Of a DNA stretch of 64,000 nucleotides, positions 1-64,000 are shown piece after piece. How positions within the stretch are numbered: the stretch's first letter is position 1; every line of letters begins with the position of its first letter. The translations under genes and the position numbers were made by a program. The notes beneath the pieces are model-generated. The model was given only the letters and a program-made list of their open reading frames with translations, ran no database searches and had not been told where the DNA came from. The DNA is from Eubacteriales bacterium (GTDB taxonomy: Bacteria; Bacillota; Clostridia; Oscillospirales; CAG-272), in NCBI GenBank assembly GCA_045656745.1, contig JAZORT010000023.1, positions 28,901-92,900 of the forward strand. The letters run 5' to 3'.

Positions 1-2020
1 TAAGGGAGGTGCCGAATAGGGAAATAAGCTTTGAGGTAACGCCCCCGCGCTCCCTTGCCTTGTATTTTGTGTCCCTTGCCGAATAGGAAAGGGTAAGGCT
101 CTCGGTTGCGTAGGTGTAAGCGCGTGTGAAGATGTAAAGCTCCCTTGCGCCCTTTACCTCAAGCTCGGGAGAAATCGAAAGACCGAGGGAGGAAAGGGTC
201 TGCTTGTCCCTTTCGGTAAAATATGCGTTGTCGCTTACATTACCCGGGAATTCTCCCGCATTAACACCCAAAAGGTAAATGTGTTTTTTGCCGTAAAGGC
301 GTATCATATCCGCGTTTCCAACGGTGACCTCGTGAGCATAAGAGGGGATTTTCGCCATATCAATGTTGCCAAAGCAGACCTTGAGCTGACCGACAAACGC
401 CTCTGTGTCAGCCACCAGGTCGCCCGAAACCTCGGCAAGAATGTCCAACGAGTCGCAAATAACGCGCCAAAGCCGCGCGGTCTCCTCCGCAAAGGAATGC
501 TCGCCCATAGAGCGAAGAACAGCGGCTCTGTCCGCAAGCCTTGCGGGAAGCTCGATTGAGGTAAGGAATGACACGAGCACCCGCGCCTGGTCTGCAACAG
601 TCTTTGCCCCCGAAGCCTCTTTTGCAAGGGTCAAAAGGGGAGAGACGAGCCTGGTTTTTATCTCGTTGATCCTTATGAGCCTTTCGGCAGACCCCTCGCG
701 CCAGATGGTGGTGTAGCCGCCGGGGTTCATATTCCAAAGCTCGCCGTCTGTAAAGCGGGAGCCGTTTATCTGCCACTTTTCTACATAATATTCAAGCTCG
801 TCGCACTCGTCGCGGCTTATTCCGCAAAGCGAGCATTTTGCGTAAGAGATAACCGCCTCGCGGGAAAATCCCGAGTGTATTGCCGCATAAGCGGTGTAAA
901 TAAGCTTTATTGCCTCAAAGGACGAGGAGTCCTTTCTTCTTGACATAAAGGCGGGGATTTCTCGGCTGAAGAGAGCCGCATCAAGAATTCCCGTATATTT
1001 GTCAAGCGAGCGCGCAACAATGGCAAAGTCGGAATAAGATGCCCCCTCGGTCACCCTGCGCTTAATATCCGATGCAATAAATTCGCACTCATCATAAGGC
1101 GTTTCTGCCTCGAAAATACGGATTTCTTCGGGATTTTGTAAACTAATGTTGTCAGAATTATAGCTTGTGCGCCACAAAAGCTCGCTTGACCTAGCAATCG
1201 GGCTCTCGGGATTTTGAGGAGTTGACTCGCAAGAGAGCCTGATGTCCGAGGATGCAAGTCTTGCCGCACGCTTCAGCCGCTCTATTGCCTCTCTCACCTC
1301 GGTAAACTCAAAGGAGTCTTCATTTACCTTTGAAATTCCGAAAAGGACGGTAAGGTTAAGGCGCGCCGAAAGCTCGCCGAGTATAGAATACTGCGGCTCG
1401 GTAAATGAGGTAAAGCCCTCAAGATAAACGAACGCTCCCCGAAGATAGTCGGGATTTATCCTGAGCTTTTCCAGCATCACCTGGCAGTCATCACCGCCGT
1501 CGGCGTATTTTTCGGAAAGTATCCTTTTATAAAGGGAATAAACCGCCCCAAGGTCCCCAAGCTTTGCCTTTAATCTGCCGTCGGTAAGCTCCTCTCGGCT
1601 TGCAGCAAGGGTAAGGTCGTCTGCGCTGATGCTCGCCGCGCTGAGCTGGTTTGCCGCAGCAAGGTATCTGGAAACCAGACCCTCGTTTACCTTTCTTGCG
1701 TTTGCGCTGGAAAGGTGGGGCGAAAGCTCTGTGAGCGTCCGCCACATAATAAGGCTCTTTTTCGTTTTGTCACAGTACTCGCCCGAAAGACCGCCAAGTG
1801 CGCGGGCGGTGGAGTTTGCAAGTCTTGTGAAATTCGTTACCTCAAAGTTGAGAGGCGCCGACGTGGGCAAAAGGTCTGCCATTTCACCCTCGGCAATAAC
1901 CGTCTGCTGCTCGGGAACGATAAGCAAAACCCGCTTTCCCGAAAGCACTCTCTCAAGAATTTCTTTCTTTATTCTCTCGTGTCCGGGAGCGTAAAAGCTG
2001 CTCTTTATAATGTTAAGCAT
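1..2020 (-). CDS. addB: AddB/RexB-like ATP-dependent helicase/nuclease subunit B (3' end runs off the window)
   Basis: Not in the ORF track. Manual translation from the ATG at 2020 gives MLNIIKSSFYAPGHERIKKEILERVLSGKRVLLIVPEQQTVIAEGEM...FEVTNFTRLA. The 'LIVPEQ' and 'V.xF.RLA' motifs are typical of AddB N-termini. Confidence 0.8.
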   Translation of the reverse strand, partial: MLNIIKSSFYAPGHERIKKEILERVLSGKRVLLIVPEQQTVIAEGEMADLLPTSAPLNFEVTNFTRLANSTARALGGLSGEYCDKTKKSLIMWRTLTELSPHLSSANARKVNEGLVSRYLAAANQLSAASISADDLTLAASREELTDGRLKAKLGDLGAVYSLYKRILSEKYADGGDDCQVMLEKLRINPDYLRGAFVYLEGFTSFTEPQYSILGELSARLNLTVLFGISKVNEDSFEFTEVREAIERLKRAARLASSDIRLSCESTPQNPESPIARSSELLWRTSYNSDNISLQNPEEIRIFEAETPYDECEFIASDIKRRVTEGASYSDFAIVARSLDKYTGILDAALFSREIPAFMSRRKDSSSFEAIKLIYTAYAAIHSGFSREAVISYAKCSLCGISRDECDELEYYVEKWQINGSRFTDGELWNMNPGGYTTIWREGSAERLIRINEIKTRLVSPLLTLAKEASGAKTVADQARVLVSFLTSIELPARLADRAAVLRSMGEHSFAEETARLWRVICDSLDILAEVSGDLVADTEAFVGQLKVCFGNIDMAKIPSYAHEVTVGNADMIRLYGKKHIYLLGVNAGEFPGNVSDNAYFTERDKQTLSSLGLSISPELEVKGARELYIFTRAYTYATESLTLSYSARDTKYKARERGGVTSKLISLFGTSL

Positions 2021-2537
2021 TGTTTACACCTCCCAGGAAGCTTTCGTCTATTTTGTAGCCCTGCTTTCTTGATGAAAGTATTATTTTTTCACCCTTTTCA
2101 AGCTTTTCGCGCAGGTAGTGGATATATACGTTGATTATGCCCGCATCCGCTTCGTTGTTCCATATTTCACCGAGTATCTCCTCTCTCGAAACATACTCGC
2201 CGCCCGCCTCTATAAGAAGCCAAAGAAGCCTTGCCTCAAGCTCGGAGAGCTTTATCCTCTCGCCCCTGATAATGCAAATTCTTCCCTCGAGGCGGAGCGC
2301 CTCTTTCTTCAAATCACAATCAAGCACACCGAGGATTTCCTCATAGCTAAGAGGAAAATCAACCGAAATAATGCCCTCGCCCTCGGGAGCATCACCCATA
2401 GTTATCTTGTCCCAAAAGCAGGCGTCAAAGCCGTCTTGATACTCGACGGCATCAAAGGTTTGAGCGCTATTACCCAGCGTAAGCCTTATTTTTTGCCCAA
2501 AATAGCGGTTTTTTGTCACCGCAAGCACTCTTTTCAT
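2013..2537 (-). CDS. OmpR/PhoB-type winged-helix DNA-binding protein with a short, atypical N-terminal domain
   Basis: C-terminal 'LSELEARLLWLL...VSREEILGEIW...INVYIHYLREKL...ILSSRKQGY' is the Trans_reg_C signature. Start placed at MKRVLAV after a GGGGAGG RBS. Its stop overlaps the addB start. Confidence 0.8.
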   Translation of the reverse strand: MKRVLAVTKNRYFGQKIRLTLGNSAQTFDAVEYQDGFDACFWDKITMGDAPEGEGIISVDFPLSYEEILGVLDCDLKKEALRLEGRICIIRGERIKLSELEARLLWLLIEAGGEYVSREEILGEIWNNEADAGIINVYIHYLREKLEKGEKIILSSRKQGYKIDESFLGGVNNA

Positions 2538-2836
2538 AGCACCCTCCCCGAAAAATTCTAATTTATTAAAATTATTATAACCCAAACTTAGAAAAATGTC
2601 AATAAATTTGTTGATTTTTGAAAGAATATTAGCCCCGCTTTTTCTCTCGCCAAAAGTCATTTGCCCACACGCCACGCCTCCAATATCCAAAACCTGACTT
2701 TTTGTACTGAAATTTGCCTTTTTTCTTGGCTTAAAGTCAATAAACGCAATATCAAGGTTAATATTTGCAATTGTTGAAGCAGAGAATATATAGTATAATA
2801 TTCTTGTTAAACTTTTTCATATAAGGAGAAAAAATA

Positions 2837-3805
2837 ATGAACAACGACATGATGAAAGAACTCTATTCCATCGGTCTTATTCCCGTAATCAAGATCGAGA
2901 ATGCAGACGACGCAGTACCTCTTGCAAAGGCTCTTATCGACGGCGGACTTCCCGCAGCAGAGATCACCTTCAGAACCGCTTGCGCCGCTGAAGCTATTAA
3001 AAATATTACCGAGGCGTATCCCGAAATGCTTGTAGGCGCGGGCACCGTTCTCACCACCGAGCAGGTTGACGCGGCTATCGCGGCAGGCTCCAAGTTTATC
3101 GTATCTCCCGGCCTTAACCCCAAGGTTGTTTCCTACTGCCTTTCCAAGGGTGTGCCTATGCTTCCCGGCTGTGCTAACCCCTCCGACGTTGAGGCGGCTC
3201 TCGAGCTTGGTCTCAAGACTGTAAAGTTCTTCCCCGCAGAGGCTGTTGGCGGTCTCAAGATGCTCAAGGCTATGGCTGCTCCCTACGGTCAGCTTACCTT
3301 TATGCCCACCGGCGGTATCAATGCGGACAACCTTCTCGACTATCTTAAGTTTAACAAGATCGTTGCTTGCGGCGGCTCCTTCATGGTAGCAGACCAGCTT
3401 GTTAAGGAGAAGAAGTGGGACGAGATTACCGCTCTCACCAAGGACGCAGTTAAGAAGATGCTCGGCCTTGAATTCCTCCACATGGGTATCAACACCGAGA
3501 ATAAGGAAGAGGCAGAGAAGTCTGCAAAGCTCTTCAATCTTATGTTCGGTATGCCTCTCAAGGAGACCTCCAAGTCCATTTTCGCAGGCGATGCCTTCGA
3601 GTTTATGATGGGCAAGGGCCCCGGCAAGTGCGGCCACATTGCAATCCGCACCAACTTCGTAGACCGAGCAATGGCATACTTCAAGCGCATGGGCTTCGAG
3701 TTTGACGAGTCCACCATTGCATACGATGACAAGACGGGCAAACCCAAGTTCGTATATTTCAAGGATGAAATTGCCGGTTTCGCGATTCACCTCCTTCAAA
3801 AGTAA
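2837..3805 (+). CDS. eda: KDPG/KHG aldolase with C-terminal VOC-like domain
   Basis: AAEITFRT, VGAGTVL, FIVSPG, VKFFPAE and FMPTGGI motifs; AAGGAG RBS. Confidence 0.93.
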   Translation: MNNDMMKELYSIGLIPVIKIENADDAVPLAKALIDGGLPAAEITFRTACAAEAIKNITEAYPEMLVGAGTVLTTEQVDAAIAAGSKFIVSPGLNPKVVSYCLSKGVPMLPGCANPSDVEAALELGLKTVKFFPAEAVGGLKMLKAMAAPYGQLTFMPTGGINADNLLDYLKFNKIVACGGSFMVADQLVKEKKWDEITALTKDAVKKMLGLEFLHMGINTENKEEAEKSAKLFNLMFGMPLKETSKSIFAGDAFEFMMGKGPGKCGHIAIRTNFVDRAMAYFKRMGFEFDESTIAYDDKTGKPKFVYFKDEIAGFAIHLLQK

Positions 3806-4060
3806 AATTTTGGTTATAAGCGGCGTTTTCCCGACTTGTCGTAGGTAACTACGCCTGGCGTCGAGAAGAACACCACTTCTAACTCAAAATTTACAATTTT
3901 GGCTACATTCGGCGCTCGCGTACCTTGCAATAGGTAACTATTGCCGGCGGTACACGAATCACCAAATCTAGCTCAAAATTTGCAATTTTGGCTATATCCG
4001 GCATTTTCCCGACTTGACGTAGGTAACTATTGCCGGCGGTACACGAATCACCAAATCCAA
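3806..4060. repeat. Three tandem ~89-bp REP-like palindromic units centred on TAGGTAACTA
   Basis: Units start AATTTTGG at 3806, 3895 and 3984. Central hairpins CGTAG-GTAA-CTACG and GCAATAG-GTAA-CTATTGC. A 38-bp segment is identical at 3931-3968 and 4020-4057. Confidence 0.8.
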
Positions 4061-4079
4061 ATCTAAATTCAATAAAACG

Positions 4080-4128
4080 CAAAAAAGCAATATCTTGTCC
4101 TGCATACGGCTCGATATTGCTTTTTTAT
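4080..4128 (+). terminator. Probable intrinsic terminator after eda and the repeat array
   Basis: AAAAAAGCAATATC...GATATTGCTTTTTT inverted repeat. Confidence 0.6.
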
Positions 4129-4359
4129 TATCCCGCCTCTGTTTCCGATATAAAAAAGACCCCATAATAAAAGTTTTTGCGGGGTGAGGGGAGCTTTTTT
4201 CAAAAAGCACCCCTCGTAATCCCCTCGTATTCCCCCTCGTACCTCCACCCCGTCTCCCTCGTATCTCCACCTTTTCTTATTATCCCCGCGGCGGTTTTCG
4301 GCATAAAATGGTAATGGCGGCATTTTGCCGCATAACTTAAAAAACAAAGGACGATTTAT

Positions 4360-5085
4360 GTGGAAATAGTTGTTTTAGTTGCTCTCGGAGTTGGCGGAGC
4401 CACTGTTGCGGGGGCGGTGCTTGGCTTTATTTTCAAGGGCTTTTCGTTAAAATACGGCGGGCTTATAATGGCGTTTGCCTCGGGGGTAATGCTGTCATCG
4501 TCAATGATGGGGCTGATTTTGCCGTCTCTTGAGCTTGGCGGAGAGTTTGCGCCTCTTGTGACCATTCCTGCCATATTTCTTGGCGCGGTGCTTCTTGATT
4601 TTATTGAAAAGGCGTTGCCCGAGGAGGGCGATTTTCCGAAGGATGGCGAGCAGAGGCGCGCGGTAATGCTTTTTGTTCTTGCCATAGCTTTACACAATCT
4701 GCCTGAGGGAATGGCGGCAGGAGTTGGCTTTTGGACGGGGGATATGGCTGACGCGCTGTTTATTTCTCTTGGAATTGCGGTACAGAATTTGCCCGAGGGA
4801 ATGGTGCTTATTCCGCCGATGATTTCTGCCGGCATCAGCCCCGCGAGGGCGCTTTTATACGCAGCTCTTACGGGCGTTATAGAGATAATCGGTACATTTA
4901 TCGGTTATTTTGCCGTTGGTGCGGCGAATTTCATGCTTCCCTTTGCCCTCGCCTTTGCTGGCGGCACGATGATTTATGTAATAAGCGAGGATATGATGCG
5001 CGACAAGGGCGGCACCGACCACTTTGGCTACGCGCTTCTTATGGGATTTTCGCTGATGCTGGTATTTAATTTTATTTTGAAGTAA
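4360..5085 (+). CDS. ZIP family divalent metal transporter (ZupT/GufA-like)
   Basis: 'AFASGVML', 'AIALHNLPEGMAAGVGF', 'IAVQNLPEG' and 'LAFAGGTMIYV' motifs; many TM segments. Confidence 0.9.
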   Translation: MEIVVLVALGVGGATVAGAVLGFIFKGFSLKYGGLIMAFASGVMLSSSMMGLILPSLELGGEFAPLVTIPAIFLGAVLLDFIEKALPEEGDFPKDGEQRRAVMLFVLAIALHNLPEGMAAGVGFWTGDMADALFISLGIAVQNLPEGMVLIPPMISAGISPARALLYAALTGVIEIIGTFIGYFAVGAANFMLPFALAFAGGTMIYVISEDMMRDKGGTDHFGYALLMGFSLMLVFNFILK

Positions 5086-5152
5086 AATCTATTGATTTAT
5101 TTTTCGATTTGTGGTAACATAATGGTATAAAAAAACTGATGAGGTAAAACAA

Positions 5153-6949
5153 ATGACCCAAGACAGATCGAAAATAGATCAAAAATACAAATGGGACCTT
5201 AGCGGAATATATAAAACCGCCGAGGACTTTTCGGCAGACTACGCCCTTTGCGAGAAAATGATTGCCGATTACCAAAAGCACGAAAAAACGATGCTTTCTT
5301 CGGCAGAGTCGCTTCTTTCTGCGCTCGCGGATATTGCCAAAATTTCTTCAAAGATTGAAAAGCTTTGGTGCTATGCGTACCTTAATTTTGCAACCGACAC
5401 ATCGAAGAGCGAATACCAGGCAGGCGTTGCAAGAGTGCGCACCCTTGCCGCAGGCGCAGATGCAAAAACCTGGTTCGTTTCTCCCTATATTATAAGACTT
5501 GACGAAAAAACCGTTAGCGAGTGGTACAAGAACTGTCCTGCTCTCCTCAGCTTCAAGCGTATGATTGACAACGGACTTCGCCAGAAGCCCTACACCCTCT
5601 CGGACGATTGCGAAAAGCTTGTTTCAAAGCTCTCCGAGGGACTTGACAGCCACGAAAATATCAGAAGCATTTTTGCAAACTCCGACCTCCGCTTCGGTAA
5701 AATAAGGAACGAAGAGGGCAAGCTCGTTGAGCTCCGCGACACGAATTACGTTACGATGCTCTCCTCCACCGACAGAAAGGTGCGCCGTTCGGCATTCCAG
5801 ACTCTTTACAAAACCTACGGCCAGTTTGCAAACACCTTTGGCACCCTTTATTCGAGCTATATTAAGGAGCAAACCACCCTTTCGGGAATGAGAGGCTATA
5901 AAAATTCCATAACCGCCTCTACCTTCCGCGATGAAGTTACTCCCGTTATCTACAATAATCTTATAAAGTCGGTTAAGGCGTCCTTGCCCACCCTCTACGA
6001 TTATTACGAGCTTAAAAGAGAGGTTCTCGGGCTTGACAGACTTCATATGTACGACCTTTACGCGCCCCTCGTTTCCCAGTGCGAAAAGGAATACACCTAC
6101 GAGCAGGGCGTTGCCGATGTTCTGGATATGGCAAAGGTGTTCGGCGAGGAGTATTACAGCACCTTGAAGGCAGGACTTTTAGAAAAGGGCTGGGTTGACG
6201 TTTATCCCGCAAAGGGCAAGCAGGGCGGTGCATTCAGCGCAGGCTGTCCCGAGACCGAGCCGTATATTCTCCTTAACTTTAACGGCAGACTTGACGACGT
6301 TTCAACCCTTGCCCACGAGGCAGGCCACTCAATGCATTCCTACTTCTCGCGCAAGTATAACGAGCCCCACAATTCCCAATACACGATCTTTGTTGCCGAG
6401 GTTGCCTCTACCGTAAACGAGCTTCTCTTGGCGCACAAAAAGCTCTCCGAGTGCGAAAGTAAGGAAGAAAAGCTTGCTATCCTTGACAGACTTATGGAAA
6501 CCTACAAGGGTACCCTCTACCGCCAGACTATGTTTGCCGAGTTTGAGAGGGATATGCACGCAAAGAGCGAAAAGGGCGAGCCCCTTACCGCCGAGAGCAT
6601 CTCCACTCACTACAAAAAGCTGGTTTGCAAGTACTTTGGCCCCAAGGTTGTAAAGGATAAGCAGATAGCCATCGAATGGATGAGAATTCCTCACTTCTAT
6701 TCCGCCTTTTACGTTTATAAGTACGCAACCTGCATCTCCGCAGCATCCGCAATAGTAAAGCGTATTGAAACCGAGGGAGAAGAGTATATTTCAAAGTATA
6801 TCGACTTCTTAAAGTGCGGTGGCTCTATGTCTCCTCTTGACAGCCTCAAGGTTGCGGGAATAGATATGTCCGACCCCAAGGTGGTCGATGGAGCTATCGA
6901 AGATTTTGCTTCAGCAATTAAGCTCTTCAGAGAGGTTTATTCCTCGTAA
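5153..6949 (+). CDS. pepF: Oligoendopeptidase F (peptidase M3B)
   Basis: KYKWDLSGIY N-terminus, 'TLAHEAGHSMH' zinc motif, 'AEVAST', 'IPHFY...YVYKYA'. Confidence 0.95.
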   Translation: MTQDRSKIDQKYKWDLSGIYKTAEDFSADYALCEKMIADYQKHEKTMLSSAESLLSALADIAKISSKIEKLWCYAYLNFATDTSKSEYQAGVARVRTLAAGADAKTWFVSPYIIRLDEKTVSEWYKNCPALLSFKRMIDNGLRQKPYTLSDDCEKLVSKLSEGLDSHENIRSIFANSDLRFGKIRNEEGKLVELRDTNYVTMLSSTDRKVRRSAFQTLYKTYGQFANTFGTLYSSYIKEQTTLSGMRGYKNSITASTFRDEVTPVIYNNLIKSVKASLPTLYDYYELKREVLGLDRLHMYDLYAPLVSQCEKEYTYEQGVADVLDMAKVFGEEYYSTLKAGLLEKGWVDVYPAKGKQGGAFSAGCPETEPYILLNFNGRLDDVSTLAHEAGHSMHSYFSRKYNEPHNSQYTIFVAEVASTVNELLLAHKKLSECESKEEKLAILDRLMETYKGTLYRQTMFAEFERDMHAKSEKGEPLTAESISTHYKKLVCKYFGPKVVKDKQIAIEWMRIPHFYSAFYVYKYATCISAASAIVKRIETEGEEYISKYIDFLKCGGSMSPLDSLKVAGIDMSDPKVVDGAIEDFASAIKLFREVYSS

Positions 6950-6978
6950 AACGAGAAAAATGTAAATAAATATAGACA

Positions 6979-7027
6979 AAAAGACTATGAAACGCCGATT
7001 TTTCGGACAAATCATAGTCTTTTTTTG
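6979..7027. terminator. Bidirectional terminator between convergent pepF and MFS genes
   Basis: AAAAGACTATGA...TCATAGTCTTTTTTT inverted repeat. Confidence 0.65.
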
Positions 7028-7038
7028 TTGTGGAAAAA

Positions 7039-8274
7039 TTATTTTTTTCTTAAAAATCTTGACCAGATGGGAATGTTTATAAGTGAAATAATAAGTGACA
7101 CCGCCATTATCACTATCCAGGCAATTATCGTCGTTTCCCAGCTAATCTCGGCAAGACCCGTAAAGAGGGTGTTTGAGGCAACGACGCCGAACGAAGCAGA
7201 GCAGTTAAGAAGTCCCGCAACGGTAGCTCCCTTGCCGTAAGCATTAAACCTTGCCGCAATATAAGAGGTGGTAAAGAGGGAAGCCGCGCTCATAGCCGCC
7301 ACCACAAGAGCAAGTAAAATTACGATAACAATAGGGTCGACCCTGCCGATAAGAAGCATTAACGCGGTAAGGGGCAGAGCAACTAAGAAAAAGAGGCTGA
7401 CGATAATCGACTCGTTTCTCAAAAATTTTGGATAAATAAGGCGGGAGATAAACGGCCCGACCGCCCCCGAAACCAGAATAATTATACTCAGTACGGTTGC
7501 GAAAACGGGAGAAATATTTTCGTATGATTCGTTTATCATAGTGGGCGCAACCGCCTTCATTCCAAGGTCGAACATCGTCCTTGTGAAGGAGAGGATAAGA
7601 AGCAGAATAATTCCCGCCCGAAGAGCGGTTTTGAGGAAATTGCCCCCTCCGCGCTCACCCTTTGCTTCAACAGCGGGAAGAGTGGTTACAGTAAGGTGCT
7701 TTTTAACGCTTCGGCAGGTGATTTCCCAAATTATAGCAATAAGGAAAAGTCCCAGCGCGCTGACAAGGAAGTTGAGCCGCCACCTTGAGCCGACAAACGC
7801 CGCAAGAACGTAGCCCAAAACAACGCCTACCGGGTTGCCGAACGTAACCTTAAAGAGCGATGAAATCTGCATCTCGGGGCGGAGCATCGTTGAAACGATC
7901 TTAAAGGTCGCAGGCCACACCGCAAACTGCAAGCAGGCGTTGACAACCCAGGAGACGAGCATTACGGAATAGCTTTGGTCAAAGTAAATTACAAGGTTGC
8001 TGACCCCCGCACCAACAAGACCGACGGTTATAAACCTTTCGGGATTCCACTTGTCGGTAAGAAGTCCGCCGACAACCTGAAGCACCGCGTAAACAAGATA
8101 AAACGCCGCGGTTATCGTTCCCGTCTGGAGCTTTGTGAGGAGTCCCTCGTTAACGATAAATACCATCGAGGAGCCAAAGCAGTTTTTCGACATACAAATA
8201 TAAGCATACGCCAAAAAAAGCACCGAAAGCAGCCTAACGCAGGCGCCCTTGTCATAAATCACCCTCGTTTTCAA
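7039..8274 (-). CDS. MFS transporter
   Basis: About 12 hydrophobic segments, 'GGLLTDKWNPER' MFS motif-A-like loop; divergent from cassette 1; probable TTG start. Confidence 0.85.
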   Translation of the reverse strand: MKTRVIYDKGACVRLLSVLFLAYAYICMSKNCFGSSMVFIVNEGLLTKLQTGTITAAFYLVYAVLQVVGGLLTDKWNPERFITVGLVGAGVSNLVIYFDQSYSVMLVSWVVNACLQFAVWPATFKIVSTMLRPEMQISSLFKVTFGNPVGVVLGYVLAAFVGSRWRLNFLVSALGLFLIAIIWEITCRSVKKHLTVTTLPAVEAKGERGGGNFLKTALRAGIILLLILSFTRTMFDLGMKAVAPTMINESYENISPVFATVLSIIILVSGAVGPFISRLIYPKFLRNESIIVSLFFLVALPLTALMLLIGRVDPIVIVILLALVVAAMSAASLFTTSYIAARFNAYGKGATVAGLLNCSASFGVVASNTLFTGLAEISWETTIIAWIVIMAVSLIISLINIPIWSRFLRKK

Positions 8275-8310
8275 CGAAAGAACCCTCCTTTTTTAAAAAT
8301 TTCCTTGAAT

Positions 8311-8339
8311 ATTGTACCACCCTAAAATGCTTTTGTCAA
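8311..8339 (-). promoter_or_regulatory. Sigma-A-like promoter of the MFS gene
   Basis: On the minus strand TTGACA-17 bp-TACAAT with a TG extension. Confidence 0.6.
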
Positions 8340-8597
8340 CGCCTTGGGTGAAAAAGATGCAATACATGTGAATTTTCGAGAAAAAATGAAGGAATATTTG
8401 CGAAAACCGGTAAATTTCCTCAAAATTAATATATAAATGACGGGTGCGCGAGATGAAGTTTGGAATTTATATGAAAAACAATGGAACTTTTGCGGTTGAG
8501 AAGAAAGGTTGTGTTTTGTTAAAATATTATTAGCCGACAACGGCTTTTTGGACATTTTTTGTCAATAATGCTAAAAGCAATTAGGAAATTCAGTGAT

Positions 8598-10022
8598 ATG
8601 AGAGTAGAAATTAAGAACGAAGAAGTGCTAAAGAAGATAAACGAGCAAAGCATGAAGGATAAGGAATACATATCCGAAAGATGGGCGTATCTTGAAAACG
8701 AGCTCTGTAAGGATGCAGGCAAGGAAGCCTCGCATGAAATCATCGAGGCTTTGAAGGAGATGTTCGCTTTGTTCACTCCGGAGCTTATAGACTGGTTTGC
8801 CAACCTTTACGATTCCGACATAGGAGCTTTCTATTATTCGAATTCTGCAAGAGATAATACTCAATTTCTTCCCGACGTGGAATCCACCGCACAGGCGCTC
8901 GGATTTATAGCCAGCACCGGAATGGCAGGAAAATGCGGCATGAGCATATCCCACGTTTTGCCGGAGAAAATGCGTAAGGCGATCGTTGCTTTTACAAAAG
9001 GGCTTCAGGACGAGAACGGATTCTTTTATCATCCACAATGGGGCAAAGAAAAAACCGATGCCAACCTGTCAAGACGCGGCAGGGACGTTGGAATGGCTTC
9101 AATAGTCTTTAAGCGCGTTGACTCAGCCCCCACCTACGATACTCCGAACGGTGATAAGGGCGACGGTATTTTGGCAGACGGCACGAGGATCGAGACGGTA
9201 GAGAAAAAGGAGCAGAAGGCTCCCGCGGCAGATCTCGTTATGCCCGAGCATCTTTCTACTAAGGAAAAATTTGAGGAATATCTGTCAACTCTTGATATAA
9301 ACGGCTCCTCTTACGTAAACGGCAGTATCCTGGAGGCGCAGGCGTTCCAGATAGCAACGAGAGACCGTCAGCTCGAGGCAGAGGGTGCGGACTATCGCCT
9401 CTCCCCCATTCTTCACAAGTGGTTAAACGAGCATCAAAATCCCAAAACAGGTCTTTGGAAGCTTTGTGACGAGCCCGACTTTGAGGGCGTTAACGGACTT
9501 CTCAAGATCACGAGCGTTTATAATAAGCTTCGTCTTGAACTTCCGAATCCGATAGTGGCTTTGCGATCTGCAATGGCTGCCATAAGCTTTTCGGAAGAGC
9601 CCGAGACGGTGTGCTTCGTGCTGAATCCCTGGTACGCCATCTCCGTTGTGGTTACTAACGCAACGACCTACAAGACCTCCGGGGATAAGGAGACTACCGC
9701 GAGGGAGATTGCCGAATTTAAGGCGGCACTCTTTGAGGAATATCCGAAGCTCGTTCGTACCGCAACCTTTAATATGAACAAGTTCCGCAAGGCAGACGGC
9801 TCCTTCTCTTATCTTCAGCACAGAACTGCCGCTTCCTCTCAGGGAATGCCGGTTGCGCTTATGGGCGAGAACGAGGGAGATATAAACGCAACTATCTGTA
9901 TCAGAAGCGTGCTCGGTCACGTTATGGACATTCTCGGACATTATTCCACCGTTCCCATGTATACCGAAGCGGACGTTATGAGATATATGGCGATAATCGA
10001 ACAAAACACAGGGAAGGAGTAA
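8598..10022 (+). CDS. Cassette 1 cytoplasmic protein, unknown helical-barrel enzyme family
   Basis: No signal peptide. Motifs LYDxxxGAFYYSNSARD, FLPDVEST, FYHPQWG, RRGRD, GVNGLLK, NPW, DGSFSY and EGDINAT are shared with five paralogues in the window. Confidence 0.85.
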   Translation: MRVEIKNEEVLKKINEQSMKDKEYISERWAYLENELCKDAGKEASHEIIEALKEMFALFTPELIDWFANLYDSDIGAFYYSNSARDNTQFLPDVESTAQALGFIASTGMAGKCGMSISHVLPEKMRKAIVAFTKGLQDENGFFYHPQWGKEKTDANLSRRGRDVGMASIVFKRVDSAPTYDTPNGDKGDGILADGTRIETVEKKEQKAPAADLVMPEHLSTKEKFEEYLSTLDINGSSYVNGSILEAQAFQIATRDRQLEAEGADYRLSPILHKWLNEHQNPKTGLWKLCDEPDFEGVNGLLKITSVYNKLRLELPNPIVALRSAMAAISFSEEPETVCFVLNPWYAISVVVTNATTYKTSGDKETTAREIAEFKAALFEEYPKLVRTATFNMNKFRKADGSFSYLQHRTAASSQGMPVALMGENEGDINATICIRSVLGHVMDILGHYSTVPMYTEADVMRYMAIIEQNTGKE

Positions 10023-10025
10023 CAG

Positions 10026-13000
10026 ATGAAGAAAAGAATATTATTCGCTTTACTCGCGCTCTTGCTCGTTTTTGCCCTCGTCGGATGTAAGGGAGATAAA
10101 TCGGCAAGCTCCGATACCTTGCAGGACGGCGGTAACGGCGGCACGGGCGGGGGAGAAAATTCGGGCGAAAGCCTTGCGATAGTAATTCCCGAGGACTTTG
10201 ATACCGACACGGTTTACGACCTTGCTTACTCCCTCTCGGAGTACGAGGTGAAAATAACCAACGATCAGAACGTTCAGGCTGACAGAAAGCTTATAATAGG
10301 CGTTAGCGGCTCAGAGCTTTACAACTCGGCAAAAAGATATTACGACAGACTTGATTTAAAGACTAATACCGATACGGCGTATCTCATTTATTCCGACGGC
10401 AAATCGGTCGTTCTCATTTTTGACGGTGAAAAGTACGGCGTTCGTGCGGCGGAGGCCTGTGCCGTTGAGAAGCTGAAGGAAGCGTATATTTCCGGCGGCA
10501 GATTCAGCGAGCTTAACTCGGGCGTTCTCTGCTCACAAGTCTTTGACGCCATTGAGTATCAGCAGACCTTGGACGAGGCTATGATAGAGGCGAATTGGGC
10601 CGAAGTCGAAAAGCAGCTGAGGGAAGAGATGGGTGATGAGAGAGCAGAGGCAACTCTCGCCGCCTTAAAGAAGCTTTACAGCTCTTACAGTGACGGGGTT
10701 ATCTCCTGGTTCGCTAACCTTTACGACCCCGTGACCGGCGGCTATTATTATTCAAATTCCGCAAGAAATTCCATAGGCTTCCTGCCAGACGTTGAGTCAA
10801 CGGCGCAGGCGCTCGGATTTATACGCTCGTCGGGTATGGCGGCGCACGTTGATAACGACCTTACCCGTCTTTTGCCCGAGGAGATGCAAAGAAGCATCGT
10901 AAACTGGGTAAAGAGCCTTCAAAGTGCTGAAAACGGCTACTTCTATCACCCGCAATGGGGTGTTGCAACCACTAATGCAAACGCCGCAAGACTCGGACGT
11001 GACGTTACTCAGGCAACTGCGGCGCTTGAATATCTTAACGCCCTGCCTACGTACGATGCGCCGAACGGCGTTAAGGGTGACGGCGTAGTAAAGGTGTCGG
11101 AGGTTTACCTTACCGCAACGCTGAAGAAAAGCTCTGCGGTTATGGTGTCAAGGGTCGTTGCGGTCGCATACAGCGGCCCGGCTCACCTTGCAGACAAAGC
11201 AAGCTTTGAAAGATACCTTTCAACCATAGATATAAACGCGAATTCCTACGTTAACGGAAACGTGCTGGAGAGCCAAGCTCCTCAGATCGTAGAGCGTGAT
11301 AAGCAGCTGCGCGAAGCGGGTGCGGACTACAGCCTTGTAGAAATACTCTACAATTGGCTTAATTCAAAGCAAAATCAGACAACGGGTCTTTGGACTACAT
11401 ACGATTACGTTGATTACGAGGGTGTAAACGGTCTTCTTAAAATCTCAAGCGTTTACCGCAAAATAGGAAAGCCTATTCCTAATATTACAAAGGCTGCAAA
11501 TGCGGCTCTTGAGGCTATAAGGTTTGAAGAACCCTACACCGTTTGCTTCTGGCTTAACCCCTGGTACGCTCTGTCCTTGGTGTTTGAAAATGCAAAAAGA
11601 TATTATAAGGACACGGCCGAGAGCGAGAAGATCGACGAGCTTAAAGAGACTCTTTTTGAAAATTATCCAGAGCTCGTTGAGGTAACTATTAAAAACATAG
11701 CTCACTTTGCGAAAAGCGACGGATCATACTCCTTCCAGCTTGAAAGCTCTGCCGCGACCTCTCAGGGAATGCCGGTTGCTCTCAGGCACTGTAACGAGGG
11801 TGACGTAAACGCAACCATAATTTCTATAACGAGTATTACCAACACCATAATGGATATGCTGGGATACGGCGGTGCAGTTCCTCTTTACACAAGATCCGAC
11901 TGGATGAGATATCTTTCAATTCTCGAGGATCTCGGCGCGATCATAAAGGACGAGGAGACCGAGTCCGAGCCTCTTGACTTTGAGGACGAGCTTATTCCCA
12001 CCGAGTTTAATATTTCCTTAAGCACTCCCGATGCGGTAGTCGAGGTTATTGACGACAGCGTTTACGGCGAGCAGAGCAAGGTAGTAAACTTCCTCTCTAA
12101 GCCACACGCCACAGATTCCGACGAGCTTGAGATATTCATTACTTCAAGAAAATCTAACTTTAACGGCTTTGCCTTTGAGGCAGACGTTAAGTTTGTAAAT
12201 TACGGCGAGTCAAACGCGGCGTACGACTTTAACTTCTGCGCCCAGGGCGACCTTGCCTACGTTTTCCAGATATACGCCTTTAACGAGTATTCGGGAGCGG
12301 GCTCTTGGAACTCTGACTCGGTGTATATTTCCCACGCAGGTGATAAGTACCAGAAGAACATCGCTCCGATAGGAGAATACTTCAAGCTCCGTGCGGAATA
12401 TATCGATTCTCCTTACGATTACACGGGTGACGGCGTTGCCGACCTTCTCGTTTGTATTTACGTCAACGGTCAGCTCGTTTCTATCGGAAACACTCCGTAC
12501 AGAGCGGGAACGGTGTATTCGGCGCAGGATATGAACAAGTTTGAGATAAGAGCCTTGAGAGGTACGGACGGCGAGGTGCGTATCGACAACCTTAAGGTTG
12601 AGCAGATACTCGTTGATATGGAGCCCGGCAAGCTTGGCTTCGGTAACAACAAGCTTCCGCTTCAGACCGTGGCGGAAATCGGCTCTGACGGTGACGTCGG
12701 CATAAAGGGCGGCGGCCTTGTAATAGAAAGCACCGATTCGGGCGCAGATACCCTTAAGATCTATCCTACCTTAAAGAACGAGACTCCTACCGCGATAGCC
12801 CTTGAGAGCGATATGGTATTTTACGCTGAGGGCGAGCTGTCCACCTGGGAACTTGCTATAAGAAGCGGAACGGCTACGGTCTACGGATATAAAATAGTCG
12901 TTACGGGCGATAGCTATTCGGCGGGAATTTACGAGCCGGGCTCGGTATATCTTGTTGGAACGAAGGATTCCTTCAAGGTTAGGGCGGCATCGGTTGGCGA

Positions 13001-14138
13001 AACGTTCAATCTTCGCACCGAGTATATGAACCCGGGTCTTGATTACACCGGTGACGGAAACCCCGATATTCTGGTAAAAATCAGCGTTGACGGCGAGAGA
13101 GCCGCAACCGGCTATACACCCATAAGCCTTCTTAATATGCCTGAGGCAAAAGCAGTAAGCGCCTACTACCTGACGGCAACGAAGGAAGCTAAGGGCTCTG
13201 TACGAATAGACAATCTTATTCTCGAGCAGTGCGCTACCCTTTACGACGAGGGCGGCGAAGAGATTGGCGGCGGTGACTCGGAGCTTGAGCCCCCGATAAC
13301 CGATTATACGGGCGGCTACACCTTTGAGGACGGTCTCGTTCCCGCAGGCGTTGCAACCTCGTCCGCAAACACCTCCGGCGTTATCCGCAACAATGTGAAC
13401 GGTGAATACAGCATGGTTTGGGCTGTTGCGATGACAACCGGAAGAGCCGAGACGAAATTTGCTCTCACCAAGATCGGTGACAATGCCGACACGCTGGTGT
13501 TTGACGTTATGATGAAGCTTGATGCAACCATTCAGTCAAACGGAATTGAGTTCTGGCTCGGTGACGAATACCGCTTTGATTTCCTCGTTTACGACGGAGA
13601 CGACGAGAGTAACGCGCAAAAGAACGGAGCAAATGCGGGGCTTGTTAAGATCGGCAGAGCGGGCGGCTCTAAGATAAGCGGCTGCACTCTTGCAGAGGAA
13701 GGCGAATGGTTCAGATTTACCGTTGTATATACCGCTACAGCAGGCGAGCGTATCGTTGATATTTACGTTGACGGCGTAAGAGTTGACGGCGAAAGAAGCG
13801 AGGGCAGCTATTCTGTAGAGAATATTACCGTCGCAAAGTTCTTAAGCTATACCACGGTTTCTACCGACGCTTATTTTGACAACGTTAAGGCCGAGAAGAT
13901 CGCAGCAGACGAGGTTATGCTTCCCGAGCCTTCTCCAAAGCCAACCCCCGACCCAACACCTGAACCCGAACCCGATCCCGAGCCCACCCCCGATCCCGAC
14001 AATCCCTCGGGCAGTGAAAACGGCGGCTTTGATTCCGAGGGCGGAGAGGGAAGCAATCCTTCGTACAATCCTCCCGGGGTTGAAAATTCACCCTTTGACG
14101 AGGGGGACAATGGCGGATGGACTCCCGAGCGTCCATAA
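10026..14138 (+). CDS. Cassette 1 giant lipoprotein (1370 aa): unknown barrel enzyme domain, lectin-like beta-sandwich modules, Pro-rich linker, acidic Trp tail
   Basis: Lipobox LVGC, same conserved motifs, three modules with F-E/D-x-D and terminal 'DN' strands, PEPDPEP linker, ends SPFDEGDNGGWTPERP. Confidence 0.88.
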   Translation: MKKRILFALLALLLVFALVGCKGDKSASSDTLQDGGNGGTGGGENSGESLAIVIPEDFDTDTVYDLAYSLSEYEVKITNDQNVQADRKLIIGVSGSELYNSAKRYYDRLDLKTNTDTAYLIYSDGKSVVLIFDGEKYGVRAAEACAVEKLKEAYISGGRFSELNSGVLCSQVFDAIEYQQTLDEAMIEANWAEVEKQLREEMGDERAEATLAALKKLYSSYSDGVISWFANLYDPVTGGYYYSNSARNSIGFLPDVESTAQALGFIRSSGMAAHVDNDLTRLLPEEMQRSIVNWVKSLQSAENGYFYHPQWGVATTNANAARLGRDVTQATAALEYLNALPTYDAPNGVKGDGVVKVSEVYLTATLKKSSAVMVSRVVAVAYSGPAHLADKASFERYLSTIDINANSYVNGNVLESQAPQIVERDKQLREAGADYSLVEILYNWLNSKQNQTTGLWTTYDYVDYEGVNGLLKISSVYRKIGKPIPNITKAANAALEAIRFEEPYTVCFWLNPWYALSLVFENAKRYYKDTAESEKIDELKETLFENYPELVEVTIKNIAHFAKSDGSYSFQLESSAATSQGMPVALRHCNEGDVNATIISITSITNTIMDMLGYGGAVPLYTRSDWMRYLSILEDLGAIIKDEETESEPLDFEDELIPTEFNISLSTPDAVVEVIDDSVYGEQSKVVNFLSKPHATDSDELEIFITSRKSNFNGFAFEADVKFVNYGESNAAYDFNFCAQGDLAYVFQIYAFNEYSGAGSWNSDSVYISHAGDKYQKNIAPIGEYFKLRAEYIDSPYDYTGDGVADLLVCIYVNGQLVSIGNTPYRAGTVYSAQDMNKFEIRALRGTDGEVRIDNLKVEQILVDMEPGKLGFGNNKLPLQTVAEIGSDGDVGIKGGGLVIESTDSGADTLKIYPTLKNETPTAIALESDMVFYAEGELSTWELAIRSGTATVYGYKIVVTGDSYSAGIYEPGSVYLVGTKDSFKVRAASVGETFNLRTEYMNPGLDYTGDGNPDILVKISVDGERAATGYTPISLLNMPEAKAVSAYYLTATKEAKGSVRIDNLILEQCATLYDEGGEEIGGGDSELEPPITDYTGGYTFEDGLVPAGVATSSANTSGVIRNNVNGEYSMVWAVAMTTGRAETKFALTKIGDNADTLVFDVMMKLDATIQSNGIEFWLGDEYRFDFLVYDGDDESNAQKNGANAGLVKIGRAGGSKISGCTLAEEGEWFRFTVVYTATAGERIVDIYVDGVRVDGERSEGSYSVENITVAKFLSYTTVSTDAYFDNVKAEKIAADEVMLPEPSPKPTPDPTPEPEPDPEPTPDPDNPSGSENGGFDSEGGEGSNPSYNPPGVENSPFDEGDNGGWTPERP

Positions 14139-14188
14139 AATATTTTCAGCAAACATATCTTTATTTTTACAAGAAAGGAGCGTGTAAG

Positions 14189-14323
14189 ATGAAGAAAACA
14201 AAAATCGTCTACGAAAATGCAGAGCTTTGCATTTTGCAGTTTGGTCAGCAGGATGTAATAGCAACATCGACCCCGTATGAAGATGGCGGAGATATGGGCG
14301 ATTGGACTCCCGAAAGAAATTAA
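14189..14323 (+). CDS. Cassette 1 small peptide (44 aa) MKKTKIVYENAELCILQFGQQDVIATSTPYEDGGDMGDWTPERN
   Basis: AAAGGAG RBS at 14174-14180; leader homologous to the peptides at 28373 and 38473. Confidence 0.8.
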   Translation: MKKTKIVYENAELCILQFGQQDVIATSTPYEDGGDMGDWTPERN

Positions 14324-14349
14324 AATAAAACCTGAAAGGAATAAAAACA

Positions 14350-16383
14350 ATGAAAAAAACATCTAAAATTTTAGCGTTGGTGTTTATGCTTGCGCTTGCA
14401 ACAACCTTGCTTTTCAGCATCGGCGCATCTGCCGAGAACGAAGCATCGCCTAAGATCGTATCCAAGAGCGCATACTTCGGCGATCAGACCTATCTCTATT
14501 TTGCAGTAAACAATTCTACTCTTGAAGCAGGTCAGGAGCTTGAGGTTCTTCTTTATACAGAAGACCCCAGAACAAATCCCGATGCAGAAAGCTTTAAAGC
14601 TGCTCTTTCCGAGATGGTTTATCCCTCAAAGCCTACCTATCCCGTGTATAAGTCATTTGGTATTCCGGCAAAGGCGATCGGTGATACCGTTTACGCTCTT
14701 GCACATGTGGTTGGCACAGAGCTTGATTACGATAACATAGTAACGTACAGTGTTCTCGAGTATCTCTACGAGCTTAAGTATATGACCAATCAGTCTACCG
14801 CAAAGGCAGAGCTCGCCGAGGCTCTTATAAACTACGGCGAAAAGTCCCAGAAGGCATTTGGCTATAAGACCGACGCTCTCGTTTCCGAGCTCTATTATGC
14901 ATACGTTTCCGTAGGAAGCTTTGACGGCGTGAATTATTCTGCTCTCGTTGCTCCCGGCGCGGCAAACAACACCGTAACCCCCGTAGCTGACGGCGTTACA
15001 AGATGGGCGGTTTATAAGTATGACGGGGACGGCAAGATGACCAAGACCGTCGTTGACGCAAACACCCCCGTTACCGTTGACGCTCACACCATAATCAAGC
15101 CCAGCGATGTTTACGACTTCGAGGAAAGCACCAATGCAATGAGCTACGTTGCAAGCGGCAAGGGCAAGCCTATCAGACAGAACGGTACTTACTCTGCGCT
15201 CACTATTGCACAGGATGCAGAGCACGGCAACGTTCTCGTACATAACGCGGCTAATAACAGAAACAGCGCAGAAGTTTATTTCGATCTCCTTACCAAGAAG
15301 GCAGGAGCCAACACCTTTGCCTTTGAGGCAGATATGAAGCTTGACGTTGTAAACGCAGCCGGCGATAAGCTCGTTCACTTCCAGCCCTACGGCTCCGTTG
15401 GCGCGGCTTACGACATTTACTTCCAGTTCTCCGAGGGCTCTAACATCAAGATCTTCGGTCAGTACAACAACGGATCTACAACAAACGAATCCAGCGTTGT
15501 AACCGAGGCAAAGGAAGGCGAGTGGTTCAAGTTCAGATTTGAATACAGCCTTACCGACAACGATTACGCACCCAACAACGGCGTTGCAAAAGACCTTTAC
15601 GTTAAGATATTTGTTAACGATGTGCTTGTAACCGTTGGTTATACTCCTTACTATGCAAAGGATACATCCAAGCACTACGCGGCAGATGCAGATCTCTGCG
15701 CATTCTTCCGTAACAGCGGCGATACCACTGCGGTTACCGCATACTTCGACAACGTTGTCGTTGAGCAGTGCAATACCGAGATCCCTGAGATCTACACCTT
15801 CGACGATATTCAGAGCTATCCCGGTGTAAGTGCAGGTACTATCGTAAACGACACAGACAGAGAGTCTAACGTTATTAAGTACACCTCTAACACAACGGCT
15901 ACAACCGATTACAGAACCTATCTCGTAAGCTCCGAGGAAGGCGCTAACGCAGTTGCCTTTGACGCTATGGTTAAGTTTGATGTTGGCGCGGCACAGCAGC
16001 AGAACCTCGAGTTCCTTATCGCAGGCGAAAAGAGCATTAAGGTAGTATTCTACGGATACGACGAAGCTCACACCAGCGCAGACTACAAGGGTAAGCTTCG
16101 TGTTGCAAACGCAGCAAATGCAGGCATCTCGCTCGTGAATAACATTGCTAACGAAAACGAGTGGTTCCACCTTCGTATAGAGTATATTCTTAACGATAAC
16201 GGCACAGCGACCGTAAACGTTATTGTAGACGGCAACGTTGTTGCAACCTCTAACGCAGCTACCGTTATCAATGTTTCCACCGTTAAGTTCGTTGCTACCG
16301 GACTTTACAAGGTTACTGATGCCTCCGTTGCGGCAAACGCATATCTTGACGATATTTCCGTAACCCGCTATGTAGCTGAATAA
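14350..16383 (+). CDS. Cassette 1 secreted protein (677 aa): shared N-terminal domain plus two lectin-like modules
   Basis: Sec signal ending ASA-E. 'GIPAK...YSVLEYLY...LINYG' domain shared with 28544 and 38654. C-terminal modules resemble those of 10026..14138. Confidence 0.85.
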   Translation: MKKTSKILALVFMLALATTLLFSIGASAENEASPKIVSKSAYFGDQTYLYFAVNNSTLEAGQELEVLLYTEDPRTNPDAESFKAALSEMVYPSKPTYPVYKSFGIPAKAIGDTVYALAHVVGTELDYDNIVTYSVLEYLYELKYMTNQSTAKAELAEALINYGEKSQKAFGYKTDALVSELYYAYVSVGSFDGVNYSALVAPGAANNTVTPVADGVTRWAVYKYDGDGKMTKTVVDANTPVTVDAHTIIKPSDVYDFEESTNAMSYVASGKGKPIRQNGTYSALTIAQDAEHGNVLVHNAANNRNSAEVYFDLLTKKAGANTFAFEADMKLDVVNAAGDKLVHFQPYGSVGAAYDIYFQFSEGSNIKIFGQYNNGSTTNESSVVTEAKEGEWFKFRFEYSLTDNDYAPNNGVAKDLYVKIFVNDVLVTVGYTPYYAKDTSKHYAADADLCAFFRNSGDTTAVTAYFDNVVVEQCNTEIPEIYTFDDIQSYPGVSAGTIVNDTDRESNVIKYTSNTTATTDYRTYLVSSEEGANAVAFDAMVKFDVGAAQQQNLEFLIAGEKSIKVVFYGYDEAHTSADYKGKLRVANAANAGISLVNNIANENEWFHLRIEYILNDNGTATVNVIVDGNVVATSNAATVINVSTVKFVATGLYKVTDASVAANAYLDDISVTRYVAE

Positions 16384-16392
16384 CAAAAAAAT

Positions 16393-16418
16393 AAGAGGCT
16401 GTCAGCTGACAGCCTCTT
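16393..16418. terminator. Bidirectional terminator (perfect 26-bp palindrome)
   Basis: AAGAGGCTGTCAGCTGACAGCCTCTT between convergent genes. Confidence 0.7.
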
Positions 16419-16434
16419 CAATTGAAAAATAATA

Positions 16435-17250
16435 TTAGGAATGCTTTGAGGTTTTTCTAAAACGCCCGGGAGTTTTGTCCGTGGCGGATTTAAAAACTCG
16501 GCAAAAAACTTTTGCATCCTGGAAGCCGACCATAATAGCAATATGCTCTAAGGACATAGTGGTTTCGGCGAGGAGATATTTTGCGTTTTCTATACGGTAG
16601 TTGTTAAGGTACTGATGGAAGCTTACTCCCATTACACTCTTGAACACGCGGCAAAAATTGCTTTTGCCGTATCCGCAGGCAAAAGCCGCATCGTCTACTG
16701 TGAGCTGATCGTTGTATCTTTCGTGAACCAAGGATAAAGCCTTGTCTATTTTCGAGAGATCGTTGGTTTTTTCGGCGGTTTCGTTTTGGTCGTCTTTATT
16801 CATATCACGGACCAAAAGCACGAAAAGCTCGTAAATTTTTCCTGCGATCAATAAATGCGATAAGGTGTCCTCGTCATTGAATAGATACTGGAAATTATTA
16901 AGGCAGGAAAGAATCACACTGTTCTCTTCGGAATTGGAGTAATGTTTTGCCTTGAAAGGACGGTTAGACGCAAGGTGGAAGTTTTCCTGCAAGAACACAG
17001 GTCCCATCTCCACCAGAATTGCCTTCGTACCGTCAACGCTCTTTTTGTACGCATGAGAGGAAAGACTGCCGATGGCTATTGCTTCTCCGGGATTGACTCT
17101 GATGTCCTCGTTTTCTATAACCAGATCGAGGAATCCTTCAAGGCAATATATGACCTCGATTTCGTAATGCTTATGATCCGGAAAGCCTTTTCCTGTGATG
17201 AATTTCGCAACGTAAGGGTGAATACCGTTTAACGGATCCTGATATATCAT
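16435..17250 (-). CDS. AraC family regulator (cupin plus double HTH)
   Basis: 'FPDHKHYEIEVIY' cupin; 'FCRVFK...YLNNYRIENAKYLL...IAIMVGFQD...FK...TPGRFR'. Confidence 0.92.
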   Translation of the reverse strand: MIYQDPLNGIHPYVAKFITGKGFPDHKHYEIEVIYCLEGFLDLVIENEDIRVNPGEAIAIGSLSSHAYKKSVDGTKAILVEMGPVFLQENFHLASNRPFKAKHYSNSEENSVILSCLNNFQYLFNDEDTLSHLLIAGKIYELFVLLVRDMNKDDQNETAEKTNDLSKIDKALSLVHERYNDQLTVDDAAFACGYGKSNFCRVFKSVMGVSFHQYLNNYRIENAKYLLAETTMSLEHIAIMVGFQDAKVFCRVFKSATDKTPGRFRKTSKHS

Positions 17251-17387
17251 AAGTACCTCTCATTTTCGTTTTAGTAAATTTTTGCGAATTATTTTTATAT
17301 TTTGTTAACAAATCCATTATAACACAAAGGAATAATCATTTCAATAGCTTTGGAATTTTTAATAATATTTTTGGAAAAAGTGATTAT

Positions 17388-18179
17388 ATGAATATACACG
17401 AATATTTAAATCAAACAGAGGAGAAACCTCTTGAAAACATTGTGGAAAACGGAGGCTATACCTCTATATTCAGAAAAATAGCCTGTATTGGCGACAGCCT
17501 CTCTTCGGGAGAATTTCAAATAATAAATCCAAGAGATAATAAGGCTATGGGAATAGACGATTACGAGCATTCATGGGGAAAATATCTTGGTAGAATGGCG
17601 GGCTCGGAGATTTATAATTTTTCAAGAGGCGGAATGACCGCAAAAGAATATGCGGTATCTTTTTCCAACGAGATGGGGCTGTATCGCTCCTCGCTTGCAG
17701 CAGATGCTTACGTGATAGCTCTTGGCTTCAACGACTTGTTGAACAAAAACATGACCGTGGGATCGGTCGATGATATTAACCGAGAAAAACCGGAGGATCA
17801 TACCGACAGCTTTGCAGGATACCTTGGTGAAATTATATTGAAATACAGAAAAATTTCCCCCGGGGCAAAGTTTTTCCTCGTGACTATACCGCATTCTCCC
17901 AGAGCCGAAGTGCAGCTTAAGGCGGTTGCGGATCACAGAAAATTAATGTATGATCTGGCTGATTTCTTTGATAACACTTATGTTTTGGATATGAATAAGT
18001 ATGCCCCGGAATTTGGCTCGGAATTCAGAGAGAAATATATGATGCGAGGTCATATGACTGCGACGGGTTACAGACTTTTTGCGGTTATGGTGGGTTCGTA
18101 TATTGATTATATCGTAAGAAAATATCCTCGAGAGTTTAAATATGTTGGACTTTCGGGATACGAATATGTTAAGGAATAA
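17388..18179 (+). CDS. SGNH/GDSL hydrolase (possible carbohydrate esterase)
   Basis: Block I 'CIGDSLS', block II 'NFSRGG', block III 'ALGFND', C-terminal 'GHMTATGY'. Confidence 0.85.
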   Translation: MNIHEYLNQTEEKPLENIVENGGYTSIFRKIACIGDSLSSGEFQIINPRDNKAMGIDDYEHSWGKYLGRMAGSEIYNFSRGGMTAKEYAVSFSNEMGLYRSSLAADAYVIALGFNDLLNKNMTVGSVDDINREKPEDHTDSFAGYLGEIILKYRKISPGAKFFLVTIPHSPRAEVQLKAVADHRKLMYDLADFFDNTYVLDMNKYAPEFGSEFREKYMMRGHMTATGYRLFAVMVGSYIDYIVRKYPREFKYVGLSGYEYVKE

Positions 18180-18315
18180 GAGCACAGAAATTTTATAGAA
18201 TAAAAACGGAAGATTTTCCCTTGCAAGCGGGGAAAATATTTGTTAAAATAGATTTAGCGAATAGAATTTTTGCCAATTTGGCGTGAATTTTTGAGAATTT
18301 AAAACGGAGAATATT

Positions 18316-19662
18316 ATGATTACATTTAAGTTACCGGAAGGATTTCTTTTTGGCACGGGCTCGTCGGCTCATCAGGTAGAGGGCGCGCCTTATGCAGACG
18401 GCAAGGGCGAGAACATCTGGGACTATGAGCATAGAGTAAATCCCTCATATTTCCACAACTGCTCTTCTACAAAGGAAGGCGCATTCTTCTACGAAAATTA
18501 CGAAAAAGATATTCTTGATATGAAGGAGCTTGGGCTAAAGAGCTTTCGTTTCTCCATATCCTGGACCCGTATTCTCCCTAAAGGCTACGGAGAGATAAAT
18601 CAGGCGGGCATCGACCACTACAACAGAGTAATAGACTGCCTTCTTGATGCGGGCATTGAGCCGTTTGTGGATATTTTTCACTGGGATTTGCCCCAGGCAC
18701 TTGCGGAGCGGGGCGGTTGGAAAAACAGAGAAATTATCGACCATTTCGTGAATTTTGCCAAAATATGCTTTGAAAACTTCGGTGACAGAGTAAAATATTG
18801 GAGCACAATGAACGAGCCTTCGGTCTTTACCTTTGCGCCCTATTACTGGGGCTCTTGGCCTCCCTTTGAGGAAAAGGTAGAGAGCGGAGTTCTTGCGGCT
18901 TATCACGCAATACTCTGCCATTACAGAACGGTAAGGCTTTATCGTGAAATGGGACTTTCGGGTAAAATCGGCGCGGTTATTGACGTTGTTCCGATGTATC
19001 CCAAAGACCCTGCGGGCAAGGACGTTATCGGAGCGCAAATTCAGCTTGAGCGTCAGTGCGGCTGGTGGCTCGACCCCATTTTCTTAGGCAAATATCCCGA
19101 GCTTATACTCAAGGAATGCTCTGATTTCGGCGAAGCAATGCCCGAGGGATACGAGGAAGAAATGGCGCGGGAGTTTGAGCCGGTGGATATGATAGGAATA
19201 AATTACTATTTCACCGGATGTGTTGAATACCGCGAGGACCTTCCCGAAAAGTCTAACCGAGTCGAGAATTACTATGTTCAGGAGGGACAGCGTTTTGAGC
19301 TTTATCCCGCCGGACTTTACGATGCTATGATGTATGTTACCAAAAAGTATAACCGCCCCGAGATTTACCTTACCGAAAACGGCCTCGGCGTGCTCTATGA
19401 CGGTGACAAGGAAAAGGAAATAAATGACGAAAACCGCATTTCTTATCTCAGAGAGCATCTTCGTATGATTTCCCGTTCTATTGACGCAGGCGCAGATATT
19501 CGCGGATATTACTATTGGTCAAACTTTGATATGTTCGAGGGCGCGGCAGGCTACAGCTACCGCTTCGGACTCAACTTTACCGATTACGAAACCGGAGAAA
19601 GAACACGAAAAAAGAGCTGGTACTATTACCAAAAGCTCATAAAAACCGGAAGCGTAGACTAA
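18316..19662 (+). CDS. Glycoside hydrolase family 1 (copy A)
   Basis: FRFSISWTRI, HWDLPQ, acid/base TMNEP, nucleophile YLTENG. Confidence 0.95.
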   Translation: MITFKLPEGFLFGTGSSAHQVEGAPYADGKGENIWDYEHRVNPSYFHNCSSTKEGAFFYENYEKDILDMKELGLKSFRFSISWTRILPKGYGEINQAGIDHYNRVIDCLLDAGIEPFVDIFHWDLPQALAERGGWKNREIIDHFVNFAKICFENFGDRVKYWSTMNEPSVFTFAPYYWGSWPPFEEKVESGVLAAYHAILCHYRTVRLYREMGLSGKIGAVIDVVPMYPKDPAGKDVIGAQIQLERQCGWWLDPIFLGKYPELILKECSDFGEAMPEGYEEEMAREFEPVDMIGINYYFTGCVEYREDLPEKSNRVENYYVQEGQRFELYPAGLYDAMMYVTKKYNRPEIYLTENGLGVLYDGDKEKEINDENRISYLREHLRMISRSIDAGADIRGYYYWSNFDMFEGAAGYSYRFGLNFTDYETGERTRKKSWYYYQKLIKTGSVD

Positions 19663-19721
19663 ATAAAGCAGACTAAATAAATTCGAAATGCGAAATTCGA
19701 AATTGAAATGAGGAACGGAGA

Positions 19722-21068
19722 ATGGTAACGTTTAAGCTGCCCGAGGGCTTTCTTTTTGGCACAGGCTCGTCGGCTCACCAGGTTGAGGGCGCGCCTTATG
19801 CAGACGGCAAGGGCGAGAACATCTGGGACTATGAGCATAGAGTAAATCCCACGTATTTCCACAACTGCTCTTCTACAAAGGAAGGCGCATTCTTCTACGA
19901 AAATTACGAAAAAGACATTCTTGATATGAAGGAGCTTGGGCTAAAGAGCTTTCGTTTCTCCATATCCTGGACTCGTATTCTCCCTAAAGGCTACGGAGAG
20001 ATAAATCAGGCGGGCATCGACCACTACAACAGGGTGATAGACTGCCTTCTCGATGCGGGTATTGAGCCGTTTGTGGATATTTTTCACTGGGATTTGCCCC
20101 AGGCGCTTGCGGAGAGGGGCGGTTGGAAAAACAGAGAAATTATCGACCATTTCGTGAATTTTGCAAGAATATGCTTTGAAAATTTCGGTGACAGAGTGAA
20201 ATATTGGAGCACCATGAACGAGCCTTCGGTGTTTGCTATGGCTCCATATCTTGAGGGCTATATGCGTCCCTTTGAAAAGAGCCTTGAGGGCGGACTTTTG
20301 GCTGCGCATATAACGCTTATCTGCCATTACAGAACGGTAAGGCTTTACCGAGAAATGGGGCTTTCGGGTAAAATCGGCGCGGTTATTGCGGTAGTACCAA
20401 CCTACCCGAAAACACCTAGCGAAAAGGACATTCTTGCGGCAAAAATACAAATGGACAGAGTTTGCGGCTGGTGGCTTGACCCAATCCTTACGGGCAAATA
20501 TCCCGAAACCATACTTAAAGAATGTCCCGACTACCTTAACGCAATGCCAAAGGGCTATTCCGAGGAGCTTTCACGCGAGTATTCTCCGGTGGATATGATA
20601 GGTCTTAACTATTATTATCCCGCCTTTGTAGAATACCGCGAGGATCTTCCCGAAAAATCCACGCACATGGAAAATTATTACGTTCAAGAGGGGCAGCTTT
20701 TCCAGCTTTATCCGGCAGGACTTTTTGACGCCATGATGTATATGACCGAAAAATACAATCGCCCCGAAATTTATATTGCAGAAAACGGACTCGGCGTGCT
20801 TTACGACGGTAATAAGGAAAAGGAAATAAATGACGAAAACCGCATCTCCTATCTCAGAGAGCATCTTCGTATGGTGGTGCGCTCTATCGAAGCGGGCGCG
20901 GATATTCGCGGATATTACTATTGGTCAAACTTTGATATGTTCGAGGGCGCGGCAGGCTACAGCTACCGCTTCGGACTCAATTTCACCGATTACGAAACCG
21001 GCGAAAGAACACGAAAAAAGAGCTGGTACTATTACCAAAAGCTCATAAAAACCGGAAGCGTAGATTAA
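19722..21068 (+). CDS. Glycoside hydrolase family 1 (copy B, tandem paralogue)
   Basis: Same motifs (TMNEP, YIAENG); ends nearly identical to copy A. Confidence 0.95.
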   Translation: MVTFKLPEGFLFGTGSSAHQVEGAPYADGKGENIWDYEHRVNPTYFHNCSSTKEGAFFYENYEKDILDMKELGLKSFRFSISWTRILPKGYGEINQAGIDHYNRVIDCLLDAGIEPFVDIFHWDLPQALAERGGWKNREIIDHFVNFARICFENFGDRVKYWSTMNEPSVFAMAPYLEGYMRPFEKSLEGGLLAAHITLICHYRTVRLYREMGLSGKIGAVIAVVPTYPKTPSEKDILAAKIQMDRVCGWWLDPILTGKYPETILKECPDYLNAMPKGYSEELSREYSPVDMIGLNYYYPAFVEYREDLPEKSTHMENYYVQEGQLFQLYPAGLFDAMMYMTEKYNRPEIYIAENGLGVLYDGNKEKEINDENRISYLREHLRMVVRSIEAGADIRGYYYWSNFDMFEGAAGYSYRFGLNFTDYETGERTRKKSWYYYQKLIKTGSVD

Positions 21069-21089
21069 TAAATGTAAAGTATTGTTATA

Positions 21090-21125
21090 AAAAACGGCGG
21101 TTTGAAGCTCAAACTGCCGTTTTTA
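21090..21125. terminator. Bidirectional terminator
   Basis: AAAAACGGCGGTTTGA-AGC-TCAAACTGCCGTTTTT. Confidence 0.7.
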
Positions 21126-21130
21126 TTTGG

Positions 21131-22630
21131 TTATATACGATTGCTTTGTTTTACTGCCGTTTTTATTTTTTGCTTCAGGGCGGGGGTCTTGTATCTTGCG
21201 CCGAGCCTAAATGTCCAGTTGCCCTCGGCGGTGGAGGGTGTGTTCATTCTGCCCTCCTCGCTCTTTAACTCGAGGTAGTCCTGGATAGGAATTACGGCAA
21301 TAGCCGCCTTCGAGGAAAGGGTAAGGCCGATAAGGTCAAGGGTGAGGCTTTGCCCTTTTTTGTGTGGGCACTCGTGCTTAAATCTTGCAAGGGTCTCCCC
21401 CTCAAGAGAAAGGCAAAAGCTCCTTGTACATTCCGAGTCGTGGGAGCCGGTGTAGGCAATGCAGTTTTCGTCCTTGTAGCAACGGGGAAGATACTCACTG
21501 TCCTCATCGTAAAAGGCAAATTGCAAAATCTTCATTCCGGGGAAGCCTGTGTCCGAAAGAAGCTCTCTTACATCGTCGGTAATAAAGCCAAGATCCTCGG
21601 CAATTATCTTCGCCTCGGGAAAAGCTCGCTTTATCTCGCGGAAAAGCTCCTTTCCCGGAGCCTCGCGCCATTCACCCTCTCTTGCCGTATCGTGACCGTA
21701 GGGTATGGAATAATAGCCCGCAAAACCGCGGAAATGGTCTATTCGAAGCAGGTCGTAAAGGCGAAATCCCTCGCCTATTCTCTCTTTCCACCAGCCAAAG
21801 CCGTCGTTTTTCATCCTATTCCAATTATATATAGGATTTCCCCAAAGCTGACCGTCGGGCGAAAAGCCGTCGGGAGGACAGCCCGCAACACGCCTCGGCG
21901 CATAATTATCGTCAAGGAGAAATTCATTGGGCGCGCGCCAAACGTCCATACTGTCGTGGGCTACATAAATAGGCATATCTCCTATGATAGAAACGCCCCT
22001 TTTCCTTGCATAAGAGCGAAGGGCGCGCCATTGGGCGTCAAACTCGTACTGTACCCAGCACCAAAATCCCATTTCCGAGGAAAATTCCGCGGTCCTCTCT
22101 CTTGCGGAGTTAATATCGCGGTATTCGGCAGGCCACATTGTCCAAGCAGAGTGGTTAAAACGGCATTTCAGCGCCATAAAGAGGGCGTAATCCGAAAGCC
22201 AAGCCGTATTTTTAAGGAATTTTTCATATTCCTTTTGTTCTTTTTCGGTATTCAAAAATCTCGAGTATGCAAGTCTTAAAAGCGGGTATCTTGTCTCAAA
22301 AAGTCTGCCGTAATCCACCCTCTTTGCACCGGATTTGTGCGCTGAGGACTCGTTTTTTGTGAGAAGGCCCTTTTTTTGCAAAATCTCAAGGTCTATAAAG
22401 TAGGGGTTTCCCGCCATAGAAGCAGGCGATTGATAGGGACTGTCACCGTAAGAGGTGGGATTTAAGGGCAAAACCTGCCAATATTTATTTTTCGTTTCGG
22501 CAAGAAAGTCGGCAAACTCAAAAGCACTTTTGCCAAATCCGCCAATGCCGTAAGGCGAGGGCAGTGCGCTTATGGGCATAAGAATTCCCGCCCCGCGGGG
22601 AAAACTAACGGTTTTTTCTTTTTCGTTCAT
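21131..22630 (-). CDS. malQ: 4-alpha-glucanotransferase (GH77, amylomaltase)
   Basis: GILMPISALP, WQVLPLNP, GDSPYQS, GCPPDGFSPDGQLWGNP, RIDHFRG and AEDLG motifs. Confidence 0.95.
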   Translation of the reverse strand: MNEKEKTVSFPRGAGILMPISALPSPYGIGGFGKSAFEFADFLAETKNKYWQVLPLNPTSYGDSPYQSPASMAGNPYFIDLEILQKKGLLTKNESSAHKSGAKRVDYGRLFETRYPLLRLAYSRFLNTEKEQKEYEKFLKNTAWLSDYALFMALKCRFNHSAWTMWPAEYRDINSARERTAEFSSEMGFWCWVQYEFDAQWRALRSYARKRGVSIIGDMPIYVAHDSMDVWRAPNEFLLDDNYAPRRVAGCPPDGFSPDGQLWGNPIYNWNRMKNDGFGWWKERIGEGFRLYDLLRIDHFRGFAGYYSIPYGHDTAREGEWREAPGKELFREIKRAFPEAKIIAEDLGFITDDVRELLSDTGFPGMKILQFAFYDEDSEYLPRCYKDENCIAYTGSHDSECTRSFCLSLEGETLARFKHECPHKKGQSLTLDLIGLTLSSKAAIAVIPIQDYLELKSEEGRMNTPSTAEGNWTFRLGARYKTPALKQKIKTAVKQSNRI

Positions 22631-22865
22631 AAAATACTCCAAACAGTGGGCAAAAGCCCTATAAAAATTATATCACCGAGTAAAATAAAAGTCAACAAAT
22701 AAAATATGAAAAAAGCCTCGGAAATGTTCATAATCTGTTGACATTTGTCAATCGGTGTGTTAAAATATAAATCAAGGACCAAAATACTGATGAAAGGATT
22801 AAAATTTTCGTTTTCAATGCTATTTTGGTCTGAATTTTTTATAACACTTTTGGAGGAATAAGCAA

Positions 22866-24215
22866 ATGGCAAAAAATCTTGTTTATGACATTCACGACAA
22901 GCCGAAGTTTGGCAGCATGCTTCTCTTCGCGCTTCAGCAGGTTCTGGCGATACTCGCCGCAACCATCCTGGTTCCCGCTATCGTTGGTTACGGTATGAGC
23001 CAGTCCGCCGCTCTCTTCGGAGCAGGCGTAGGTACTCTCGTTTATCAGCTCTTCACTAAGTTTAAGAGCCCCGTTTTCCTTGGCTCATCCTTCGCCTTCA
23101 TCGGCTCTATGTGCGCAGCCTTCGCAGGAGCAGGCTCTGTTGTAGCTCTCGGCTACCTCGGTCTCGTTATCGGTGCGCTCTTCGCAGGTCTTGTTTACGT
23201 TGTTATCGCTATCGTGGTTAAGTTCGCAGGCGTTAAGTGGATAAACAAGCTTATGCCCGCCGTAGTTATCGGCCCCACAGTTGCTCTTATCGGTCTTTCT
23301 CTTGCGGTTAACGCAGTTAACGACCTCAAGGTAGGTAAGGTTACCGATATAACCGGCGCTTCTCTTTGCAGTCCTTATATCGCTCTTCTTTGCGGTATTA
23401 TAACCCTCTTTGCAATCTTTGCTCTTTCGGTTTACGGCAAGAAGATGATAAAGCTTATTCCCTTCGTTCTCGGTATAGTCGTTGGTTACGCAGTTGCTTC
23501 GGTATTCACCGTTATCGGAATTGCTACCGACAACGTTGCTCTTCAGGTTATCAACTTCGCAGCCTTCAAGGACATGCAGATCTTTGCAGTTCCCGACTTC
23601 GCATTCATCGAAGCATTCAAGGGCTTTGAGGCTTTGAGCCCCACCTTCATCGCAACCGTTGCTGTTGCTTACGTTCCCGTTGCATTCGTAGTATTTGCTG
23701 AGCATATCGCAGACCACAAGAACCTTTCCACCATTATTGAAAGAGACCTTCTCGAGGATCCCGGTCTTCACAGAACTCTTCTCGGTGACGGCGTTGGCTC
23801 TATGGCAGGCGCGTTCTTCGGCGGATGCCCCAACACCACCTACGGCGAGAGCGTTGGTTGCGTAGCTATCACCCGTAACGCATCGGTTATCACCATTACC
23901 ACCACCGCTATCATGTGTATGGTAATCTCCTTCTTCGGCCCCTTCGTTACCTTCCTTTCCTCTATTCCCAACTGCGTAATGGGCGGTGTTTGCGTAGCTC
24001 TTTACGGCTTCATTGCAGTTTCGGGTCTCAAGATGATTCAGAAGGTTGACCTTAACGAAAGCAGAAACCTCTTCGTTGTTTCTTCTATTCTTATCCCCGG
24101 TATCGGCGGTCTTAGCGTTACCTTCGGTAAGATTACCCTTACCACCATTGCTTGTTCTCTCATTCTCGGTATAGTAACCAACATCATCCTTAACCTCGGT
24201 AAGAAAAATTCCTAA
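22866..24215 (+). CDS. uraA: Uracil/xanthine permease (NCS2)
   Basis: 'FLGSSFAFI', 'EHIADH', NAT signature 'PNTTYGESVG'; directly upstream of upp. Confidence 0.88.
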   Translation: MAKNLVYDIHDKPKFGSMLLFALQQVLAILAATILVPAIVGYGMSQSAALFGAGVGTLVYQLFTKFKSPVFLGSSFAFIGSMCAAFAGAGSVVALGYLGLVIGALFAGLVYVVIAIVVKFAGVKWINKLMPAVVIGPTVALIGLSLAVNAVNDLKVGKVTDITGASLCSPYIALLCGIITLFAIFALSVYGKKMIKLIPFVLGIVVGYAVASVFTVIGIATDNVALQVINFAAFKDMQIFAVPDFAFIEAFKGFEALSPTFIATVAVAYVPVAFVVFAEHIADHKNLSTIIERDLLEDPGLHRTLLGDGVGSMAGAFFGGCPNTTYGESVGCVAITRNASVITITTTAIMCMVISFFGPFVTFLSSIPNCVMGGVCVALYGFIAVSGLKMIQKVDLNESRNLFVVSSILIPGIGGLSVTFGKITLTTIACSLILGIVTNIILNLGKKNS

Positions 24216-24239
24216 TCCAAATTCGGAGAAAAAATCAAA

Positions 24240-24881
24240 ATGAAAAACTATTCCAACGTAACGATTTTCGACCATCCCCTTATAAGACACAAGATTGCGA
24301 TTCTTCGTAACGAAAAAACCAGTATGAAGGAATTCCGCGAGCTTGTTGAGGAAATCACCACTCTTATGACCTTTGAGTGCTTAAGAGAAGGCGTTCCCAC
24401 AGTAGAGTGCGAGGTTAAAACTCCTCTTGAAACCTGCACCCAGCAGATGGTTAAGGATAATGCAATTGTTATCGTTCCTATTCTTCGCGCAGGACTCGGT
24501 ATGGTAAACGGAATTCACGTTCTTTTCCCCTCTGCAAGAGTTGGACACATCGGACTTTACAGAGACGAGGAAACCCTTGAGCCTAAGGAGTATTACTGTA
24601 AGCTCCCCGCAGGTATTGAGGAAAAGCTCGTGCTTGTCGTTGACCCTATGCTTGCAACCGGCGGCTCTGCCTGCGATGCAATAGATAAGCTCAAGGCAAG
24701 GGGCTGTAAGAACATTAAGTTTATGGCAATTCTCGGCGCTCCCGAGGGTGTAACCAAGGTTGCAGAGTCTCATCCCGACGTTCATATCTACGTTTCCACC
24801 CTTGACCGTTGCCTTAACGAGCATGGATACATTCTCCCCGGTCTTGGTGATGCGGGAGACCGTCTCTTTGGTACCAAATAG
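24240..24881 (+). CDS. upp: Uracil phosphoribosyltransferase
   Basis: HPLIRHK, VPILRAGLGM, VDPMLATGGSA, YILPGLGDAGDRLFGTK. Confidence 0.97.
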   Translation: MKNYSNVTIFDHPLIRHKIAILRNEKTSMKEFRELVEEITTLMTFECLREGVPTVECEVKTPLETCTQQMVKDNAIVIVPILRAGLGMVNGIHVLFPSARVGHIGLYRDEETLEPKEYYCKLPAGIEEKLVLVVDPMLATGGSACDAIDKLKARGCKNIKFMAILGAPEGVTKVAESHPDVHIYVSTLDRCLNEHGYILPGLGDAGDRLFGTK

Positions 24882-24896
24882 TACACTGAAATATAG

Positions 24897-24930
24897 AAAA
24901 ATCTCCTTTCGGTTGAAAGGAGATTTTTTT
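24897..24930. terminator. Bidirectional terminator
   Basis: AAAAATCTCCTTTC-GGTT-GAAAGGAGATTTTTTT. Confidence 0.75.
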
Positions 24931-24935
24931 GTTGA

Positions 24936-26636
24936 TTATTTATCTTTTCTGCTCCTATAAATGTCTTTTACGGCGAAATAGGAGTTTTTCGGGCATCTGT
25001 ATTCGTTAAGAACACCCTTGTTGTTATAGCCTCTTGCGCGGGTGAGACCTGCGTCGGGAGAGGTGCGCATATCGCACATCTGCCAGATGTAAGTTCCCGC
25101 AATTTTCGGGTCGTCAAGGAAGAGGTTAAGGCAGTGGGAAAGGAGCTTTGCCTGATAATCCTCGCTCCACTTAAAGGTCTCAAAGTTGCGGTGGCCGTAA
25201 ACTGCCGCTCCGCCAAATTCGCTCATAATTATAGGCTTGTCGCCAAAGCCGAGGGAGTCGAGCCTTGCGTGTACCTTTTCAATAAAGCCTGCCCAGGAGT
25301 CAATATCCTCGCCGTACCAGCCGTTGTACTGATTTATTGAAACTGTGTCGCAAAATTCGTAAGAAATATCGGTAAGCGCCTTGTTGGTGGCATAGGTAAC
25401 AATGCGGTTGCCTCCAATCTCCTTTAAGAGATTGTAATAGATGCGCGACATTTCGTAGCCTGCCTTTGTCTCGGTCAAAATCTCGTTATGCATACCCCAA
25501 ATAATTATCGAGGGGTGGTTGTAATAGTGCTTTACCATTTCGCGGTGCATATCCGCGCCGCGGTTAACAACATCAGGGTCTGCAAGGCAGCTTTCCGAAA
25601 ATCCTCCGCCCCAAATTGGAATTTCGCTCCAGAAGAGAATACCCTGCTCGTCAAGCATATCTACGAAGTAGGGATCGTTCGGGTAATGAGAGCCGCGCAG
25701 AGTGTTGCAGCCCAGGTCGAGAGCAATATCAAGGTCTCTTTGCATAAGGCACCTCGGGAATGCAAAGCCGAATCCGGGATAGTCCTCGTGGCGGTTGACG
25801 CCGAGCAGGCGTATCTTTTCGCCGTTAAGGAAAATATCGGTCTTTTTTATCTCAACCTTGCGGAAACCGCACCTGTCAAAAAGGTCGTCGGTCGAGGTAG
25901 AAATTTTGATGTCATAGAGCTTCGGGGATTTTGGTGACCAAAGCTCAAAATTGTCGATTTTAAAGCTTTTTGTAAATACTTCTTTACATTCGTGGGGGTT
26001 AAGCTCGATTTTCTCTTCTGTTTCTACCCCTGCAACAGAAGCGGTGAGCGTGTCGCAAACCGCCTTGTTTTCCGCATTGTAAAGCTCTATCGCAAAGCGG
26101 GCGGTGAGAGTTTTCAAATCCTCAGAGAGGGTGTATTCAAGGCGGTTTGAGATGGGACAAATTCCCGAAAGGCGCTCTACCGTAACCGGACGGGTAATTC
26201 CTCCGCAGTGGTACCAGTCAACCACTCTTTGGGGAATGGATTTTTCGTCAAAGGAGTTGTCAACGCGCAGGGTAAGTCTGTGATAACCCTCGACAACCGA
26301 GTTTTCAATAAGCTCAAAGGCGCAAAAGCCGCCGTAATGGGAGCCGATCTCCTTGCCGTCAAGCCAAACTCTGCAATCGGTCATAACCGCGCCGAAAACA
26401 AATCTTACAGTACCACCCTCGGTGTAAAAGTCCTTTTCGTACCAGCAGGCACCCTCGTATTCAAGAAGTCCGAGCTTCTCTGTCCAAACAGAGGGGACAG
26501 TTACCGTCTCAGCACCCGAAAGTCCCGAAAACCAGCCCTCTTCTACTCCCGCATTACCGCCGTCAACCTTGAATTTCCAGGCTCCGTCGAGAGAGCGCAC
26601 ATTTCTTTTTATATGCTCGTCAAAAATTCTAATCAT
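24936..26636 (-). CDS. GH2 glycoside hydrolase, beta-glucuronidase-like
   Basis: GVNRHED, RGSHYP, acid/base WGMHNE, nucleophile SEFG, C-terminal NNKG (the NxKG motif typical of glucuronidases). Confidence 0.85.
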   Translation of the reverse strand: MIRIFDEHIKRNVRSLDGAWKFKVDGGNAGVEEGWFSGLSGAETVTVPSVWTEKLGLLEYEGACWYEKDFYTEGGTVRFVFGAVMTDCRVWLDGKEIGSHYGGFCAFELIENSVVEGYHRLTLRVDNSFDEKSIPQRVVDWYHCGGITRPVTVERLSGICPISNRLEYTLSEDLKTLTARFAIELYNAENKAVCDTLTASVAGVETEEKIELNPHECKEVFTKSFKIDNFELWSPKSPKLYDIKISTSTDDLFDRCGFRKVEIKKTDIFLNGEKIRLLGVNRHEDYPGFGFAFPRCLMQRDLDIALDLGCNTLRGSHYPNDPYFVDMLDEQGILFWSEIPIWGGGFSESCLADPDVVNRGADMHREMVKHYYNHPSIIIWGMHNEILTETKAGYEMSRIYYNLLKEIGGNRIVTYATNKALTDISYEFCDTVSINQYNGWYGEDIDSWAGFIEKVHARLDSLGFGDKPIIMSEFGGAAVYGHRNFETFKWSEDYQAKLLSHCLNLFLDDPKIAGTYIWQMCDMRTSPDAGLTRARGYNNKGVLNEYRCPKNSYFAVKDIYRSRKDK

Positions 26637-26639
26637 AAC

Positions 26640-28151
26640 TTAACCTTTTCTTTTTTTGATGTATTGCTTTGGCGAAACGCCGTAAAATTGCTTAAAGTTC
26701 TTTGAAAATACCGCAGGGTCAACAATTCCGCACTGCTCGGCTATCCTTGAAATGTTTGCATCCTCGCCGAGAATAAGAAGAAGCTCCTTTGCCTTTTTCA
26801 TTCTTATTGTGGTAAGGTACTTTTTCGGGGTCATTTGCGTAACCTCGAAGAACTTTGTTCTAACATAGTCCTTGGCGTAACCGCTGTCGCGAAGAAGCTT
26901 GATGATGCTAAGCTCGCTGTTGCTGTAATTTTTCTTCATCTCGTCTATCATCTTATAGATTACCGCGTTCGTGTCGCTCTTGGGGAAATCTATATTAAGA
27001 AGAACGAACCTTAAATAGGCGTTGCAGAGCGAGTTAAAATATTCCTCGTTGGTATATCTGTTGTAAAGAGTAAGCTCCGCAAGCTTTCTGCCCTCGCCGT
27101 AAACATTGTCGTGAAGAAGGGTAGGGGAGGTAAACCTTGAAAGCTGGTCGAAATCACCCGTTACAGATATAATGTTGTATTTGCCCTCGGAGGTTATTCG
27201 GTGGTTTACTGCGGGAGGAACAATGATAATCGAGCCTTCGTAAATAGAAAATTCGTCCTGCTCGGTAATGAACACCGCATCTCCCGACTGAACGAGCATA
27301 ATCTCGTAGAGCTTGTGGGTGTGGAAAATCTGTGTGCCGTGAAGCTGCACACCCTTTGAGGCACTCCAAAGAGCAGGGTCCATAGAGAGAAAGTCGTCAA
27401 ACTTTTTAAGCCTCATATCTACAAAGAAGTCTTTTTCCGAGGGAATTCCGCCCTCGAAATCATAAACGCGCATAAGCTCGCTCGGAATATGCAGGGGAGA
27501 GGACGTGTCCTTGTAGCTCTCGCGCAAGAGGGTGAATGAAATATCGTCAAGATACTGAATACCCTTAATTTTCGTTGCGTAATGTATCATAAGCGCTCTT
27601 GTGGGGAGCTCGGTCTTTGCATTTATCTTAACATCGCGGAAGATGCGATCGGATCCACCGTCCTCTAAAACAAAGAGCTTCAGCCTTGAGTCTATGCCGT
27701 CAGAGTCAAGGTAGTATTCCGCGCGCAGGGTGTACCAGCTGTCGGAGCAAAGCCGTATTGCCTCGCTCTCGGGCAGGTCGGAAGGAAATACCGAAATCGA
27801 CCTTGCCGAAAGGTTGTTCTCTCCCTCGCTGATGTTAAAGCGCAGAGAAAAGCAGGATGTTCCCGCATTGTTACAAAACTCAATCTTAAAATACTTCTTC
27901 GAGTAATTCCAAACCGGCTCAAAGCGGTAACGCATTTCAAAAACAAAGGCGGTGGGCGAGGAGGACGCCGCGTTGCCCGCAATATTCGTTGTACTGCTGA
28001 TATTATGGGTGGTATTAGCGGTGAAAATCTTTATAACCTTGTTGTTTTTGTCGGTCGGGTCGGTGTCCTGGTAAAACCTGGCACCGTAAAGTCCATTAAA
28101 ACTAGGTGTGAGATCTTCATCATTAGAGATAACTCTGGCGTTGATTTCCAT
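26640..28151 (-). CDS. Extended AraC regulator (503 aa): lectin-like N-terminal domain, cupin, HTH
   Basis: 'HTHKLYEIMLV' cupin and C-terminal AraC HTH. The N-terminal ~260 aa aligns by eye with a module of lipoprotein 31743..37364. Confidence 0.88.
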   Translation of the reverse strand: MEINARVISNDEDLTPSFNGLYGARFYQDTDPTDKNNKVIKIFTANTTHNISSTTNIAGNAASSSPTAFVFEMRYRFEPVWNYSKKYFKIEFCNNAGTSCFSLRFNISEGENNLSARSISVFPSDLPESEAIRLCSDSWYTLRAEYYLDSDGIDSRLKLFVLEDGGSDRIFRDVKINAKTELPTRALMIHYATKIKGIQYLDDISFTLLRESYKDTSSPLHIPSELMRVYDFEGGIPSEKDFFVDMRLKKFDDFLSMDPALWSASKGVQLHGTQIFHTHKLYEIMLVQSGDAVFITEQDEFSIYEGSIIIVPPAVNHRITSEGKYNIISVTGDFDQLSRFTSPTLLHDNVYGEGRKLAELTLYNRYTNEEYFNSLCNAYLRFVLLNIDFPKSDTNAVIYKMIDEMKKNYSNSELSIIKLLRDSGYAKDYVRTKFFEVTQMTPKKYLTTIRMKKAKELLLILGEDANISRIAEQCGIVDPAVFSKNFKQFYGVSPKQYIKKRKG

Positions 28152-28372
28152 AACTTTGCCTCCTTTTGCCGATTTTTACAGTAATATTAGACCATATTTT
28201 GGTCGATTTGTCAATAATTTTTTCGCCCTATTTAGTTTTTTTGCGAAAAAACCTAGCAAAAAGACAAAAAAATCTCCCGTTCCTTATGTTATAATACAAG
28301 TAGAATGTAGAAGTATCTCTATATTCTTCATTTAGCTTATTAAAATTTCATAATAAAGGGAAAGGAGTTCAA

Positions 28373-28501
28373 ATGAAAAAAATCGAATACGTAAGCACAG
28401 AGTGCGAAGTTGTGCTTATCGAAACAAGTGACATTATCGCAACATCAAACGCACCCGGCTCCAGCGGCGGAAATATGGACGATTCCTGGGATGAAGGCTA
28501 A
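28373..28501 (+). CDS. Cassette 2 small peptide (42 aa) MKKIEYVSTECEVVLIETSDIIATSNAPGSSGGNMDDSWDEG
   Basis: Not in the ORF track. AAAGGAG RBS at 28361-28367; homologous leader; first gene of the operon. Confidence 0.82.
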   Translation: MKKIEYVSTECEVVLIETSDIIATSNAPGSSGGNMDDSWDEG

Positions 28502-28543
28502 AAAACAAAAAACAATACATAATTTTTGAAAGGAAAAGAAAAA

Positions 28544-30178
28544 ATGAAAAACACATTTACCAAAATCGCGCTTCTCGTTCTTTCTCTCGCTCTCCTTGCT
28601 TGCGTTCCCTTCGCAGTAAGTGCTGAGGAGACTTCGAACGAGGTTAAGATCCTTGCAAAGAACGTAATTTACGAGGATCAGATCAGATTAGTATTCGCAG
28701 TAGACGCAACCGTTGAGGAAGCTAACAACGTTAAGGTTGTTTACAAGTGGGGCGAGGATGGCGAAGTTAAGAACGCAGTTCTTCTCGATCCTACCGTTTC
28801 AGTCAACCTTTATAATGACCATCCTGCTTTCGCAATTGACGGCGTTCCCGCAAAGGAGCTTGCAGCTACCGTTTACGTAACTGCTTTTACCGGTGACGCT
28901 CCCGCAGACGATGCAGATTGGCTTACCTATTCCGCAGCAGAGTACTTCTATGCGAAGCTCTACAAGGACGGCTTTATTAACATGACCGAGGCAGACGGCG
29001 ATGACTATAACAGAAAGTGCCTCTACCAGACTCAGCTCGAGCTTGGTAAGTACGCACAGCTCGTTCTTAACTACAACGAAAATCAGCTTGCAACCGATTA
29101 TTCCTATATCTTCACCACTAACGAGAGCGTAAGCTTCGGCGGCAAGAGTACCGCTTTCGGCTACGGCGAGCTTAGCCTTACCGCAACCTCCGAGCTTGCT
29201 ATCTCGGGTTGGACTCTCACCGATATGAACGGAGAAGAAACCACTCTTGAAACCGCTATCCTCACTGCTAAAGGCGTTTATAGCGTAGAGCCTATCTTCG
29301 GCGGTCACGATTGCGCTGATGAAAATCCTGTAGACCACCTCTGTGATTCTTGCGGCGACCCTTTAAGCAGCTGTGCTACTAACGATAACAATCACCTCTG
29401 CGATCTTTGCGGCAAGGTAGCTTCCACTTGTGTTGACGCAGACAAGAACGGTCAGTGCGATGTTTGCTTTGTGTACAATTTCAACGTTGAAAGCATGGCG
29501 CAGTCCGAGCAGTTGAACATCTATAACGTTGCTTGGAACGGACAGGATACTACCGTAGAAGATAATTTCTCTTCTACCACGACTCTTACCACGTCTCAGA
29601 ACCGTCCCAGCGGCTTCGACAACGGCGAATGGTTCTGCCTTGCTGCCAATCCCACCGACGCTGCCGACACCGTTCTTAGATTCAATTCGATTTACAAGAA
29701 AGATAATACCGAGAAGTCCCACATAACCTTCGCTCCTAATGTTGAGGTTGAAAACGGCGACCTCGTTGTATTCGAGTTTGACTTCTACCATGTCAGCGGC
29801 GCTTCCTCAAAGAACCCCATTCGTTTCTACGATATTTATGCAGACGGTACGGCTTCTGCCGACTACACACCTACCTATACGAATGCGAATAACGTTGCAG
29901 TTTCCATAGGAACAACCAAACCTACGTTTGCTAAGGAAACTTGGGTAAGATACCGCCTCGTTTATAACAACTCTAACGATACTATTTATTGGTATTACAG
30001 CGTTGACGGCGGTGCAACCTATGCGTTTGCCGGCACAAACGCTTATAAGGCTGCAAGTGATATAGTTGCTGTCGGATTCAGAGGAAACAACGTATGGAAC
30101 GGCAACTCCACGCTTCTGTTCGACAACATTAAGTGTGTAAAGACTACCGCTGAGGCTTACGGTATCACCCTTAACTAA
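28544..30178 (+). CDS. Cassette 2 secreted protein: shared N-terminal domain, Cys/His-rich repeats, lectin-like module
   Basis: Sec signal ending VSA-EE; 'GVPAKEL...YSAAEYFYAKLY'; HLCDxCG repeats. Confidence 0.85.
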   Translation: MKNTFTKIALLVLSLALLACVPFAVSAEETSNEVKILAKNVIYEDQIRLVFAVDATVEEANNVKVVYKWGEDGEVKNAVLLDPTVSVNLYNDHPAFAIDGVPAKELAATVYVTAFTGDAPADDADWLTYSAAEYFYAKLYKDGFINMTEADGDDYNRKCLYQTQLELGKYAQLVLNYNENQLATDYSYIFTTNESVSFGGKSTAFGYGELSLTATSELAISGWTLTDMNGEETTLETAILTAKGVYSVEPIFGGHDCADENPVDHLCDSCGDPLSSCATNDNNHLCDLCGKVASTCVDADKNGQCDVCFVYNFNVESMAQSEQLNIYNVAWNGQDTTVEDNFSSTTTLTTSQNRPSGFDNGEWFCLAANPTDAADTVLRFNSIYKKDNTEKSHITFAPNVEVENGDLVVFEFDFYHVSGASSKNPIRFYDIYADGTASADYTPTYTNANNVAVSIGTTKPTFAKETWVRYRLVYNNSNDTIYWYYSVDGGATYAFAGTNAYKAASDIVAVGFRGNNVWNGNSTLLFDNIKCVKTTAEAYGITLN

Positions 30179-30231
30179 TATCAGTAAATAAGACTTAAAT
30201 TTATTAGGTTTTATCGATAAAATGTAACTTC

Positions 30232-30269
30232 ATCGCGGCTTTTCGGCAAAACCAAAAGCCGCGATTTTT
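30232..30269 (+). terminator. Intra-operon stem-loop or terminator after the cassette 2 secreted gene
   Basis: ATCGCGGCTTTT...AAAAGCCGCGATTTTT. Confidence 0.6.
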
Positions 30270-30426
30270 AACCAAAGACAGCCTTTCCAAAGTGAAAAGG
30301 CAACATCAACAGCTTGACGGATGCGGTGCTCGTTAGCCGAAAAAGCCCAAACGAAAGCCCCCGTCCCTTTGTGACAGTCTCCCCGAGGGAGGCTAGAGTC
30401 AGAAAGATAATAAGAGAATTAAAGAT

Positions 30427-31710
30427 ATGCATAATAAAAACATTTTGACAAAAGAAAGAATAGACTCTCTTCGAGAAATAAGAAACAAAAAGAGAGAAGA
30501 ATCCTTTGCTGCTCTCGTTCCCGCTATGGGCGAGGAAGCGGTGGAGGAGATAAGAAAAATCTACTCAATGTTTGACGAGAGAATGCTCGTTTGGATGGCA
30601 AACCTTTGGGAGCCTAACATTGGCGGATTTTATTATTCCAATTCCGCAAGAGACCACGAGGGCTTTCTTCCCGACCTTGAGTCCACCCATCAGGCGGTGA
30701 TCTTCATTACCGAGCAGTGCGGACTTGTCTCTAAGGATCAAATGCATATAACTGCAATCCCCGAGAGATTTGCTTCAAAAATGGCAGACTTTGCCTATGA
30801 TCTTCAGGACGAGGACGGCAGCTTCTATCACCCACAGTGGGGTAAAAACATAACCGCAACAAGAAAGGGCAGGGACGGTGCCGCGGCCTGGCGTCTTATC
30901 GAGCCTCTTGGCAGAAAGTGCAAGTATCTTCGCCTTTCACAGCGCCCGAAAAACGAGGAAACAAAGGCGGCATTGCCCGAATTCCTTGCCTCTACCGACA
31001 CACTTTTGGAATGGCTTGAGGGTCAGCGCATAGAAGAGCGCTCCTATCAGTTTGGTCATTATATAAACTCCACCTCAACAAACTTCTTTGTGGCGGGTCA
31101 GGAATACGTTGACACCCTGGTCGCTTGGCTTAACTCCAAAAACCGCGCGGATAACGGACTTTGGGAGCCGCAGGTTAACTACTCTTCGGTAAACGGACTT
31201 ATGAAGCTCAGCCTTTGCTACCCCGGCTTTGGCGCAAAGCTCCCCTATCCCGAAAAATCCTATGAGAGCGCAAGAGCCGCAGTGCTTTCCGATGAGCCTC
31301 TTACCTTTGCCTGCGAATATTACAACGCCTGGGCGGCTGTTAACAACTCCATAAAATCTATGGATGGCGAAATGGCAGAGGCCTACCGCGAAAAGCTCAA
31401 GCAGGATGCCCCCGAAATGATAAGAGTTACGGGCGAAAAAATGGCAAAGTGCAGAGTTGACGACGGAAGCTTTGCTTACTTTACCGCCGAGTCGGGAAAA
31501 GCCTGCCCTCGCTCGCAGGGTGCGCTTGTGGGCCTTGAAAATGTGAGAGAGGGAGACATAAACGGCAACGGTTGCTCGACCAGCGCCCCCTTGCGTCACC
31601 TTTTTGCGGCATTCGGTGTTGAAAAACCCACGATGTTTACCTCTGAGGATGCCGAGCTTATCTTCGAGCTTATGGACAATGCGGTCTCTCCTGTTAAAAA
31701 ACCGCTTTAA
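30427..31710 (+). CDS. Cassette 2 cytoplasmic unknown barrel enzyme
   Basis: GGFYYSNSARD, FLPDLEST, FYHPQWG, RKGRD, VNGLMK and EGDING motifs; no signal peptide. Confidence 0.85.
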   Translation: MHNKNILTKERIDSLREIRNKKREESFAALVPAMGEEAVEEIRKIYSMFDERMLVWMANLWEPNIGGFYYSNSARDHEGFLPDLESTHQAVIFITEQCGLVSKDQMHITAIPERFASKMADFAYDLQDEDGSFYHPQWGKNITATRKGRDGAAAWRLIEPLGRKCKYLRLSQRPKNEETKAALPEFLASTDTLLEWLEGQRIEERSYQFGHYINSTSTNFFVAGQEYVDTLVAWLNSKNRADNGLWEPQVNYSSVNGLMKLSLCYPGFGAKLPYPEKSYESARAAVLSDEPLTFACEYYNAWAAVNNSIKSMDGEMAEAYREKLKQDAPEMIRVTGEKMAKCRVDDGSFAYFTAESGKACPRSQGALVGLENVREGDINGNGCSTSAPLRHLFAAFGVEKPTMFTSEDAELIFELMDNAVSPVKKPL

Positions 31711-31742
31711 CATTCCTTTTTAAAATAAAAGCGAGGAAAATT

Positions 31743-34700
31743 ATGAAAAAAATTCTTTTACTTACACTTTCCCTCCTTCTTATTCTTGCGATGTGCGTTT
31801 CGTGCAACAAGAAGGACGGCGAAACAAAGCCCTCGGACGATACAAATGCTCCGAGCGGTGACAATACCGACACACCTCCGTCGGGCAGCCTTGTCTGGTC
31901 TGAAAATACAAGCACCTTGATATTGGTTAGCGACAGCGATAATTACGGAATTCTCGAGGTTTTGTCAACTCATGTTTACGAAACGTCCGGAAAAATACCC
32001 CAAGTCAAGGGTGAGGATGTGGATGGTAATTACGGCAGAATTATAGTTGGTGACAACGGCTCCGATATTGCGAAAAAGGCTTACAAAAAGCTTGACGATT
32101 ACGCAAATCTCCAGGGTCTTTTCGATTCAAAGAGAAGCGCATGGCTGATTTGGTCGGAAAACGGCACTATCGTTATTGCATACAGTGACCTTCTTGCTAA
32201 AAAGGACGCGATAGACTACATTGCCAAAAATTACACCACCGCGGCTTTCGGCCCCGGTAACGGCACTCTCTCAAAGGCAATATTTGATATTGAAGAATAT
32301 CTCACCGTCTTAAGGGAGACCGAGCAGGCTCCTTATATGCAGGAGCTTGGCGCAATTCTCGGCGCAGACGCTCTTGAAGCCTTTAAAAAGCTTTATTCTA
32401 TTTATGACGAGGACCTTTACGTTTGGCTTGCTAACCTTTGGTGTCCCGATAACGGCGGCTTCTATTATTCCGCCTCTGCGAGAAACAACGAGGGCTTCCT
32501 TCCCGACCTTGAATCTACCGGCCAGGCGCTGAAGATAATGGATAACGCAGGACTTTCGGTGGCTCTTGGCGGCAGCTGGCAGAAAATGCTTCCTAAGGAC
32601 ATTGCCGAAAAGCTGGTTAAGTTTGCATACGATATGCAGGCAGAGGACGGATATTTCTATCATCCCCAGTGGGGCACCGGAATTTCCACCACCAGAAGAG
32701 GCCGTGACGCAGGCTGGGCAAAAACCATTCTTTCGGGTCTTGGCGCAACGCCGAAATATCCTTACCTTAGCGGCATAACGACCCCCACCGCATCGCTCCA
32801 CCTTACCACCTCCCTCAAGGGAGGCTCCTCTGCGGAACTTGTTTCTAAGGTGATGCTAACTGCGGCAAGTAACTCAAAGTATGAATCCGAGGCAAGCTTT
32901 ATTGCCTACCTTGATTCGCTTAAATTTAACGAAAACTCCTATTCTGCGGGTAACGTAATAAACTCCACCACCTCCGAAATCAAGAAGGCGGGATATTGGC
33001 AGACTCTCAGAGATTATCTTACCGAGCATCAGAATCCCGAGAACGGTCTTTGGGAGGACGAGGTAACCTATCAGTCTGTTAACGGCTTAATGAAGCTTTG
33101 CACCTGCTTTGGCTCCTCTTATCCCAATGCTGAAAAGGCTCTCGAGTCGGCAATGCAGATACTTATGCGTCCTATTGACGACGAGCTTACGGGTATAACC
33201 TATGTTTACAACCCCTGGGTTGCTATTGCAAACCTTCTCCACGCGGTAAGCGACGAGACTGAGACTACCCTTCGTCAGATGCTTCGCGATAACGCAAAGG
33301 AAATATTCCTTATGACTGCCGAAAAGCTCTCTGCTTTTGCAAAGGATGACGGCGGCTTCTCCTACCTTAGAGATTATTCCTCTCCCTTCTCTCAGGACTC
33401 GCTCGTTGCAGTCAGCGGAAGCGTTGAGAGTGATGTAAATGCTACTACTATCGCTATCTCTACCGTTGTGCGTTATATGGAAGAGGTATTCGACCTTAAA
33501 TTCCCCCCTCTTTACTCAAGATACGAGGGAATCTATTTCGTAGATACCCTTACAAGCATGGGTACTATCATAAAGGACAGCCTTCTTGCCAAGGACCCCG
33601 AGGTTATCACCTTTGACGAATACGAAGATGATGACATTAAGGTCGACGCCAATGTTGTAACCAATCCTCACCCCGCTGTCGAAAACAGAATAGGTGATGC
33701 TGAGACCGACGGCAGCGAATATATCTGGTTTGAGGCAGCCCTTGTTCCCAACCCCAAAAAGGAGGCGGGCAACACCGACTATGTACTCTACGCGGGTGAT
33801 AAGACAAGACCCGAGGACAGCGGATACGATAAGCTTGTTGCAGAAACTGCAAGCTCTACCATATTTAACATTACCAACCTGGGCGCACCCGGAAACTGTT
33901 ACGTTTTCGAGGCAGATATGCTCTTCGGCGGCAGCGAAAGCAGCACAAGCCCCGTAGCTCAGCTTAACTTTGTAAGGGATACCGGCTCTGACCCCCTTAT
34001 CTCTGCTTGGGTAGACTTCTATCAGTACACGAGAGGTGGTCAGAATTACCTCAGAATTCAGGAATACTTCGCAGGTGCTGACGGCGTTAAGGATACCGAG
34101 GTCGTTGCGGGACTTCCCGTTGACGATTGGTTCAAGCTCCGCATCGAGATGTATAAGGATTACTCCGGCGAGGGCGGCGAGCTTAAAATAATGCTCAAAT
34201 TCTTCGTTAACGACAAGTTCGTAGGCATCTCCGACTCGGGTCACTACCAGAAGGGCGCATACAAGGACTTCCTTGTTAACGCAGTTAAGCTCTCTTATTA
34301 CAGACACGCAGCATCTTCCTTCTATCTTGACAACATCTATGTTGCAAAGAAGAATCTTACCTATGAGCTTGGTAAGTATGAGTCTGACGCGGTTGAAAGA
34401 CCCGTTAGCGACAAGAAGGTTTATGACTTTAATGACGGACTTATTCCCAACGGTCCCGACATCTGGACCGAGATGTACTACCGTAACGAGGACGGCGAGC
34501 AGGTTATGATGAACGCTGCCGATTGGACCAACGACCTTGATTCTCAGTTCGGCGGCTCCAAGGGTCCCGGCGCAAAGGTTTATATTGCAGACGACCCCGA
34601 GAGCGCGGCAAATAAGGTGCTTCGCGCATATTCCTTCAACACCAAGACCTCTTCCTATAAGGCAACAATGCATGTTGACGGAATGTTAACGAAGGAGGGA

Positions 34701-37364
34701 GCCGACACTTGGGAGGTAGAGTTTGACTACTACTTTGACAAGATCTCTTGGATCTACTCCAAAAACTTCTTCACCCTCGCATTCTGTAACGAAAACGGCA
34801 GTACGATGACTGCTATTAACTTCAACGGACTTAACTGGGACGATTCTCACAATACCGAGGTTCTCGGCATTGCTCTTAGTGACGGAACTACTCTTGAAAA
34901 CTTCGTTATTTACGATGCAACCTGGTACACCTTCAAGGTGGTTTATCACCACAACGAGACCAATCCCGCCGAGTCTATGCTTCTTATCTACGTTCTCGGT
35001 ACCGACGGATACCAGTGTATCGCAAATACCGCGGTAAGCAGTAAGTTCGGCGCAGTAAGCGGTGTTGACCTTGTGTTCCAGTGCTATGACATCAGAGGAA
35101 CTCAGTATATCGACGACCTTTCGGTTTCTATAACCGATACCGCCTACGTTTACGATAAGCCTATCGAGGGCGAGATAGAAATTCCCGTTCCCGAGGATAA
35201 CAAGATCTACGTTGAAGGCTCTCAGAGAGGAAACGGCGTATATTATGAAAATGCCGAAAGATATACCGCGGCGTCTCACGCCGAGCTTATCAAAAACGGC
35301 ATTATGGCAAAAAACACAAAGCGCGGCGACGGTATTGGCGACGGCAACCGTGAGCTTGAATTCGTTAATGTTGACGGCGGTTACGCCCTCTCTTACACAT
35401 CCACCGGCAGCGGCAACCACGCGCTCAACTTTGTATCAAAGGCTCCCGCAATAGACGGCTTCGTCTTCGAAACCGACATAAAGCTTTCGGGCGTTGATAC
35501 CGAGGAGGGCAGAGACATTCGCTTTACGGGTACTGCGACCAACGGTACTGCTGACTCGGGTCTCTACGCCTTCAACCTTAAATTCCATAAGAACCCCAAT
35601 GACAGAAGCGGCGGTTACATCGTTACTATACAGAACAACGAGCAGAAGGTCGTTATAAAGGACGACGTATGGGTAAACGTTCGCCTCGTTGCAGAGGGAA
35701 CAAAGGAAAACTCTCCTCTCAAGCTTTATATCAACGGCACGATGGTTGTTGAAAGCACTCTTAACGCAGATATTTCTACCATAAAGGGCGTTGAGCTTTA
35801 CACTCCTTCGACCTACAACGGCCACGGCTGGGAGCAGGGTACCGTTTACCTTGATAACACCTATGTTTCGGGTACCGGCGTTTACGTTCCTCCTCCCACC
35901 TTTACCGAGGAATCGAGAGGCGAGGGTAAGAACGCAGGAAGCGCAATCACCTATGAGGGAACAACCTATGACGACCTTGTCAATGGCGGTTATATGGCAA
36001 AGAACACCTCAAGAGGCGACGGAATTGAGGCAGGCAACAGAACACTTGAGCTTAAAGATGTTGACGGCGGTAATGCACTCGTTTATTCGGCTCTTGCCAG
36101 CGGAAACCACTCAATAAACTTCAAGAATGAAAACGATCCTCACTACGGCTTCCTCTTCGAAACCGACATTAAGCTTAACGGTATTAACAACTCGGACTCC
36201 AGAAAAGTAACCTTTGTGGGAACTAACTCAAACGGCACAAATAATGCAGGACTTTGGGGCGTTAACATCGGCTTCTATAAGAATACCGAGACCGAGGACG
36301 GCGGTTATATTGTAACCGTTGGCGGTGCTGAGGACGATTGGAAGGGCATTATCGCGGAGGATACCTGGGTAAATATCCGCTTTGAGTCCACCTCTCTTGC
36401 ACAGGACGGCGCATTCAGCTTCTACATCAACGGTGAAAAGGTTTGCGACGGCGCCCTTACCTCGGCTATCACCTCAATTAAGGGTATCGAGCTTTATACT
36501 CCTTCAACCTCGGGCGGCGAGGGCTTTGTCAGCGGTTCGATAAGCCTTGATAACACCTATGTTACCGGTACAAACGCGCCCGTAGAAGAGATTACCTCCA
36601 CCTCCAGAGGCGAGGGTCTGGGCGTTGATAAGGCTATAAGCTATGACGGCACAACCTACGATGAGCTTCTTGCAGGCGGTAGAATTCTCGAAAACACTTA
36701 TAGAAAAGACGGTGTTTTGGATGGACACAGAACTCTTTCTCTTGTAGATGTTGACGGCAACACAGCTCTCAAGTATTCTTCTATCGGCAGCGGCAACCAC
36801 GCAATCGACTTTGACATTGACGGCAAGGTTGAAGAGGGTCTTGTCTTTGAGACCGATATAATGCTCGAGGGAATTGACGCAAGCTTTGAAAGACCGATCA
36901 CCTTCTACGGCACATCCAACGGCGGCAGCGGAAACGTTGACGTTTGGAGCTTTGCTATCAAGCTTTGCGCTAACCCCGTAAAGACCCAGGGCGGTACATA
37001 TCTTCAGATTGCGGGAAGCTCTTTCCATATAGTTATTCCCGATAACACCTGGATAAACCTCCGCGTTGAGTTCAAGGGAACAAAGATGGGCGACAGATTT
37101 GATATCTATATTAACGGCGAATATGTTGATATGGGACATCTGTCCGGCTCTATCTCGGCAATGACCGCAGTTGAGCTTTACACCCAGTCCACCCTTAATG
37201 GCAATCAGGGTATGGAAAACGGCTCTATCTATCTCGATAACACCTATATCTACGGTATCGAGGCAGAAGGACAGCCCGAAAATCCCACGCCCGACACTCC
37301 TAATCCCGAGCAGGGAACAGGCTCCAGCAGCGGCAATTTGGACGGCGAGGGCTGGGAAGACTAA
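31743..37364 (+). CDS. Cassette 2 giant lipoprotein (1873 aa): barrel enzyme domain, five beta-rich modules, acidic Trp tail
   Basis: Lipobox CVSC, conserved barrel motifs, three ~230-aa C-terminal repeats, ends GSSSGNLDGEGWED. Confidence 0.88.
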   Translation: MKKILLLTLSLLLILAMCVSCNKKDGETKPSDDTNAPSGDNTDTPPSGSLVWSENTSTLILVSDSDNYGILEVLSTHVYETSGKIPQVKGEDVDGNYGRIIVGDNGSDIAKKAYKKLDDYANLQGLFDSKRSAWLIWSENGTIVIAYSDLLAKKDAIDYIAKNYTTAAFGPGNGTLSKAIFDIEEYLTVLRETEQAPYMQELGAILGADALEAFKKLYSIYDEDLYVWLANLWCPDNGGFYYSASARNNEGFLPDLESTGQALKIMDNAGLSVALGGSWQKMLPKDIAEKLVKFAYDMQAEDGYFYHPQWGTGISTTRRGRDAGWAKTILSGLGATPKYPYLSGITTPTASLHLTTSLKGGSSAELVSKVMLTAASNSKYESEASFIAYLDSLKFNENSYSAGNVINSTTSEIKKAGYWQTLRDYLTEHQNPENGLWEDEVTYQSVNGLMKLCTCFGSSYPNAEKALESAMQILMRPIDDELTGITYVYNPWVAIANLLHAVSDETETTLRQMLRDNAKEIFLMTAEKLSAFAKDDGGFSYLRDYSSPFSQDSLVAVSGSVESDVNATTIAISTVVRYMEEVFDLKFPPLYSRYEGIYFVDTLTSMGTIIKDSLLAKDPEVITFDEYEDDDIKVDANVVTNPHPAVENRIGDAETDGSEYIWFEAALVPNPKKEAGNTDYVLYAGDKTRPEDSGYDKLVAETASSTIFNITNLGAPGNCYVFEADMLFGGSESSTSPVAQLNFVRDTGSDPLISAWVDFYQYTRGGQNYLRIQEYFAGADGVKDTEVVAGLPVDDWFKLRIEMYKDYSGEGGELKIMLKFFVNDKFVGISDSGHYQKGAYKDFLVNAVKLSYYRHAASSFYLDNIYVAKKNLTYELGKYESDAVERPVSDKKVYDFNDGLIPNGPDIWTEMYYRNEDGEQVMMNAADWTNDLDSQFGGSKGPGAKVYIADDPESAANKVLRAYSFNTKTSSYKATMHVDGMLTKEGADTWEVEFDYYFDKISWIYSKNFFTLAFCNENGSTMTAINFNGLNWDDSHNTEVLGIALSDGTTLENFVIYDATWYTFKVVYHHNETNPAESMLLIYVLGTDGYQCIANTAVSSKFGAVSGVDLVFQCYDIRGTQYIDDLSVSITDTAYVYDKPIEGEIEIPVPEDNKIYVEGSQRGNGVYYENAERYTAASHAELIKNGIMAKNTKRGDGIGDGNRELEFVNVDGGYALSYTSTGSGNHALNFVSKAPAIDGFVFETDIKLSGVDTEEGRDIRFTGTATNGTADSGLYAFNLKFHKNPNDRSGGYIVTIQNNEQKVVIKDDVWVNVRLVAEGTKENSPLKLYINGTMVVESTLNADISTIKGVELYTPSTYNGHGWEQGTVYLDNTYVSGTGVYVPPPTFTEESRGEGKNAGSAITYEGTTYDDLVNGGYMAKNTSRGDGIEAGNRTLELKDVDGGNALVYSALASGNHSINFKNENDPHYGFLFETDIKLNGINNSDSRKVTFVGTNSNGTNNAGLWGVNIGFYKNTETEDGGYIVTVGGAEDDWKGIIAEDTWVNIRFESTSLAQDGAFSFYINGEKVCDGALTSAITSIKGIELYTPSTSGGEGFVSGSISLDNTYVTGTNAPVEEITSTSRGEGLGVDKAISYDGTTYDELLAGGRILENTYRKDGVLDGHRTLSLVDVDGNTALKYSSIGSGNHAIDFDIDGKVEEGLVFETDIMLEGIDASFERPITFYGTSNGGSGNVDVWSFAIKLCANPVKTQGGTYLQIAGSSFHIVIPDNTWINLRVEFKGTKMGDRFDIYINGEYVDMGHLSGSISAMTAVELYTQSTLNGNQGMENGSIYLDNTYIYGIEAEGQPENPTPDTPNPEQGTGSSSGNLDGEGWED

Positions 37365-37402
37365 CCCTTAAAAAAACAAAAAAACGCCTTCGGGCAAAAA
37401 GG

Positions 37403-37430
37403 GCGAGGATACCGTTTTGCGGTATCCTCG
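37403..37430. terminator. Probable bidirectional terminator
   Basis: CGAGGATACCG-TTTTG-CGGTATCCTCG between convergent genes. Confidence 0.6.
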
Positions 37431-37437
37431 TCTGTCA

Positions 37438-38310
37438 TTATATGTTTTTTTGAAGCCTTTTTTCCCTTGATACACCCGTCATTTTTGCGCGGTATTCGGA
37501 GGGAGATGTGCCGTATTGCTTCTTAAAGGAGCGGTTAAAGTAGGAAATGTTGTTAAATCCGCACTCCAGTGCAATTTCTATTATTCTTTCGTCTGTTTTT
37601 ATCAGCATTTCCTCCGCGCGAATGAGCTTTTGCCTTTGGTTATACTCGGCGTAGCTCATACCAACCTCCTGCTTGAAAAGACGGCCGATATATTTTTCGT
37701 TTTTTTGATAGGTTTTTGCAAATTCGGCAAGAGAGGTCTCGGTTTGGTAAAGCTCGTCGGCGTGGCGCTTCATAAGATAAACCAGCCAGTGCATCTCGTG
37801 CTTTGGCTTAGGCGCGTTTTTGTCAAGATATAAAAGATAGTCCTTAACGAGCTCCCCAATCCTAAAAAGCTCCTCGGGGGTGTCGATATGTTCGCAGTTT
37901 TCAAGCTCCGAGATAAGCATTTTTTCGTCAGCGCCTGAGCGGGAGCAGGTCCTTTTTATAATTTCGACCGATTTTTCCTTGTCTATAACCGCGTTGCCGA
38001 CATAAATAACCGCGCAAACACCTCCGTTTGTTAAAACGGGGACGGCAATCTCAAAAATGCCGTAAATGCAGTGACCGCAAAAGGGCTCCTTTTCCGAAAC
38101 CGCCTTGGCGTTGGCAAAGGTCTTGCATTTTAGGCAGGGTCTGCCCTTTGATGCCGATTTTGCTATGGCGCAGTATTTTTTCGTATGCACGATGTTATCC
38201 AATTCAAGCTTTGTATAAGGGCTGTCGGTAATTCCCGAAAGGTCAAGGACACTAATGTGGATATTGCGCCCCCTTGTCAGCTCGTCAATCAAAAATTGAA
38301 GTGTTTGCAT
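37438..38310 (-). CDS. AraC regulator with PocR-like sensory domain
   Basis: 'YCAIAKS...CLKC...CIYGIFEIAVPV...VIYVG' is PocR-like; C-terminal AraC HTH; divergent from cassette 3. Confidence 0.88.
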   Translation of the reverse strand: MQTLQFLIDELTRGRNIHISVLDLSGITDSPYTKLELDNIVHTKKYCAIAKSASKGRPCLKCKTFANAKAVSEKEPFCGHCIYGIFEIAVPVLTNGGVCAVIYVGNAVIDKEKSVEIIKRTCSRSGADEKMLISELENCEHIDTPEELFRIGELVKDYLLYLDKNAPKPKHEMHWLVYLMKRHADELYQTETSLAEFAKTYQKNEKYIGRLFKQEVGMSYAEYNQRQKLIRAEEMLIKTDERIIEIALECGFNNISYFNRSFKKQYGTSPSEYRAKMTGVSREKRLQKNI

Positions 38311-38472
38311 AAAACCCTCGAAACCTTTTTTAGTATATTATAACATAAAAGTATCCTTTGTGCAAGTATTTTGTGTCTTTTGTGTTAGATAAAGTTTTTT
38401 ATGAGTGATAAAATTATAATGTAAGCTATTTTTAATCAAAATCAACACCCTATGAAAGGAGAATTTCACGAA

Positions 38473-38613
38473 ATGAAAGAAAAAATAAGCTACACCGAAG
38501 CGCTTATCGAAGTTGTAAGCCTTGAAATTTCGGACATCGTAACCTCCTCGTCAAATTCGGGCGGCAGCTGGGGCGGCTCGGGCGGCAACATAGACCCGGA
38601 CGGCTGGGTTTAA
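38473..38613 (+). CDS. Cassette 3 small peptide (46 aa) MKEKISYTEALIEVVSLEISDIVTSSSNSGGSWGGSGGNIDPDGWV
   Basis: Not in the ORF track. AAAGGAG RBS at 38455-38461; homologous leader; first gene of the operon. Confidence 0.82.
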   Translation: MKEKISYTEALIEVVSLEISDIVTSSSNSGGSWGGSGGNIDPDGWV

Positions 38614-38653
38614 AGCAAAACAACCAAATTTTAAAACTTGAAAGGGTAAAAAA

Positions 38654-40120
38654 ATGAAAAAAACAAGACTTATTATTTTCGCATTTACACTTGCCTTGCT
38701 CGTGTCCGCATTCGTTGGATTCAGCGCAAGCGCAGAGGAGGACGGCGCGCTTGAAATCAAGTCGTTGAACCTCGTTTATAATGACAAGGTTGAGCTTCTC
38801 GTTGCTATTGATATTGATAACTCTCAGAGAGATAACGTTGAGGTTACTTACACCCTCGGCGGTGAGAGCTACGAGGCAATGCTTCATCCCACCGAAACCT
38901 ACACGAATGACGGCGTTACATATCCCGTATTCTACACTGTGGGTATAGCTCCCAAGGATATTGACTCGGTTATGACCTTTGAAGCGCACATCAAGGGCAG
39001 CGGAGCAAAGGGCGAGGCATACTCGGCTTCTATTCTCGACTACCTTTACGCAAGACTTTATAAAAACGGCTATATAGATATGACCGAGGGCGATGACCTC
39101 AAGAGAAAAGAGCTTTACATTAACACGATAAACTACGCCTCCAGCGCAAAGGACGTTCTCGTTAACGTTGGGGAGGGCAAAGAGGAGCCTCTCTTCACCG
39201 ACTATCTCTTCGCTTGGTCGAATGATGACGGCTTCAAGGTTGCAGCCGACCGCTTCTTCGGTGCTTTTACTCCCGGCAGCGAGATAACCCCCGTTTTCGT
39301 TGGCGAAGGCTCCGTTTCCGAGTGGAACCTCTTTAATGCAGAGGGCGTGTCTCTCGGCACTGCTGAGCTCGGCTCCGCCGTAGCGCTTAACTGCCACACC
39401 GAGTTTTCTAAAGCCGTGCTCGAGGACAGCGTTACCGTAATGGATTATGAAAACGGCGCATCTAATGCTTTTGTATCCTCCGTTGACGCAAGCGGCAACC
39501 CCGTAAGCGGTGCTTATGCAAGCGGCTCTTCGCTTGCGATGGGTCTTACTACTAAAGGTGACAACACCTATCTCCAGGTTCGTAACCCTGCAAACAGCGG
39601 TAAGACCGGCGTAACTACCGTAAATCTTTCCAACACTATTCAGACAGGTAACTGCTACACCTTCGAGACCAAGATCAATATAGAAGGCGCAACCGGCGGC
39701 AACAACTTCGCTCAGCTCGTGTTCGTTAACAACAACGGCGGTGAGGCTGTAAATCTTTATCTGAAGGCTACAAATAATGCGAACGGAAAGGCTAACTTTG
39801 CTGTTGCAACCACCGGCACAAACTCTAACTTCACCGCGGGTACCGTTCTCTTCGACTATAACGACAAGTCTATCGGCACTACCACCTGGTTCACTCTTCG
39901 CGTTGAGTTCTACTTTGAAGGCGCGGGCGATGCTACTGCGGAGAACACCTACATGAAGCTCTACGTTGACGATATTCTCGCATACGACGGTCTTGCGCAC
40001 TGGGCGCTTGGCGCAAACATCAACCGCGTTGAGATAAGACACGTCTCCGCAGGTAAGACTCACAACACCTGCTACGATGACATCTTCTTCACCAGAACAA
40101 ACAAGGCATACACAGAATAA
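38654..40120 (+). CDS. Cassette 3 secreted protein: shared N-terminal domain plus lectin-like module
   Basis: Sec signal ending ASA-EE; 'YPVFYTVGIAPK...SILDYLYARLYKNGY'. Confidence 0.85.
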   Translation: MKKTRLIIFAFTLALLVSAFVGFSASAEEDGALEIKSLNLVYNDKVELLVAIDIDNSQRDNVEVTYTLGGESYEAMLHPTETYTNDGVTYPVFYTVGIAPKDIDSVMTFEAHIKGSGAKGEAYSASILDYLYARLYKNGYIDMTEGDDLKRKELYINTINYASSAKDVLVNVGEGKEEPLFTDYLFAWSNDDGFKVAADRFFGAFTPGSEITPVFVGEGSVSEWNLFNAEGVSLGTAELGSAVALNCHTEFSKAVLEDSVTVMDYENGASNAFVSSVDASGNPVSGAYASGSSLAMGLTTKGDNTYLQVRNPANSGKTGVTTVNLSNTIQTGNCYTFETKINIEGATGGNNFAQLVFVNNNGGEAVNLYLKATNNANGKANFAVATTGTNSNFTAGTVLFDYNDKSIGTTTWFTLRVEFYFEGAGDATAENTYMKLYVDDILAYDGLAHWALGANINRVEIRHVSAGKTHNTCYDDIFFTRTNKAYTE

Positions 40121-40132
40121 ATAAAAACTGCT

Positions 40133-40168
40133 TCGTGGCTTTCGCTCATTGGTGAAAGCCACGATTTT
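40133..40168 (+). terminator. Intra-operon stem-loop after the cassette 3 secreted gene
   Basis: TCGTGGCTTTCGC...GTGAAAGCCACGATTTT. Confidence 0.6.
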
Positions 40169-40187
40169 GAAAACAAAGGTTTACAAA

Positions 40188-41525
40188 ATGAAAACCAGAG
40201 AAGAAATACTGACAAAAGAGCGGCTTGATTTTGTAAAAGAAAAAAGAGAGGCTATTCGTGAGAAAGCCTTCCTAGCCGCAGAAGAAAAAATAGGCAAAGA
40301 GGGCGCATGTGCCCTAAAGGAGCTTTATTCCTCCTTTGATGAAAAAATATATATTTGGTTTTCGGGGCTTTGGGATAAGGACATAGGCGCGTTCTATTAT
40401 TCCGAGTCGGCAAAAGACACCTCTCCCTATCTTCCCGATATAGAAAGCACTGTGCAAATCCTCCGCTTTCTTAACAACTCGGGTATGATTGCCAAAGGCG
40501 AGGGAAGCTACCTTAACAGAATACCCGCTGCGGTGCGCGAGGGAATAGTGAATTTTGCTCTTTCGCTCCAGGACCCAGACGGCTTCTTTTATCACCCACA
40601 ATGGGGCAAGAATATCTCTCCCTCAAGGCGGGGCAGGGACCTTTCCTGGGCAAAAAACACCCTTGCCGATGCGGGCGTTCAGCCGAAATATATGCTCCCC
40701 ACCGCAAAGACCGCGGACGGAAAACGCTCGGAGCATCTTCCCGATTACCTAAAGGATATAAGCCTTTTTAAGGAATATCTTGAAAAATTCGACATTCGTG
40801 AAAATTCCTATTACATAGGAAACATTATAGAGTCAACAATGTCGCTTATCAGCGCTGCGGGCGAGGAATATACTTCCTATCTTGCCGAGTGGCTCAACCG
40901 CAACAACCGCGCGGATAACGGACTTTGGGAGGAAGAGATAAAATATTCCTCGGTTAACGGACTTATGAAGCTTTCGGGCAATTACCCTGCCTTAAAGACG
41001 GGACTTCCTCACGCAGAGGCATCTCTTCGCAGCGCATTTTTTGCCGCTATGAGTGACGAGAGAATGAAGTTCGTTTGCGAGGTCTATAACCCCTGGGCAA
41101 CCATAGGCAATATCTTCCGCGCAAACAAGGACACCCCCGACAAGGCGGTGCTTGACAGTATGAGAGCAGAGCTTATCGAAAGCGCCCCCCGTCTTATTGA
41201 AAAAACCAAAGAAAAGATAGGCGTTTTCGGAAAGGGTGACGGCTCGTACTCCTATTTTAAACGCATGTCAAGCTCTATTTCTCAGGGCGCTCCCGTTGCG
41301 ATCCCCGGCACAAACGAGGGTGACGTAAATGCAACCACAATATGTGTCGGCTCTACGGCAAGGTGTATATGCGCGGCATTCGGTTTGCCGATGATACCCA
41401 TTTTCGCTCCCGAGGACGGAGAGCTGTTCTTCGAGCTTTTGGAGAACGCCCCCGCCGTAGTAAAAAAGCGCAGTCTTGATGTTTTTCCCGAAAAGCTTTC
41501 CGATAAGGAAGAGCTTGGTGAATAA
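40188..41525 (+). CDS. Cassette 3 cytoplasmic unknown barrel enzyme
   Basis: GAFYYSESAKD, YLPDIEST, FYHPQWG, RRGRD, VNGLMK, YNPW and EGDVNAT motifs. Confidence 0.85.
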   Translation: MKTREEILTKERLDFVKEKREAIREKAFLAAEEKIGKEGACALKELYSSFDEKIYIWFSGLWDKDIGAFYYSESAKDTSPYLPDIESTVQILRFLNNSGMIAKGEGSYLNRIPAAVREGIVNFALSLQDPDGFFYHPQWGKNISPSRRGRDLSWAKNTLADAGVQPKYMLPTAKTADGKRSEHLPDYLKDISLFKEYLEKFDIRENSYYIGNIIESTMSLISAAGEEYTSYLAEWLNRNNRADNGLWEEEIKYSSVNGLMKLSGNYPALKTGLPHAEASLRSAFFAAMSDERMKFVCEVYNPWATIGNIFRANKDTPDKAVLDSMRAELIESAPRLIEKTKEKIGVFGKGDGSYSYFKRMSSSISQGAPVAIPGTNEGDVNATTICVGSTARCICAAFGLPMIPIFAPEDGELFFELLENAPAVVKKRSLDVFPEKLSDKEELGE

Positions 41526-41546
41526 ATACTGCCGAAAGGAAAAGAT

Positions 41547-44500
41547 ATGAAAAAAATATTTTTGTTTTTATGTATAGCGGCTATGTCGGCGCTACTGCTT
41601 GCCTCTTGTGAGAAAAACGAGAGCAAGGCTCCCTCATCGGATACCCCTCCTGCGGACACCGACACAAGCGGCGATAATAGCGAAAACAACACCGACTCAA
41701 GCGAGAAGACCGAGGGTTGGAGCAGTGGAGATAAGGTGTATTACAGAGGTGATACAAACATCTCCGTCGGAACCGTTGCCGATAGCTTTTTGAGCAAAAT
41801 GGAAATTACCCTCTTTACGGATGGGGGTAGCGAGACCGATAAGCTTTTCATTCTTGGAGAATATGACTCTCCCCTTTCGGTGAAGGCATACGAGAAGCTT
41901 GAGAGTGCTGCGGTCGAGGCGGGAAATAAGGACACATTCCTTATTTATTCCAACGGCAAGGATGTTGCCATAGCATACGAAACGCTCGTTGCGCGCTATG
42001 CGGCGCTGGAATACTTCTTCAATAATTTTAAGGATCTTGATATATGCAAGGGCGGCGTGCTTGCCGTCGAGAGCATAGACGCAAGAGATTACGTAAACGA
42101 AATGAGAGCGGCTCTTCGCGGCGAGGATATTTCGGCTCTTGAGAGCGTTATTTCCTCGGGTGCGGTAAACGAGCTTAAAAAGCTTTATTCCCTCTATGAC
42201 GAGAGGGTATATATCTGGCTTGCAAACCTTTACGATCCCGATATAGGCGGATTCTATTACTCCAATTCGGGCAGAAATACTCAGGGCTTCCTCCCCGACC
42301 TTGAATCCACCGCTCAGGCGCTTATGTTTATGGCTGAAAGCGGAATGCTTGAGGATTACGATGGAGTATACGGCGTGGCGGTAACTCCCGAAATGCGCGC
42401 GGCAATTTTAGCCTTCGCAAAAAACAGCCAGGACTCCTCTGACGGATATTTTTACCATCCTCAGTGGGGCAAGAGCATAAGCAACACAAGAAGGGGCAGA
42501 GACCTTAGCTGGGCAACGAGAATAATAGCCGCTTTTGGCGAAAGACCCCTTTGGGATACGCCAAACGGTGTTGAAGGTGAAAAGCCCGGCGAGGGCGCCG
42601 TTCTGACCTCTGTTTTGCGCTCCGGAATGGCAATTTCGGTATCGAAAATAGCTTCCGTATCCAAACTTGAATACCTTCAAAGCGTTGAGCTTTTCCTAAA
42701 GCATCTTGAAGAGGATTTTGATTGGGAAACCGATTCTTACAAGGCGGGTAATTCCATAGAGTCCGACCTTGGTCAGATACAGACGGCAGGTCCCCTTTAC
42801 ACCGAGGCGCTTATCAATTTCCTTAACTCAAAGCAGAAGCAAAACGGACTTTGGGAGGACGAGATAAGCTATAATTCGGTAAACGGCTTAATGAAAATCT
42901 CGGTAGTCTACATTTCCTTAAAACAGGCTATACCCAACGCAGAGCAGGCAATGGACAGCGCGCTGCGAATGCTTAAATCCGAGGACACTCCCTCTCACGT
43001 TTGCTCGGTTTACAACCCCTGGGAGGCGGTAGTAAACGTTTTAAAGAGTATCGAAAAAACCTCGGGCTTTGAGGCAGTTTATCAGCTGAAGAGTCAGTTC
43101 AGAGAAGAGGCAGAGGAGCTGATCAGGGTAACGGTAGAGAAGATTTCGGAATTCAAGAAGAGTGACGGAGGATTTTCATATTACCTAAAGTATTCGGCGC
43201 CCAATTCCCAAGGCTCTGCGGTAGCTCTCGAAAAATCCGCAGAGAGTGATGTAAACGCAACCATGATTTGCACAAACAGTATAGTGGGAGCAATGTTCGA
43301 AGCTTTCGGCATTGATCAGGTCAACCGCTACTATGCGGTAGATTACGCTCTGTTTTCCGACACGCTTTACGACCTCGGCACGATCATAAAGGACAAAATT
43401 CCCGAGCCGGAGGAAATTACCTTTGACGATTATGACGCGGCCTGGGGCGAGAGCGAGGGAGGCGTTGTTAAATACCCCGACGATTATGTTGAAAATATCG
43501 TTGGCGACACCGACTCCTCAAACGGTATCTTTAAGTGGCTGCAGAGCGCAGTCGTTAAAAATCCCGACCCCGATGCTTCAAAGGGAGATAAGGTTCTTTA
43601 CGTAAAATCCAATGTAGACGTTGGCGCGCAAAAGCCCCTTGCCGACAAGCCCTCAAGCACTAGGTTTAAGATTGCATACGCCGACCTTGCAGTGCTTGGA
43701 AACTGCTTCGTTTACGACGCGGATATGTACTTTGTTCCCGGCTACGGAAAGACGAACAGCAGCGGAGCGGCAACCTCCGACCCCATATTGCAGTTGTTCT
43801 TTATGGGAGACAAAGATCCCCAGGCATCCGTCAACTTCTCGGTTTATACCGAAAACAATGTAGATTATATTAAAATCGGCGAAAATCACCAGGGCCTTGA
43901 CGGTAAGCAGAGCAATATTGCAGGTGGAATACCTATGGGCAAATGGGTGAATATCCGCTTTGAATATTACAAAAATTATGAAACAATTGAGGTAGACTCA
44001 AAGACCGTAACCGTCTTTAAACCCGTTCTCAAAATTTTCGTTGACGGAAAGTTTATGGGCGATTGCGATGCAACCATAACGGGACTAAACAGTTCGGGCG
44101 TGATAGATTATTACGACAGAAAAATAAACCAGGTATCGGTATCATACTACCGCTATCTTGCAAGCGAGGTTTATTTCAACAACGTTCTTGTGGAGCGCAC
44201 GAGAAAGGAATACGTCAAGGGCGAAAACCCCGATGCTATGATAGACCCGCCGCTTCCCGATGAGGAAATGCGTGAAAGCTACGGCTTTGAGGACGGGCTT
44301 CTTAACACCTCCAATGTTGTAAATAAGGTAAGAGTTTTAGACTTCGGCGTTAAAAAATACATTAACGCAAGTGAGGGTCAAACCTACAATCCCTATATTT
44401 CTTACAGCATAACCGCCGACCCAAAGGATGCGGCAAACAAGGTTTTAAGGGTTGAAACTTTGAAATCCGAAGAGTTTGACAAGCCCTCGAGAACGGAGGT

Positions 44501-45680
44501 AAATCTCTACAACTCCTCCGCAGACGGCACAGATTATATCTTCGAGAGCAAATTCTACTACGAGTCGGATGCAATCGGAATAAACGGCGACCTGACGCAG
44601 ATTTTGTTCTTAAACGCAAACGAGGGACAGCTTTACGTCCTTCGCATCTCGGCAAAGCAGACAAACGGCGTCTTTAAGCTTTCACTTATCGAGAATAACG
44701 GCGAGGGTAAGACGATTTGCGAGAACATAGCCTGCGACGAGTGGTTCACGCTGAAAATTGTGTTCCACAGAACGGGCAATGCCGAAACAACGGGCGCAGA
44801 TATCTATCTTAACGGCGAGCACGTAGCAACCGACACAAGCTATAAGGAGGCAGCCCTTCAGCAAAGCCCCTTGATCAAGGTTGCTCTCGTTCACCAAAAG
44901 ACCAACAGATCCACCGTTTATCTTGACGATATTTCCTTTAAGAAGAGCGGAAGCATAAACGAGTCTGTAGAGGAAGATAAGCCGATTGCCGACTTTACCG
45001 ACGGCTTTAACACCAAATATGTTCACAGCTTCACCTACCTAGGCTCCGAGTGCCTTAACGTTGCCGACGTTGACCCCGTAAAGATGGAAACCCTTTACAC
45101 AAAGTTCTATCTTTACACCGACCCCAAGGACGGCGCAAATCAGGTCCTGCGCGCGGTAAATAAAAACGGCGGCACTAACGCGGGCTACACTCGTGTTGAT
45201 ATTTCGGGTGATAAAACCAAGGGCGATAAATACACTCTTGAAACGAGAATGTATATCGAAACCGCAAGCACGGGATATAACCTGACGCAGATAAAGTTTG
45301 TTGACAAAAACGGCGGTACAGCCTTTAACGCCTATGTTTCAATCGACTCGGCTACGAATAATCTAAAGATTGCAACAACGGGCAGCGGCAGCTTCCCCGC
45401 GGCAGGTACAAACCTTATAAGCACCGATATTTCGATCAAGAAAGCCGAGTGGTTTACTTTAAGAGTGGAGCTTTACCACAAGGGCAATGACTCTACAAGC
45501 TCTAACACCTACCTGAAGCTCTATCTTAACGATACTCTCGCGTATGACGGAATTGCATACAACTCCCTGGGTGCAGAGATAGACTTTGTTGACCTCGTTC
45601 ATTGTAAAACCGCAAAATCGAGCGGGGTTTACTTTGACGACATCTCCTTGACAAGAGCCGACCTCTCATACGGAAGCTGA
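41547..45680 (+). CDS. Cassette 3 giant lipoprotein (1377 aa): barrel enzyme domain plus three lectin-like modules
   Basis: Lipobox LASC, conserved motifs, last module homologous to the C-terminus of 38654..40120; no acidic Trp tail. Confidence 0.88.
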   Translation: MKKIFLFLCIAAMSALLLASCEKNESKAPSSDTPPADTDTSGDNSENNTDSSEKTEGWSSGDKVYYRGDTNISVGTVADSFLSKMEITLFTDGGSETDKLFILGEYDSPLSVKAYEKLESAAVEAGNKDTFLIYSNGKDVAIAYETLVARYAALEYFFNNFKDLDICKGGVLAVESIDARDYVNEMRAALRGEDISALESVISSGAVNELKKLYSLYDERVYIWLANLYDPDIGGFYYSNSGRNTQGFLPDLESTAQALMFMAESGMLEDYDGVYGVAVTPEMRAAILAFAKNSQDSSDGYFYHPQWGKSISNTRRGRDLSWATRIIAAFGERPLWDTPNGVEGEKPGEGAVLTSVLRSGMAISVSKIASVSKLEYLQSVELFLKHLEEDFDWETDSYKAGNSIESDLGQIQTAGPLYTEALINFLNSKQKQNGLWEDEISYNSVNGLMKISVVYISLKQAIPNAEQAMDSALRMLKSEDTPSHVCSVYNPWEAVVNVLKSIEKTSGFEAVYQLKSQFREEAEELIRVTVEKISEFKKSDGGFSYYLKYSAPNSQGSAVALEKSAESDVNATMICTNSIVGAMFEAFGIDQVNRYYAVDYALFSDTLYDLGTIIKDKIPEPEEITFDDYDAAWGESEGGVVKYPDDYVENIVGDTDSSNGIFKWLQSAVVKNPDPDASKGDKVLYVKSNVDVGAQKPLADKPSSTRFKIAYADLAVLGNCFVYDADMYFVPGYGKTNSSGAATSDPILQLFFMGDKDPQASVNFSVYTENNVDYIKIGENHQGLDGKQSNIAGGIPMGKWVNIRFEYYKNYETIEVDSKTVTVFKPVLKIFVDGKFMGDCDATITGLNSSGVIDYYDRKINQVSVSYYRYLASEVYFNNVLVERTRKEYVKGENPDAMIDPPLPDEEMRESYGFEDGLLNTSNVVNKVRVLDFGVKKYINASEGQTYNPYISYSITADPKDAANKVLRVETLKSEEFDKPSRTEVNLYNSSADGTDYIFESKFYYESDAIGINGDLTQILFLNANEGQLYVLRISAKQTNGVFKLSLIENNGEGKTICENIACDEWFTLKIVFHRTGNAETTGADIYLNGEHVATDTSYKEAALQQSPLIKVALVHQKTNRSTVYLDDISFKKSGSINESVEEDKPIADFTDGFNTKYVHSFTYLGSECLNVADVDPVKMETLYTKFYLYTDPKDGANQVLRAVNKNGGTNAGYTRVDISGDKTKGDKYTLETRMYIETASTGYNLTQIKFVDKNGGTAFNAYVSIDSATNNLKIATTGSGSFPAAGTNLISTDISIKKAEWFTLRVELYHKGNDSTSSNTYLKLYLNDTLAYDGIAYNSLGAEIDFVDLVHCKTAKSSGVYFDDISLTRADLSYGS

Positions 45681-45791
45681 TGCTCTTGAAAAAAAGAGAT
45701 AGCCCCGCTTTTTTGAAAAAATCTATTGAACTTACCGTATATATATGTTATAATTAACTATACAAATTAAAAAATATTTAGGAGACGATTT

Positions 45792-47390
45792 ATGAAGACC
45801 AAAACTCTTGGCGTAATGCTTGACGTTTCGCGAAACGCCGTTATGAATATGGAAAATCTTAAAAGATTTATTACGGTGCTTAAAAAGATGGGATATAACT
45901 GTCTCTTCCTTTACGCCGAGGATACCTATGAGGTAGAGGGCGAGCCGTACTTCGGCTATATGAGAGGAAGATACACCGCTGAGGAAATGCGCGAGATGGA
46001 CGAGTTTGCATCGAGCATCGGCGTTGAGATTATCCCCTGCATACAGACCCTCGCTCACCTTACCCCCATCAGCAGATGGCAGCAGTATCCTATGGATACC
46101 GACGATATTCTTATGGTTGATGACGAAAAGACCTATGAGCTTATCGACAATATGTTCAAAACTCTTTCAAAGAACTTTAAGACAAAGAGAATACACGTTG
46201 GTATGGACGAGGCGCACATGCTCGGCAGAGGAAAGCACCTTGATAAATACGGCTACGAGACGGTTGACGTGCTTATGAAGCGCCACCTTGAAAAGGTTTG
46301 CGAGATAGGCGACAAGTACGGCTACGAAATTATGATTTGGTCGGATATGTACTTCCGTCCCTGGAACAATCACGAGTATTTCATTGACAAGGTTGATATG
46401 CCCGAGGAGTATATTAAGGCTCTGCCCTCTAACGTTATCCCCGTTTATTGGGACTATTATTCCAAGGACCCCAACCGTTACGACAATATGCTCTATAACC
46501 ACAAGCAGATTTCGAACAAAACCTGGTTTGCCGGCGGTGCCTGGACCTGGGGCGGCTTTATGCCCCACAACGCTTGCTCGCTCCAGTGCACACCCCCTGC
46601 AATCGACGCCTGCAAGAAGTATAAGATCGATAATATAATGATCACTCTTTGGGGTGATAACGGCGCAGAATGCTCGAAGTACGGCGTTCTTCCCACACTC
46701 TTCTTTATTGCCCAGCTTGTAAAGGGTAATAAGGATATGGAGCTTGTTAAAGCAAAGTTTAAGAGAATGTTCGGTCTCTCCTTTGAGGATTTCCTCCTTC
46801 TTGATAAGCCTAACGAGATCGCGATGCCCGAAAACAGCGTTGACCCCGTTAACCCCTGTAAGTATATGCTTTATTCCGACCCCTTCGTGGGCTTCCTTGA
46901 CTCAACCGTAAAATTGGGCGAGGGAAAGAAGTATATCGAGTATGCAAAGGAGCTTCGCGCTACCGCAAAAAAGACGAGAAAATACGGTTACCTCTTCAAC
47001 ACCGCATCCACCCTTTGCGACACCCTTGCCGATAAGTACGAGCTTGGCGTAAAAACCAGAGCGGCGTATAAAGCGGGCGATAAGGCAGAGCTTCTCCGCC
47101 TTGCAAAAGAGGAATATACGAGAGTTGAAGCAAATCTCAAGCTGTTTATCAAAGCCTTTGAAAAGCAGTGGCTTTACGAAAACAAGTCCTGCGGCTTTGA
47201 GGTGCAGGAATACCGCCTTGGCGGCCTTCTTTACAGAATCGGAAGCTGTAAAAAGCAGCTTATCGCCTACGCCGAGGGTAAAATCGACCGCATTCCCGAG
47301 CTTGAAGAAGAAATTCTCACCTTCCGCAAAGACGGCGAAAGCATCTACTATAACCTCTTCAGAACTAACATAACCGCAAACGTAATGTAA
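45792..47390 (+). CDS. GH20-family beta-N-acetylhexosaminidase (GcnA-like)
   Basis: GVMLDVSRNAV, LYAEDTY, PCIQTLAH, catalytic HVGMDEAH, TLWGDNG. Confidence 0.88.
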   Translation: MKTKTLGVMLDVSRNAVMNMENLKRFITVLKKMGYNCLFLYAEDTYEVEGEPYFGYMRGRYTAEEMREMDEFASSIGVEIIPCIQTLAHLTPISRWQQYPMDTDDILMVDDEKTYELIDNMFKTLSKNFKTKRIHVGMDEAHMLGRGKHLDKYGYETVDVLMKRHLEKVCEIGDKYGYEIMIWSDMYFRPWNNHEYFIDKVDMPEEYIKALPSNVIPVYWDYYSKDPNRYDNMLYNHKQISNKTWFAGGAWTWGGFMPHNACSLQCTPPAIDACKKYKIDNIMITLWGDNGAECSKYGVLPTLFFIAQLVKGNKDMELVKAKFKRMFGLSFEDFLLLDKPNEIAMPENSVDPVNPCKYMLYSDPFVGFLDSTVKLGEGKKYIEYAKELRATAKKTRKYGYLFNTASTLCDTLADKYELGVKTRAAYKAGDKAELLRLAKEEYTRVEANLKLFIKAFEKQWLYENKSCGFEVQEYRLGGLLYRIGSCKKQLIAYAEGKIDRIPELEEEILTFRKDGESIYYNLFRTNITANVM

Positions 47391-47410
47391 ACTGATGTTT
47401 GCAAAAAAAG

Positions 47411-47441
47411 AAACCGACAGAGGATTTCCTCTGTCGGTTTT
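47411..47441. terminator. Bidirectional terminator
   Basis: AAACCGACAGAGGA-TT-TCCTCTGTCGGTTT. Confidence 0.75.
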
Positions 47442-47451
47442 GTCATTAATA

Positions 47452-47874
47452 TTACTCTTTTGTTTCAAATAAGGGTATAGCGGTAAGGGCAAGAAAACAA
47501 ATGTTTACTGCAAGATAATATACCTTTATGTCTGTGATATGTATAAATAGGCATGATATACATTCGATTAAAAGCAGTATGAACGACAACACAAAACCTA
47601 TTTTTCTTGCTTTTTTGGAAGCAATTCCGATAATTAGGCATACAGCAGCAATGAACCAAAGAGCATAGATAATAAAGATTATCGCACGAATTAAAAATAA
47701 ATGCAAATTTGCGTTCAAGTCTAAATCGCAAAAAGCAAGGCTTACGCCAAAATTCAAAGGGCTGCTAATGGGTATCGGGTCATGCACTGAAGACATCGTA
47801 AAATTGTAGGTGCTGGAAAAATAGGAAAATCGAGTAAAAATTATTTTGATAAAAACAACAAGATATGTCCACAT
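47452..47874 (-). CDS. Hypothetical membrane protein (AT-rich)
   Basis: GGAGG RBS before the ATG; about four hydrophobic segments. Confidence 0.6.
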   Translation of the reverse strand: MWTYLVVFIKIIFTRFSYFSSTYNFTMSSVHDPIPISSPLNFGVSLAFCDLDLNANLHLFLIRAIIFIIYALWFIAAVCLIIGIASKKARKIGFVLSFILLLIECISCLFIHITDIKVYYLAVNICFLALTAIPLFETKE

Positions 47875-47917
47875 TTTATGAGCGCCTCCGCCTTTGTATT
47901 TTGTTTGGTTTTAAAGA

Positions 47918-48016
47918 TTAGTTAGAAACTTCTGCAAAGCTGTATAATTTCACAGAAATAATATTAGCCAATAGGATAAAAACAAACGCGAGTATAATTG
48001 AGAGTGCTTTTTTCAT
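47918..48016 (-). pseudogene. Probable gene remnant encoding only a signal-peptide-like 32 aa (MKKALSIILAFVFILLANIISVKLYSFAEVSN)
   Basis: GGAG RBS and signal-like sequence followed by an early stop. Confidence 0.35.
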
Positions 48017-48078
48017 TAGCAAATTACTCCTTGAAAAATATTTGCAAAGCATTTTGATGTAATATGATGGTTGTTCCG

Positions 48079-48840
48079 CTAAAAATTATCCGAACAGACA
48101 AAAGCTCCTTTTTGCGCTGAATACGTGATATCAAGTGTTTTTGAATCTATGGTAATTTTATACAAAATATTTTCTTGCTCGCTTGCAATGAGTTCGTCTT
48201 TGTTTTTAATAATGATAGTTGTTATATCTCCGTTTGTGATTACCTCGTATTCCGATTTTAAAATAATAGAATTTACATGGTTTTCAAACAAAGCGGGATT
48301 CTTTGTATAATCCATTTTTAATACGGTGCTGTACTCCGAGTATTCAGAATACAAGGGGTAATGTAACCAATATTCATAGGTTGTAACTACACCGCTGTCT
48401 GCGCATTGTTCTATGATTTCTTTGCTTGGGAAAAAATTTGGCAATTCTTCGTTTAACTTGTTGGAATCGGTTTGTAAATAATTGTTTAAATCCTCTGTGC
48501 GACTTTCAAAATCAAAAAACATAGGATTTAAAAATGCTCCAAACAAAAAGCTCGCGCACAGTATAATATGTAAAATAAATCCTACAGCAGATATGATTTT
48601 GCGCTTTGCAAAAAATGCTAAAACCAAAAAAACAACTGCCAATATAAGGAGCAAGTACAAGAACACAAGGCTTTTTATTGCGGATGCAGAATTTCGAAGA
48701 TGCGGATACAAGTATTGTCTGCTTCCGATATTATATCCATCTACAAGAAAGTAAATTGACAGTCCAATTACAATTGGCAATAAGATCAAGCAAAAAATCT
48801 TTGTATAACGTTTAATAAAAGACACCGATAACACCTCCAT
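48079..48840 (-). CDS. Hypothetical membrane protein with three TM segments and a soluble C-terminal domain (AT-rich)
   Basis: 253-aa ORF with hydrophobic N-terminal half; start uncertain. Confidence 0.65.
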   Translation of the reverse strand: MEVLSVSFIKRYTKIFCLILLPIVIGLSIYFLVDGYNIGSRQYLYPHLRNSASAIKSLVFLYLLLILAVVFLVLAFFAKRKIISAVGFILHIILCASFLFGAFLNPMFFDFESRTEDLNNYLQTDSNKLNEELPNFFPSKEIIEQCADSGVVTTYEYWLHYPLYSEYSEYSTVLKMDYTKNPALFENHVNSIILKSEYEVITNGDITTIIIKNKDELIASEQENILYKITIDSKTLDITYSAQKGAFVCSDNF

Positions 48841-49174
48841 ACTTATTATAGATTTCTTTAAATGGATCGTTGTTGTAACAAAAATTCATTAACGAAGGCA
48901 GAGCGAGTGTCGCTAGCGTTTATCCAGCGTATGGCAAGCACTCTATCAATAGTTTCCTTGTTTTTTGTTTCGGGAATGTTGCAGTGCAGAAATAGAAAGC
49001 CCGAGCTTTCTTAATTCCATTTTACCTCTTCGAAATAGGCTTTGTCAAGGAAATTTATGCCATTTTTGGAGCGGAATAAGAGAAAAACCGCGTGTTGCAC
49101 AAAAAACGAGGGGCGGATTGTTGAAAGTTGCTAAAAAAAACAGAGGCGCCTTATGAGTGCCTCTGTTGGGAAAG

Positions 49175-51577
49175 TTATTCCTTTTGTTCCTGCCAAAATT
49201 CGGTTATAACCTCGTTTAGCCTTTTGGGGTTATCAATAAATTTCACGCCCTGCCAGAGCTTTGGCAGGCTTTCTTTATATATCGGGTCGTCAAAGCGGTC
49301 GTCAATAAGGACGATAATTCCTCTGTCGTCCTCTCTGCGAATAACTCTTCCTGCCGCCTGAAAAACTCGGTTCATTCCGGGGTAAATATAGGCGTATTGC
49401 TTGCCTTCCTCGTATTTTTCCTGGTAGTATTCGGCAATAGCCTCTCTCTCATAGGAAAGCGACGGCATTCCGATACCAACGATAATCGCGCCGATAAGCG
49501 AGTCGCCCGCAAGGTCAATACCCTCGGCATAAATACCGCCCATAACGCAAAAACCGATAAGATATGACTTATCCTCCGCCTTAAAGCGGTCGAGAAATTC
49601 CGACTTTTCCGAGGGTGACATATTCTTTTTTTGCACAAGGATGCTGAGCTTTGGATACTTTGCCTCAAAGGCGCGGGCAAGAGCCTCGTTATACTCGAAA
49701 GATGGGGTAAAGACCATATAGTTGCCCCGCTTTGCCGAAACCGCCGCGGCAACAGTCTTAACGATTGCTAAAAGGGTGTCCTCTCTTTCGGAGTATCTGG
49801 TGCTTATCTTGTCCATAATGCTAACCGAGAGCTGCTCGGGCGCAAAGGGCGAGTTTACCTCTAGAACATCGTCACATCTCTCGCCGCCAAGGGTCTCGCG
49901 ATAGTAGCCGAGAGGGGAAAGGGTTGCGGAAAACAGCACCGCGCCCCGACCGAGAGAAAGCCGTTTTTTAATCTCACCGCCCGTATCAAGGCAGAAGAGC
50001 TTTGCTGTAATTTCACCGTCATTGTAAAAGACAAAAAGGCGGTAAGAGGAGTCAAATCTCGCTAAAGTGTCGGCAAATTTCTTTGTTTTGTAATAGAAAT
50101 CGCGCAGAATCTTTATCCTCTGTTCCTTTTCCTCGTCCTTTGCCGTAAGGTTTTGCTTTATCTCCTCGTCAGTAACCGAAACAAGCTCGTCAAAGAGGGT
50201 GTAGAGCCTTGTTGGAATATCCGAAAGACTAGCCGCACCGAGGGTAATCTCGTCCTTGGTTTTTCGAAGCTCGTCTTTAACGAAGGGGAAAAGGGTCTCT
50301 CTAAAGATAGAGGAAGCCGCCGCGGCAAGCTTTTTTACCGCAGAAAATGCCCCCAGTGTTTCGTTTGCCGAAAGCTCTAAAAGCGTGTCTGCCGAAATTT
50401 CTGCCGAGAACATCTCCCGCGCCCGCTCGCCAAGGTTGTGCGCCTCGTCAACAAGGATTGCAAAATCGCCCCCCGCCGTAAAGTAACGGCGAATATAAAC
50501 GATAGGGTCGAAAAGGTAGTTAAAATCGCAGATTATAACGTCGCAAAGCTCGGAATAAGCCAGCTCCAGCTCGTAGGGACAAACGGTAAATTCTCTTGCT
50601 GTTTTAACGACCTCACAGGCTTCAATAACGCAAATTCCCTTGTTGTAAAGGGCGAGAGTTGCCTCGGTCAGCCTCTTGCAGGGAGAGTTTTCGCATCCCC
50701 CGCGGCTTTCCTTGCAGCGGTGAGCGCCGATACAGCACTTGTCCTTGGCGGTAAGAATTATCGCCCGTATTTTCGCGCCGTTTTTTTCAAAAAGCTCGAG
50801 GCATTCCTTCGCCGCTTTTGCGGTGGTGGTTTTCGGGGTGAGGTAAAAGACCTTCTCGCACCTTCCCTCGCCCAGCGTTCTTAAAGCAGGGAAAAGAGCC
50901 GAAACCGTCTTTCCCGTACCCGTTGGAGCAGAGGCGTAAAGGGTGCCCCCGCGTGAAAGCGTGCGGTATGCCTGCCTGACAAAAATGCTCTGTCCCTCGC
51001 GGATTTCCTTGTAAGGGAATTTAAGGGCTTTAAAGGTAGGGAGCCTCTCGGTAACTCTGTCAATTTCGGGTCGGGCATAAACCGCCATAGCTCCAAGGCA
51101 TTTTTTGAAGAAAAACGCAAGCTTGTCTGCTGAAACAACCTCTAAACTTTCGGTAAAACGATCAGAGCCGTCACCGAAATAAACGAACCGCAAGGTTGCG
51201 CTCTTATACCCCATAGTCTCGCAGAGAATATGCCCGAGGATAAAGCCCTCGCCCCGCGCTATTGCCGCCTCGTCACGATTTGGCTTCGCCCTAAGGGAAG
51301 AAACCGTCTTGCCGAGAGTTATTCTGTCGCCGTCAACAGCACCCGCATCAGCGCAAATTTCAAAGTCAAAGCCCGAGGAAGAAAATTCAAAATAAAGGCT
51401 CTCGCCCTCGTGCTTTCCGATAATTTTCTCAAGCTTTCTTTTAGTAATATCTCTAAGGGCGGGGCTGTCCTCGTCCTTTGTCGAATAGGTAGAGAGCGAC
51501 CGCCTTGCAAGGGTAATAAGCTCTCTAAGCTCAACTCTTATTCTACCGCTTTCGGCATTATATTTCACCGCTCTCAC
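49175..51577 (-). CDS. ATP-dependent DNA helicase, DinG/XPD (Rad3) family with Fe-S cluster
   Basis: APTGTGKT Walker A, CPYE Fe-S ligand region, DFNYLFDP, VDEAHNL, FSATL, EGIDL, QAAGRVIR, LIDDRF. Confidence 0.92.
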   Translation of the reverse strand: MRAVKYNAESGRIRVELRELITLARRSLSTYSTKDEDSPALRDITKRKLEKIIGKHEGESLYFEFSSSGFDFEICADAGAVDGDRITLGKTVSSLRAKPNRDEAAIARGEGFILGHILCETMGYKSATLRFVYFGDGSDRFTESLEVVSADKLAFFFKKCLGAMAVYARPEIDRVTERLPTFKALKFPYKEIREGQSIFVRQAYRTLSRGGTLYASAPTGTGKTVSALFPALRTLGEGRCEKVFYLTPKTTTAKAAKECLELFEKNGAKIRAIILTAKDKCCIGAHRCKESRGGCENSPCKRLTEATLALYNKGICVIEACEVVKTAREFTVCPYELELAYSELCDVIICDFNYLFDPIVYIRRYFTAGGDFAILVDEAHNLGERAREMFSAEISADTLLELSANETLGAFSAVKKLAAAASSIFRETLFPFVKDELRKTKDEITLGAASLSDIPTRLYTLFDELVSVTDEEIKQNLTAKDEEKEQRIKILRDFYYKTKKFADTLARFDSSYRLFVFYNDGEITAKLFCLDTGGEIKKRLSLGRGAVLFSATLSPLGYYRETLGGERCDDVLEVNSPFAPEQLSVSIMDKISTRYSEREDTLLAIVKTVAAAVSAKRGNYMVFTPSFEYNEALARAFEAKYPKLSILVQKKNMSPSEKSEFLDRFKAEDKSYLIGFCVMGGIYAEGIDLAGDSLIGAIIVGIGMPSLSYEREAIAEYYQEKYEEGKQYAYIYPGMNRVFQAAGRVIRREDDRGIIVLIDDRFDDPIYKESLPKLWQGVKFIDNPKRLNEVITEFWQEQKE

Positions 51578-51599
51578 CTCCTAAATCTTTTCTAAAATG

Positions 51600-51628
51600 A
51601 TTTTACCATATAAAAAGGGCAAAGTCAA
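51600..51628 (-). promoter_or_regulatory. Sigma-A-like promoter of the helicase gene
   Basis: TTGACT-17 bp-TAAAAT with a TG extension on the minus strand. Confidence 0.55.
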
Positions 51629-51672
51629 TACAGACTCTGCCCAAAGCTTAAAATTCAATAGAATTTTAATAC

Positions 51673-52515
51673 TTAAATTTCCTCGTCCCTTTCTGCCTCC
51701 TCCGCAAAGGTTAAAAGCAGTCTTGCTTTGGTCTCTAACCACGCGGATTTTTTATCCTTAACAAAGGAATATCCCGCGCTGTAACCGCGAAAGCCGATAA
51801 TAGGCAGAGCCGAGAGCTTTATAATGCCGTCAATGATAACCGAGGGGGAAAGGTCGCCTCTTACGGTCAAAATCACCGAAACGGTGAATATCATACAAAC
51901 GCTTGAGGGAATAAGCCTTAAAAAAGCATACAAAAACTTCTTTTTTTCGGGATTTTCAAGCTCGCTTGACCCCGAGGACGAAGCCCCCGAAAGAAGCAGG
52001 GCGGGCGTTAGCTTTACCGCCTTCATCTTCCTTGCTTTAGAGAATATTTTCATCTCCCTGAGGGTGCGTTTTTCGCCTCTCTTAAAGCTCTCGTATTCCT
52101 CCTCGGTGTAGCCCGCCTCGGCAATAAATGTTGACCTGCGAAACTCTAACTCCTCAAGGGCGTATCTCTTGCAAAAGGCGCGGAGCTTTCGTATTCTGTT
52201 TATGCCGACTCTCGCCTTTGCGCTCTTGTATTTTTCGAGCGCTTCCTTATATTCCGGCGTACTCTCGCCAATCTTTTCGCCCGAGTCCTCAAGGGAAAAA
52301 TAGATGATGTAAGAGGAGCAGAGCATAGCCACAAGCATGGTGGTAAATGCCGCGCTTGTAAAGTCGGCAAGAGCAATATCCGCAAAGATAACAAGGGTGC
52401 AGACCGCAAGGGTGATAAGAGCTATTGCCTTGCCTGCGTTTTTTGCAAGAAAGGTGTAGCCGTTTTTCATAGACGAGGAGAGCGAGAGAAGCTCTCTGTC
52501 AAAGCCGTCCTCCAT
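51673..52515 (-). CDS. Hypothetical membrane protein (two TM pairs flanking a soluble domain)
   Basis: Hydrophobic pairs near both ends; start overlaps the upstream stop. Confidence 0.75.
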   Translation of the reverse strand: MEDGFDRELLSLSSSMKNGYTFLAKNAGKAIALITLAVCTLVIFADIALADFTSAAFTTMLVAMLCSSYIIYFSLEDSGEKIGESTPEYKEALEKYKSAKARVGINRIRKLRAFCKRYALEELEFRRSTFIAEAGYTEEEYESFKRGEKRTLREMKIFSKARKMKAVKLTPALLLSGASSSGSSELENPEKKKFLYAFLRLIPSSVCMIFTVSVILTVRGDLSPSVIIDGIIKLSALPIIGFRGYSAGYSFVKDKKSAWLETKARLLLTFAEEAERDEEI

Positions 52516-52874
52516 TACTTTTCACCCCTCTTCGCAATTTTAAAGCAAACGGCACCCAGCACGTTGCCGAGAAAGCCGAAAAAGGATATTACCGTCATCT
52601 GCTCCGCAATGCTCGAAAGGGTAAAGAAGATTGCAAAAAGTATGAGCCACACTGTGTAGGAGGCGGGTGAGGCAATTCTTTTCTTCACTATCTTGTAAAG
52701 GGGAATTGCCGAGATAAGAAGGAGCAAAAGCACTCCGCCGGAGAGCGCCTGAGCGCTCTCCTTCCATACAGGAAAATAGGATGCAGTACAAATAAGCGGA
52801 GGGGCAATACAAAGGGCTAAACCGAGAATTTGTAAAGCATACTTTGCAAAAACACTAGTTTTCTTATCATTCAT
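52515..52874 (-). CDS. Small four-TM membrane protein (holin-like size; function unassigned)
   Basis: About 119 aa, four hydrophobic segments, basic C-terminus. Confidence 0.7.
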   Translation of the reverse strand: MNDKKTSVFAKYALQILGLALCIAPPLICTASYFPVWKESAQALSGGVLLLLLISAIPLYKIVKKRIASPASYTVWLILFAIFFTLSSIAEQMTVISFFGFLGNVLGAVCFKIAKRGEK

Positions 52875-53598
52875 AGCTTTCAAGCTCTTTCCTCATCTCG
52901 TTGATTTTTGAACTCATGGCGTCCTTTTGATACTGAGGGAGCGAAGAGGATATGAAGATGTTGTAGAGCATATCCACCTGAGAATTCAGCAAAAGATTAA
53001 GCCTCTCCTTCTGCTTTTGATACTCCTCGGCAGAAATGAGCCTGCCCTCAAGCGACTCAACCGTCTTTCCCTGACTTTCAATAGCCAAACTAAGCTCTGT
53101 AAGTCTCTCGCCCAGCTTCTCGGAGTCAATTCTCCTTGCCTCAATCTCCTTGTCGGCTGACTCCTTCATTCTGCCAACCGTTCCGCTGATACCGCCCAAA
53201 ACACCCTTAACCGAGGGAATAAGCCCCCTCTTGTAAAAATAGCCTATCACAAGCGTTGCAAGAAGGCTGAGCGCTGAAAGAAGCTCGGAGGCGTGTGAAA
53301 ATAGCGCCTCGTAAATCATCGCAAAGCCGTTCTTTTCCACTTGCGTATCTGTTAATTCGTCCTTTCCGTTCGGGGTATTTGTGTCCTTTGACTCTTCGGC
53401 TTCGGCACCGGTTTTGTCAAGATCGGTCTCCTCGGCATTCGGCTCTGCGGTGTCGTTTTCTGCCGTTTTCGACTCTGTGACGAAGGTATCGTCGCCTTCT
53501 TCCTGGGGTCCCCACTCCTCGGCGTAAGCCACCGCCCCAAAGGAGCAAAGAATGGTAAAAATAAGGGTTATAAGTAAAATTTTAAAGCCTTTTTTCAT
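52867..53598 (-). CDS. Membrane protein with Sec-type signal, acidic region, TM segment and coiled coil
   Basis: MKKGFKILLITLIFTILCSFGAVAYA-EE signal, TM 'LLSALSLLATLVIGYFY', coiled-coil C-terminus. Confidence 0.75.
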   Translation of the reverse strand: MKKGFKILLITLIFTILCSFGAVAYAEEWGPQEEGDDTFVTESKTAENDTAEPNAEETDLDKTGAEAEESKDTNTPNGKDELTDTQVEKNGFAMIYEALFSHASELLSALSLLATLVIGYFYKRGLIPSVKGVLGGISGTVGRMKESADKEIEARRIDSEKLGERLTELSLAIESQGKTVESLEGRLISAEEYQKQKERLNLLLNSQVDMLYNIFISSSLPQYQKDAMSSKINEMRKELESYE

Positions 53599-53611
53599 AG
53601 ATTTTCCTTTC

Positions 53612-54007
53612 TTAAAAAATTTTAGTGTTATAAATTCGTGATTGCATTCCGTCGGCGCGGCTCTCGAGAATATTAAGCCTTTTTTCAAGCTCCTTTACAC
53701 TGTGCCAAAGCAGGGCGCACTCCTCTGCGCTCCTTGGAATAAGCGAAATCCCGCTATCCTCTTTTACAAAGCCCGAAAGCCTTGTTTCGCCCTCTGCGGT
53801 AAAGAGAATGGGGCGGTGCTCGCCCTTATCAAGCTGTGAAAGGTCTACCGTCGCAACTCCGTTAGCGAGCTTGTAAATTCTCGCTCCGATACGGATAAAA
53901 CCCTCAACAGAGCGGGGAAAAGCGAGATAAAGCACTTCCTTTTCGTCAAAGGAGAGGGCAGAAATTGCCGACTCCCTGCCGTAAAGCTGATATTTTATTC
54001 TGCTCAT
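53612..54007 (-). CDS. Hypothetical protein (beta-rich with C-terminal coiled coil)
   Basis: ATGA overlap with the upstream gene; start MSRIKYQ. Confidence 0.65.
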   Translation of the reverse strand: MSRIKYQLYGRESAISALSFDEKEVLYLAFPRSVEGFIRIGARIYKLANGVATVDLSQLDKGEHRPILFTAEGETRLSGFVKEDSGISLIPRSAEECALLWHSVKELEKRLNILESRADGMQSRIYNTKIF

Positions 54008-54363
54008 AGTCCGCACCTTTCCGAAAGCCTTGCAATAATAACGGGCAGGCTCTCGTCCCCGATTTTGATGTAAGAGGCAAAATATCCGTCTCTCAGGTCG
54101 CAAAAGAGGTCGTATAGGGTGTGCCCCTCTCCGAGACCGGTTGGTATTGATGCCGCAACCGACTCCTCGCCCTCTCGCTTTATATCGTCAATAAGGGCGT
54201 TTAGGACATCGACAATGTGCATCGGAAGTCGGTCGAATGCCGCCTTGATTTCCTCTGCGGAATAACCCTCGCCGCCATACACTCTGTCAGAGGCGGGGCG
54301 TGTGGGCAGAGAAGAAACTCTAAGGTGGTCGATTTCTTCTTTTGTAATTTTTGAACTTTGCAT
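54004..54363 (-). CDS. Phage tail fibre/needle N-terminal-like protein
   Basis: 'VSSLPTRP...SAEEIKAAFD' resembles N-termini of tail fibre proteins that follow the hub in Firmicute podoviruses (recalled, not searched). Confidence 0.55.
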   Translation of the reverse strand: MQSSKITKEEIDHLRVSSLPTRPASDRVYGGEGYSAEEIKAAFDRLPMHIVDVLNALIDDIKREGEESVAASIPTGLGEGHTLYDLFCDLRDGYFASYIKIGDESLPVIIARLSERCGL

Positions 54364-54389
54364 TTTTCTTCCTTTCTGTAAACAATTAT

Positions 54390-57020
54390 TTACTTATTCT
54401 TGATTTTTCCCTTGATTTTATAACGGTAGGAAAGGGAATGAATTCCTATCGGAGCGCGAAAATCCTCCGAGGATAAAATGTATTGCTTGTCTATCCAGCC
54501 TCGCTCGTATTCGCCTATTGCCACCGTTGAATAGCCGTGAGGGGCAAGGGATAGGCGTGAAAAATCGGGAGAGCTGAAGTCCAGAGCGCCGCTCTTTATT
54601 CGGCAAAGCTCCTTTTGCCCCCTTTTGTCGGTTTTCACCTTGACGCAAAGCTCCGCATCGGACATACACTTGAATTTTAAAACCGCAGAGGCTCTTACCG
54701 TGCTTTTTTCAAGGTAGGGAATACCGCAGCTGTCGGGCACTGTTGCCAAGAGATATTTCACTCTGTGGCGGTCAAAGGAATAGTAATAGGGGTGTATTGC
54801 ACCGCCCATAGAGCGTATATATTCCTCCTTGTCAATGCCTGTTCCGTTTTCAAGAGCAGGGGGCAGAGTTCCGCGCTTATCTGTGTTGAAAAGGCAGATG
54901 TGACCGCCCTCTGTGCCGAAGAACAAAAGCCCGTTAAGCGAGAAAATTTCGGTAGCGGGGTAAAAGCTTCCGCCCGCAAATTCCTCGGTTGGCTCTACGG
55001 CGTATTTTTCGCCGCCCTCAAGGGTGTAATACTCGAATGTACCCTCGCTGTTTTTCGCGCTGTAAACCGTCATCAGAGTTCTTTCTCCCTGCTTTGGGTG
55101 AAGAGCGTAGCCCTCCTTTGCCCTTGTGGAGTAAGCAAAGACACGCTCGTCATTTTCATAAGCTCCGATGCCATTAAGGTGATACCACTCGCAAAGATAG
55201 CCCTCACCGCTTTTGTATTTTGAGCGGGAGTCGGCAAGGAAAATCCTTGACCCTAAAGCAACCGCAAGGTATCCGCGCCAAAGGCAAAGCTTTGCCTCCT
55301 TTGTGTTTTCCGCAAGGAGCAGTGGCGCAATTTTCTCGGAAAGACGGCTTATTGTCACCTTGTCCGCGCTGTCGCAGTCTGCGGAGTAAATACCCGAGTT
55401 GCAGGCAAAAACCGCCTCGCCCTCAAAAACGCAGGAGTCCCTAGCCTCGCCCGAGGTGCTCTTTATAAGGTTTGCAGGGTAGCTTTTGTTTTCGCCCTTT
55501 GTCTCTCTTGTGTGGTAAAACATACTGTCGCCCGAGAAAACCAGAAGCCTTTCTCCAAGAGGGAGAAGCGAGCCTACGCCCTGACCGCCAGAGCCGTCTA
55601 TAAAGTAGTTATCTGTGCTGAAATAGGGCGGGAATGTGTCGGCGCTCTCAATATCCGCCGAATAAAACACCACACCCGGCAGATTTTCATTACCCGAAAG
55701 GAAAAGCCTTCCGTCAAAGCTGCAGGCAATACTGCACCCGAGAATAGCCTCCTCACCGCTTACCCTTTTTCCAAGCTCGGTAGAGAGAAATCCCTCGCCG
55801 CTCGGCGAAAAATGACCGTAAATTGTAATAGTCCTGCCGAGCACAGTATCTCTGTCGGGGCAGTCGATCTCAAGCTCTTGGGTCGAGTAGTTGAAGAAGT
55901 ATTCCATCGAATTTCCCTCGCAGGTAACCGTCATAATTTTGCGCACTCCCCCATACAAAGGAACGGTGATTTTCGCAGAGCTGTAATGTTGGTTTATCTT
56001 CAGCGTAATGTTGGTTAGCGTGGGCTTGTTTTCAACAGCCTCAAAGTCCTCTGAGGTGAGAGCATAGTTTATCTGTTGCAGGGAGGTGCAACCCGAAAGG
56101 GGGTTGTTGCCGAATTTTTTCAAGCCCTTGCCAATGTAGAGATGTTCGAGAGAGGAGCAGTTGCCGAAGGCTCTTATACCGATATATTCCACCGTATCCG
56201 ACAGCACAACACACCTTAAAGCGGTACAGCCCTCAAAGGCTCGGTTGCCTATTTTCTTCAGACTGTGGCTGGTGTATAAGTAAGAAATGCCGGTCTTGCC
56301 CTCAAAGGCGGAGTCTAAAATTTCAACAACCTTGTATTTTTCGCCACCGAGACTTGCGTAGGCGGGAATGTAAAGCTCGCCACTTAGATTTAACTCTATA
56401 CCGCTTACGGCGCAGAGCTTTTGCTCATAGTCGGTAACAATATAGGTAAGGGTGGGGGTGGCGTAAGAAAGGTCAATAGGCGACCTTACGGTAAACTGCT
56501 GATAAAACTCGCTTGTGAGAAGATTTCTGCCCTCGAACCTCTCGCCGTTTATGTGAGTTGTGGGAACATACGCCGACATACCGCCGTCCCCCGAGCGAAG
56601 AATGCTTCCGTCCTCGGTAACGCAAATAAACCTTTTGCCGTCAAGAATGAAAAGCCTGCCTCCAATGTGCGCACCGCAGCTGCGGGCGTTTTTTAACCCA
56701 TCCGCAATGCATACGGGAGAGGCCTCGGGGGAGCTTGCATCAATTCGGTAAAGCTTGTCTGCCGAGTGAATAATAAGATAGTCCCCTCCGTCGCAGCGGT
56801 GAGAGAAAATGCGGTTGATTTTTCCCCCAAGCCTTGCAATTTTTCGAAAACCCGGTATGCTTTCAAGGCAGCCTCCGCCCTCGTAATCAATATACATATT
56901 TTCAAGATATGCATAGCGCTTTTCGGCATCGGGAGAGTGGTCGGTAAGGTCAACACCGCGCAGGGAGCCGTAGTCCCTTGTGTATTCCGCGTTTGAATTT
57001 ATAATGTTTTTCTCTGCCAT
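54390..57020 (-). CDS. Podovirus-like tail hub/stabilisation protein with inserted BspA-type leucine-rich repeats
   Basis: Position after the adaptor, N-terminal 'LRGVD...ENMY...PGF', beta-propeller-like composition, internal 'IGNRAFEGCTAL...IGIRAFGNCSSL' repeats. Confidence 0.7.
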   Translation of the reverse strand: MAEKNIINSNAEYTRDYGSLRGVDLTDHSPDAEKRYAYLENMYIDYEGGGCLESIPGFRKIARLGGKINRIFSHRCDGGDYLIIHSADKLYRIDASSPEASPVCIADGLKNARSCGAHIGGRLFILDGKRFICVTEDGSILRSGDGGMSAYVPTTHINGERFEGRNLLTSEFYQQFTVRSPIDLSYATPTLTYIVTDYEQKLCAVSGIELNLSGELYIPAYASLGGEKYKVVEILDSAFEGKTGISYLYTSHSLKKIGNRAFEGCTALRCVVLSDTVEYIGIRAFGNCSSLEHLYIGKGLKKFGNNPLSGCTSLQQINYALTSEDFEAVENKPTLTNITLKINQHYSSAKITVPLYGGVRKIMTVTCEGNSMEYFFNYSTQELEIDCPDRDTVLGRTITIYGHFSPSGEGFLSTELGKRVSGEEAILGCSIACSFDGRLFLSGNENLPGVVFYSADIESADTFPPYFSTDNYFIDGSGGQGVGSLLPLGERLLVFSGDSMFYHTRETKGENKSYPANLIKSTSGEARDSCVFEGEAVFACNSGIYSADCDSADKVTISRLSEKIAPLLLAENTKEAKLCLWRGYLAVALGSRIFLADSRSKYKSGEGYLCEWYHLNGIGAYENDERVFAYSTRAKEGYALHPKQGERTLMTVYSAKNSEGTFEYYTLEGGEKYAVEPTEEFAGGSFYPATEIFSLNGLLFFGTEGGHICLFNTDKRGTLPPALENGTGIDKEEYIRSMGGAIHPYYYSFDRHRVKYLLATVPDSCGIPYLEKSTVRASAVLKFKCMSDAELCVKVKTDKRGQKELCRIKSGALDFSSPDFSRLSLAPHGYSTVAIGEYERGWIDKQYILSSEDFRAPIGIHSLSYRYKIKGKIKNK

Positions 57021-57022
57021 AT

Positions 57023-57844
57023 TTACGCCCACCCGTTAGTCCTTACCCGTTTTTGGTCTGCATTTTTTTGAGAGAGGGAAATCTCGCTTACCATACTCTC
57101 ATAGAGCTTCATATATTTTTCGGAAAGCTCGGGGTTGTCGTCACAGAGCATCAGCGCAGAGCAAAGGGGGCTGACAAGAGCCGAAAGACGGCAGGGAATA
57201 TCTATCTCATCCTCGTCGGAGCTTACCTGAAGCGGTCTTTTGCGGTAGGTCACCCTGATACACTCGGGGCAACCCTCGGGCAAAATCAGTCGAGCGCCCT
57301 CGGTGCGCCAGCCCTCAATTTCCGCGCCCCCCTCCTCACATACCGAGACAAAGGAGGAAAAATCGGGAGACCTTGACATATCAACAACCCATCCTCCGCA
57401 CTCGGGAATATCCTTCGGGTCATTCGAAAAGCTGTCGGCATAGCAGATAAATTCCACAAGGGTAAACCTGTAATCTCCCACAAGGCTTATCTCTCCGCCG
57501 TATTTTATAAAGTCGCGGAAAACAACCTCCTCCCCGTTAAAATCCTTTCTTGTGACCAAAGCGCCGTCCCGTATAATTACCGAGCCTCTGCCCGCAAGCT
57601 TCATGGAGTACGCCCTCCCCGCAAGGGGGAGGGTTTTAGTTTCGTATCCTTGGTGAGTAAGACCCTTATAGCGTGACAGTACGGGCAAAGTTTTTTTAAA
57701 AATCCTTTTCTCTGCGACAAGGCCGAGCCTTGAAAAAATCATGAAAAGGGCGCGCCTTGCCGAGCTTAAAAACAATCCCTCGTTTTCATCGGGAGAAATA
57801 AAGCACAGCGAGTAAACTTCGTTTTTTAAATCCCTTAATGTCAT
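57023..57844 (-). CDS. Head-to-tail adaptor-like protein
   Basis: MTLRDLKNEV N-terminus, 'YRKRP...DEIDIP' C-terminal motif, position directly after the capsid gene. Confidence 0.6.
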   Translation of the reverse strand: MTLRDLKNEVYSLCFISPDENEGLFLSSARRALFMIFSRLGLVAEKRIFKKTLPVLSRYKGLTHQGYETKTLPLAGRAYSMKLAGRGSVIIRDGALVTRKDFNGEEVVFRDFIKYGGEISLVGDYRFTLVEFICYADSFSNDPKDIPECGGWVVDMSRSPDFSSFVSVCEEGGAEIEGWRTEGARLILPEGCPECIRVTYRKRPLQVSSDEDEIDIPCRLSALVSPLCSALMLCDDNPELSEKYMKLYESMVSEISLSQKNADQKRVRTNGWA

Positions 57845-57862
57845 TTAACGGTCCTCTCTTTT

Positions 57863-58915
57863 TTAGAAGAGCTCGCTTGCGGTGCCGGGGAAGTCGGGGT
57901 TGTCTACCGCAAGAAGGATATGCTTGTAGCTACCGAAGCCAACGCCGAATCGGCATCTGCCGTTCCAAATGTAATTGCCGGTGTGGTTGTCAACCCAGTT
58001 GGTAACATTGAGGGGAACGCGGTTGAAGAACATATTACCGCAAAGGTTCTTGTTTGCCTCGCTGGACATTAGCATAAGCGCATCGGTGGCAGGAGCCCAG
58101 TTGGGAAGAATAACAATATTCCACTTGCCGTAGTTGAGATTAAGCTCATCCTTGCCGTTAAAGCCGGTAAGGCTTCCGCAAACCTTCTTTACAATGCTCT
58201 CGGCAACGGGTCTGTTACCGGGAAGAATAATGGTGTCTGCGGTGTAACCGAGAGAGTTGCCCTGCTCATCCTTCATATTTCTGAGGTGAATGGTGAGAGC
58301 CGCAAGAGACTCCTCAAATCTTTCTACGCTGGGAGTGCGGACGCCGCCGCTTGTGGTGTAGAAAATATCACCGTAGTAATAGTTAGACTGCTCGGCGGCA
58401 TCGTTGCGGTAGTAGTGAGTGCCCGAGAAGAGAGGTGCGCCGTCATAGGCGGAAAGGTCAAGCATTGCGCCTGCGAAAGTAGCACTGCCTATGGCGCCGT
58501 TGATAAGGGCGGTCTCGCAGATTTTGTTGATAGTCTTGTAGTAAGCGCGGACAAAGCTTTCTGCTCTGCGTCTTGTATCGCTTGCAATACCGTACTGCGC
58601 ATCCTCCATCATCTCTGCGGAGATAACAAACTCCTTGGTATACTGGATATGCTCAATAAACTTTTTGTAAATTTCGGAGACGGTGTCCTGAGCGGCTTCT
58701 GCGCCCTCCTCGGTAGCCTGGAAAACATCAAAGCCTTCCTCTCCTACTATGGTCTCGCCGAAGCGGTTGCTCTTTTCAATATTGAAGAGAGCTCTTGCAA
58801 CTCCTTTCTTTTTCGAGAGAAGATCGCTCTCGTGCTCGATTATCATCTTGATAGGAGTTTCAAGCTTGCCTATCGCTGCGTCGGTGTTGCCCTGGGATTT
58901 AGAATAAATTATCAT
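57863..58915 (-). CDS. Major capsid protein (HK97-fold, Mu gpT-like)
   Basis: 350 aa after the scaffold gene; 'EEGAEA', 'ISAEMMED', 'DGAPLFSGTH', 'FNRVPL', 'RFGVGF' motifs. Confidence 0.75.
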   Translation of the reverse strand: MIIYSKSQGNTDAAIGKLETPIKMIIEHESDLLSKKKGVARALFNIEKSNRFGETIVGEEGFDVFQATEEGAEAAQDTVSEIYKKFIEHIQYTKEFVISAEMMEDAQYGIASDTRRRAESFVRAYYKTINKICETALINGAIGSATFAGAMLDLSAYDGAPLFSGTHYYRNDAAEQSNYYYGDIFYTTSGGVRTPSVERFEESLAALTIHLRNMKDEQGNSLGYTADTIILPGNRPVAESIVKKVCGSLTGFNGKDELNLNYGKWNIVILPNWAPATDALMLMSSEANKNLCGNMFFNRVPLNVTNWVDNHTGNYIWNGRCRFGVGFGSYKHILLAVDNPDFPGTASELF

Positions 58916-58953
58916 TGTTTTTTTCCTTTCTTAATTAAAAAATATTTTTGTTT

Positions 58954-59382
58954 TTATCGGGTGACTCTTTTGTAGAGTCTTTCAATTTCGCTGTCGCTTG
59001 CGTCCTCAAAGAGTGCTCTTGCAATACTCCACTCTCTGCGTGTCATAGAGCTTTTCGGGGATCTTGAAACTGCGGGGACAGCTCCGCGAAGGTGGGAGCG
59101 GTTGTCCTGCGCCCTTTGCGAGGTGGCAAGATATGCCTCCTCGGGAGTCAGACCAAGGTCTCTCAAAGCCGAATATCTTATGGGATTAGGCAGACCGCTG
59201 ACGTCTGAAAGAGCGCAAAGCTCGGGGAATTTGCCTTTGAGAATCGCAAGGTCGTCCGAAAGAAGCTCGCTCACCTCGTCAATTTCCTCGTTATACTGCT
59301 CGTCGGGGCAGATTATCTGATCAGGCTGCGCCTCGGAAATCTCCTCCGCCTCTTTTTCGGGGGTAAGGTTTTCGTTTTCCAC
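58954..59382 (-). CDS. Putative capsid scaffolding protein
   Basis: Acidic N-terminus, 'RSHL...SDSEIERLY' C-terminus, located between portal and capsid. Confidence 0.6.
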   Translation of the reverse strand: MENENLTPEKEAEEISEAQPDQIICPDEQYNEEIDEVSELLSDDLAILKGKFPELCALSDVSGLPNPIRYSALRDLGLTPEEAYLATSQRAQDNRSHLRGAVPAVSRSPKSSMTRREWSIARALFEDASDSEIERLYKRVTR

Positions 59383-59514
59383 TTATCTTGCCTCCTTTGC
59401 TCTCAGGTCACCGCCCTTAATACATCTGATTTTAGGCTCGTTTTTAGGCTTATAAACCTTTATAGGTGCCATCGAAAAGGTTGCGTAGGGGGATTTTGTA
59501 ATTTTCTTTTTCAT
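59383..59514 (-). CDS. Small basic protein (43 aa) MKKKITKSPYATFSMAPIKVYKPKNEPKIRCIKGGDLRAKEAR
   Basis: Not in the ORF track. Fills the portal-scaffold gap; its stop abuts the scaffold GTG. Confidence 0.6.
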   Translation of the reverse strand: MKKKITKSPYATFSMAPIKVYKPKNEPKIRCIKGGDLRAKEAR

Positions 59515-59516
59515 TT

Positions 59517-61211
59517 TTACTCACTTTCTTTGTTTGAATTTTTGTTTTTGATAAGCTCCTTGAAATATTCGGCATTGTCCGAGGCGTAGGGGTAGTGCGC
59601 CTTTGCCTGAGCCTGCCAATATCTGAGGAGTGTTTCGGGGGAGTCTTTATCGCCGAGAGTGCCGGCCTGGAAGCTCTCAAGATTTCTTTGCCAAAGAGAC
59701 TCGCGCCGATATTCGCTCTCCGAGCTTTGGTCAACCGTAAAGATAAAGTCGGGGCAGTATCTGTATTCTCCGCGCTCGTTTTTCTCGATGAAATCCTTTC
59801 TTGAAAATTTCGAGCGGTGGACTCTGCCAAGGGCGTCCATATACCTTAAAGGTCTGTCCTCGTCGGCAAAGGCAAGATAATGCTCGAAAATCAGCGAGTA
59901 TATCTTTGAATAGCAAAGATTTTTAAGCCTCTTTTTCGATTCAAGACGACTGCTCGACTGGCTTATCTTCAGCTGCCTTGCATAGCCCGACTCGTTTTTG
60001 TTGTTATCAAGGCCCTGAAGCGCGTCAGAGATTCCGATAATTCTCTTTGCCTGGTCGTAAAGGCGGTCTGCCTCGGCAATATCCTGAGCAATATCGGGGG
60101 TGGTGTCTATCTTGCCGTAGCTGTCAGCGCTCTCCCCGGGCCGAAGCTTTATAACCTGGCCAAAGACAGAGTTTGTCACCGAAACGGTGGCGTCCTCAGG
60201 CACAACGGGAGTCACTCCCGAGCGCAAAAGCTTTGAGAGAATTCTCGATTCAACCTTGTTTATCGCCTGCTGCTGGGGTCTTATTCTGTCACAGTCGGAC
60301 GAGCCGTAAACCGACCCCTCCTCAAGGGTGTTTTTCCTTATAACGATAGGGAATTTTTTAGGCGAGTAGTAGGGCAGAATGATTTCTGTGCCTCCCTCCT
60401 CGGTGACACTCTCAATAAGAATGTTGCCCTCTGTATATCCCTCGTTGCAGGTACATTTTCCCTCTGTGGCGCCGCAAACGGGGCATAGCTTACCCTTTCG
60501 CATATAGTATGCGGGAGAGTCCTCAAGCAAAAGGTCTCCGGAAAAGAGCAGCTTTCCGATATTTCCGTCCTCGTCGCGGTAAAAGGCGGTGACAAGCCTT
60601 ACGGTGTCGTTTATGGAGAGGGAGCCGTCGTATTCGTATTCACATTCGGCAAGGCAAAGCCTCTCCTCGCCCACCCCGTATCGGCGCATAAGCTCGCCCT
60701 TGGTGGTTGAAAAGCGCAAAAAGCAGTATTCCATATCCTCAACCTCGGCAATTCCCGGCTGCGGCAGAAAGCTTTCGGGGGAAAGGCAGTGGAGTCTTAC
60801 GTCTCCGCCTCCCTCAATTTCGCTGTCCCATTCAACAAACCATACGCTGCCGCCCAAAATATAGGTGTAGCGCTCGTCGGAATCGTTCATAGCCTCGAAG
60901 GGCAGTCTGCTCCGCAGGGCAAGGCAAAGATGCTCGATAGCCTTTGCGCAGCCGTCGTGGGTCTCGCTGAAAGAAAACGGCTCGACTCTCGGCAGGGGAA
61001 TATCGGAAGAAATCTCGCTTTCCACTATTTCATAGGTAATGTTTCTTACGGTGGCGGCAGACTCGCTTGAGCCGTCTATTTCGGCAGAGCCGAGATATTG
61101 CCGCATTCGTCTGCTCATTTTTTCAAGCTCCTCGGCGCGGTATTCCTCCGCCGCAAGGTAAAGCTCCTTAAAAAGCTCAAGACGCGCCGTAGCGGTTAGT
61201 TTTGTATTCAT
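59517..61211 (-). CDS. Portal protein (P22-like)
   Basis: 564 aa directly after the terminase; 'RNITYEIVESEI', 'FPIVIRKN...YGSSD...QQQAIN', 'ESGYARQ' motifs. Confidence 0.8.
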   Translation of the reverse strand: MNTKLTATARLELFKELYLAAEEYRAEELEKMSRRMRQYLGSAEIDGSSESAATVRNITYEIVESEISSDIPLPRVEPFSFSETHDGCAKAIEHLCLALRSRLPFEAMNDSDERYTYILGGSVWFVEWDSEIEGGGDVRLHCLSPESFLPQPGIAEVEDMEYCFLRFSTTKGELMRRYGVGEERLCLAECEYEYDGSLSINDTVRLVTAFYRDEDGNIGKLLFSGDLLLEDSPAYYMRKGKLCPVCGATEGKCTCNEGYTEGNILIESVTEEGGTEIILPYYSPKKFPIVIRKNTLEEGSVYGSSDCDRIRPQQQAINKVESRILSKLLRSGVTPVVPEDATVSVTNSVFGQVIKLRPGESADSYGKIDTTPDIAQDIAEADRLYDQAKRIIGISDALQGLDNNKNESGYARQLKISQSSSRLESKKRLKNLCYSKIYSLIFEHYLAFADEDRPLRYMDALGRVHRSKFSRKDFIEKNERGEYRYCPDFIFTVDQSSESEYRRESLWQRNLESFQAGTLGDKDSPETLLRYWQAQAKAHYPYASDNAEYFKELIKNKNSNKESE

Positions 61212-61215
61212 AATT

Positions 61216-62574
61216 TCAGTTTGGTTCTCCGTATTTTTCTATTAGGTATTTTTTGCCCTCTGCTCCCGCCCGCAAATAATCCTCGCGCATATCCTGCGTC
61301 CAGCTCGTTTTTGCGCCGGGCAGGGAATAGGGCTTTGCCCGAAAGATAGAGTAGCCTCTGAGAGCATCGGGGGCGTGGGTTATTTCGTGAGGCTCGGTGG
61401 AGCAGTCGGTAGGGCGGTTTTTATCCACCTGCAGTGCGGGCAGACAGCGTATCAGCTCTCTTGCAGTAGAGAATATCTGTAAGGACGGCGCGCCCTCGCC
61501 GCCGCAGAGCATCTCCTTCAGAGCAAGCCAGCCGCATTCTCTGTCGTTTGAGGTTTTTGTAAAATTCAAGCCGTATTCCGCAAAGAGTGTAGCCTTTGTT
61601 TTGCCCGTTTCCTGACTGCGTGAAAAGAGGTCGGGAGGCGCCAGGGTAAGGTAAATATCCTCGCCCTTCGGGGTCCTTTCAAGTATAGCCCTTGCCGCCG
61701 CGCTTATGGGCAGGTCGGACTCGCAGTATTCTCTGTAAACAAAGGAGCGTCCGTCGGGTGAGAGAGCTATCCAAAGACAGGCAAGGCGGTCAAGCCCGTA
61801 ATCTATGGTGCGGAATTTTCTCCACGAAGGCGGTATCTCAAACGGCTCGATAATATGGATTTTTCGGTCAAATTCGCAGAAATACTGCCCCTCAAAAATC
61901 TCCCAGTCTCCGTAAAGGAGAGCCTGCCTTTCTCTTTTCGGCAGAGCTAAAAGCCTTTTTTTGTATCCCGGGTCCGAGGAGGTGAGAAAGCTGTTATCGT
62001 CAATGAGGGAGGGAATAAAAATTCTTGTAAGCCCGTCCTCACCCACAAACTCCTTTTCCGAGGCATAGGGGTCAACAAAGCGCCTCTTAACCCAGTTGTG
62101 ACCGACTCCGCCCGGATTTGTCGAGGATTTTACCTGCTTTGGAAAGCCGTTTGCGCCCCTCACTCGCGATATGAGGTATATATATTGGCTTTCGGTAAAG
62201 TGGGTAAGCTCGTCAAAGCGGATAACATCGTATTCGGCGCTCTGATACTGATAAACATCAAATTCTGCCGCACAGTAACCGAAATCGATAACCGAGCCGT
62301 TTTTGAATTTCCCGGTGTGGCTTGATGAATTCATCGAGAATATCTCCCTCGGAAAAAGACCAAGCGCCCCGCGGATAAGCGATTTTTCAAGCTCGGCATA
62401 GGTGCGCCTCAGCACAAGCTGCTTTGAGCCGGGGTAGCTTAAAGCGAAGATAAGCGAGTCAAGGAGCTGCCCGTGAGATTTTCCCCCGCCGGCGGCGCCG
62501 CCGAAGAGGACCTCAAAGCTCTTTGCGTCAATAAACTGCTTTTGCTTTTTGGTGGCAGTGTATTTAAGCTCCAT
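61216..62574 (-). CDS. Terminase large subunit
   Basis: Walker A GGAAGGGKS, Walker B IRFDEL, coupling motif STNPGG, 'LLYGDW', nuclease IDYG and HAPDALR, all intact. Confidence 0.93.
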   Translation of the reverse strand: MELKYTATKKQKQFIDAKSFEVLFGGAAGGGKSHGQLLDSLIFALSYPGSKQLVLRRTYAELEKSLIRGALGLFPREIFSMNSSSHTGKFKNGSVIDFGYCAAEFDVYQYQSAEYDVIRFDELTHFTESQYIYLISRVRGANGFPKQVKSSTNPGGVGHNWVKRRFVDPYASEKEFVGEDGLTRIFIPSLIDDNSFLTSSDPGYKKRLLALPKRERQALLYGDWEIFEGQYFCEFDRKIHIIEPFEIPPSWRKFRTIDYGLDRLACLWIALSPDGRSFVYREYCESDLPISAAARAILERTPKGEDIYLTLAPPDLFSRSQETGKTKATLFAEYGLNFTKTSNDRECGWLALKEMLCGGEGAPSLQIFSTARELIRCLPALQVDKNRPTDCSTEPHEITHAPDALRGYSIFRAKPYSLPGAKTSWTQDMREDYLRAGAEGKKYLIEKYGEPN

Positions 62575-62894
62575 TATATTACCTCAAGATTAAAGCGAAT
62601 TTCCTCTGCGCCTCCACCGCCCTCGCCCTCGCTATCGAGAAGGTATTTTACAAAGGATGGGTCAAAGCGCTTTACCAAGGCGCGGTCTATCAGCATATCT
62701 CGGCGGATTTCAAGGCACTCGGCATAAGCCTTCTCAAAAAGTCTTTTTTTCCTGAAGCTTAAAAGCTCCTCAAGGGTAAGTCCCTTTGTCCTTGCAAATT
62801 TTGAGAAGCTCGGCGCGCCCTGCTCATCATAGCCCGCAAAGAAGAGATACATCTCCTTTTCTATCCCTTGGTAATATCCGTTTTTCTTCTTCAT
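62574..62894 (-). CDS. Terminase small subunit-like protein
   Basis: 106 aa with an HTH-like segment 'PSFSKFARTKGLTLEEL'; stop overlaps the terL start. Confidence 0.65.
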   Translation of the reverse strand: MKKKNGYYQGIEKEMYLFFAGYDEQGAPSFSKFARTKGLTLEELLSFRKKRLFEKAYAECLEIRRDMLIDRALVKRFDPSFVKYLLDSEGEGGGGAEEIRFNLEVI

Positions 62895-62969
62895 CTTTTT
62901 CCTTTCCCGAGGATGAGTCCTCGATTTTTTTCTTTCCCAAGTCAGGGTACCTCTGCTCGGGACAATTAC

Positions 62970-62998
62970 ATTATACACCAAAAAGTTGCGTTTGTAAG
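62970..62998 (-). promoter_or_regulatory. Candidate sigma-A-like promoter of the phage-like operon
   Basis: CTTACA-17 bp-TATAAT on the minus strand, about 75 bp upstream of the small terminase start. Confidence 0.5.
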
Positions 62999-63113
62999 TA
63001 CACTCTTGGGTAGAAGAAGTTACCTAAAAAGTGACAAAAAGTGTACAAAATGCACAAAAAAAGAGCGCAAAACGAAAACGTTTCACGCTCTAGGTGCAAA
63101 ATGGTAAATTTTG

Positions 63114-64000
63114 CTAACGGATTATTCTGTTTATAACGGCCTCTTTTTTCGGTTCTGTTTTTGAGAACGAGTAGGCTGAAAGGAGTATGCTCTCTGCCTC
63201 ATCAAGCAGGCTTTCGTCGTTTGAATAAAGGGTTGCGAGGGTCTCTCCGCGCACTACCCTGTCTCCCCTCTTTTTGTTCAAAATTACAGCCGCAAGAGGG
63301 TCGATTACATCCTCCTTGGTTTTTCTGCCTGCGCCGAGGGTGAGGGAAGAGAGTCCGATTTTTTCGGCATCGGTCGCAAGGACAAAGCCGTCCTTTGGCG
63401 AGTTTACGCAGCGCTCATATTTTGCGGAGCCCACCGATGCGGGGTCGTTTGCCGCCTCGGCACTGCCGCCCTGAGCGGTCAGCCACTCAACGAATTTTTT
63501 GTATGCGCATCCTGAGTCGAGAGCCTCGGTAACTGCCAAAAGAGCCTCGCTATGAGCCATTCCCTTTGCAAGAGAGAGCATTTCGGCAGAAACCGCGAGA
63601 GCAACCTCTCTTAAATCGGCAGGCCCTCTGCCCAAAAGCACCTCGCGCGCCTCGATAACCTCCGAAAGATTGCCTACCGCAAGTCCGAGAGGTGTATCCA
63701 TATCGGTTATAAGGGCACAGACCCGTCTGCCGAGAGATTTGCCGATGTCAACCATATTTTTTGCAAGGACCCCCGCCTCTTCGGGAGTTTTCATAAATGC
63801 TCCGCTTCCGTATTTTACATCAAGAACGATGTTTTTTGTGCCCGAAGCCAGCTTTTTGCCCATTATAGAGGAGGTTATGAGCGGTATAGAGTCTACCGTT
63901 GCCGTAACGTCGCGCAGGGCGTAGAGCTTTTTGTCAGCAGGCGCAAGTCCCTCGCTCTGACCGATAACCGCAATTCCTATATCCTCTACCTGAGAGATAA
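63114..64000 (-). CDS. pdp: Pyrimidine-nucleoside/thymidine phosphorylase (5' part outside the window)
   Basis: 'ADKKLYALRDVTATVDSIPLITSSIMGKKLASG', 'LDVKYGSGAFM', 'LGAGRKTKED'. Confidence 0.93.
   Translation of the reverse strand, partial: ISQVEDIGIAVIGQSEGLAPADKKLYALRDVTATVDSIPLITSSIMGKKLASGTKNIVLDVKYGSGAFMKTPEEAGVLAKNMVDIGKSLGRRVCALITDMDTPLGLAVGNLSEVIEAREVLLGRGPADLREVALAVSAEMLSLAKGMAHSEALLAVTEALDSGCAYKKFVEWLTAQGGSAEAANDPASVGSAKYERCVNSPKDGFVLATDAEKIGLSSLTLGAGRKTKEDVIDPLAAVILNKKRGDRVVRGETLATLYSNDESLLDEAESILLSAYSFSKTEPKKEAVINRIIR

Follow-up and report, generated by a model that had tools for sequence, protein, structure and literature searches.

A multicopy family of predicted (alpha/alpha)6 toroid proteins, possibly glycan cleaving, in gene cassettes of an uncultured clostridial genome

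We conclude that a domain of ~400 aa, present in both cytoplasmic proteins and giant lipoproteins of this Eubacteriales genome, is a new sequence family with a predicted (alpha/alpha)6 toroid fold. The domain is encoded in a recurring cassette that comprises a giant lipoprotein, a small cytoplasmic paralogue, a secreted partner, a peptide of ~45 aa, and an AraC regulator. We propose that the toroid may be a new catalytic domain that cleaves glycans outside and inside the cell without a cofactor, as a hydrolase or possibly a lyase, a proposal that we regard as evenly balanced between right and wrong.

The window (the whole stretch of 64,000 nucleotides that was analyzed) encodes six of these proteins. 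All six open reading frames are present at the predicted starts, two of which (ATG 8598 and ATG 40188) lie inside frames with alternative starts (TTG 8559 and TTG 40149). The ~400-aa domain is common to all six. In BLASTP comparisons, the protein encoded at 30427 is 40%, 36%, 35%, 33%, and 31% identical to the other five over 410 to 453 columns (E values from 2.6e-109 to 7.2e-47), and an alignment of the six has 56 invariant columns. The six paralogues of the original prediction are thus real (E 1e-47 to 1e-109), but the number is a large undercount, as the assembly holds 52 full-length copies. Of ten motifs that had been listed as near-invariant, eight are found by regular expression once each and in the same order in all six proteins, whereas G[GA]FYYSxS and DG[SG][FY]xY each occur in five, being replaced by GGYYYS and DGSYSF in the protein encoded at 10026. 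Q-x-x-x-G-x-[FW] turns, described earlier as repeated, were matched only once per protein, in five of the six; it is a G-x-[FWY] hairpin, and not a Q-led QW repeat, that recurs four times. The suggested pairing of cytoplasmic and lipoprotein forms agrees with the translations, in which the three large proteins carry lipoboxes (LVGC at 10026, LASC at 41547, and CVSC at 31743) and the three small proteins lack a hydrophobic N terminus. Within these pairs, the small and large genes are separated by 3 to 32 nt.

The small cytoplasmic protein of 427 aa encoded at 30427..31710 was modeled as an all-alpha toroid (pLDDT, 94.8; pTM, 0.91). The predicted fold is an (alpha/alpha)6 toroid for which prenyltransferase and terpene-cyclase folds are nearest, consistent with the (alpha/alpha) barrel originally envisaged, and PF00432 is assigned to the named protein-atlas clusters closest to the toroid. 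The family was also correctly described as unassigned: the domain has no sequence match in Pfam, NCBIfam, or the PDB. A profile search of PDB sequences returned only complement C4d (E 0.71), and none of the GH models of Pfam and NCBIfam matches the toroid. PF00432 was found in none of the six window proteins at an E value of ≤1 and in 1 of 56 family members (E 0.04). A recurrent weak Pfam match is to DUF5550 (22 of 56 members; best E 0.0045) and may fall on the charged N-terminal helix. Full-text searches of openly accessible literature yielded nothing relevant to the toroid family or the cassette.

Prenyltransferase beta subunits and LanC proteins are recognized by their Zn ligand sets, class II terpene cyclases by a DxDD motif, and AGE-superfamily epimerases by several catalytic His residues. 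Among 270 members of the toroid family, the top Cys column reaches 65% and a single His column (H135) exceeds 50%, which rejects Zn-site chemistry and, as only one His is conserved, an AGE-type epimerase. The aligned DxDD fraction is at most 0.01, with any D.DD present in 18 of the 270, and a class II terpene cyclase was likewise rejected. The earlier alternative of a peptide-modifying enzyme therefore failed in all three forms examined (Zn-dependent prenyltransferase, LanC, and DxDD terpene cyclase).

Conservation in the 270 relatives reaches 96% or more at approximately 20 polar or aromatic positions, including Y69, D83, E85, T87, Y134, H135, Q137, W138, R146, R149, D150, Y207, W246, K260, N300, Q364, E375, D377, and N379. 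All 20 key residues are kept by 35 of the 52 copies in the genome itself, in small and large forms alike. According to the secondary structure of the model, the conserved residues map to the N-terminal ends of six inner helices (84-97, 144-161, 202-215, 252-268, 296-310, and 378-395) or to the hairpin loops that immediately precede these helices, and the carboxylates D83, E85, D150, E375, and D377 are predicted at inner-helix N termini. The active site of six-hairpin enzymes is at the N-terminal ends of the inner helices. Based on this helix topology, we infer that the conserved residues form a single pocket.

Three cassettes lie on the plus strand of the window. In the first, the gene for the small cytoplasmic toroid protein (8598..10022; no signal peptide in the translation) is followed by that for a lipoprotein of 1370 aa (10026..14138) with the lipobox LVGC, a GH20b-like N-domain, the toroid at ~10575-11900, ConA-like modules, and a Pro/Thr-rich linker that leads to a ...GGWTPERP tail. 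A 44-aa peptide ending in ...GDWTPERN (14189..14323) is encoded directly upstream of the secreted partner (14350..16383; 677 aa), which has a signal peptide, a conserved N-domain, and ConA-like modules. An AraC-family regulator (cupin plus HTH_18) lies on the minus strand at 16435..17250. The second cassette is preceded by a minus-strand AraC regulator (26640..28151) with a ConA-like N terminus, the first 220 aa being homologous to a ConA-like module of the neighboring lipoprotein (25% identity; E 2e-16). It consists of a 42-aa peptide (28373..28501; ...DIIATS...GGNMDDSWDEG), a secreted partner of 550 aa with a Cys-rich insert (28526..30178), the modeled toroid protein, and, starting 32 nt past the end of the small gene, a lipoprotein of 1873 aa (31743..37364). 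The latter has the lipobox CVSC, a GH20b-like N-domain (31884-32297), the toroid (~32265-33600), ConA-like modules that include three repeats of ~215 aa, a Pro-rich linker, and a ...GEGWED tail. One strong hairpin (37404-37430) lies between this gene and a convergent minus-strand gene for an AraC-family regulator with a PocR sensory domain (37438..38310); in a promoter and terminator scan, counts were not above those of shuffles. The third cassette encodes a 46-aa peptide ending in ...DPDGWV (38473..38613; 53 aa if the start is 38452), a 488-aa secreted partner (38654..40120), the small toroid protein (40188..41525), and a 1377-aa lipoprotein (41547..45680) with the lipobox LASC, the N-domain, the toroid at ~42030-43415, and ConA-like modules, without a Trp tail. 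Downstream on the same strand is a GH20 (GH20C-type) hexosaminidase without a signal peptide (45792..47390). Neither the secreted partner nor the cassette peptides have a sequence match in Pfam, NCBIfam, or the PDB.

In the giant lipoproteins, an N-domain of GH20/GH84/GH115 type is followed by the toroid and then by ConA-like modules. The N-domain has no Pfam sequence match. Its model (pLDDT, 88.8) gave nine PDB matches by Foldseek at an E value of ≤1e-3 (best, 2.8e-4), and all the matches listed are glycosidases of the GH115, GH84, GH20, or GH67 type. The predicted alpha/beta fold is thus shared with the N-domains of GH20, GH84, GH67, and GH115 enzymes, in line with the GH20/GH67-like segment first suggested. 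The C-terminal modules, anticipated as lectin-like, are indeed ConA-like: the Laminin_G_3 match is subthreshold in the window proteins and is precomputed on relatives, and there are weak PL7/PL-like matches. Precomputed Pfam domains are present on 14 of the 120 long relatives listed (PF13385 in eight, PF06439 in five, PF14099 and PF01522 in two each, and others, including PF08787), and F5/8 type C domains occur in 2 of 10 toroid relatives of odd architecture.

The source assembly (1.75 Mb; 60% complete) contains the 52 full-length toroid copies in 23 loci, and they account for 9.0% of its bases. In a tree, several of the small proteins group with the large protein encoded at the same locus (support, 95 to 99). 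By a crude lipobox pattern, the large lipoproteins are 22 of the 80 lipobox-like proteins of the assembly and 60% of lipoprotein residues, so that toroid proteins are the dominant component of the surface lipoproteome predicted for these bacteria. The family is absent from 15 of 17 other genomes of the same genus that were searched, and copy number contrasts between species of one genus as 52 versus 0. This is a clear case of niche-specific gene family expansion. Beyond the genus, the family has 1101 cluster representatives at an E value of ≤1e-3 among metagenome sequence clusters, and every named genome record with a member is of an uncultured clostridial bacterium, from a ruminant gut or with the source unstated. 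The sequencing runs listed for this genome include no RNA run and eleven DNA runs (shares, 0.05 to 0.34).

The gene neighborhood bears out the carbohydrate connection that had been proposed. Near the 23 loci are genes for GH1 (three), GH2, GH77, GH20C, GH3, GH36-like, DUF4838, GH39, GH37/63-like, GH92, GH4, and GH88 proteins, as well as PIG-L, ROK, and a MurQ-like SIS protein. The neighboring GHs whose N termini were inspected have no signal peptide. GH20C-type enzymes are also the known CAZymes most often found beside such loci in other genomes. Sixteen AraC genes of one BLAST cluster adjoin the loci. None of the seven BPD_transp_1 matches in the assembly is near a toroid locus, and the recurrent neighbors here and in other genomes include no cluster of transporters; one MFS gene (7039-8274) adjoins the first locus of the window.

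If the toroid is a glycan-cleaving domain, the lipid-anchored giant lipoprotein would grip its target through the variable ConA-like modules, and the toroid, behind the glycosidase-type N-domain, would cut it. Fragments would be imported by transporters encoded elsewhere in the genome, the cotranscribed cytoplasmic paralogue would repeat the same reaction on them, neighboring cytoplasmic exo-glycosidases would complete the breakdown, and the AraC regulator may detect a product. Against this reading, the loci have no transporter, and the Trp-tailed peptide that every cassette carries is left unexplained. Furthermore, a near-invariant site combined with modules and neighbors that differ across the 52 paralogues fits a constant ligand equally as well as a constant reaction.

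An alternative that we consider unlikely is that the toroid binds or senses glycans without catalysis, serving surface capture in a SusD-like role and ligand binding or sensing in the cytoplasm, while other domains or proteins cleave. One copy, on contig C9, is a fusion of HTH_3, SRA, and toroid that retains 18 of the 20 key residues; its locus lacks an AraC gene, and the fusion hints at sensing. The last modules of the secreted partner and the lipoprotein of the third window locus are 42% identical (E 7e-35), and a lipoprotein and secreted partner with a common module resemble a binding complex. Some families with the ConA-like fold are catalytic, and judging from the weak PL7/PL-like matches and from PF14099 and PF08787 on relatives, the modules themselves could be catalytic. 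However, the sites of binders with differing specificity normally vary, whereas here ~20 polar residues are near-invariant, and this set abounds in carboxylates, His, and Tyr, placed as is typical for toroid enzymes. Beyond the toroid, no candidate extracellular enzyme was recognized in the loci, where the inspected GHs lack signal peptides.

The cassette peptide raises another explanation, in which the toroid binds, and perhaps processes, an acidic Trp tail (...N-x-D-x-G-G-W-T-COOH) as a docking or signaling receptor of cohesin-dockerin-like or RRNPP-like type. We consider this quite improbable. The assembly has 22 peptide genes (38 to 53 aa) with the common pattern K..YE.A.LEI....DVI(A/T)TS...W....N.D..GW(T), and all 21 that were aligned have the Trp. 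In other genomes, 36 of 68 loci encode the peptide, and the same Trp tail, after a Pro/Thr-rich linker, ends 12 of the 22 large lipoproteins here and 20 of 50 elsewhere. An invariant Arg/Lys/His/Tyr/Trp pocket would hold such a constant peptide end, and its predicted position beside variable modules, together with the one copy with an N-terminal HTH, suits a receptor. The peptide gene nevertheless accompanies the secreted partner and not the toroid, as three sites (C10, C34, and C37) have peptide and partner-type genes but lack a toroid gene within 7 kb. Signal peptides are missing from the cassette peptides, even though the lipoprotein tails are predicted to be extracellular; the absence of a conserved Cys and the single conserved His do not suit Zn-dependent prenyl or lanthionine chemistry; and the glycosidase-type N-domain and CAZyme context would be unaccounted for. 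A complex prediction for toroid and peptide scored 0.02 against a mark of 0.32 and is uninformative either way.

The (alpha/alpha)-toroid polysaccharide lyases of uronate-containing glycans use Tyr/His plus Asn/Arg sets, which the conserved Y134, H135, N300, R146, and R149 resemble, and have unsaturated-uronate genes downstream. A uronate lyase, raised in the original prediction, is highly doubtful here: a KDPG/KHG aldolase is encoded at 2837-3805, but GH88-type genes lie by only 2 of the 23 loci (a family member two genes from the C28 locus and a BLAST relative, domain unscanned, four genes from the C15 locus), none is among the 25 largest clusters of 404 neighbors in other genomes, and most neighbors act, by annotation, on neutral or amino sugars.

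If catalytic, the toroid founds a new carbohydrate-active enzyme family, unrecognized by Pfam, NCBIfam, and PDB sequences. As the family is large but unannotated, standard CAZyme annotation would therefore underestimate the glycan-use potential of these lineages. Should the Trp-tail reading prove true, of which we see only a slim chance, the cassette would represent a new tag-and-receptor system, present on both sides of the membrane, for the assembly or regulation of a multicopy glycan-foraging surface apparatus in uncultured gut Clostridia.

The toroid family overlaps only in part with known systems. Prenyltransferase beta and other PF00432 proteins also form an (alpha/alpha)6 toroid in which Gly-aromatic hairpins recur between the helices. 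However, identity is 7 to 8%, the Asp/Cys/His-type Zn site is missing, half of the toroid copies are predicted to be extracellular, where prenyl diphosphates are unavailable, and no gene for the alpha subunit of protein prenyltransferases was recognized among the neighbors scanned. RRNPP signaling pairs a small propeptide gene with a cytoplasmic helical-repeat receptor, often with an HTH. The adjacent ~45-aa peptide gene with its conserved C terminus, the all-helical cytoplasmic protein, and one HTH fusion are similar, whereas the toroid is not a TPR protein, an HTH is present in only 1 of 52 copies, and the peptides lack export signals and are linked to the gene for the secreted partner. Six-hairpin glycosidases and AGE-type epimerases (GH15, GH76, GH78, GH88, GH47, and cellobiose and GlcNAc 2-epimerases) share conserved polar residues predicted at inner-helix N termini, a carbohydrate gene context, and modular extracellular forms with lectin-like modules; they differ in that the toroid has no Pfam sequence match and catalytic residues cannot be equated. 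The N-domain of GH20, GH84, GH67, and GH115 enzymes is known to precede TIM-barrel catalytic domains, not toroids. Like gpPULs and Sus-like PULs, the toroid loci are many and paralogous within one genome and combine a regulator, surface glycan-handling proteins, changing glycosidases, and proteins of one family outside and inside the cell. In contrast to gpPULs, they have no locus transporter, and unlike either system, their core is four genes of no known family (lipoprotein, cytoplasmic paralogue, secreted partner, and peptide) and the family is missing from most genomes of the genus (15 of the 17 searched). A transporterless four-gene cassette with a conserved Trp-tailed peptide would add a third style of glycan-utilization locus to Sus-like PULs and gpPULs.

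We conclude that the toroid, a domain of ~400 amino acids (aa) common to six window proteins, is best explained as a new glycan-cleaving catalytic domain, placed outside the cell on a lipoprotein and inside it on a small paralogue, a reading that we hold at about even odds. It is the best-supported one because of the fold of the domain and the position of its conserved site, the glycosidase-type N-terminal domain of the lipoproteins, the lectin-like and carbohydrate-esterase fusions, and the AraC and exo-glycosidase context. All six open reading frames named in the original prediction are present, and the 427-aa protein of 30427..31710 aligns with the other five at 31 to 40% identity over 410 to 453 columns (E values of 2.6e-109 to 7.2e-47); 56 columns are invariant in the six-way alignment. 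Eight of the ten motifs first described occur once each, in conserved order, in all six proteins, and the remaining two hold as written in five, the exception being the 10026 protein, with GGYYYS and DGSYSF in their place. The supposedly repeated Q-x-x-x-G-x-[FW] turns were not borne out, as this pattern occurs just once per protein, in five of the six; a G-x-aromatic hairpin is the element that does recur, about four times. The pairing of cytoplasmic and lipoprotein forms stands: the three long proteins (10026, 31743, and 41547) start with lipoprotein signal sequences (lipoboxes LVGC, CVSC, and LASC, respectively, in the translations), the three short ones (8598, 30427, and 40188) have hydrophilic N termini, and 3, 32, or 21 nt separate the end of the short gene from the start of its long partner.

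The toroid region of all six proteins has no Pfam or NCBIfam match at E ≤ 1. The best phmmer match to PDB sequences has an E value of 1.5, and a 56-sequence profile retrieved complement C4d alone from the PDB (E = 0.71); a Pfam scan of the 56 members gave TED_complement in three, Prenyltrans in one, and a weak DUF5550 match in 22. Of 8000 scored candidates similar in length, 875 are relatives at E ≤ 1e-3; 537 were found among longer proteins, and the family includes representatives of 1101 clusters formed at 50% identity. Every source name displayed for these relatives is "hypothetical protein."

The AlphaFold2 model (56-row alignment, pLDDT of 94.8, pTM of 0.91) is all-helical. Foldseek returned no PDB match at E ≤ 1e-3, and its best rows, at E of about 1e-2, are the type II terpene cyclase MstE, RabGGTase beta, GH76, GH88, and AGE epimerases. 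An exhaustive VIA search with the model ranked farnesyltransferase beta (2zir_B; 14.3, rmsd of 4.3, 282 aligned) over GGTase3 beta (12.9), fungal FTase beta (11.5), the cyclase domain of a class III lanthipeptide synthetase (10.7), cellobiose 2-epimerase (10.5), squalene-hopene cyclase (10.4), and many six-hairpin glycosidases (7 to 9). The nearest named clusters of the protein atlas carry PF00432. Thus, the prenyltransferase/terpene cyclase-like (alpha/alpha) barrel guessed earlier is supported by the model, the structural rankings, and the atlas clusters. Judged from the model, the nearest folds are peptide-modifying enzymes, which weighs against glycan cleavage.

Conservation across 270 members reaches 96 to 100% at Y69, D83, E85, T87, Y134, H135, Q137, W138, R146, R149, D150, Y207, W246, K260, N300, Q364, E375, D377, and N379 (numbering of the 30427..31710 protein). 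All 20 key residues are kept in 35 of the 52 copies in the window's own assembly, and four losses are seen in one copy only (contig C31, 5839). In the model, the conserved residues map to the N termini of helices 84-97, 144-161, 202-215, 252-268, 296-310, and 378-395, or to the hairpin loops that precede them; these helices alternate, and we take them to be the six inner ones. Toroid enzymes usually have their active site at the N-terminal ends of the inner helices, and from the helix topology the conserved residues would occupy this same position. Among the 270 members there is no conserved Cys (the top Cys column reaches 65%) and a single conserved His, and therefore Zn-dependent prenyltransferase or LanC chemistry does not fit; nor, since no DxDD is aligned, does class II cyclase chemistry. 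The site is invariant in sequence despite varying accessory modules and neighbors, and this counts against glycan cleavage.

The segment between lipobox and toroid (31884-32297; 23-row alignment) was modeled with a pLDDT of 88.8, and Foldseek gave nine matches at E ≤ 1e-3; the rows displayed are all GH115, GH84, GH20, and GH67 N-terminal domains, which confirms the resemblance to the GH20/GH67 accessory domain noted earlier for the lipoproteins. Laminin_G_3 matches on the C-terminal modules in the window are subthreshold. Precomputed Pfam domains occur on 14 of the 120 long relatives listed: PF13385 in eight, PF06439 (which we take to be 3-keto-disaccharide hydrolase-like) in five, PF14099 and PF01522 (presumably polysaccharide deacetylase) in two each, and PF08787, PF00337 (presumably galectin), PF00041 (presumably fn3), and PF23981 in one each. 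F5/8 type C domains are found in 2 of 10 relatives of odd architecture. Possibly the ConA-like modules are themselves the catalysts, which weighs against the toroid in that role. In the AraC regulator at 26640-28151 (-), an extra N-terminal domain of about 220 aa shows homology to one ConA-like module of the 31743 lipoprotein (E = 2e-16), and by this homology the cytoplasmic regulator seems to reuse a surface binding module as a sensor. A 684-aa protein of the window's assembly (contig C9, 5357-7411) fuses HTH_3 (E = 8e-13), an SRA-like domain (PF18491; 38.1 bits, above the cutoff), and a full toroid; it is sister to the adjacent small toroid, in a locus that lacks an AraC gene. This one fusion speaks against glycan cleavage. 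That the toroid is instead a noncatalytic binder or sensor, a role that this fusion favors and the enzyme-like position of the conserved site disfavors, we consider unlikely.

Clustering by BLAST gave two dominant groups of neighbors, namely, 17 secreted proteins of 452 to 695 aa with signal peptides (a cluster that leaves out the secreted partner at 38654) and 16 AraC-type regulators, in a genome with 38 HTH_18 matches. Opposite the partner gene 38654-40120, a 552-aa antisense frame (38504-40162, -) is probably not a gene. A family of peptide open reading frames of 38 to 53 aa adjoins a partner gene in 22 copies and lies directly upstream of it in the three window loci (14189-14323, 28373-28501, and 38473-38613, all +; 42 to 46 aa). 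Its consensus is K..YE.A.LEI....DVI(A/T)TS...W....N.D..GW(T)-end, with an invariant Trp 1 to 6 residues from the C terminus; it lacks a signal peptide and has no match to described families. Of the genome's 22 large lipoproteins, 12 also terminate in this acidic Trp tail, preceded by a Pro/Thr-rich linker; in the window, Pro/Thr/Glu-rich linkers lead to tails ending in GGWTPERP (10026 lipoprotein, 14040-14138) and GEGWED (31743 lipoprotein, 37290-37364). Among 68 loci from other genomes, 36 contain the peptide, and 20 of 50 large proteins there carry the tail. The peptide and a partner-type gene, the latter encoding up to 1189 aa, also occur together at three sites of the window's assembly that lack a toroid gene within 7 kb (contigs C10, 8834-13225; C34, 21709-23316; and C37, 19459-22827). 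The primary link of the peptide is thus to the partner, and the two together appear to form a separate module. The last module of the 38654 partner is 42% identical to that of the 41547 lipoprotein in the same locus (E = 7e-35). Cys-rich repeats, D-x-N-x-D-x-x-C-D-x-C-G (HLCDSCG, HLCDLCG, QCDVC), lie between the modules of the 28526 partner (29300-29480), and similar ones lie at the C termini of two lipoproteins (contigs C28, 5293-9129, and C3, 35750-43597; BLASTP, E = 8e-6). Glycan cleavage leaves the Trp-tailed peptide without a role, which counts against it; that the toroid is the receptor of the Trp tail, a proposal against which the toroid-less sites count, seems improbable.

The assembly (1.75 Mb, 46 contigs, 60% complete) holds 52 full-length toroid copies in 23 loci: 26 small (399 to 504 aa), 22 large lipoproteins (1278 to 2615 aa), and 4 intermediate; they sum to 52,677 residues and take up 9.0% of the assembled bases. 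When lipobox-like proteins are picked out by a crude pattern, toroid lipoproteins account for 22 of the 80 and for 36,329 of their 60,821 residues. A quick maximum-likelihood tree does not group the small forms into one clade: twelve fall together in a clade without large forms (support of 99), others group with the large protein encoded in the same locus (support of 95 to 99), and the starred branches force at least eight label changes. In a search of 30 relatives, the 17 further genomes from the genus include two with the family (25 and 7 matches), and the 12 from other families of the order include none; many family-negative genomes are >90% complete. Copy number within the genus is thus 52, 25, and 7 in three species versus zero in 15 others, an extreme presence/absence variation. 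Species-representative genomes contain 222 stretches encoding relatives, and all 68 loci kept come from metagenome-assembled genomes of uncultured Clostridia, Eubacteriales, Oscillospiraceae, or Ruminococcus, with deer and goat hindguts as the sources named in record titles.

Genes beside the loci encode GH1 (three), GH2, GH77, GH20C, GH3, melibiase-like, DUF4838, PIG-L deacetylase, GH39, trehalase/GH63-like, ROK kinase, GH92, GH4, GH88, GH106-like, MurQ-like SIS, and BadF-type kinase proteins, and none of the neighboring N termini printed has a signal peptide. In other genomes the commonest recognized neighbor is GH20C (13 genes, 10 loci). Three GH1 paralogues of 448 to 449 aa (18316, 19722, and 22866, within 18316-24215; the family scan covered the first) surround a GH77 4-alpha-glucanotransferase (21131-22642, -), and a GDSL esterase lies at 17388-18179. 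A prophage-like block at 54390-62574 (-) encodes a terminase large subunit, a portal, a capsid-like protein, and an 880-aa BspA-type leucine-rich-repeat protein. None of the seven ABC sugar-permease matches in the assembly is near a toroid locus, and this absence of a transporter weighs against glycan cleavage by the toroid. A uronate lyase, as a special case of catalysis, has in our view only a slim chance. The toroid domain, partner, and peptide are unrecognized by Pfam, NCBIfam, and PDB sequences, and the listings of a literature search gave nothing on the toroid domain. We class the domain as a family new to the toroid fold, and its cassette would be a new style of glycan utilization locus.

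Follow-up and report, generated by a model that had tools for sequence, protein, structure and literature searches.

A host-maintained, phage-derived head and tail operon in a genus of gut Clostridia is a candidate gene transfer agent

An 11.3-kb operon of 13 intact genes for phage-type packaging, head and short-tail proteins most likely functions as a gene transfer agent (GTA) in a genus of uncultured Clostridia. It has no replication or integration genes, has been passed down with its host and is probably comparable to a GTA described recently in Faecalibacterium. The domesticated-particle or GTA interpretation put forward in the original prediction was supported by the comparative analysis described below. 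The operon lies in a stretch of 64,000 nucleotides, which is referred to as the window.

Organization of the operon

The operon occupies positions 51673-62998 of the minus strand and forms a single transcription unit, in which the starts and stops of adjoining genes overlap or lie at most 38 nt apart. It encodes the small and large terminases (TerS and TerL), portal, a 43-aa basic protein, scaffold, capsid, adaptor, nozzle, two small fibre-related proteins and three membrane proteins. The features are listed in the direction of transcription.

62970..62998, minus strand: promoter-like site CTTACA-17-TATAAT (10/12 matches), upstream of TerS
62574..62894, minus strand: candidate small terminase, 106 aa from ATG, ahead of TerL; PHROG 3064 'terminase', E 0.0097
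61216..62574, minus strand: large terminase, 452 aa; Pfam Terminase_3 7.6e-13, PHROG 979 5e-45
59517..61211, minus strand: portal of the SU10/P22 type, 564 aa; SU10_portal 32.1 bits (cut-off 30), PHROG 156 4e-29
59383..59514, minus strand: 43-aa basic protein with a shared GGDLR-type motif, read from the sequence; similar small ORFs occupy the same place in relatives
58954..59382, minus strand: candidate scaffold, 142 aa, acidic N-terminus, between portal and capsid
57863..58915, minus strand: major capsid protein, 350 aa; Phage_capsid_4 26.2 bits (just below the cut-off of 27), PHROG 371 6e-5, ESM Atlas
57023..57844, minus strand: candidate head-to-tail adaptor, 273 aa, with an inserted beta-sandwich domain; model pLDDT 87.7
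54390..57020, minus strand: tail nozzle (hub), about 876-880 aa; model pLDDT 85.6
54004..54363, minus strand: 119-aa protein, conserved N-terminal anchor of a tail fibre by homology to longer proteins in relatives
53612..54007, minus strand: 131-aa protein, conserved in the window's subclade
52867..53598, minus strand: membrane protein 1, 243 aa; alignment of 17
52515..52883, minus strand: membrane protein 2, about 120 aa, four hydrophobic segments; alignment of 17
51673..52515, minus strand: membrane protein 3, 280 aa, two hydrophobic pairs round a charged loop of about 110 aa; alignment of 15
51617..51642, minus strand: terminator-like hairpin closing the operon (10 pairs, T-run)

Pfam matches identified the flanking genes as pdp (PYNP_C 2.5e-19) and a DinG-type helicase (Helicase_C_2 1.3e-39, DEAD_2). 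Each end of the cluster has a terminator-like and a promoter-like site. An extended form of the promoter, TACTTACA-N(16-18)-TAnAAT, is seen again ahead of the cluster in relatives, and the 7-mer TACTTAC, a predicted promoter word, was present in 9 of 19 upstream regions.

No integrase, repressor, replication, tape-measure or lysin family was matched by the cluster proteins in Pfam, PHROGs or NCBIfam, and the same searches revealed no muralytic enzyme or recognisable holin within the cluster. Pfam and PHROGs each covered 12 of the 13 proteins (all except the 43-aa ORF) and NCBIfam covered 10 (all except TerL, portal and nozzle). There was no bracketing direct repeat or att repeat at the cluster, and no tRNA. 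Thus, the original prediction was correct in its 13 intact minus-strand genes and their order, in their abutting or overlapping starts and stops, in the position between pdp and the DinG helicase and in the missing integrase, att repeat, repressor, replication, tape-measure and lysin genes. Its description of the base composition as host-like was only roughly right: GC content is 49.3% in the cluster versus 46.3% in the genome (98th percentile of 246 genome segments of the same length) and the tetranucleotide distance is at the 95.5th percentile of such segments, which places both values in the upper tail of the genome.

Packaging and head proteins

TerL, portal and capsid were identified by the family matches listed above. 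The Walker A, Walker B, TNPGG and nuclease DYGLD motifs of TerL were present in all 22 cluster copies compared, and the score of the capsid protein to capsid clusters in the ESM Atlas was 0.99. The TerS candidate, for which a longer TTG frame begins upstream of the promoter, had no match in the PDB. It can be aligned with the gene that occupies the TerS position in related prophages (see below) and is without their basic N-terminal arm of about 35-40 aa. Its helix-turn-helix-like PSFxxFA core is conserved, so sequence-specific packaging may still be possible, which counts against a GTA. The scaffold candidate had no family match in Pfam, PHROGs or NCBIfam. It corresponds to the C-terminal ~110 aa of a 267-290-aa prophage counterpart, of which about 130-150 N-terminal residues are missing.

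Tail, fibre and membrane proteins

The protein originally described as the tail hub is predicted to fold as a podovirus nozzle: the top 27 Foldseek matches of its model were podovirus nozzles (T7 gp12, P22 gp10, SU10 and similar proteins; E 8e-17 to 2e-8). A BspA-type leucine-rich-repeat (LRR) domain is inserted at residues ~195-345 (LRR_5 1e-16), and profile matches in the PDB to LRR surface proteins reached 1e-69. The modelled 273-aa protein best matches the adaptors of N4-like phages and is a candidate adaptor. Its top four Foldseek matches were tail-complex chains of N4, B2, Moo19 and DEV, with moderate scores (E 3-4e-5, TM 0.38-0.46), and its alignment profile matches the N4 '30 kDa protein' with an E value of 0.1. 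All three parts of a podovirus tail machine, portal, adaptor (by this moderate match) and beta-propeller nozzle, were found in the cluster.

In seven relatives, the same ~100 aa as in the 119-aa protein begin proteins of 464-1122 aa, and the protein is also homologous to the N-terminus of the 396-aa protein at the fibre position of the G004 prophage. Between g08 and g10, the fibre region differs greatly among species in both length and content, and variable genes beside the anchor match tail-fibre PHROG 6049 (8e-9) and YadA head repeats. No family match to the 131-aa protein was found in PHROGs, NCBIfam and further profiles, and none above noise to the three membrane proteins in Pfam, NCBIfam and PHROGs. 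Membrane protein 1 has a signal-peptide-like N-terminus, an acidic variable linker, one hydrophobic helix, a coiled-coil and a conserved SSSLPQYQKD motif.

Distribution and genomic context in relatives

A cluster-type TerL or capsid was found in 113 of the 120 other species of the genus (TerL at an identity of at least 59% in 112; G110 was added by its capsid gene), with open frames in all matches but two. Among genomes at least 90% complete the cluster was present in 42 of 43. It was not found in seven of the 120 species, including G108, whose genome is 96% complete. In a second genus all ten genomes had a cluster-type capsid. Clusters of a distant class, with a capsid identity of 25-31%, were also observed within the family.

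The gene order g01-g12 was constant across 20 loci, and host genes flanked every locus. DinG follows the cluster in 8 of 15 loci with a readable flank, and G000 and G007 are the only ones with pdp ahead of it; across the genus the cluster has no fixed chromosomal position, and the flanks differ between subclades. Host synteny is also broken between subclades, PurL and Fhs being adjacent in six genomes and on separate contigs in G000. In one genome the operon is circularly permuted. A tyrosine or serine recombinase was found beside the primary cluster in none of five genomes checked.

Vertical descent and purifying selection

Vertical descent was demonstrated by comparing a TerL/portal/capsid tree of 16 taxa with the RpoB tree; PurL and Fhs, the host markers tried first, were unreliable at depth. 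The two trees had 7 of 13 splits in common (random mean 0.22), and the Mantel correlation was 0.59; none of 5000 label shuffles reached seven splits, and none of 5000 reached this correlation. Both trees recovered the sister pairs G003-G007, G019-G021, G016-G024 and G020-G023. The six splits that disagreed all involved weakly supported nodes.

Selection was analysed in G019-G021, the sole unsaturated species pair, with 11 comparable cluster genes. Purifying selection was evident in all 11 (dN/dS 0.06-0.35), with the lowest ratios in TerS, TerL and portal (0.06-0.14) and a value of 0.09 in membrane protein 2. The dS of the cluster genes (0.34-0.80) was equal to that of the host genes PurL and Fhs (0.49-0.73). 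The cluster is thus maintained by its host: it is lineage-wide, vertically inherited and under purifying selection. This agrees with what the original prediction had proposed for a domesticated locus, namely presence with retained gene order in related genomes (near-universal in the genus, and constant across the loci compared), a tree following that of the host (far above chance) and dN/dS well below 1. It had also held that close identity to complete prophages would speak against domestication; such prophages exist, outside the cluster clade, and the nearest homologues are other clusters of the same kind.

Related prophages

Second copies within the genus were prophages of a sister lineage in all seven cases examined (G004, G053, G056, G057, G063, G097 and G127). 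The clusters of the genus form one clade apart from these prophages (support 99 for TerL, 98 for capsid and 85 for portal), and only about 10 of the 113 cluster-bearing species have a second, prophage-type TerL. The prophage lineage was also represented by 59 loci in viral contig collections, with IMG/VR contigs of up to 46.6 kb.

The prophages share with the cluster, in the same order, TerS, TerL, portal, the scaffold C-terminus, capsid, adaptor, nozzle, fibre anchor and the three membrane proteins, with identities to the window proteins of 48-66% (TerL), 40-44% (portal) and 45-47% (capsid). Unlike the cluster, they have a recombinase, exonuclease, RecT, primase, primase-helicase and regulators, a scaffold about twice as long, a longer TerS and, between portal and scaffold, a post-portal protein and a giant polyvalent protein. 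In the G004 prophage, the one annotated in detail, a serine recombinase lies ~13 kb upstream and is accompanied by genes for an exonuclease, RecT, a primase and a D5-type primase-helicase. In all seven prophages a 428-1202-aa ORF follows the portal gene and is itself followed by a large ORF, which measures 2442-3187 aa in the five loci holding it whole and is cut by the contig end in G004 and G056; in G053 the giant protein contains LPD38 and LPD3 domains. The post-portal protein, of 428-701 aa in the prophages, is shortened to ~235 aa in many clusters and absent from the window. This comparison demonstrates the loss of the life-cycle modules, and according to the alignments roughly half the scaffold and the N-terminal TerS arm were lost as well.

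Two identities were rejected. An intact temperate prophage would have a recombinase, att repeats and replication or regulatory genes beside the module, and none was seen; the related prophages served as positive control. A phage satellite (PICI or capsid-forming PICI) would have its own integrase and replication module and depend on a helper for tails or capsids. In the cluster neither an integrase nor a replication gene was found, the adaptor and nozzle are its own, and it occurs in 113 species, only about 10 of them with a second, prophage-type TerL.

Proposed function and alternatives

As judged from its gene content, the cluster comprises phage-derived head, tail and packaging genes without those for integration, replication and lysogeny. 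The most probable course of events begins with a temperate podophage, whose structural and packaging genes would have been captured once by the ancestor of the genus (probably of the neighbouring genus too) and kept by the host since; the functions of integration, replication and regulation have been lost, as has the giant internal virion protein. The operon may be transcribed in some cells from its own conserved promoter. Portal, shortened scaffold and capsid would then assemble a head probably smaller than that of the 40-46-kb phage relatives, as the halved scaffold and the lost giant protein suggest. TerS, without the basic arm of the phage protein, and TerL would fill it with headfuls of cellular DNA, and the adaptor, the nozzle with its LRR insert and short fibre proteins would complete a short tail. 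Genes for an adsorption apparatus are present (nozzle with LRR insert and fibre anchor; variable fibre genes in relatives), and released particles may attach to related cells and deliver DNA. The three membrane proteins, a phage inheritance, could either help particles to leave the producing cell or help DNA to enter the recipient. The small head, non-specific packaging, release and delivery are what we infer from these genes.

The evidence for domestication (distribution, dN/dS, congruence with RpoB) would equally fit a particle that benefits its host other than by gene transfer: like PBSX, it would package DNA but kill neighbouring cells, or it would serve lysis and DNA release. Strong variation of the fibre region g08-g10 is expected of a part that chooses targets, and the authors describing FpGTA, the GTA of Faecalibacterium prausnitzii, allow the same possibility for their particle, according to the published text (PMC12946183). 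However, the strongest constraint acts on TerS, TerL and portal and the catalytic motifs of TerL are invariant, which argues that filling the head with DNA matters, and the short tail has no contractile sheath for killing; we therefore regard such a function as rather unlikely. A role in defence against related phages, with the truncated scaffold and TerS diverting or spoiling phage assembly as in satellites that redirect capsid size, seems improbable. The shortened proteins are indeed scaffold and TerS, and the related prophages, a lineage common in viral contig collections, share genomes with the cluster, but an intracellular device would have no use for the complete tail and fibre anchor that purifying selection maintains here, and the cluster encodes a capsid, portal and terminase itself instead of proteins that modify those of a helper.

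We consider it very improbable that the cluster is mobile, spreading horizontally as an unusual type of small prophage or satellite, or that it is a decaying, functionless prophage remnant. Prediction pipelines have filed cluster fragments as viral (10 IMG/VR contigs), and the differing flanks, the circularly permuted operon and the slightly atypical composition could be read in this way. Against this stand the lack of recombinase, replication gene, att repeat and tRNA, the presence in 113 of 120 species with open frames in all but two matches, the agreement with RpoB, the dN/dS values and a dS equal to that of host genes; moreover, the general host synteny is likewise broken between subclades.

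With gene transfer as the preferred function, the cluster is a concrete, genus-wide GTA candidate in uncultured bacteria that are abundant in ruminant and human guts. For a long time nearly all GTAs known came, to our knowledge, from Alphaproteobacteria. Recent sequencing of particles reportedly points to large-scale packaging of host DNA by gut Clostridia, and we know of no encoding locus in these bacteria yet tied to particles other than FpGTA. For metagenomic studies of particles, the cluster provides both a locus and genomes for testing. The phage relatives in the same genomes, which should make the steps of domestication unusually easy to read, provide a natural before-and-after comparison of a phage and the host organ derived from it, including changes that may shrink the head and loosen packaging specificity.

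Comparison with known systems

With podoviruses of the T7, P22, SU10 and N4 types the cluster shares portal, adaptor and beta-propeller nozzle by fold, as well as the order portal-scaffold-capsid-adaptor-nozzle. It differs from them in having no large internal core or ejection proteins and in the BspA-type insert of its nozzle, and identity to the solved podovirus chains is only 7-15%. PBSX of Bacillus subtilis is a phage-derived, chromosomally fixed Firmicute particle that packages DNA; unlike the cluster, it has a contractile tail, a larger gene cluster and its own regulators and lysis genes.

For GTAs of the RcGTA type in Alphaproteobacteria, regulators, lysis genes and a dependence on competence genes are known. 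By the published account, they too are vertically inherited, host-kept head, tail and packaging clusters without replication genes and under purifying selection, but they have long non-contractile tails and an unrelated origin (PMC12946183).

FpGTA (Borodovich et al., Nat Commun 2026, PMC12946183) is described as a 10.5-kb operon that comprises TerS, TerL, portal, scaffold and capsid as well as hypothetical genes, near-ubiquitous in Faecalibacterium, whose 40-nm, tail-less-looking particles contain ~8.5-9 kb of host DNA. By this description, the cluster has the same operon architecture: both systems come from gut Clostridia, combine TerS-TerL-portal-scaffold-capsid with subsequent short-tail-type genes in ~10-11 kb, have no life-cycle genes and are near-ubiquitous in their respective genus (PMC12946183). 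A TerS without a DNA-binding part, as seen in the cluster, is also reported for FpGTA (PMC12946183). Particle, proteome and DNA-size data have been published for FpGTA (PMC12946183), whereas the cluster is known from its genes alone. Only FpGTA is reported to have a second operon, of 5.5 kb, with baseplate, fibre, holin and endolysin (PMC12946183); in the cluster, nozzle, fibre anchor and three membrane proteins belong to the single operon, in which, unlike in FpGTA, no lysin was seen. As far as its description goes, FpGTA is an already published podovirus-like GTA, which weakens the novelty of a short-tailed GTA in Firmicutes (PMC12946183). We tentatively raise the possibility, which we hold to be somewhat doubtful, that the cluster is a short-tailed GTA that arose independently of FpGTA and is fixed in at least two genera of uncultured bacteria, with over 120 species, and that its parent phages (40-46 kb, with a giant polyvalent protein) still infect these hosts. 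In that case domestication would be directly readable step by step, as lysogeny and replication modules were lost, internal proteins disappeared stepwise, the scaffold was halved and TerS was trimmed, and the three conserved membrane proteins would represent a so far undescribed module for release or DNA entry.

Gene content of the cluster

The cluster comprises 13 intact genes on the minus strand, between pdp and a gene for a DinG-like helicase. Starts and stops of neighbouring genes overlap or lie at most 38 nt apart, and the intact operon without frameshifts described in the original prediction is present.

Genes of the cluster (window 51673-62998, minus strand)
Gene 1: TerS (small-terminase candidate), 106 aa
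Gene 2: TerL, recognised by Pfam and PHROGs
Gene 3: portal, recognised by Pfam and PHROGs
Gene 4: basic protein, 43 aa
Gene 5: scaffold candidate, acidic, 142 aa
Gene 6: major capsid protein, recognised by Pfam, PHROGs and ESM Atlas
Gene 7: adaptor candidate, 273 aa, from model and Foldseek
Gene 8: nozzle, 876 aa, from model and Foldseek
Genes 9-10: two small proteins, 119 and 131 aa
Genes 11-13: three membrane proteins, 243, about 120 and 280 aa

Twelve of the 13 proteins (the 43-aa ORF being the exception) were searched against both Pfam and PHROGs, and ten (the set without TerL, portal and nozzle) against NCBIfam. In these searches no cluster protein matched integrase, repressor, replication, tape-measure or lysin families, and neither a direct repeat bracketing the cluster nor a tRNA gene nearby was found. 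The predicted absence of integrase, repressor, replication, tape-measure and endolysin genes and of an att repeat was thus borne out, and the failure to find a lysin in these searches weakens the reading of the cluster as a gene transfer agent. The membrane and small proteins gave nothing above noise in Pfam, PHROGs, NCBIfam or ESM Atlas, and the TerS profile had no match among solved structures. Base composition, predicted to be host-like, is so only in a loose sense: the GC content of the cluster is 49.3%, compared with 46.3% for the genome, which places it at the 98th percentile of equal-sized windows.

A promoter-like site (CTTACA-17-TATAAT) stands ahead of TerS and a terminator-like hairpin after pdp; a second hairpin follows the last cluster gene, and the gene for the DinG-type helicase also has a promoter-like site ahead of it. 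An Rfam search of window 51000-64000 gave no match. Upstream of TerS (window 62960-63000) there is an unusual -35-like word, TACTTACA, which is also found in six other fetched loci (L016, L028, L029, L030, L062 and L064). The arrangement of TACTTACA, 16-18 nt, TAnAAT and a leader of about 70-100 nt is conserved upstream of TerS, and may be the mark of a dedicated sigma factor or activator, or of an antitermination leader.

Elsewhere in the window, a low-GC island (47450-49100; 33.8% as against 46.3% for the genome) lies downstream of the DinG-like gene. Its two ORFs (140 and 253 aa) had no Pfam match, and the island looks like a separate recent insertion. Bins at 48171-48804 were without cover in three DNA runs. 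Very long plus-strand ORFs are located at 10026-14138 (1370 aa), 31743-37364 (1873 aa) and 41547-45680 (1377 aa).

Distribution and genomic context

The window derives from a 60%-complete assembly (G000) of an uncultured Clostridia genus whose only known members are metagenome-assembled genomes from the guts of humans, ruminants and other herbivores. When 120 other species representatives of the genus were searched, 114 gave a TerL match, and the frames are open in all but two matches. In G108 and G123 the sole match was distant (43-46% identity) and the capsid gene was missing, whereas G110 had the capsid gene and no TerL match; dropping the former two and adding the latter puts the cluster in 113 of the 120 species. 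The seven species in which it was not found are G009, G022, G055, G100, G109, G108 and G123, and the existence of such species weakens its reading as a gene transfer agent. Among genomes of the genus that are at least 90% complete, 42 of 43 carry it. Across the family the capsid gene is patchily distributed (19 of 150 other genomes, 14 of 97 genera), and in a second genus a cluster-type capsid was present in 10 of 10 genomes.

Gene order was conserved in 20 loci fetched from the genus, and host genes directly flank every locus; together with the presence in 113 species, this confirms the expectation that the same locus and synteny would recur in relatives. The neighbours of the cluster differ between subclades: DinG follows in 8 of the 15 loci with a readable flank, and pdp lies ahead of the cluster only in G000 and G007. 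At that same depth host synteny in general is disrupted as well, the genes for the host marker proteins PurL and Fhs being adjacent in six genomes and apart in G000. Tyrosine and serine recombinases, mapped in five genomes, were not found beside the primary cluster. The cluster and its flanks are covered piecewise by contigs from four DNA runs (three studies); none of them links pdp to DinG across the cluster, these contigs being too short for the result to carry weight.

One genome shows a circular permutation of the operon, with all genes on one strand (G014:C14:106000-142540; L014, L214): TerS, TerL and portal come after scaffold, capsid, nozzle, fibre anchor and membrane proteins, and every part is matched at full length. 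This reflects either a rearrangement that kept every gene or a past circular or tandem form.

Phage relatives and reduction of the cluster

About ten genomes of the genus have a second TerL on another contig, and all seven of the second copies examined are of prophage type. In all seven an ORF of 428-1202 aa follows the portal gene and is itself followed by a large ORF, which measures 2442-3187 aa in the five loci holding it whole; in G004 and G056 the contig ends within it. On contigs that reach further, the genes downstream encode a scaffold of 267-290 aa, capsid, adaptor, nozzle, fibre proteins and homologues of the three membrane proteins. In G004, exonuclease, RecT, primase, D5-type primase-helicase and regulators are encoded upstream of TerS, and a large serine recombinase lies about 13 kb upstream. 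The early region of this prophage also holds an IS605-type OrfB/TnpB gene (L205:1128-2243; OrfB_IS605 2e-30, Cas12f1-like TNB domain). The giant proteins (2442-3187 aa) are encoded between portal and scaffold in prophages of this podophage lineage (L205-L212: G004:C44 and C26, G127:C28, G097:C36, G056:C1, G057:C6, G053:C28 and G063:C90); that of G053 contains the polyvalent-protein domains LPD38 and LPD3.

Compared with these prophages, the cluster lacks the early region and the giant protein, its TerS is without the basic N-terminal arm of about 35-40 residues, and its scaffold is without the N-terminal 130-150 residues. The protein after the portal has been cut down to about 235 aa in many species and is absent from the window.

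In phylogenetic trees all clusters of the genus group together to the exclusion of the prophages (support 99 for TerL, 98 for capsid and 85 for portal), and those of the second genus are their sister group for capsid and portal. This points to one capture rather than to repeated decay of prophages. The nearest-homologue check likewise went in favour of the original prediction, since the prophages of the genus fall outside the cluster clade.

Among 50,697 phage records the cluster TerL had 1258 matches, all below 60% identity, the best (45.5%) being to an unannotated faecal virome scaffold; the capsid had four matches, at 27% identity or less. No close relative was found among these records, and three virome scaffolds considered as such are unannotated fragments, silent on life style. 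A search of IMG/VR with the capsid of the prophage lineage returned 59 viral contigs, many of 35-46.6 kb, and with the cluster capsid ten fragments only.

Descent and selection

The concatenated TerL/portal/capsid tree and the RpoB tree, compared over 16 common species, share 7 of 13 splits, among them the main subclade, the group of G000, G003 and G007 and four sister pairs; the six conflicting splits are weakly supported nodes. Random relabelling gave a mean of 0.22 shared splits and a maximum of 4 (7 was reached in 0 of 5000 shuffles), and the distance matrices were correlated (r 0.59; 0 of 5000 shuffles), although, with trees built by quick searches and species that are not independent of one another, the shuffles overstate significance. 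The predicted agreement between TerL/capsid and host trees was thus found with RpoB.

RpoB was used because PurL and Fhs are unreliable at depth: in their 35-taxon tree four genomes of other families were nested in the genus and G023 was misplaced, and they were dropped as host markers. Their tree agrees with the cluster tree on the shallow pairs (5 of 14 splits shared, reached in 0 of 5000 shuffles; Mantel r 0.49 without G023). On contig G023:C18 (L087, L113) PurL and Fhs are far more divergent than are the RpoB and the cluster of that genome, both of which place G023 beside G020; mis-binning or horizontal acquisition of the contig may explain this.

For the species pair G019-G021, dS was 0.34-0.80 for 11 cluster genes, 0.49 for PurL and 0.73 for Fhs, and dN/dS was 0.06-0.35 in every cluster gene, the lowest values being those of TerL, capsid, portal and the four-helix membrane protein. 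These ratios, well below 1 as anticipated, are those of a single pair, four further pairs being saturated (dS above 1 or not computable). The TerL catalytic motifs are kept in 22 of 22 cluster copies compared.

Tail axis, fibre region and membrane proteins

The model of the 876-aa protein (pLDDT 85.6), the "tail hub" of the original prediction, had podovirus nozzle proteins as its best 27 Foldseek matches, including T7 gp12, P22 gp10, Sf6 gp8, SU10 and HRP29; a BspA-type leucine-rich-repeat domain is inserted in it. The model of the 273-aa protein (pLDDT 87.7) was closest to tail-complex chains of the N4-type phages N4, B2, Moo19 and DEV (E 3-4e-5, TM 0.38-0.46). With the family match of the portal, these model matches indicate that the short-tail axis of portal, adaptor and nozzle is complete.

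Variation within the cluster is greatest in the fibre region. The 119-aa protein corresponds to the conserved N-terminal anchor of 464-1122-aa proteins in seven relatives, and variable genes beside the anchor match tail-fibre families, a pattern that would fit particles needing to bind cells. The three membrane proteins are derived from the phage, in which they form the end of the late operon. Their place after the nozzle and fibre genes resembles that of the ejection proteins of P22-type phages; the signal-peptide-like start of membrane protein 1 argues for a role in the membrane of the producer, in release.

Likely function and comparison with known systems

The cluster is most likely a domesticated particle system with a DNA-packaging function under selection. 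Distribution, congruence with RpoB and dN/dS support domestication of the gene-transfer-agent type, as originally proposed, as far as genomes allow, and the cluster has those defining properties of gene transfer agents that are readable from genomes. The TerS retains a helix-turn-helix-like core, which weakens this reading. Its trimming suggests that the cluster terminase would package with relaxed specificity. From the shortened scaffold, the lost internal protein and the analogy with FpGTA, the podovirus-like gene transfer agent of Faecalibacterium prausnitzii, we infer that the head would fall short of the parent phage's in size.

Six genomes contain compact phage-like clusters of a second, distant class (L055, L057-L060 and L024, in G186, G234, G170, G257, G196 and G030), with capsids 25-31% identical to that of the window; these may be further domesticated elements. 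One of them (L059; 10 ORFs, 10.6 kb) adjoins aromatic amino-acid genes and has an amidase-like gene recognised by eye only. It was considered as FpGTA and dropped, its genus having only two species in the collection.

According to PMC12946183, the 40-nm particles that Faecalibacterium makes from a 10.5-kb operon contain about 8.5-9 kb of host DNA, and similar packaging is common in related gut families. The opening gene order of FpGTA is the same as that of the cluster. Candidate clusters in other gut Clostridia are reported in a 2026 preprint (10.64898/2026.07.08.737213). Systems of this kind have been in print since 2024-2026, and the cluster adds to an existing kind; what makes it valuable is how widely it occurs among uncultured gut species, and that the lineage of its parent phage is extant.
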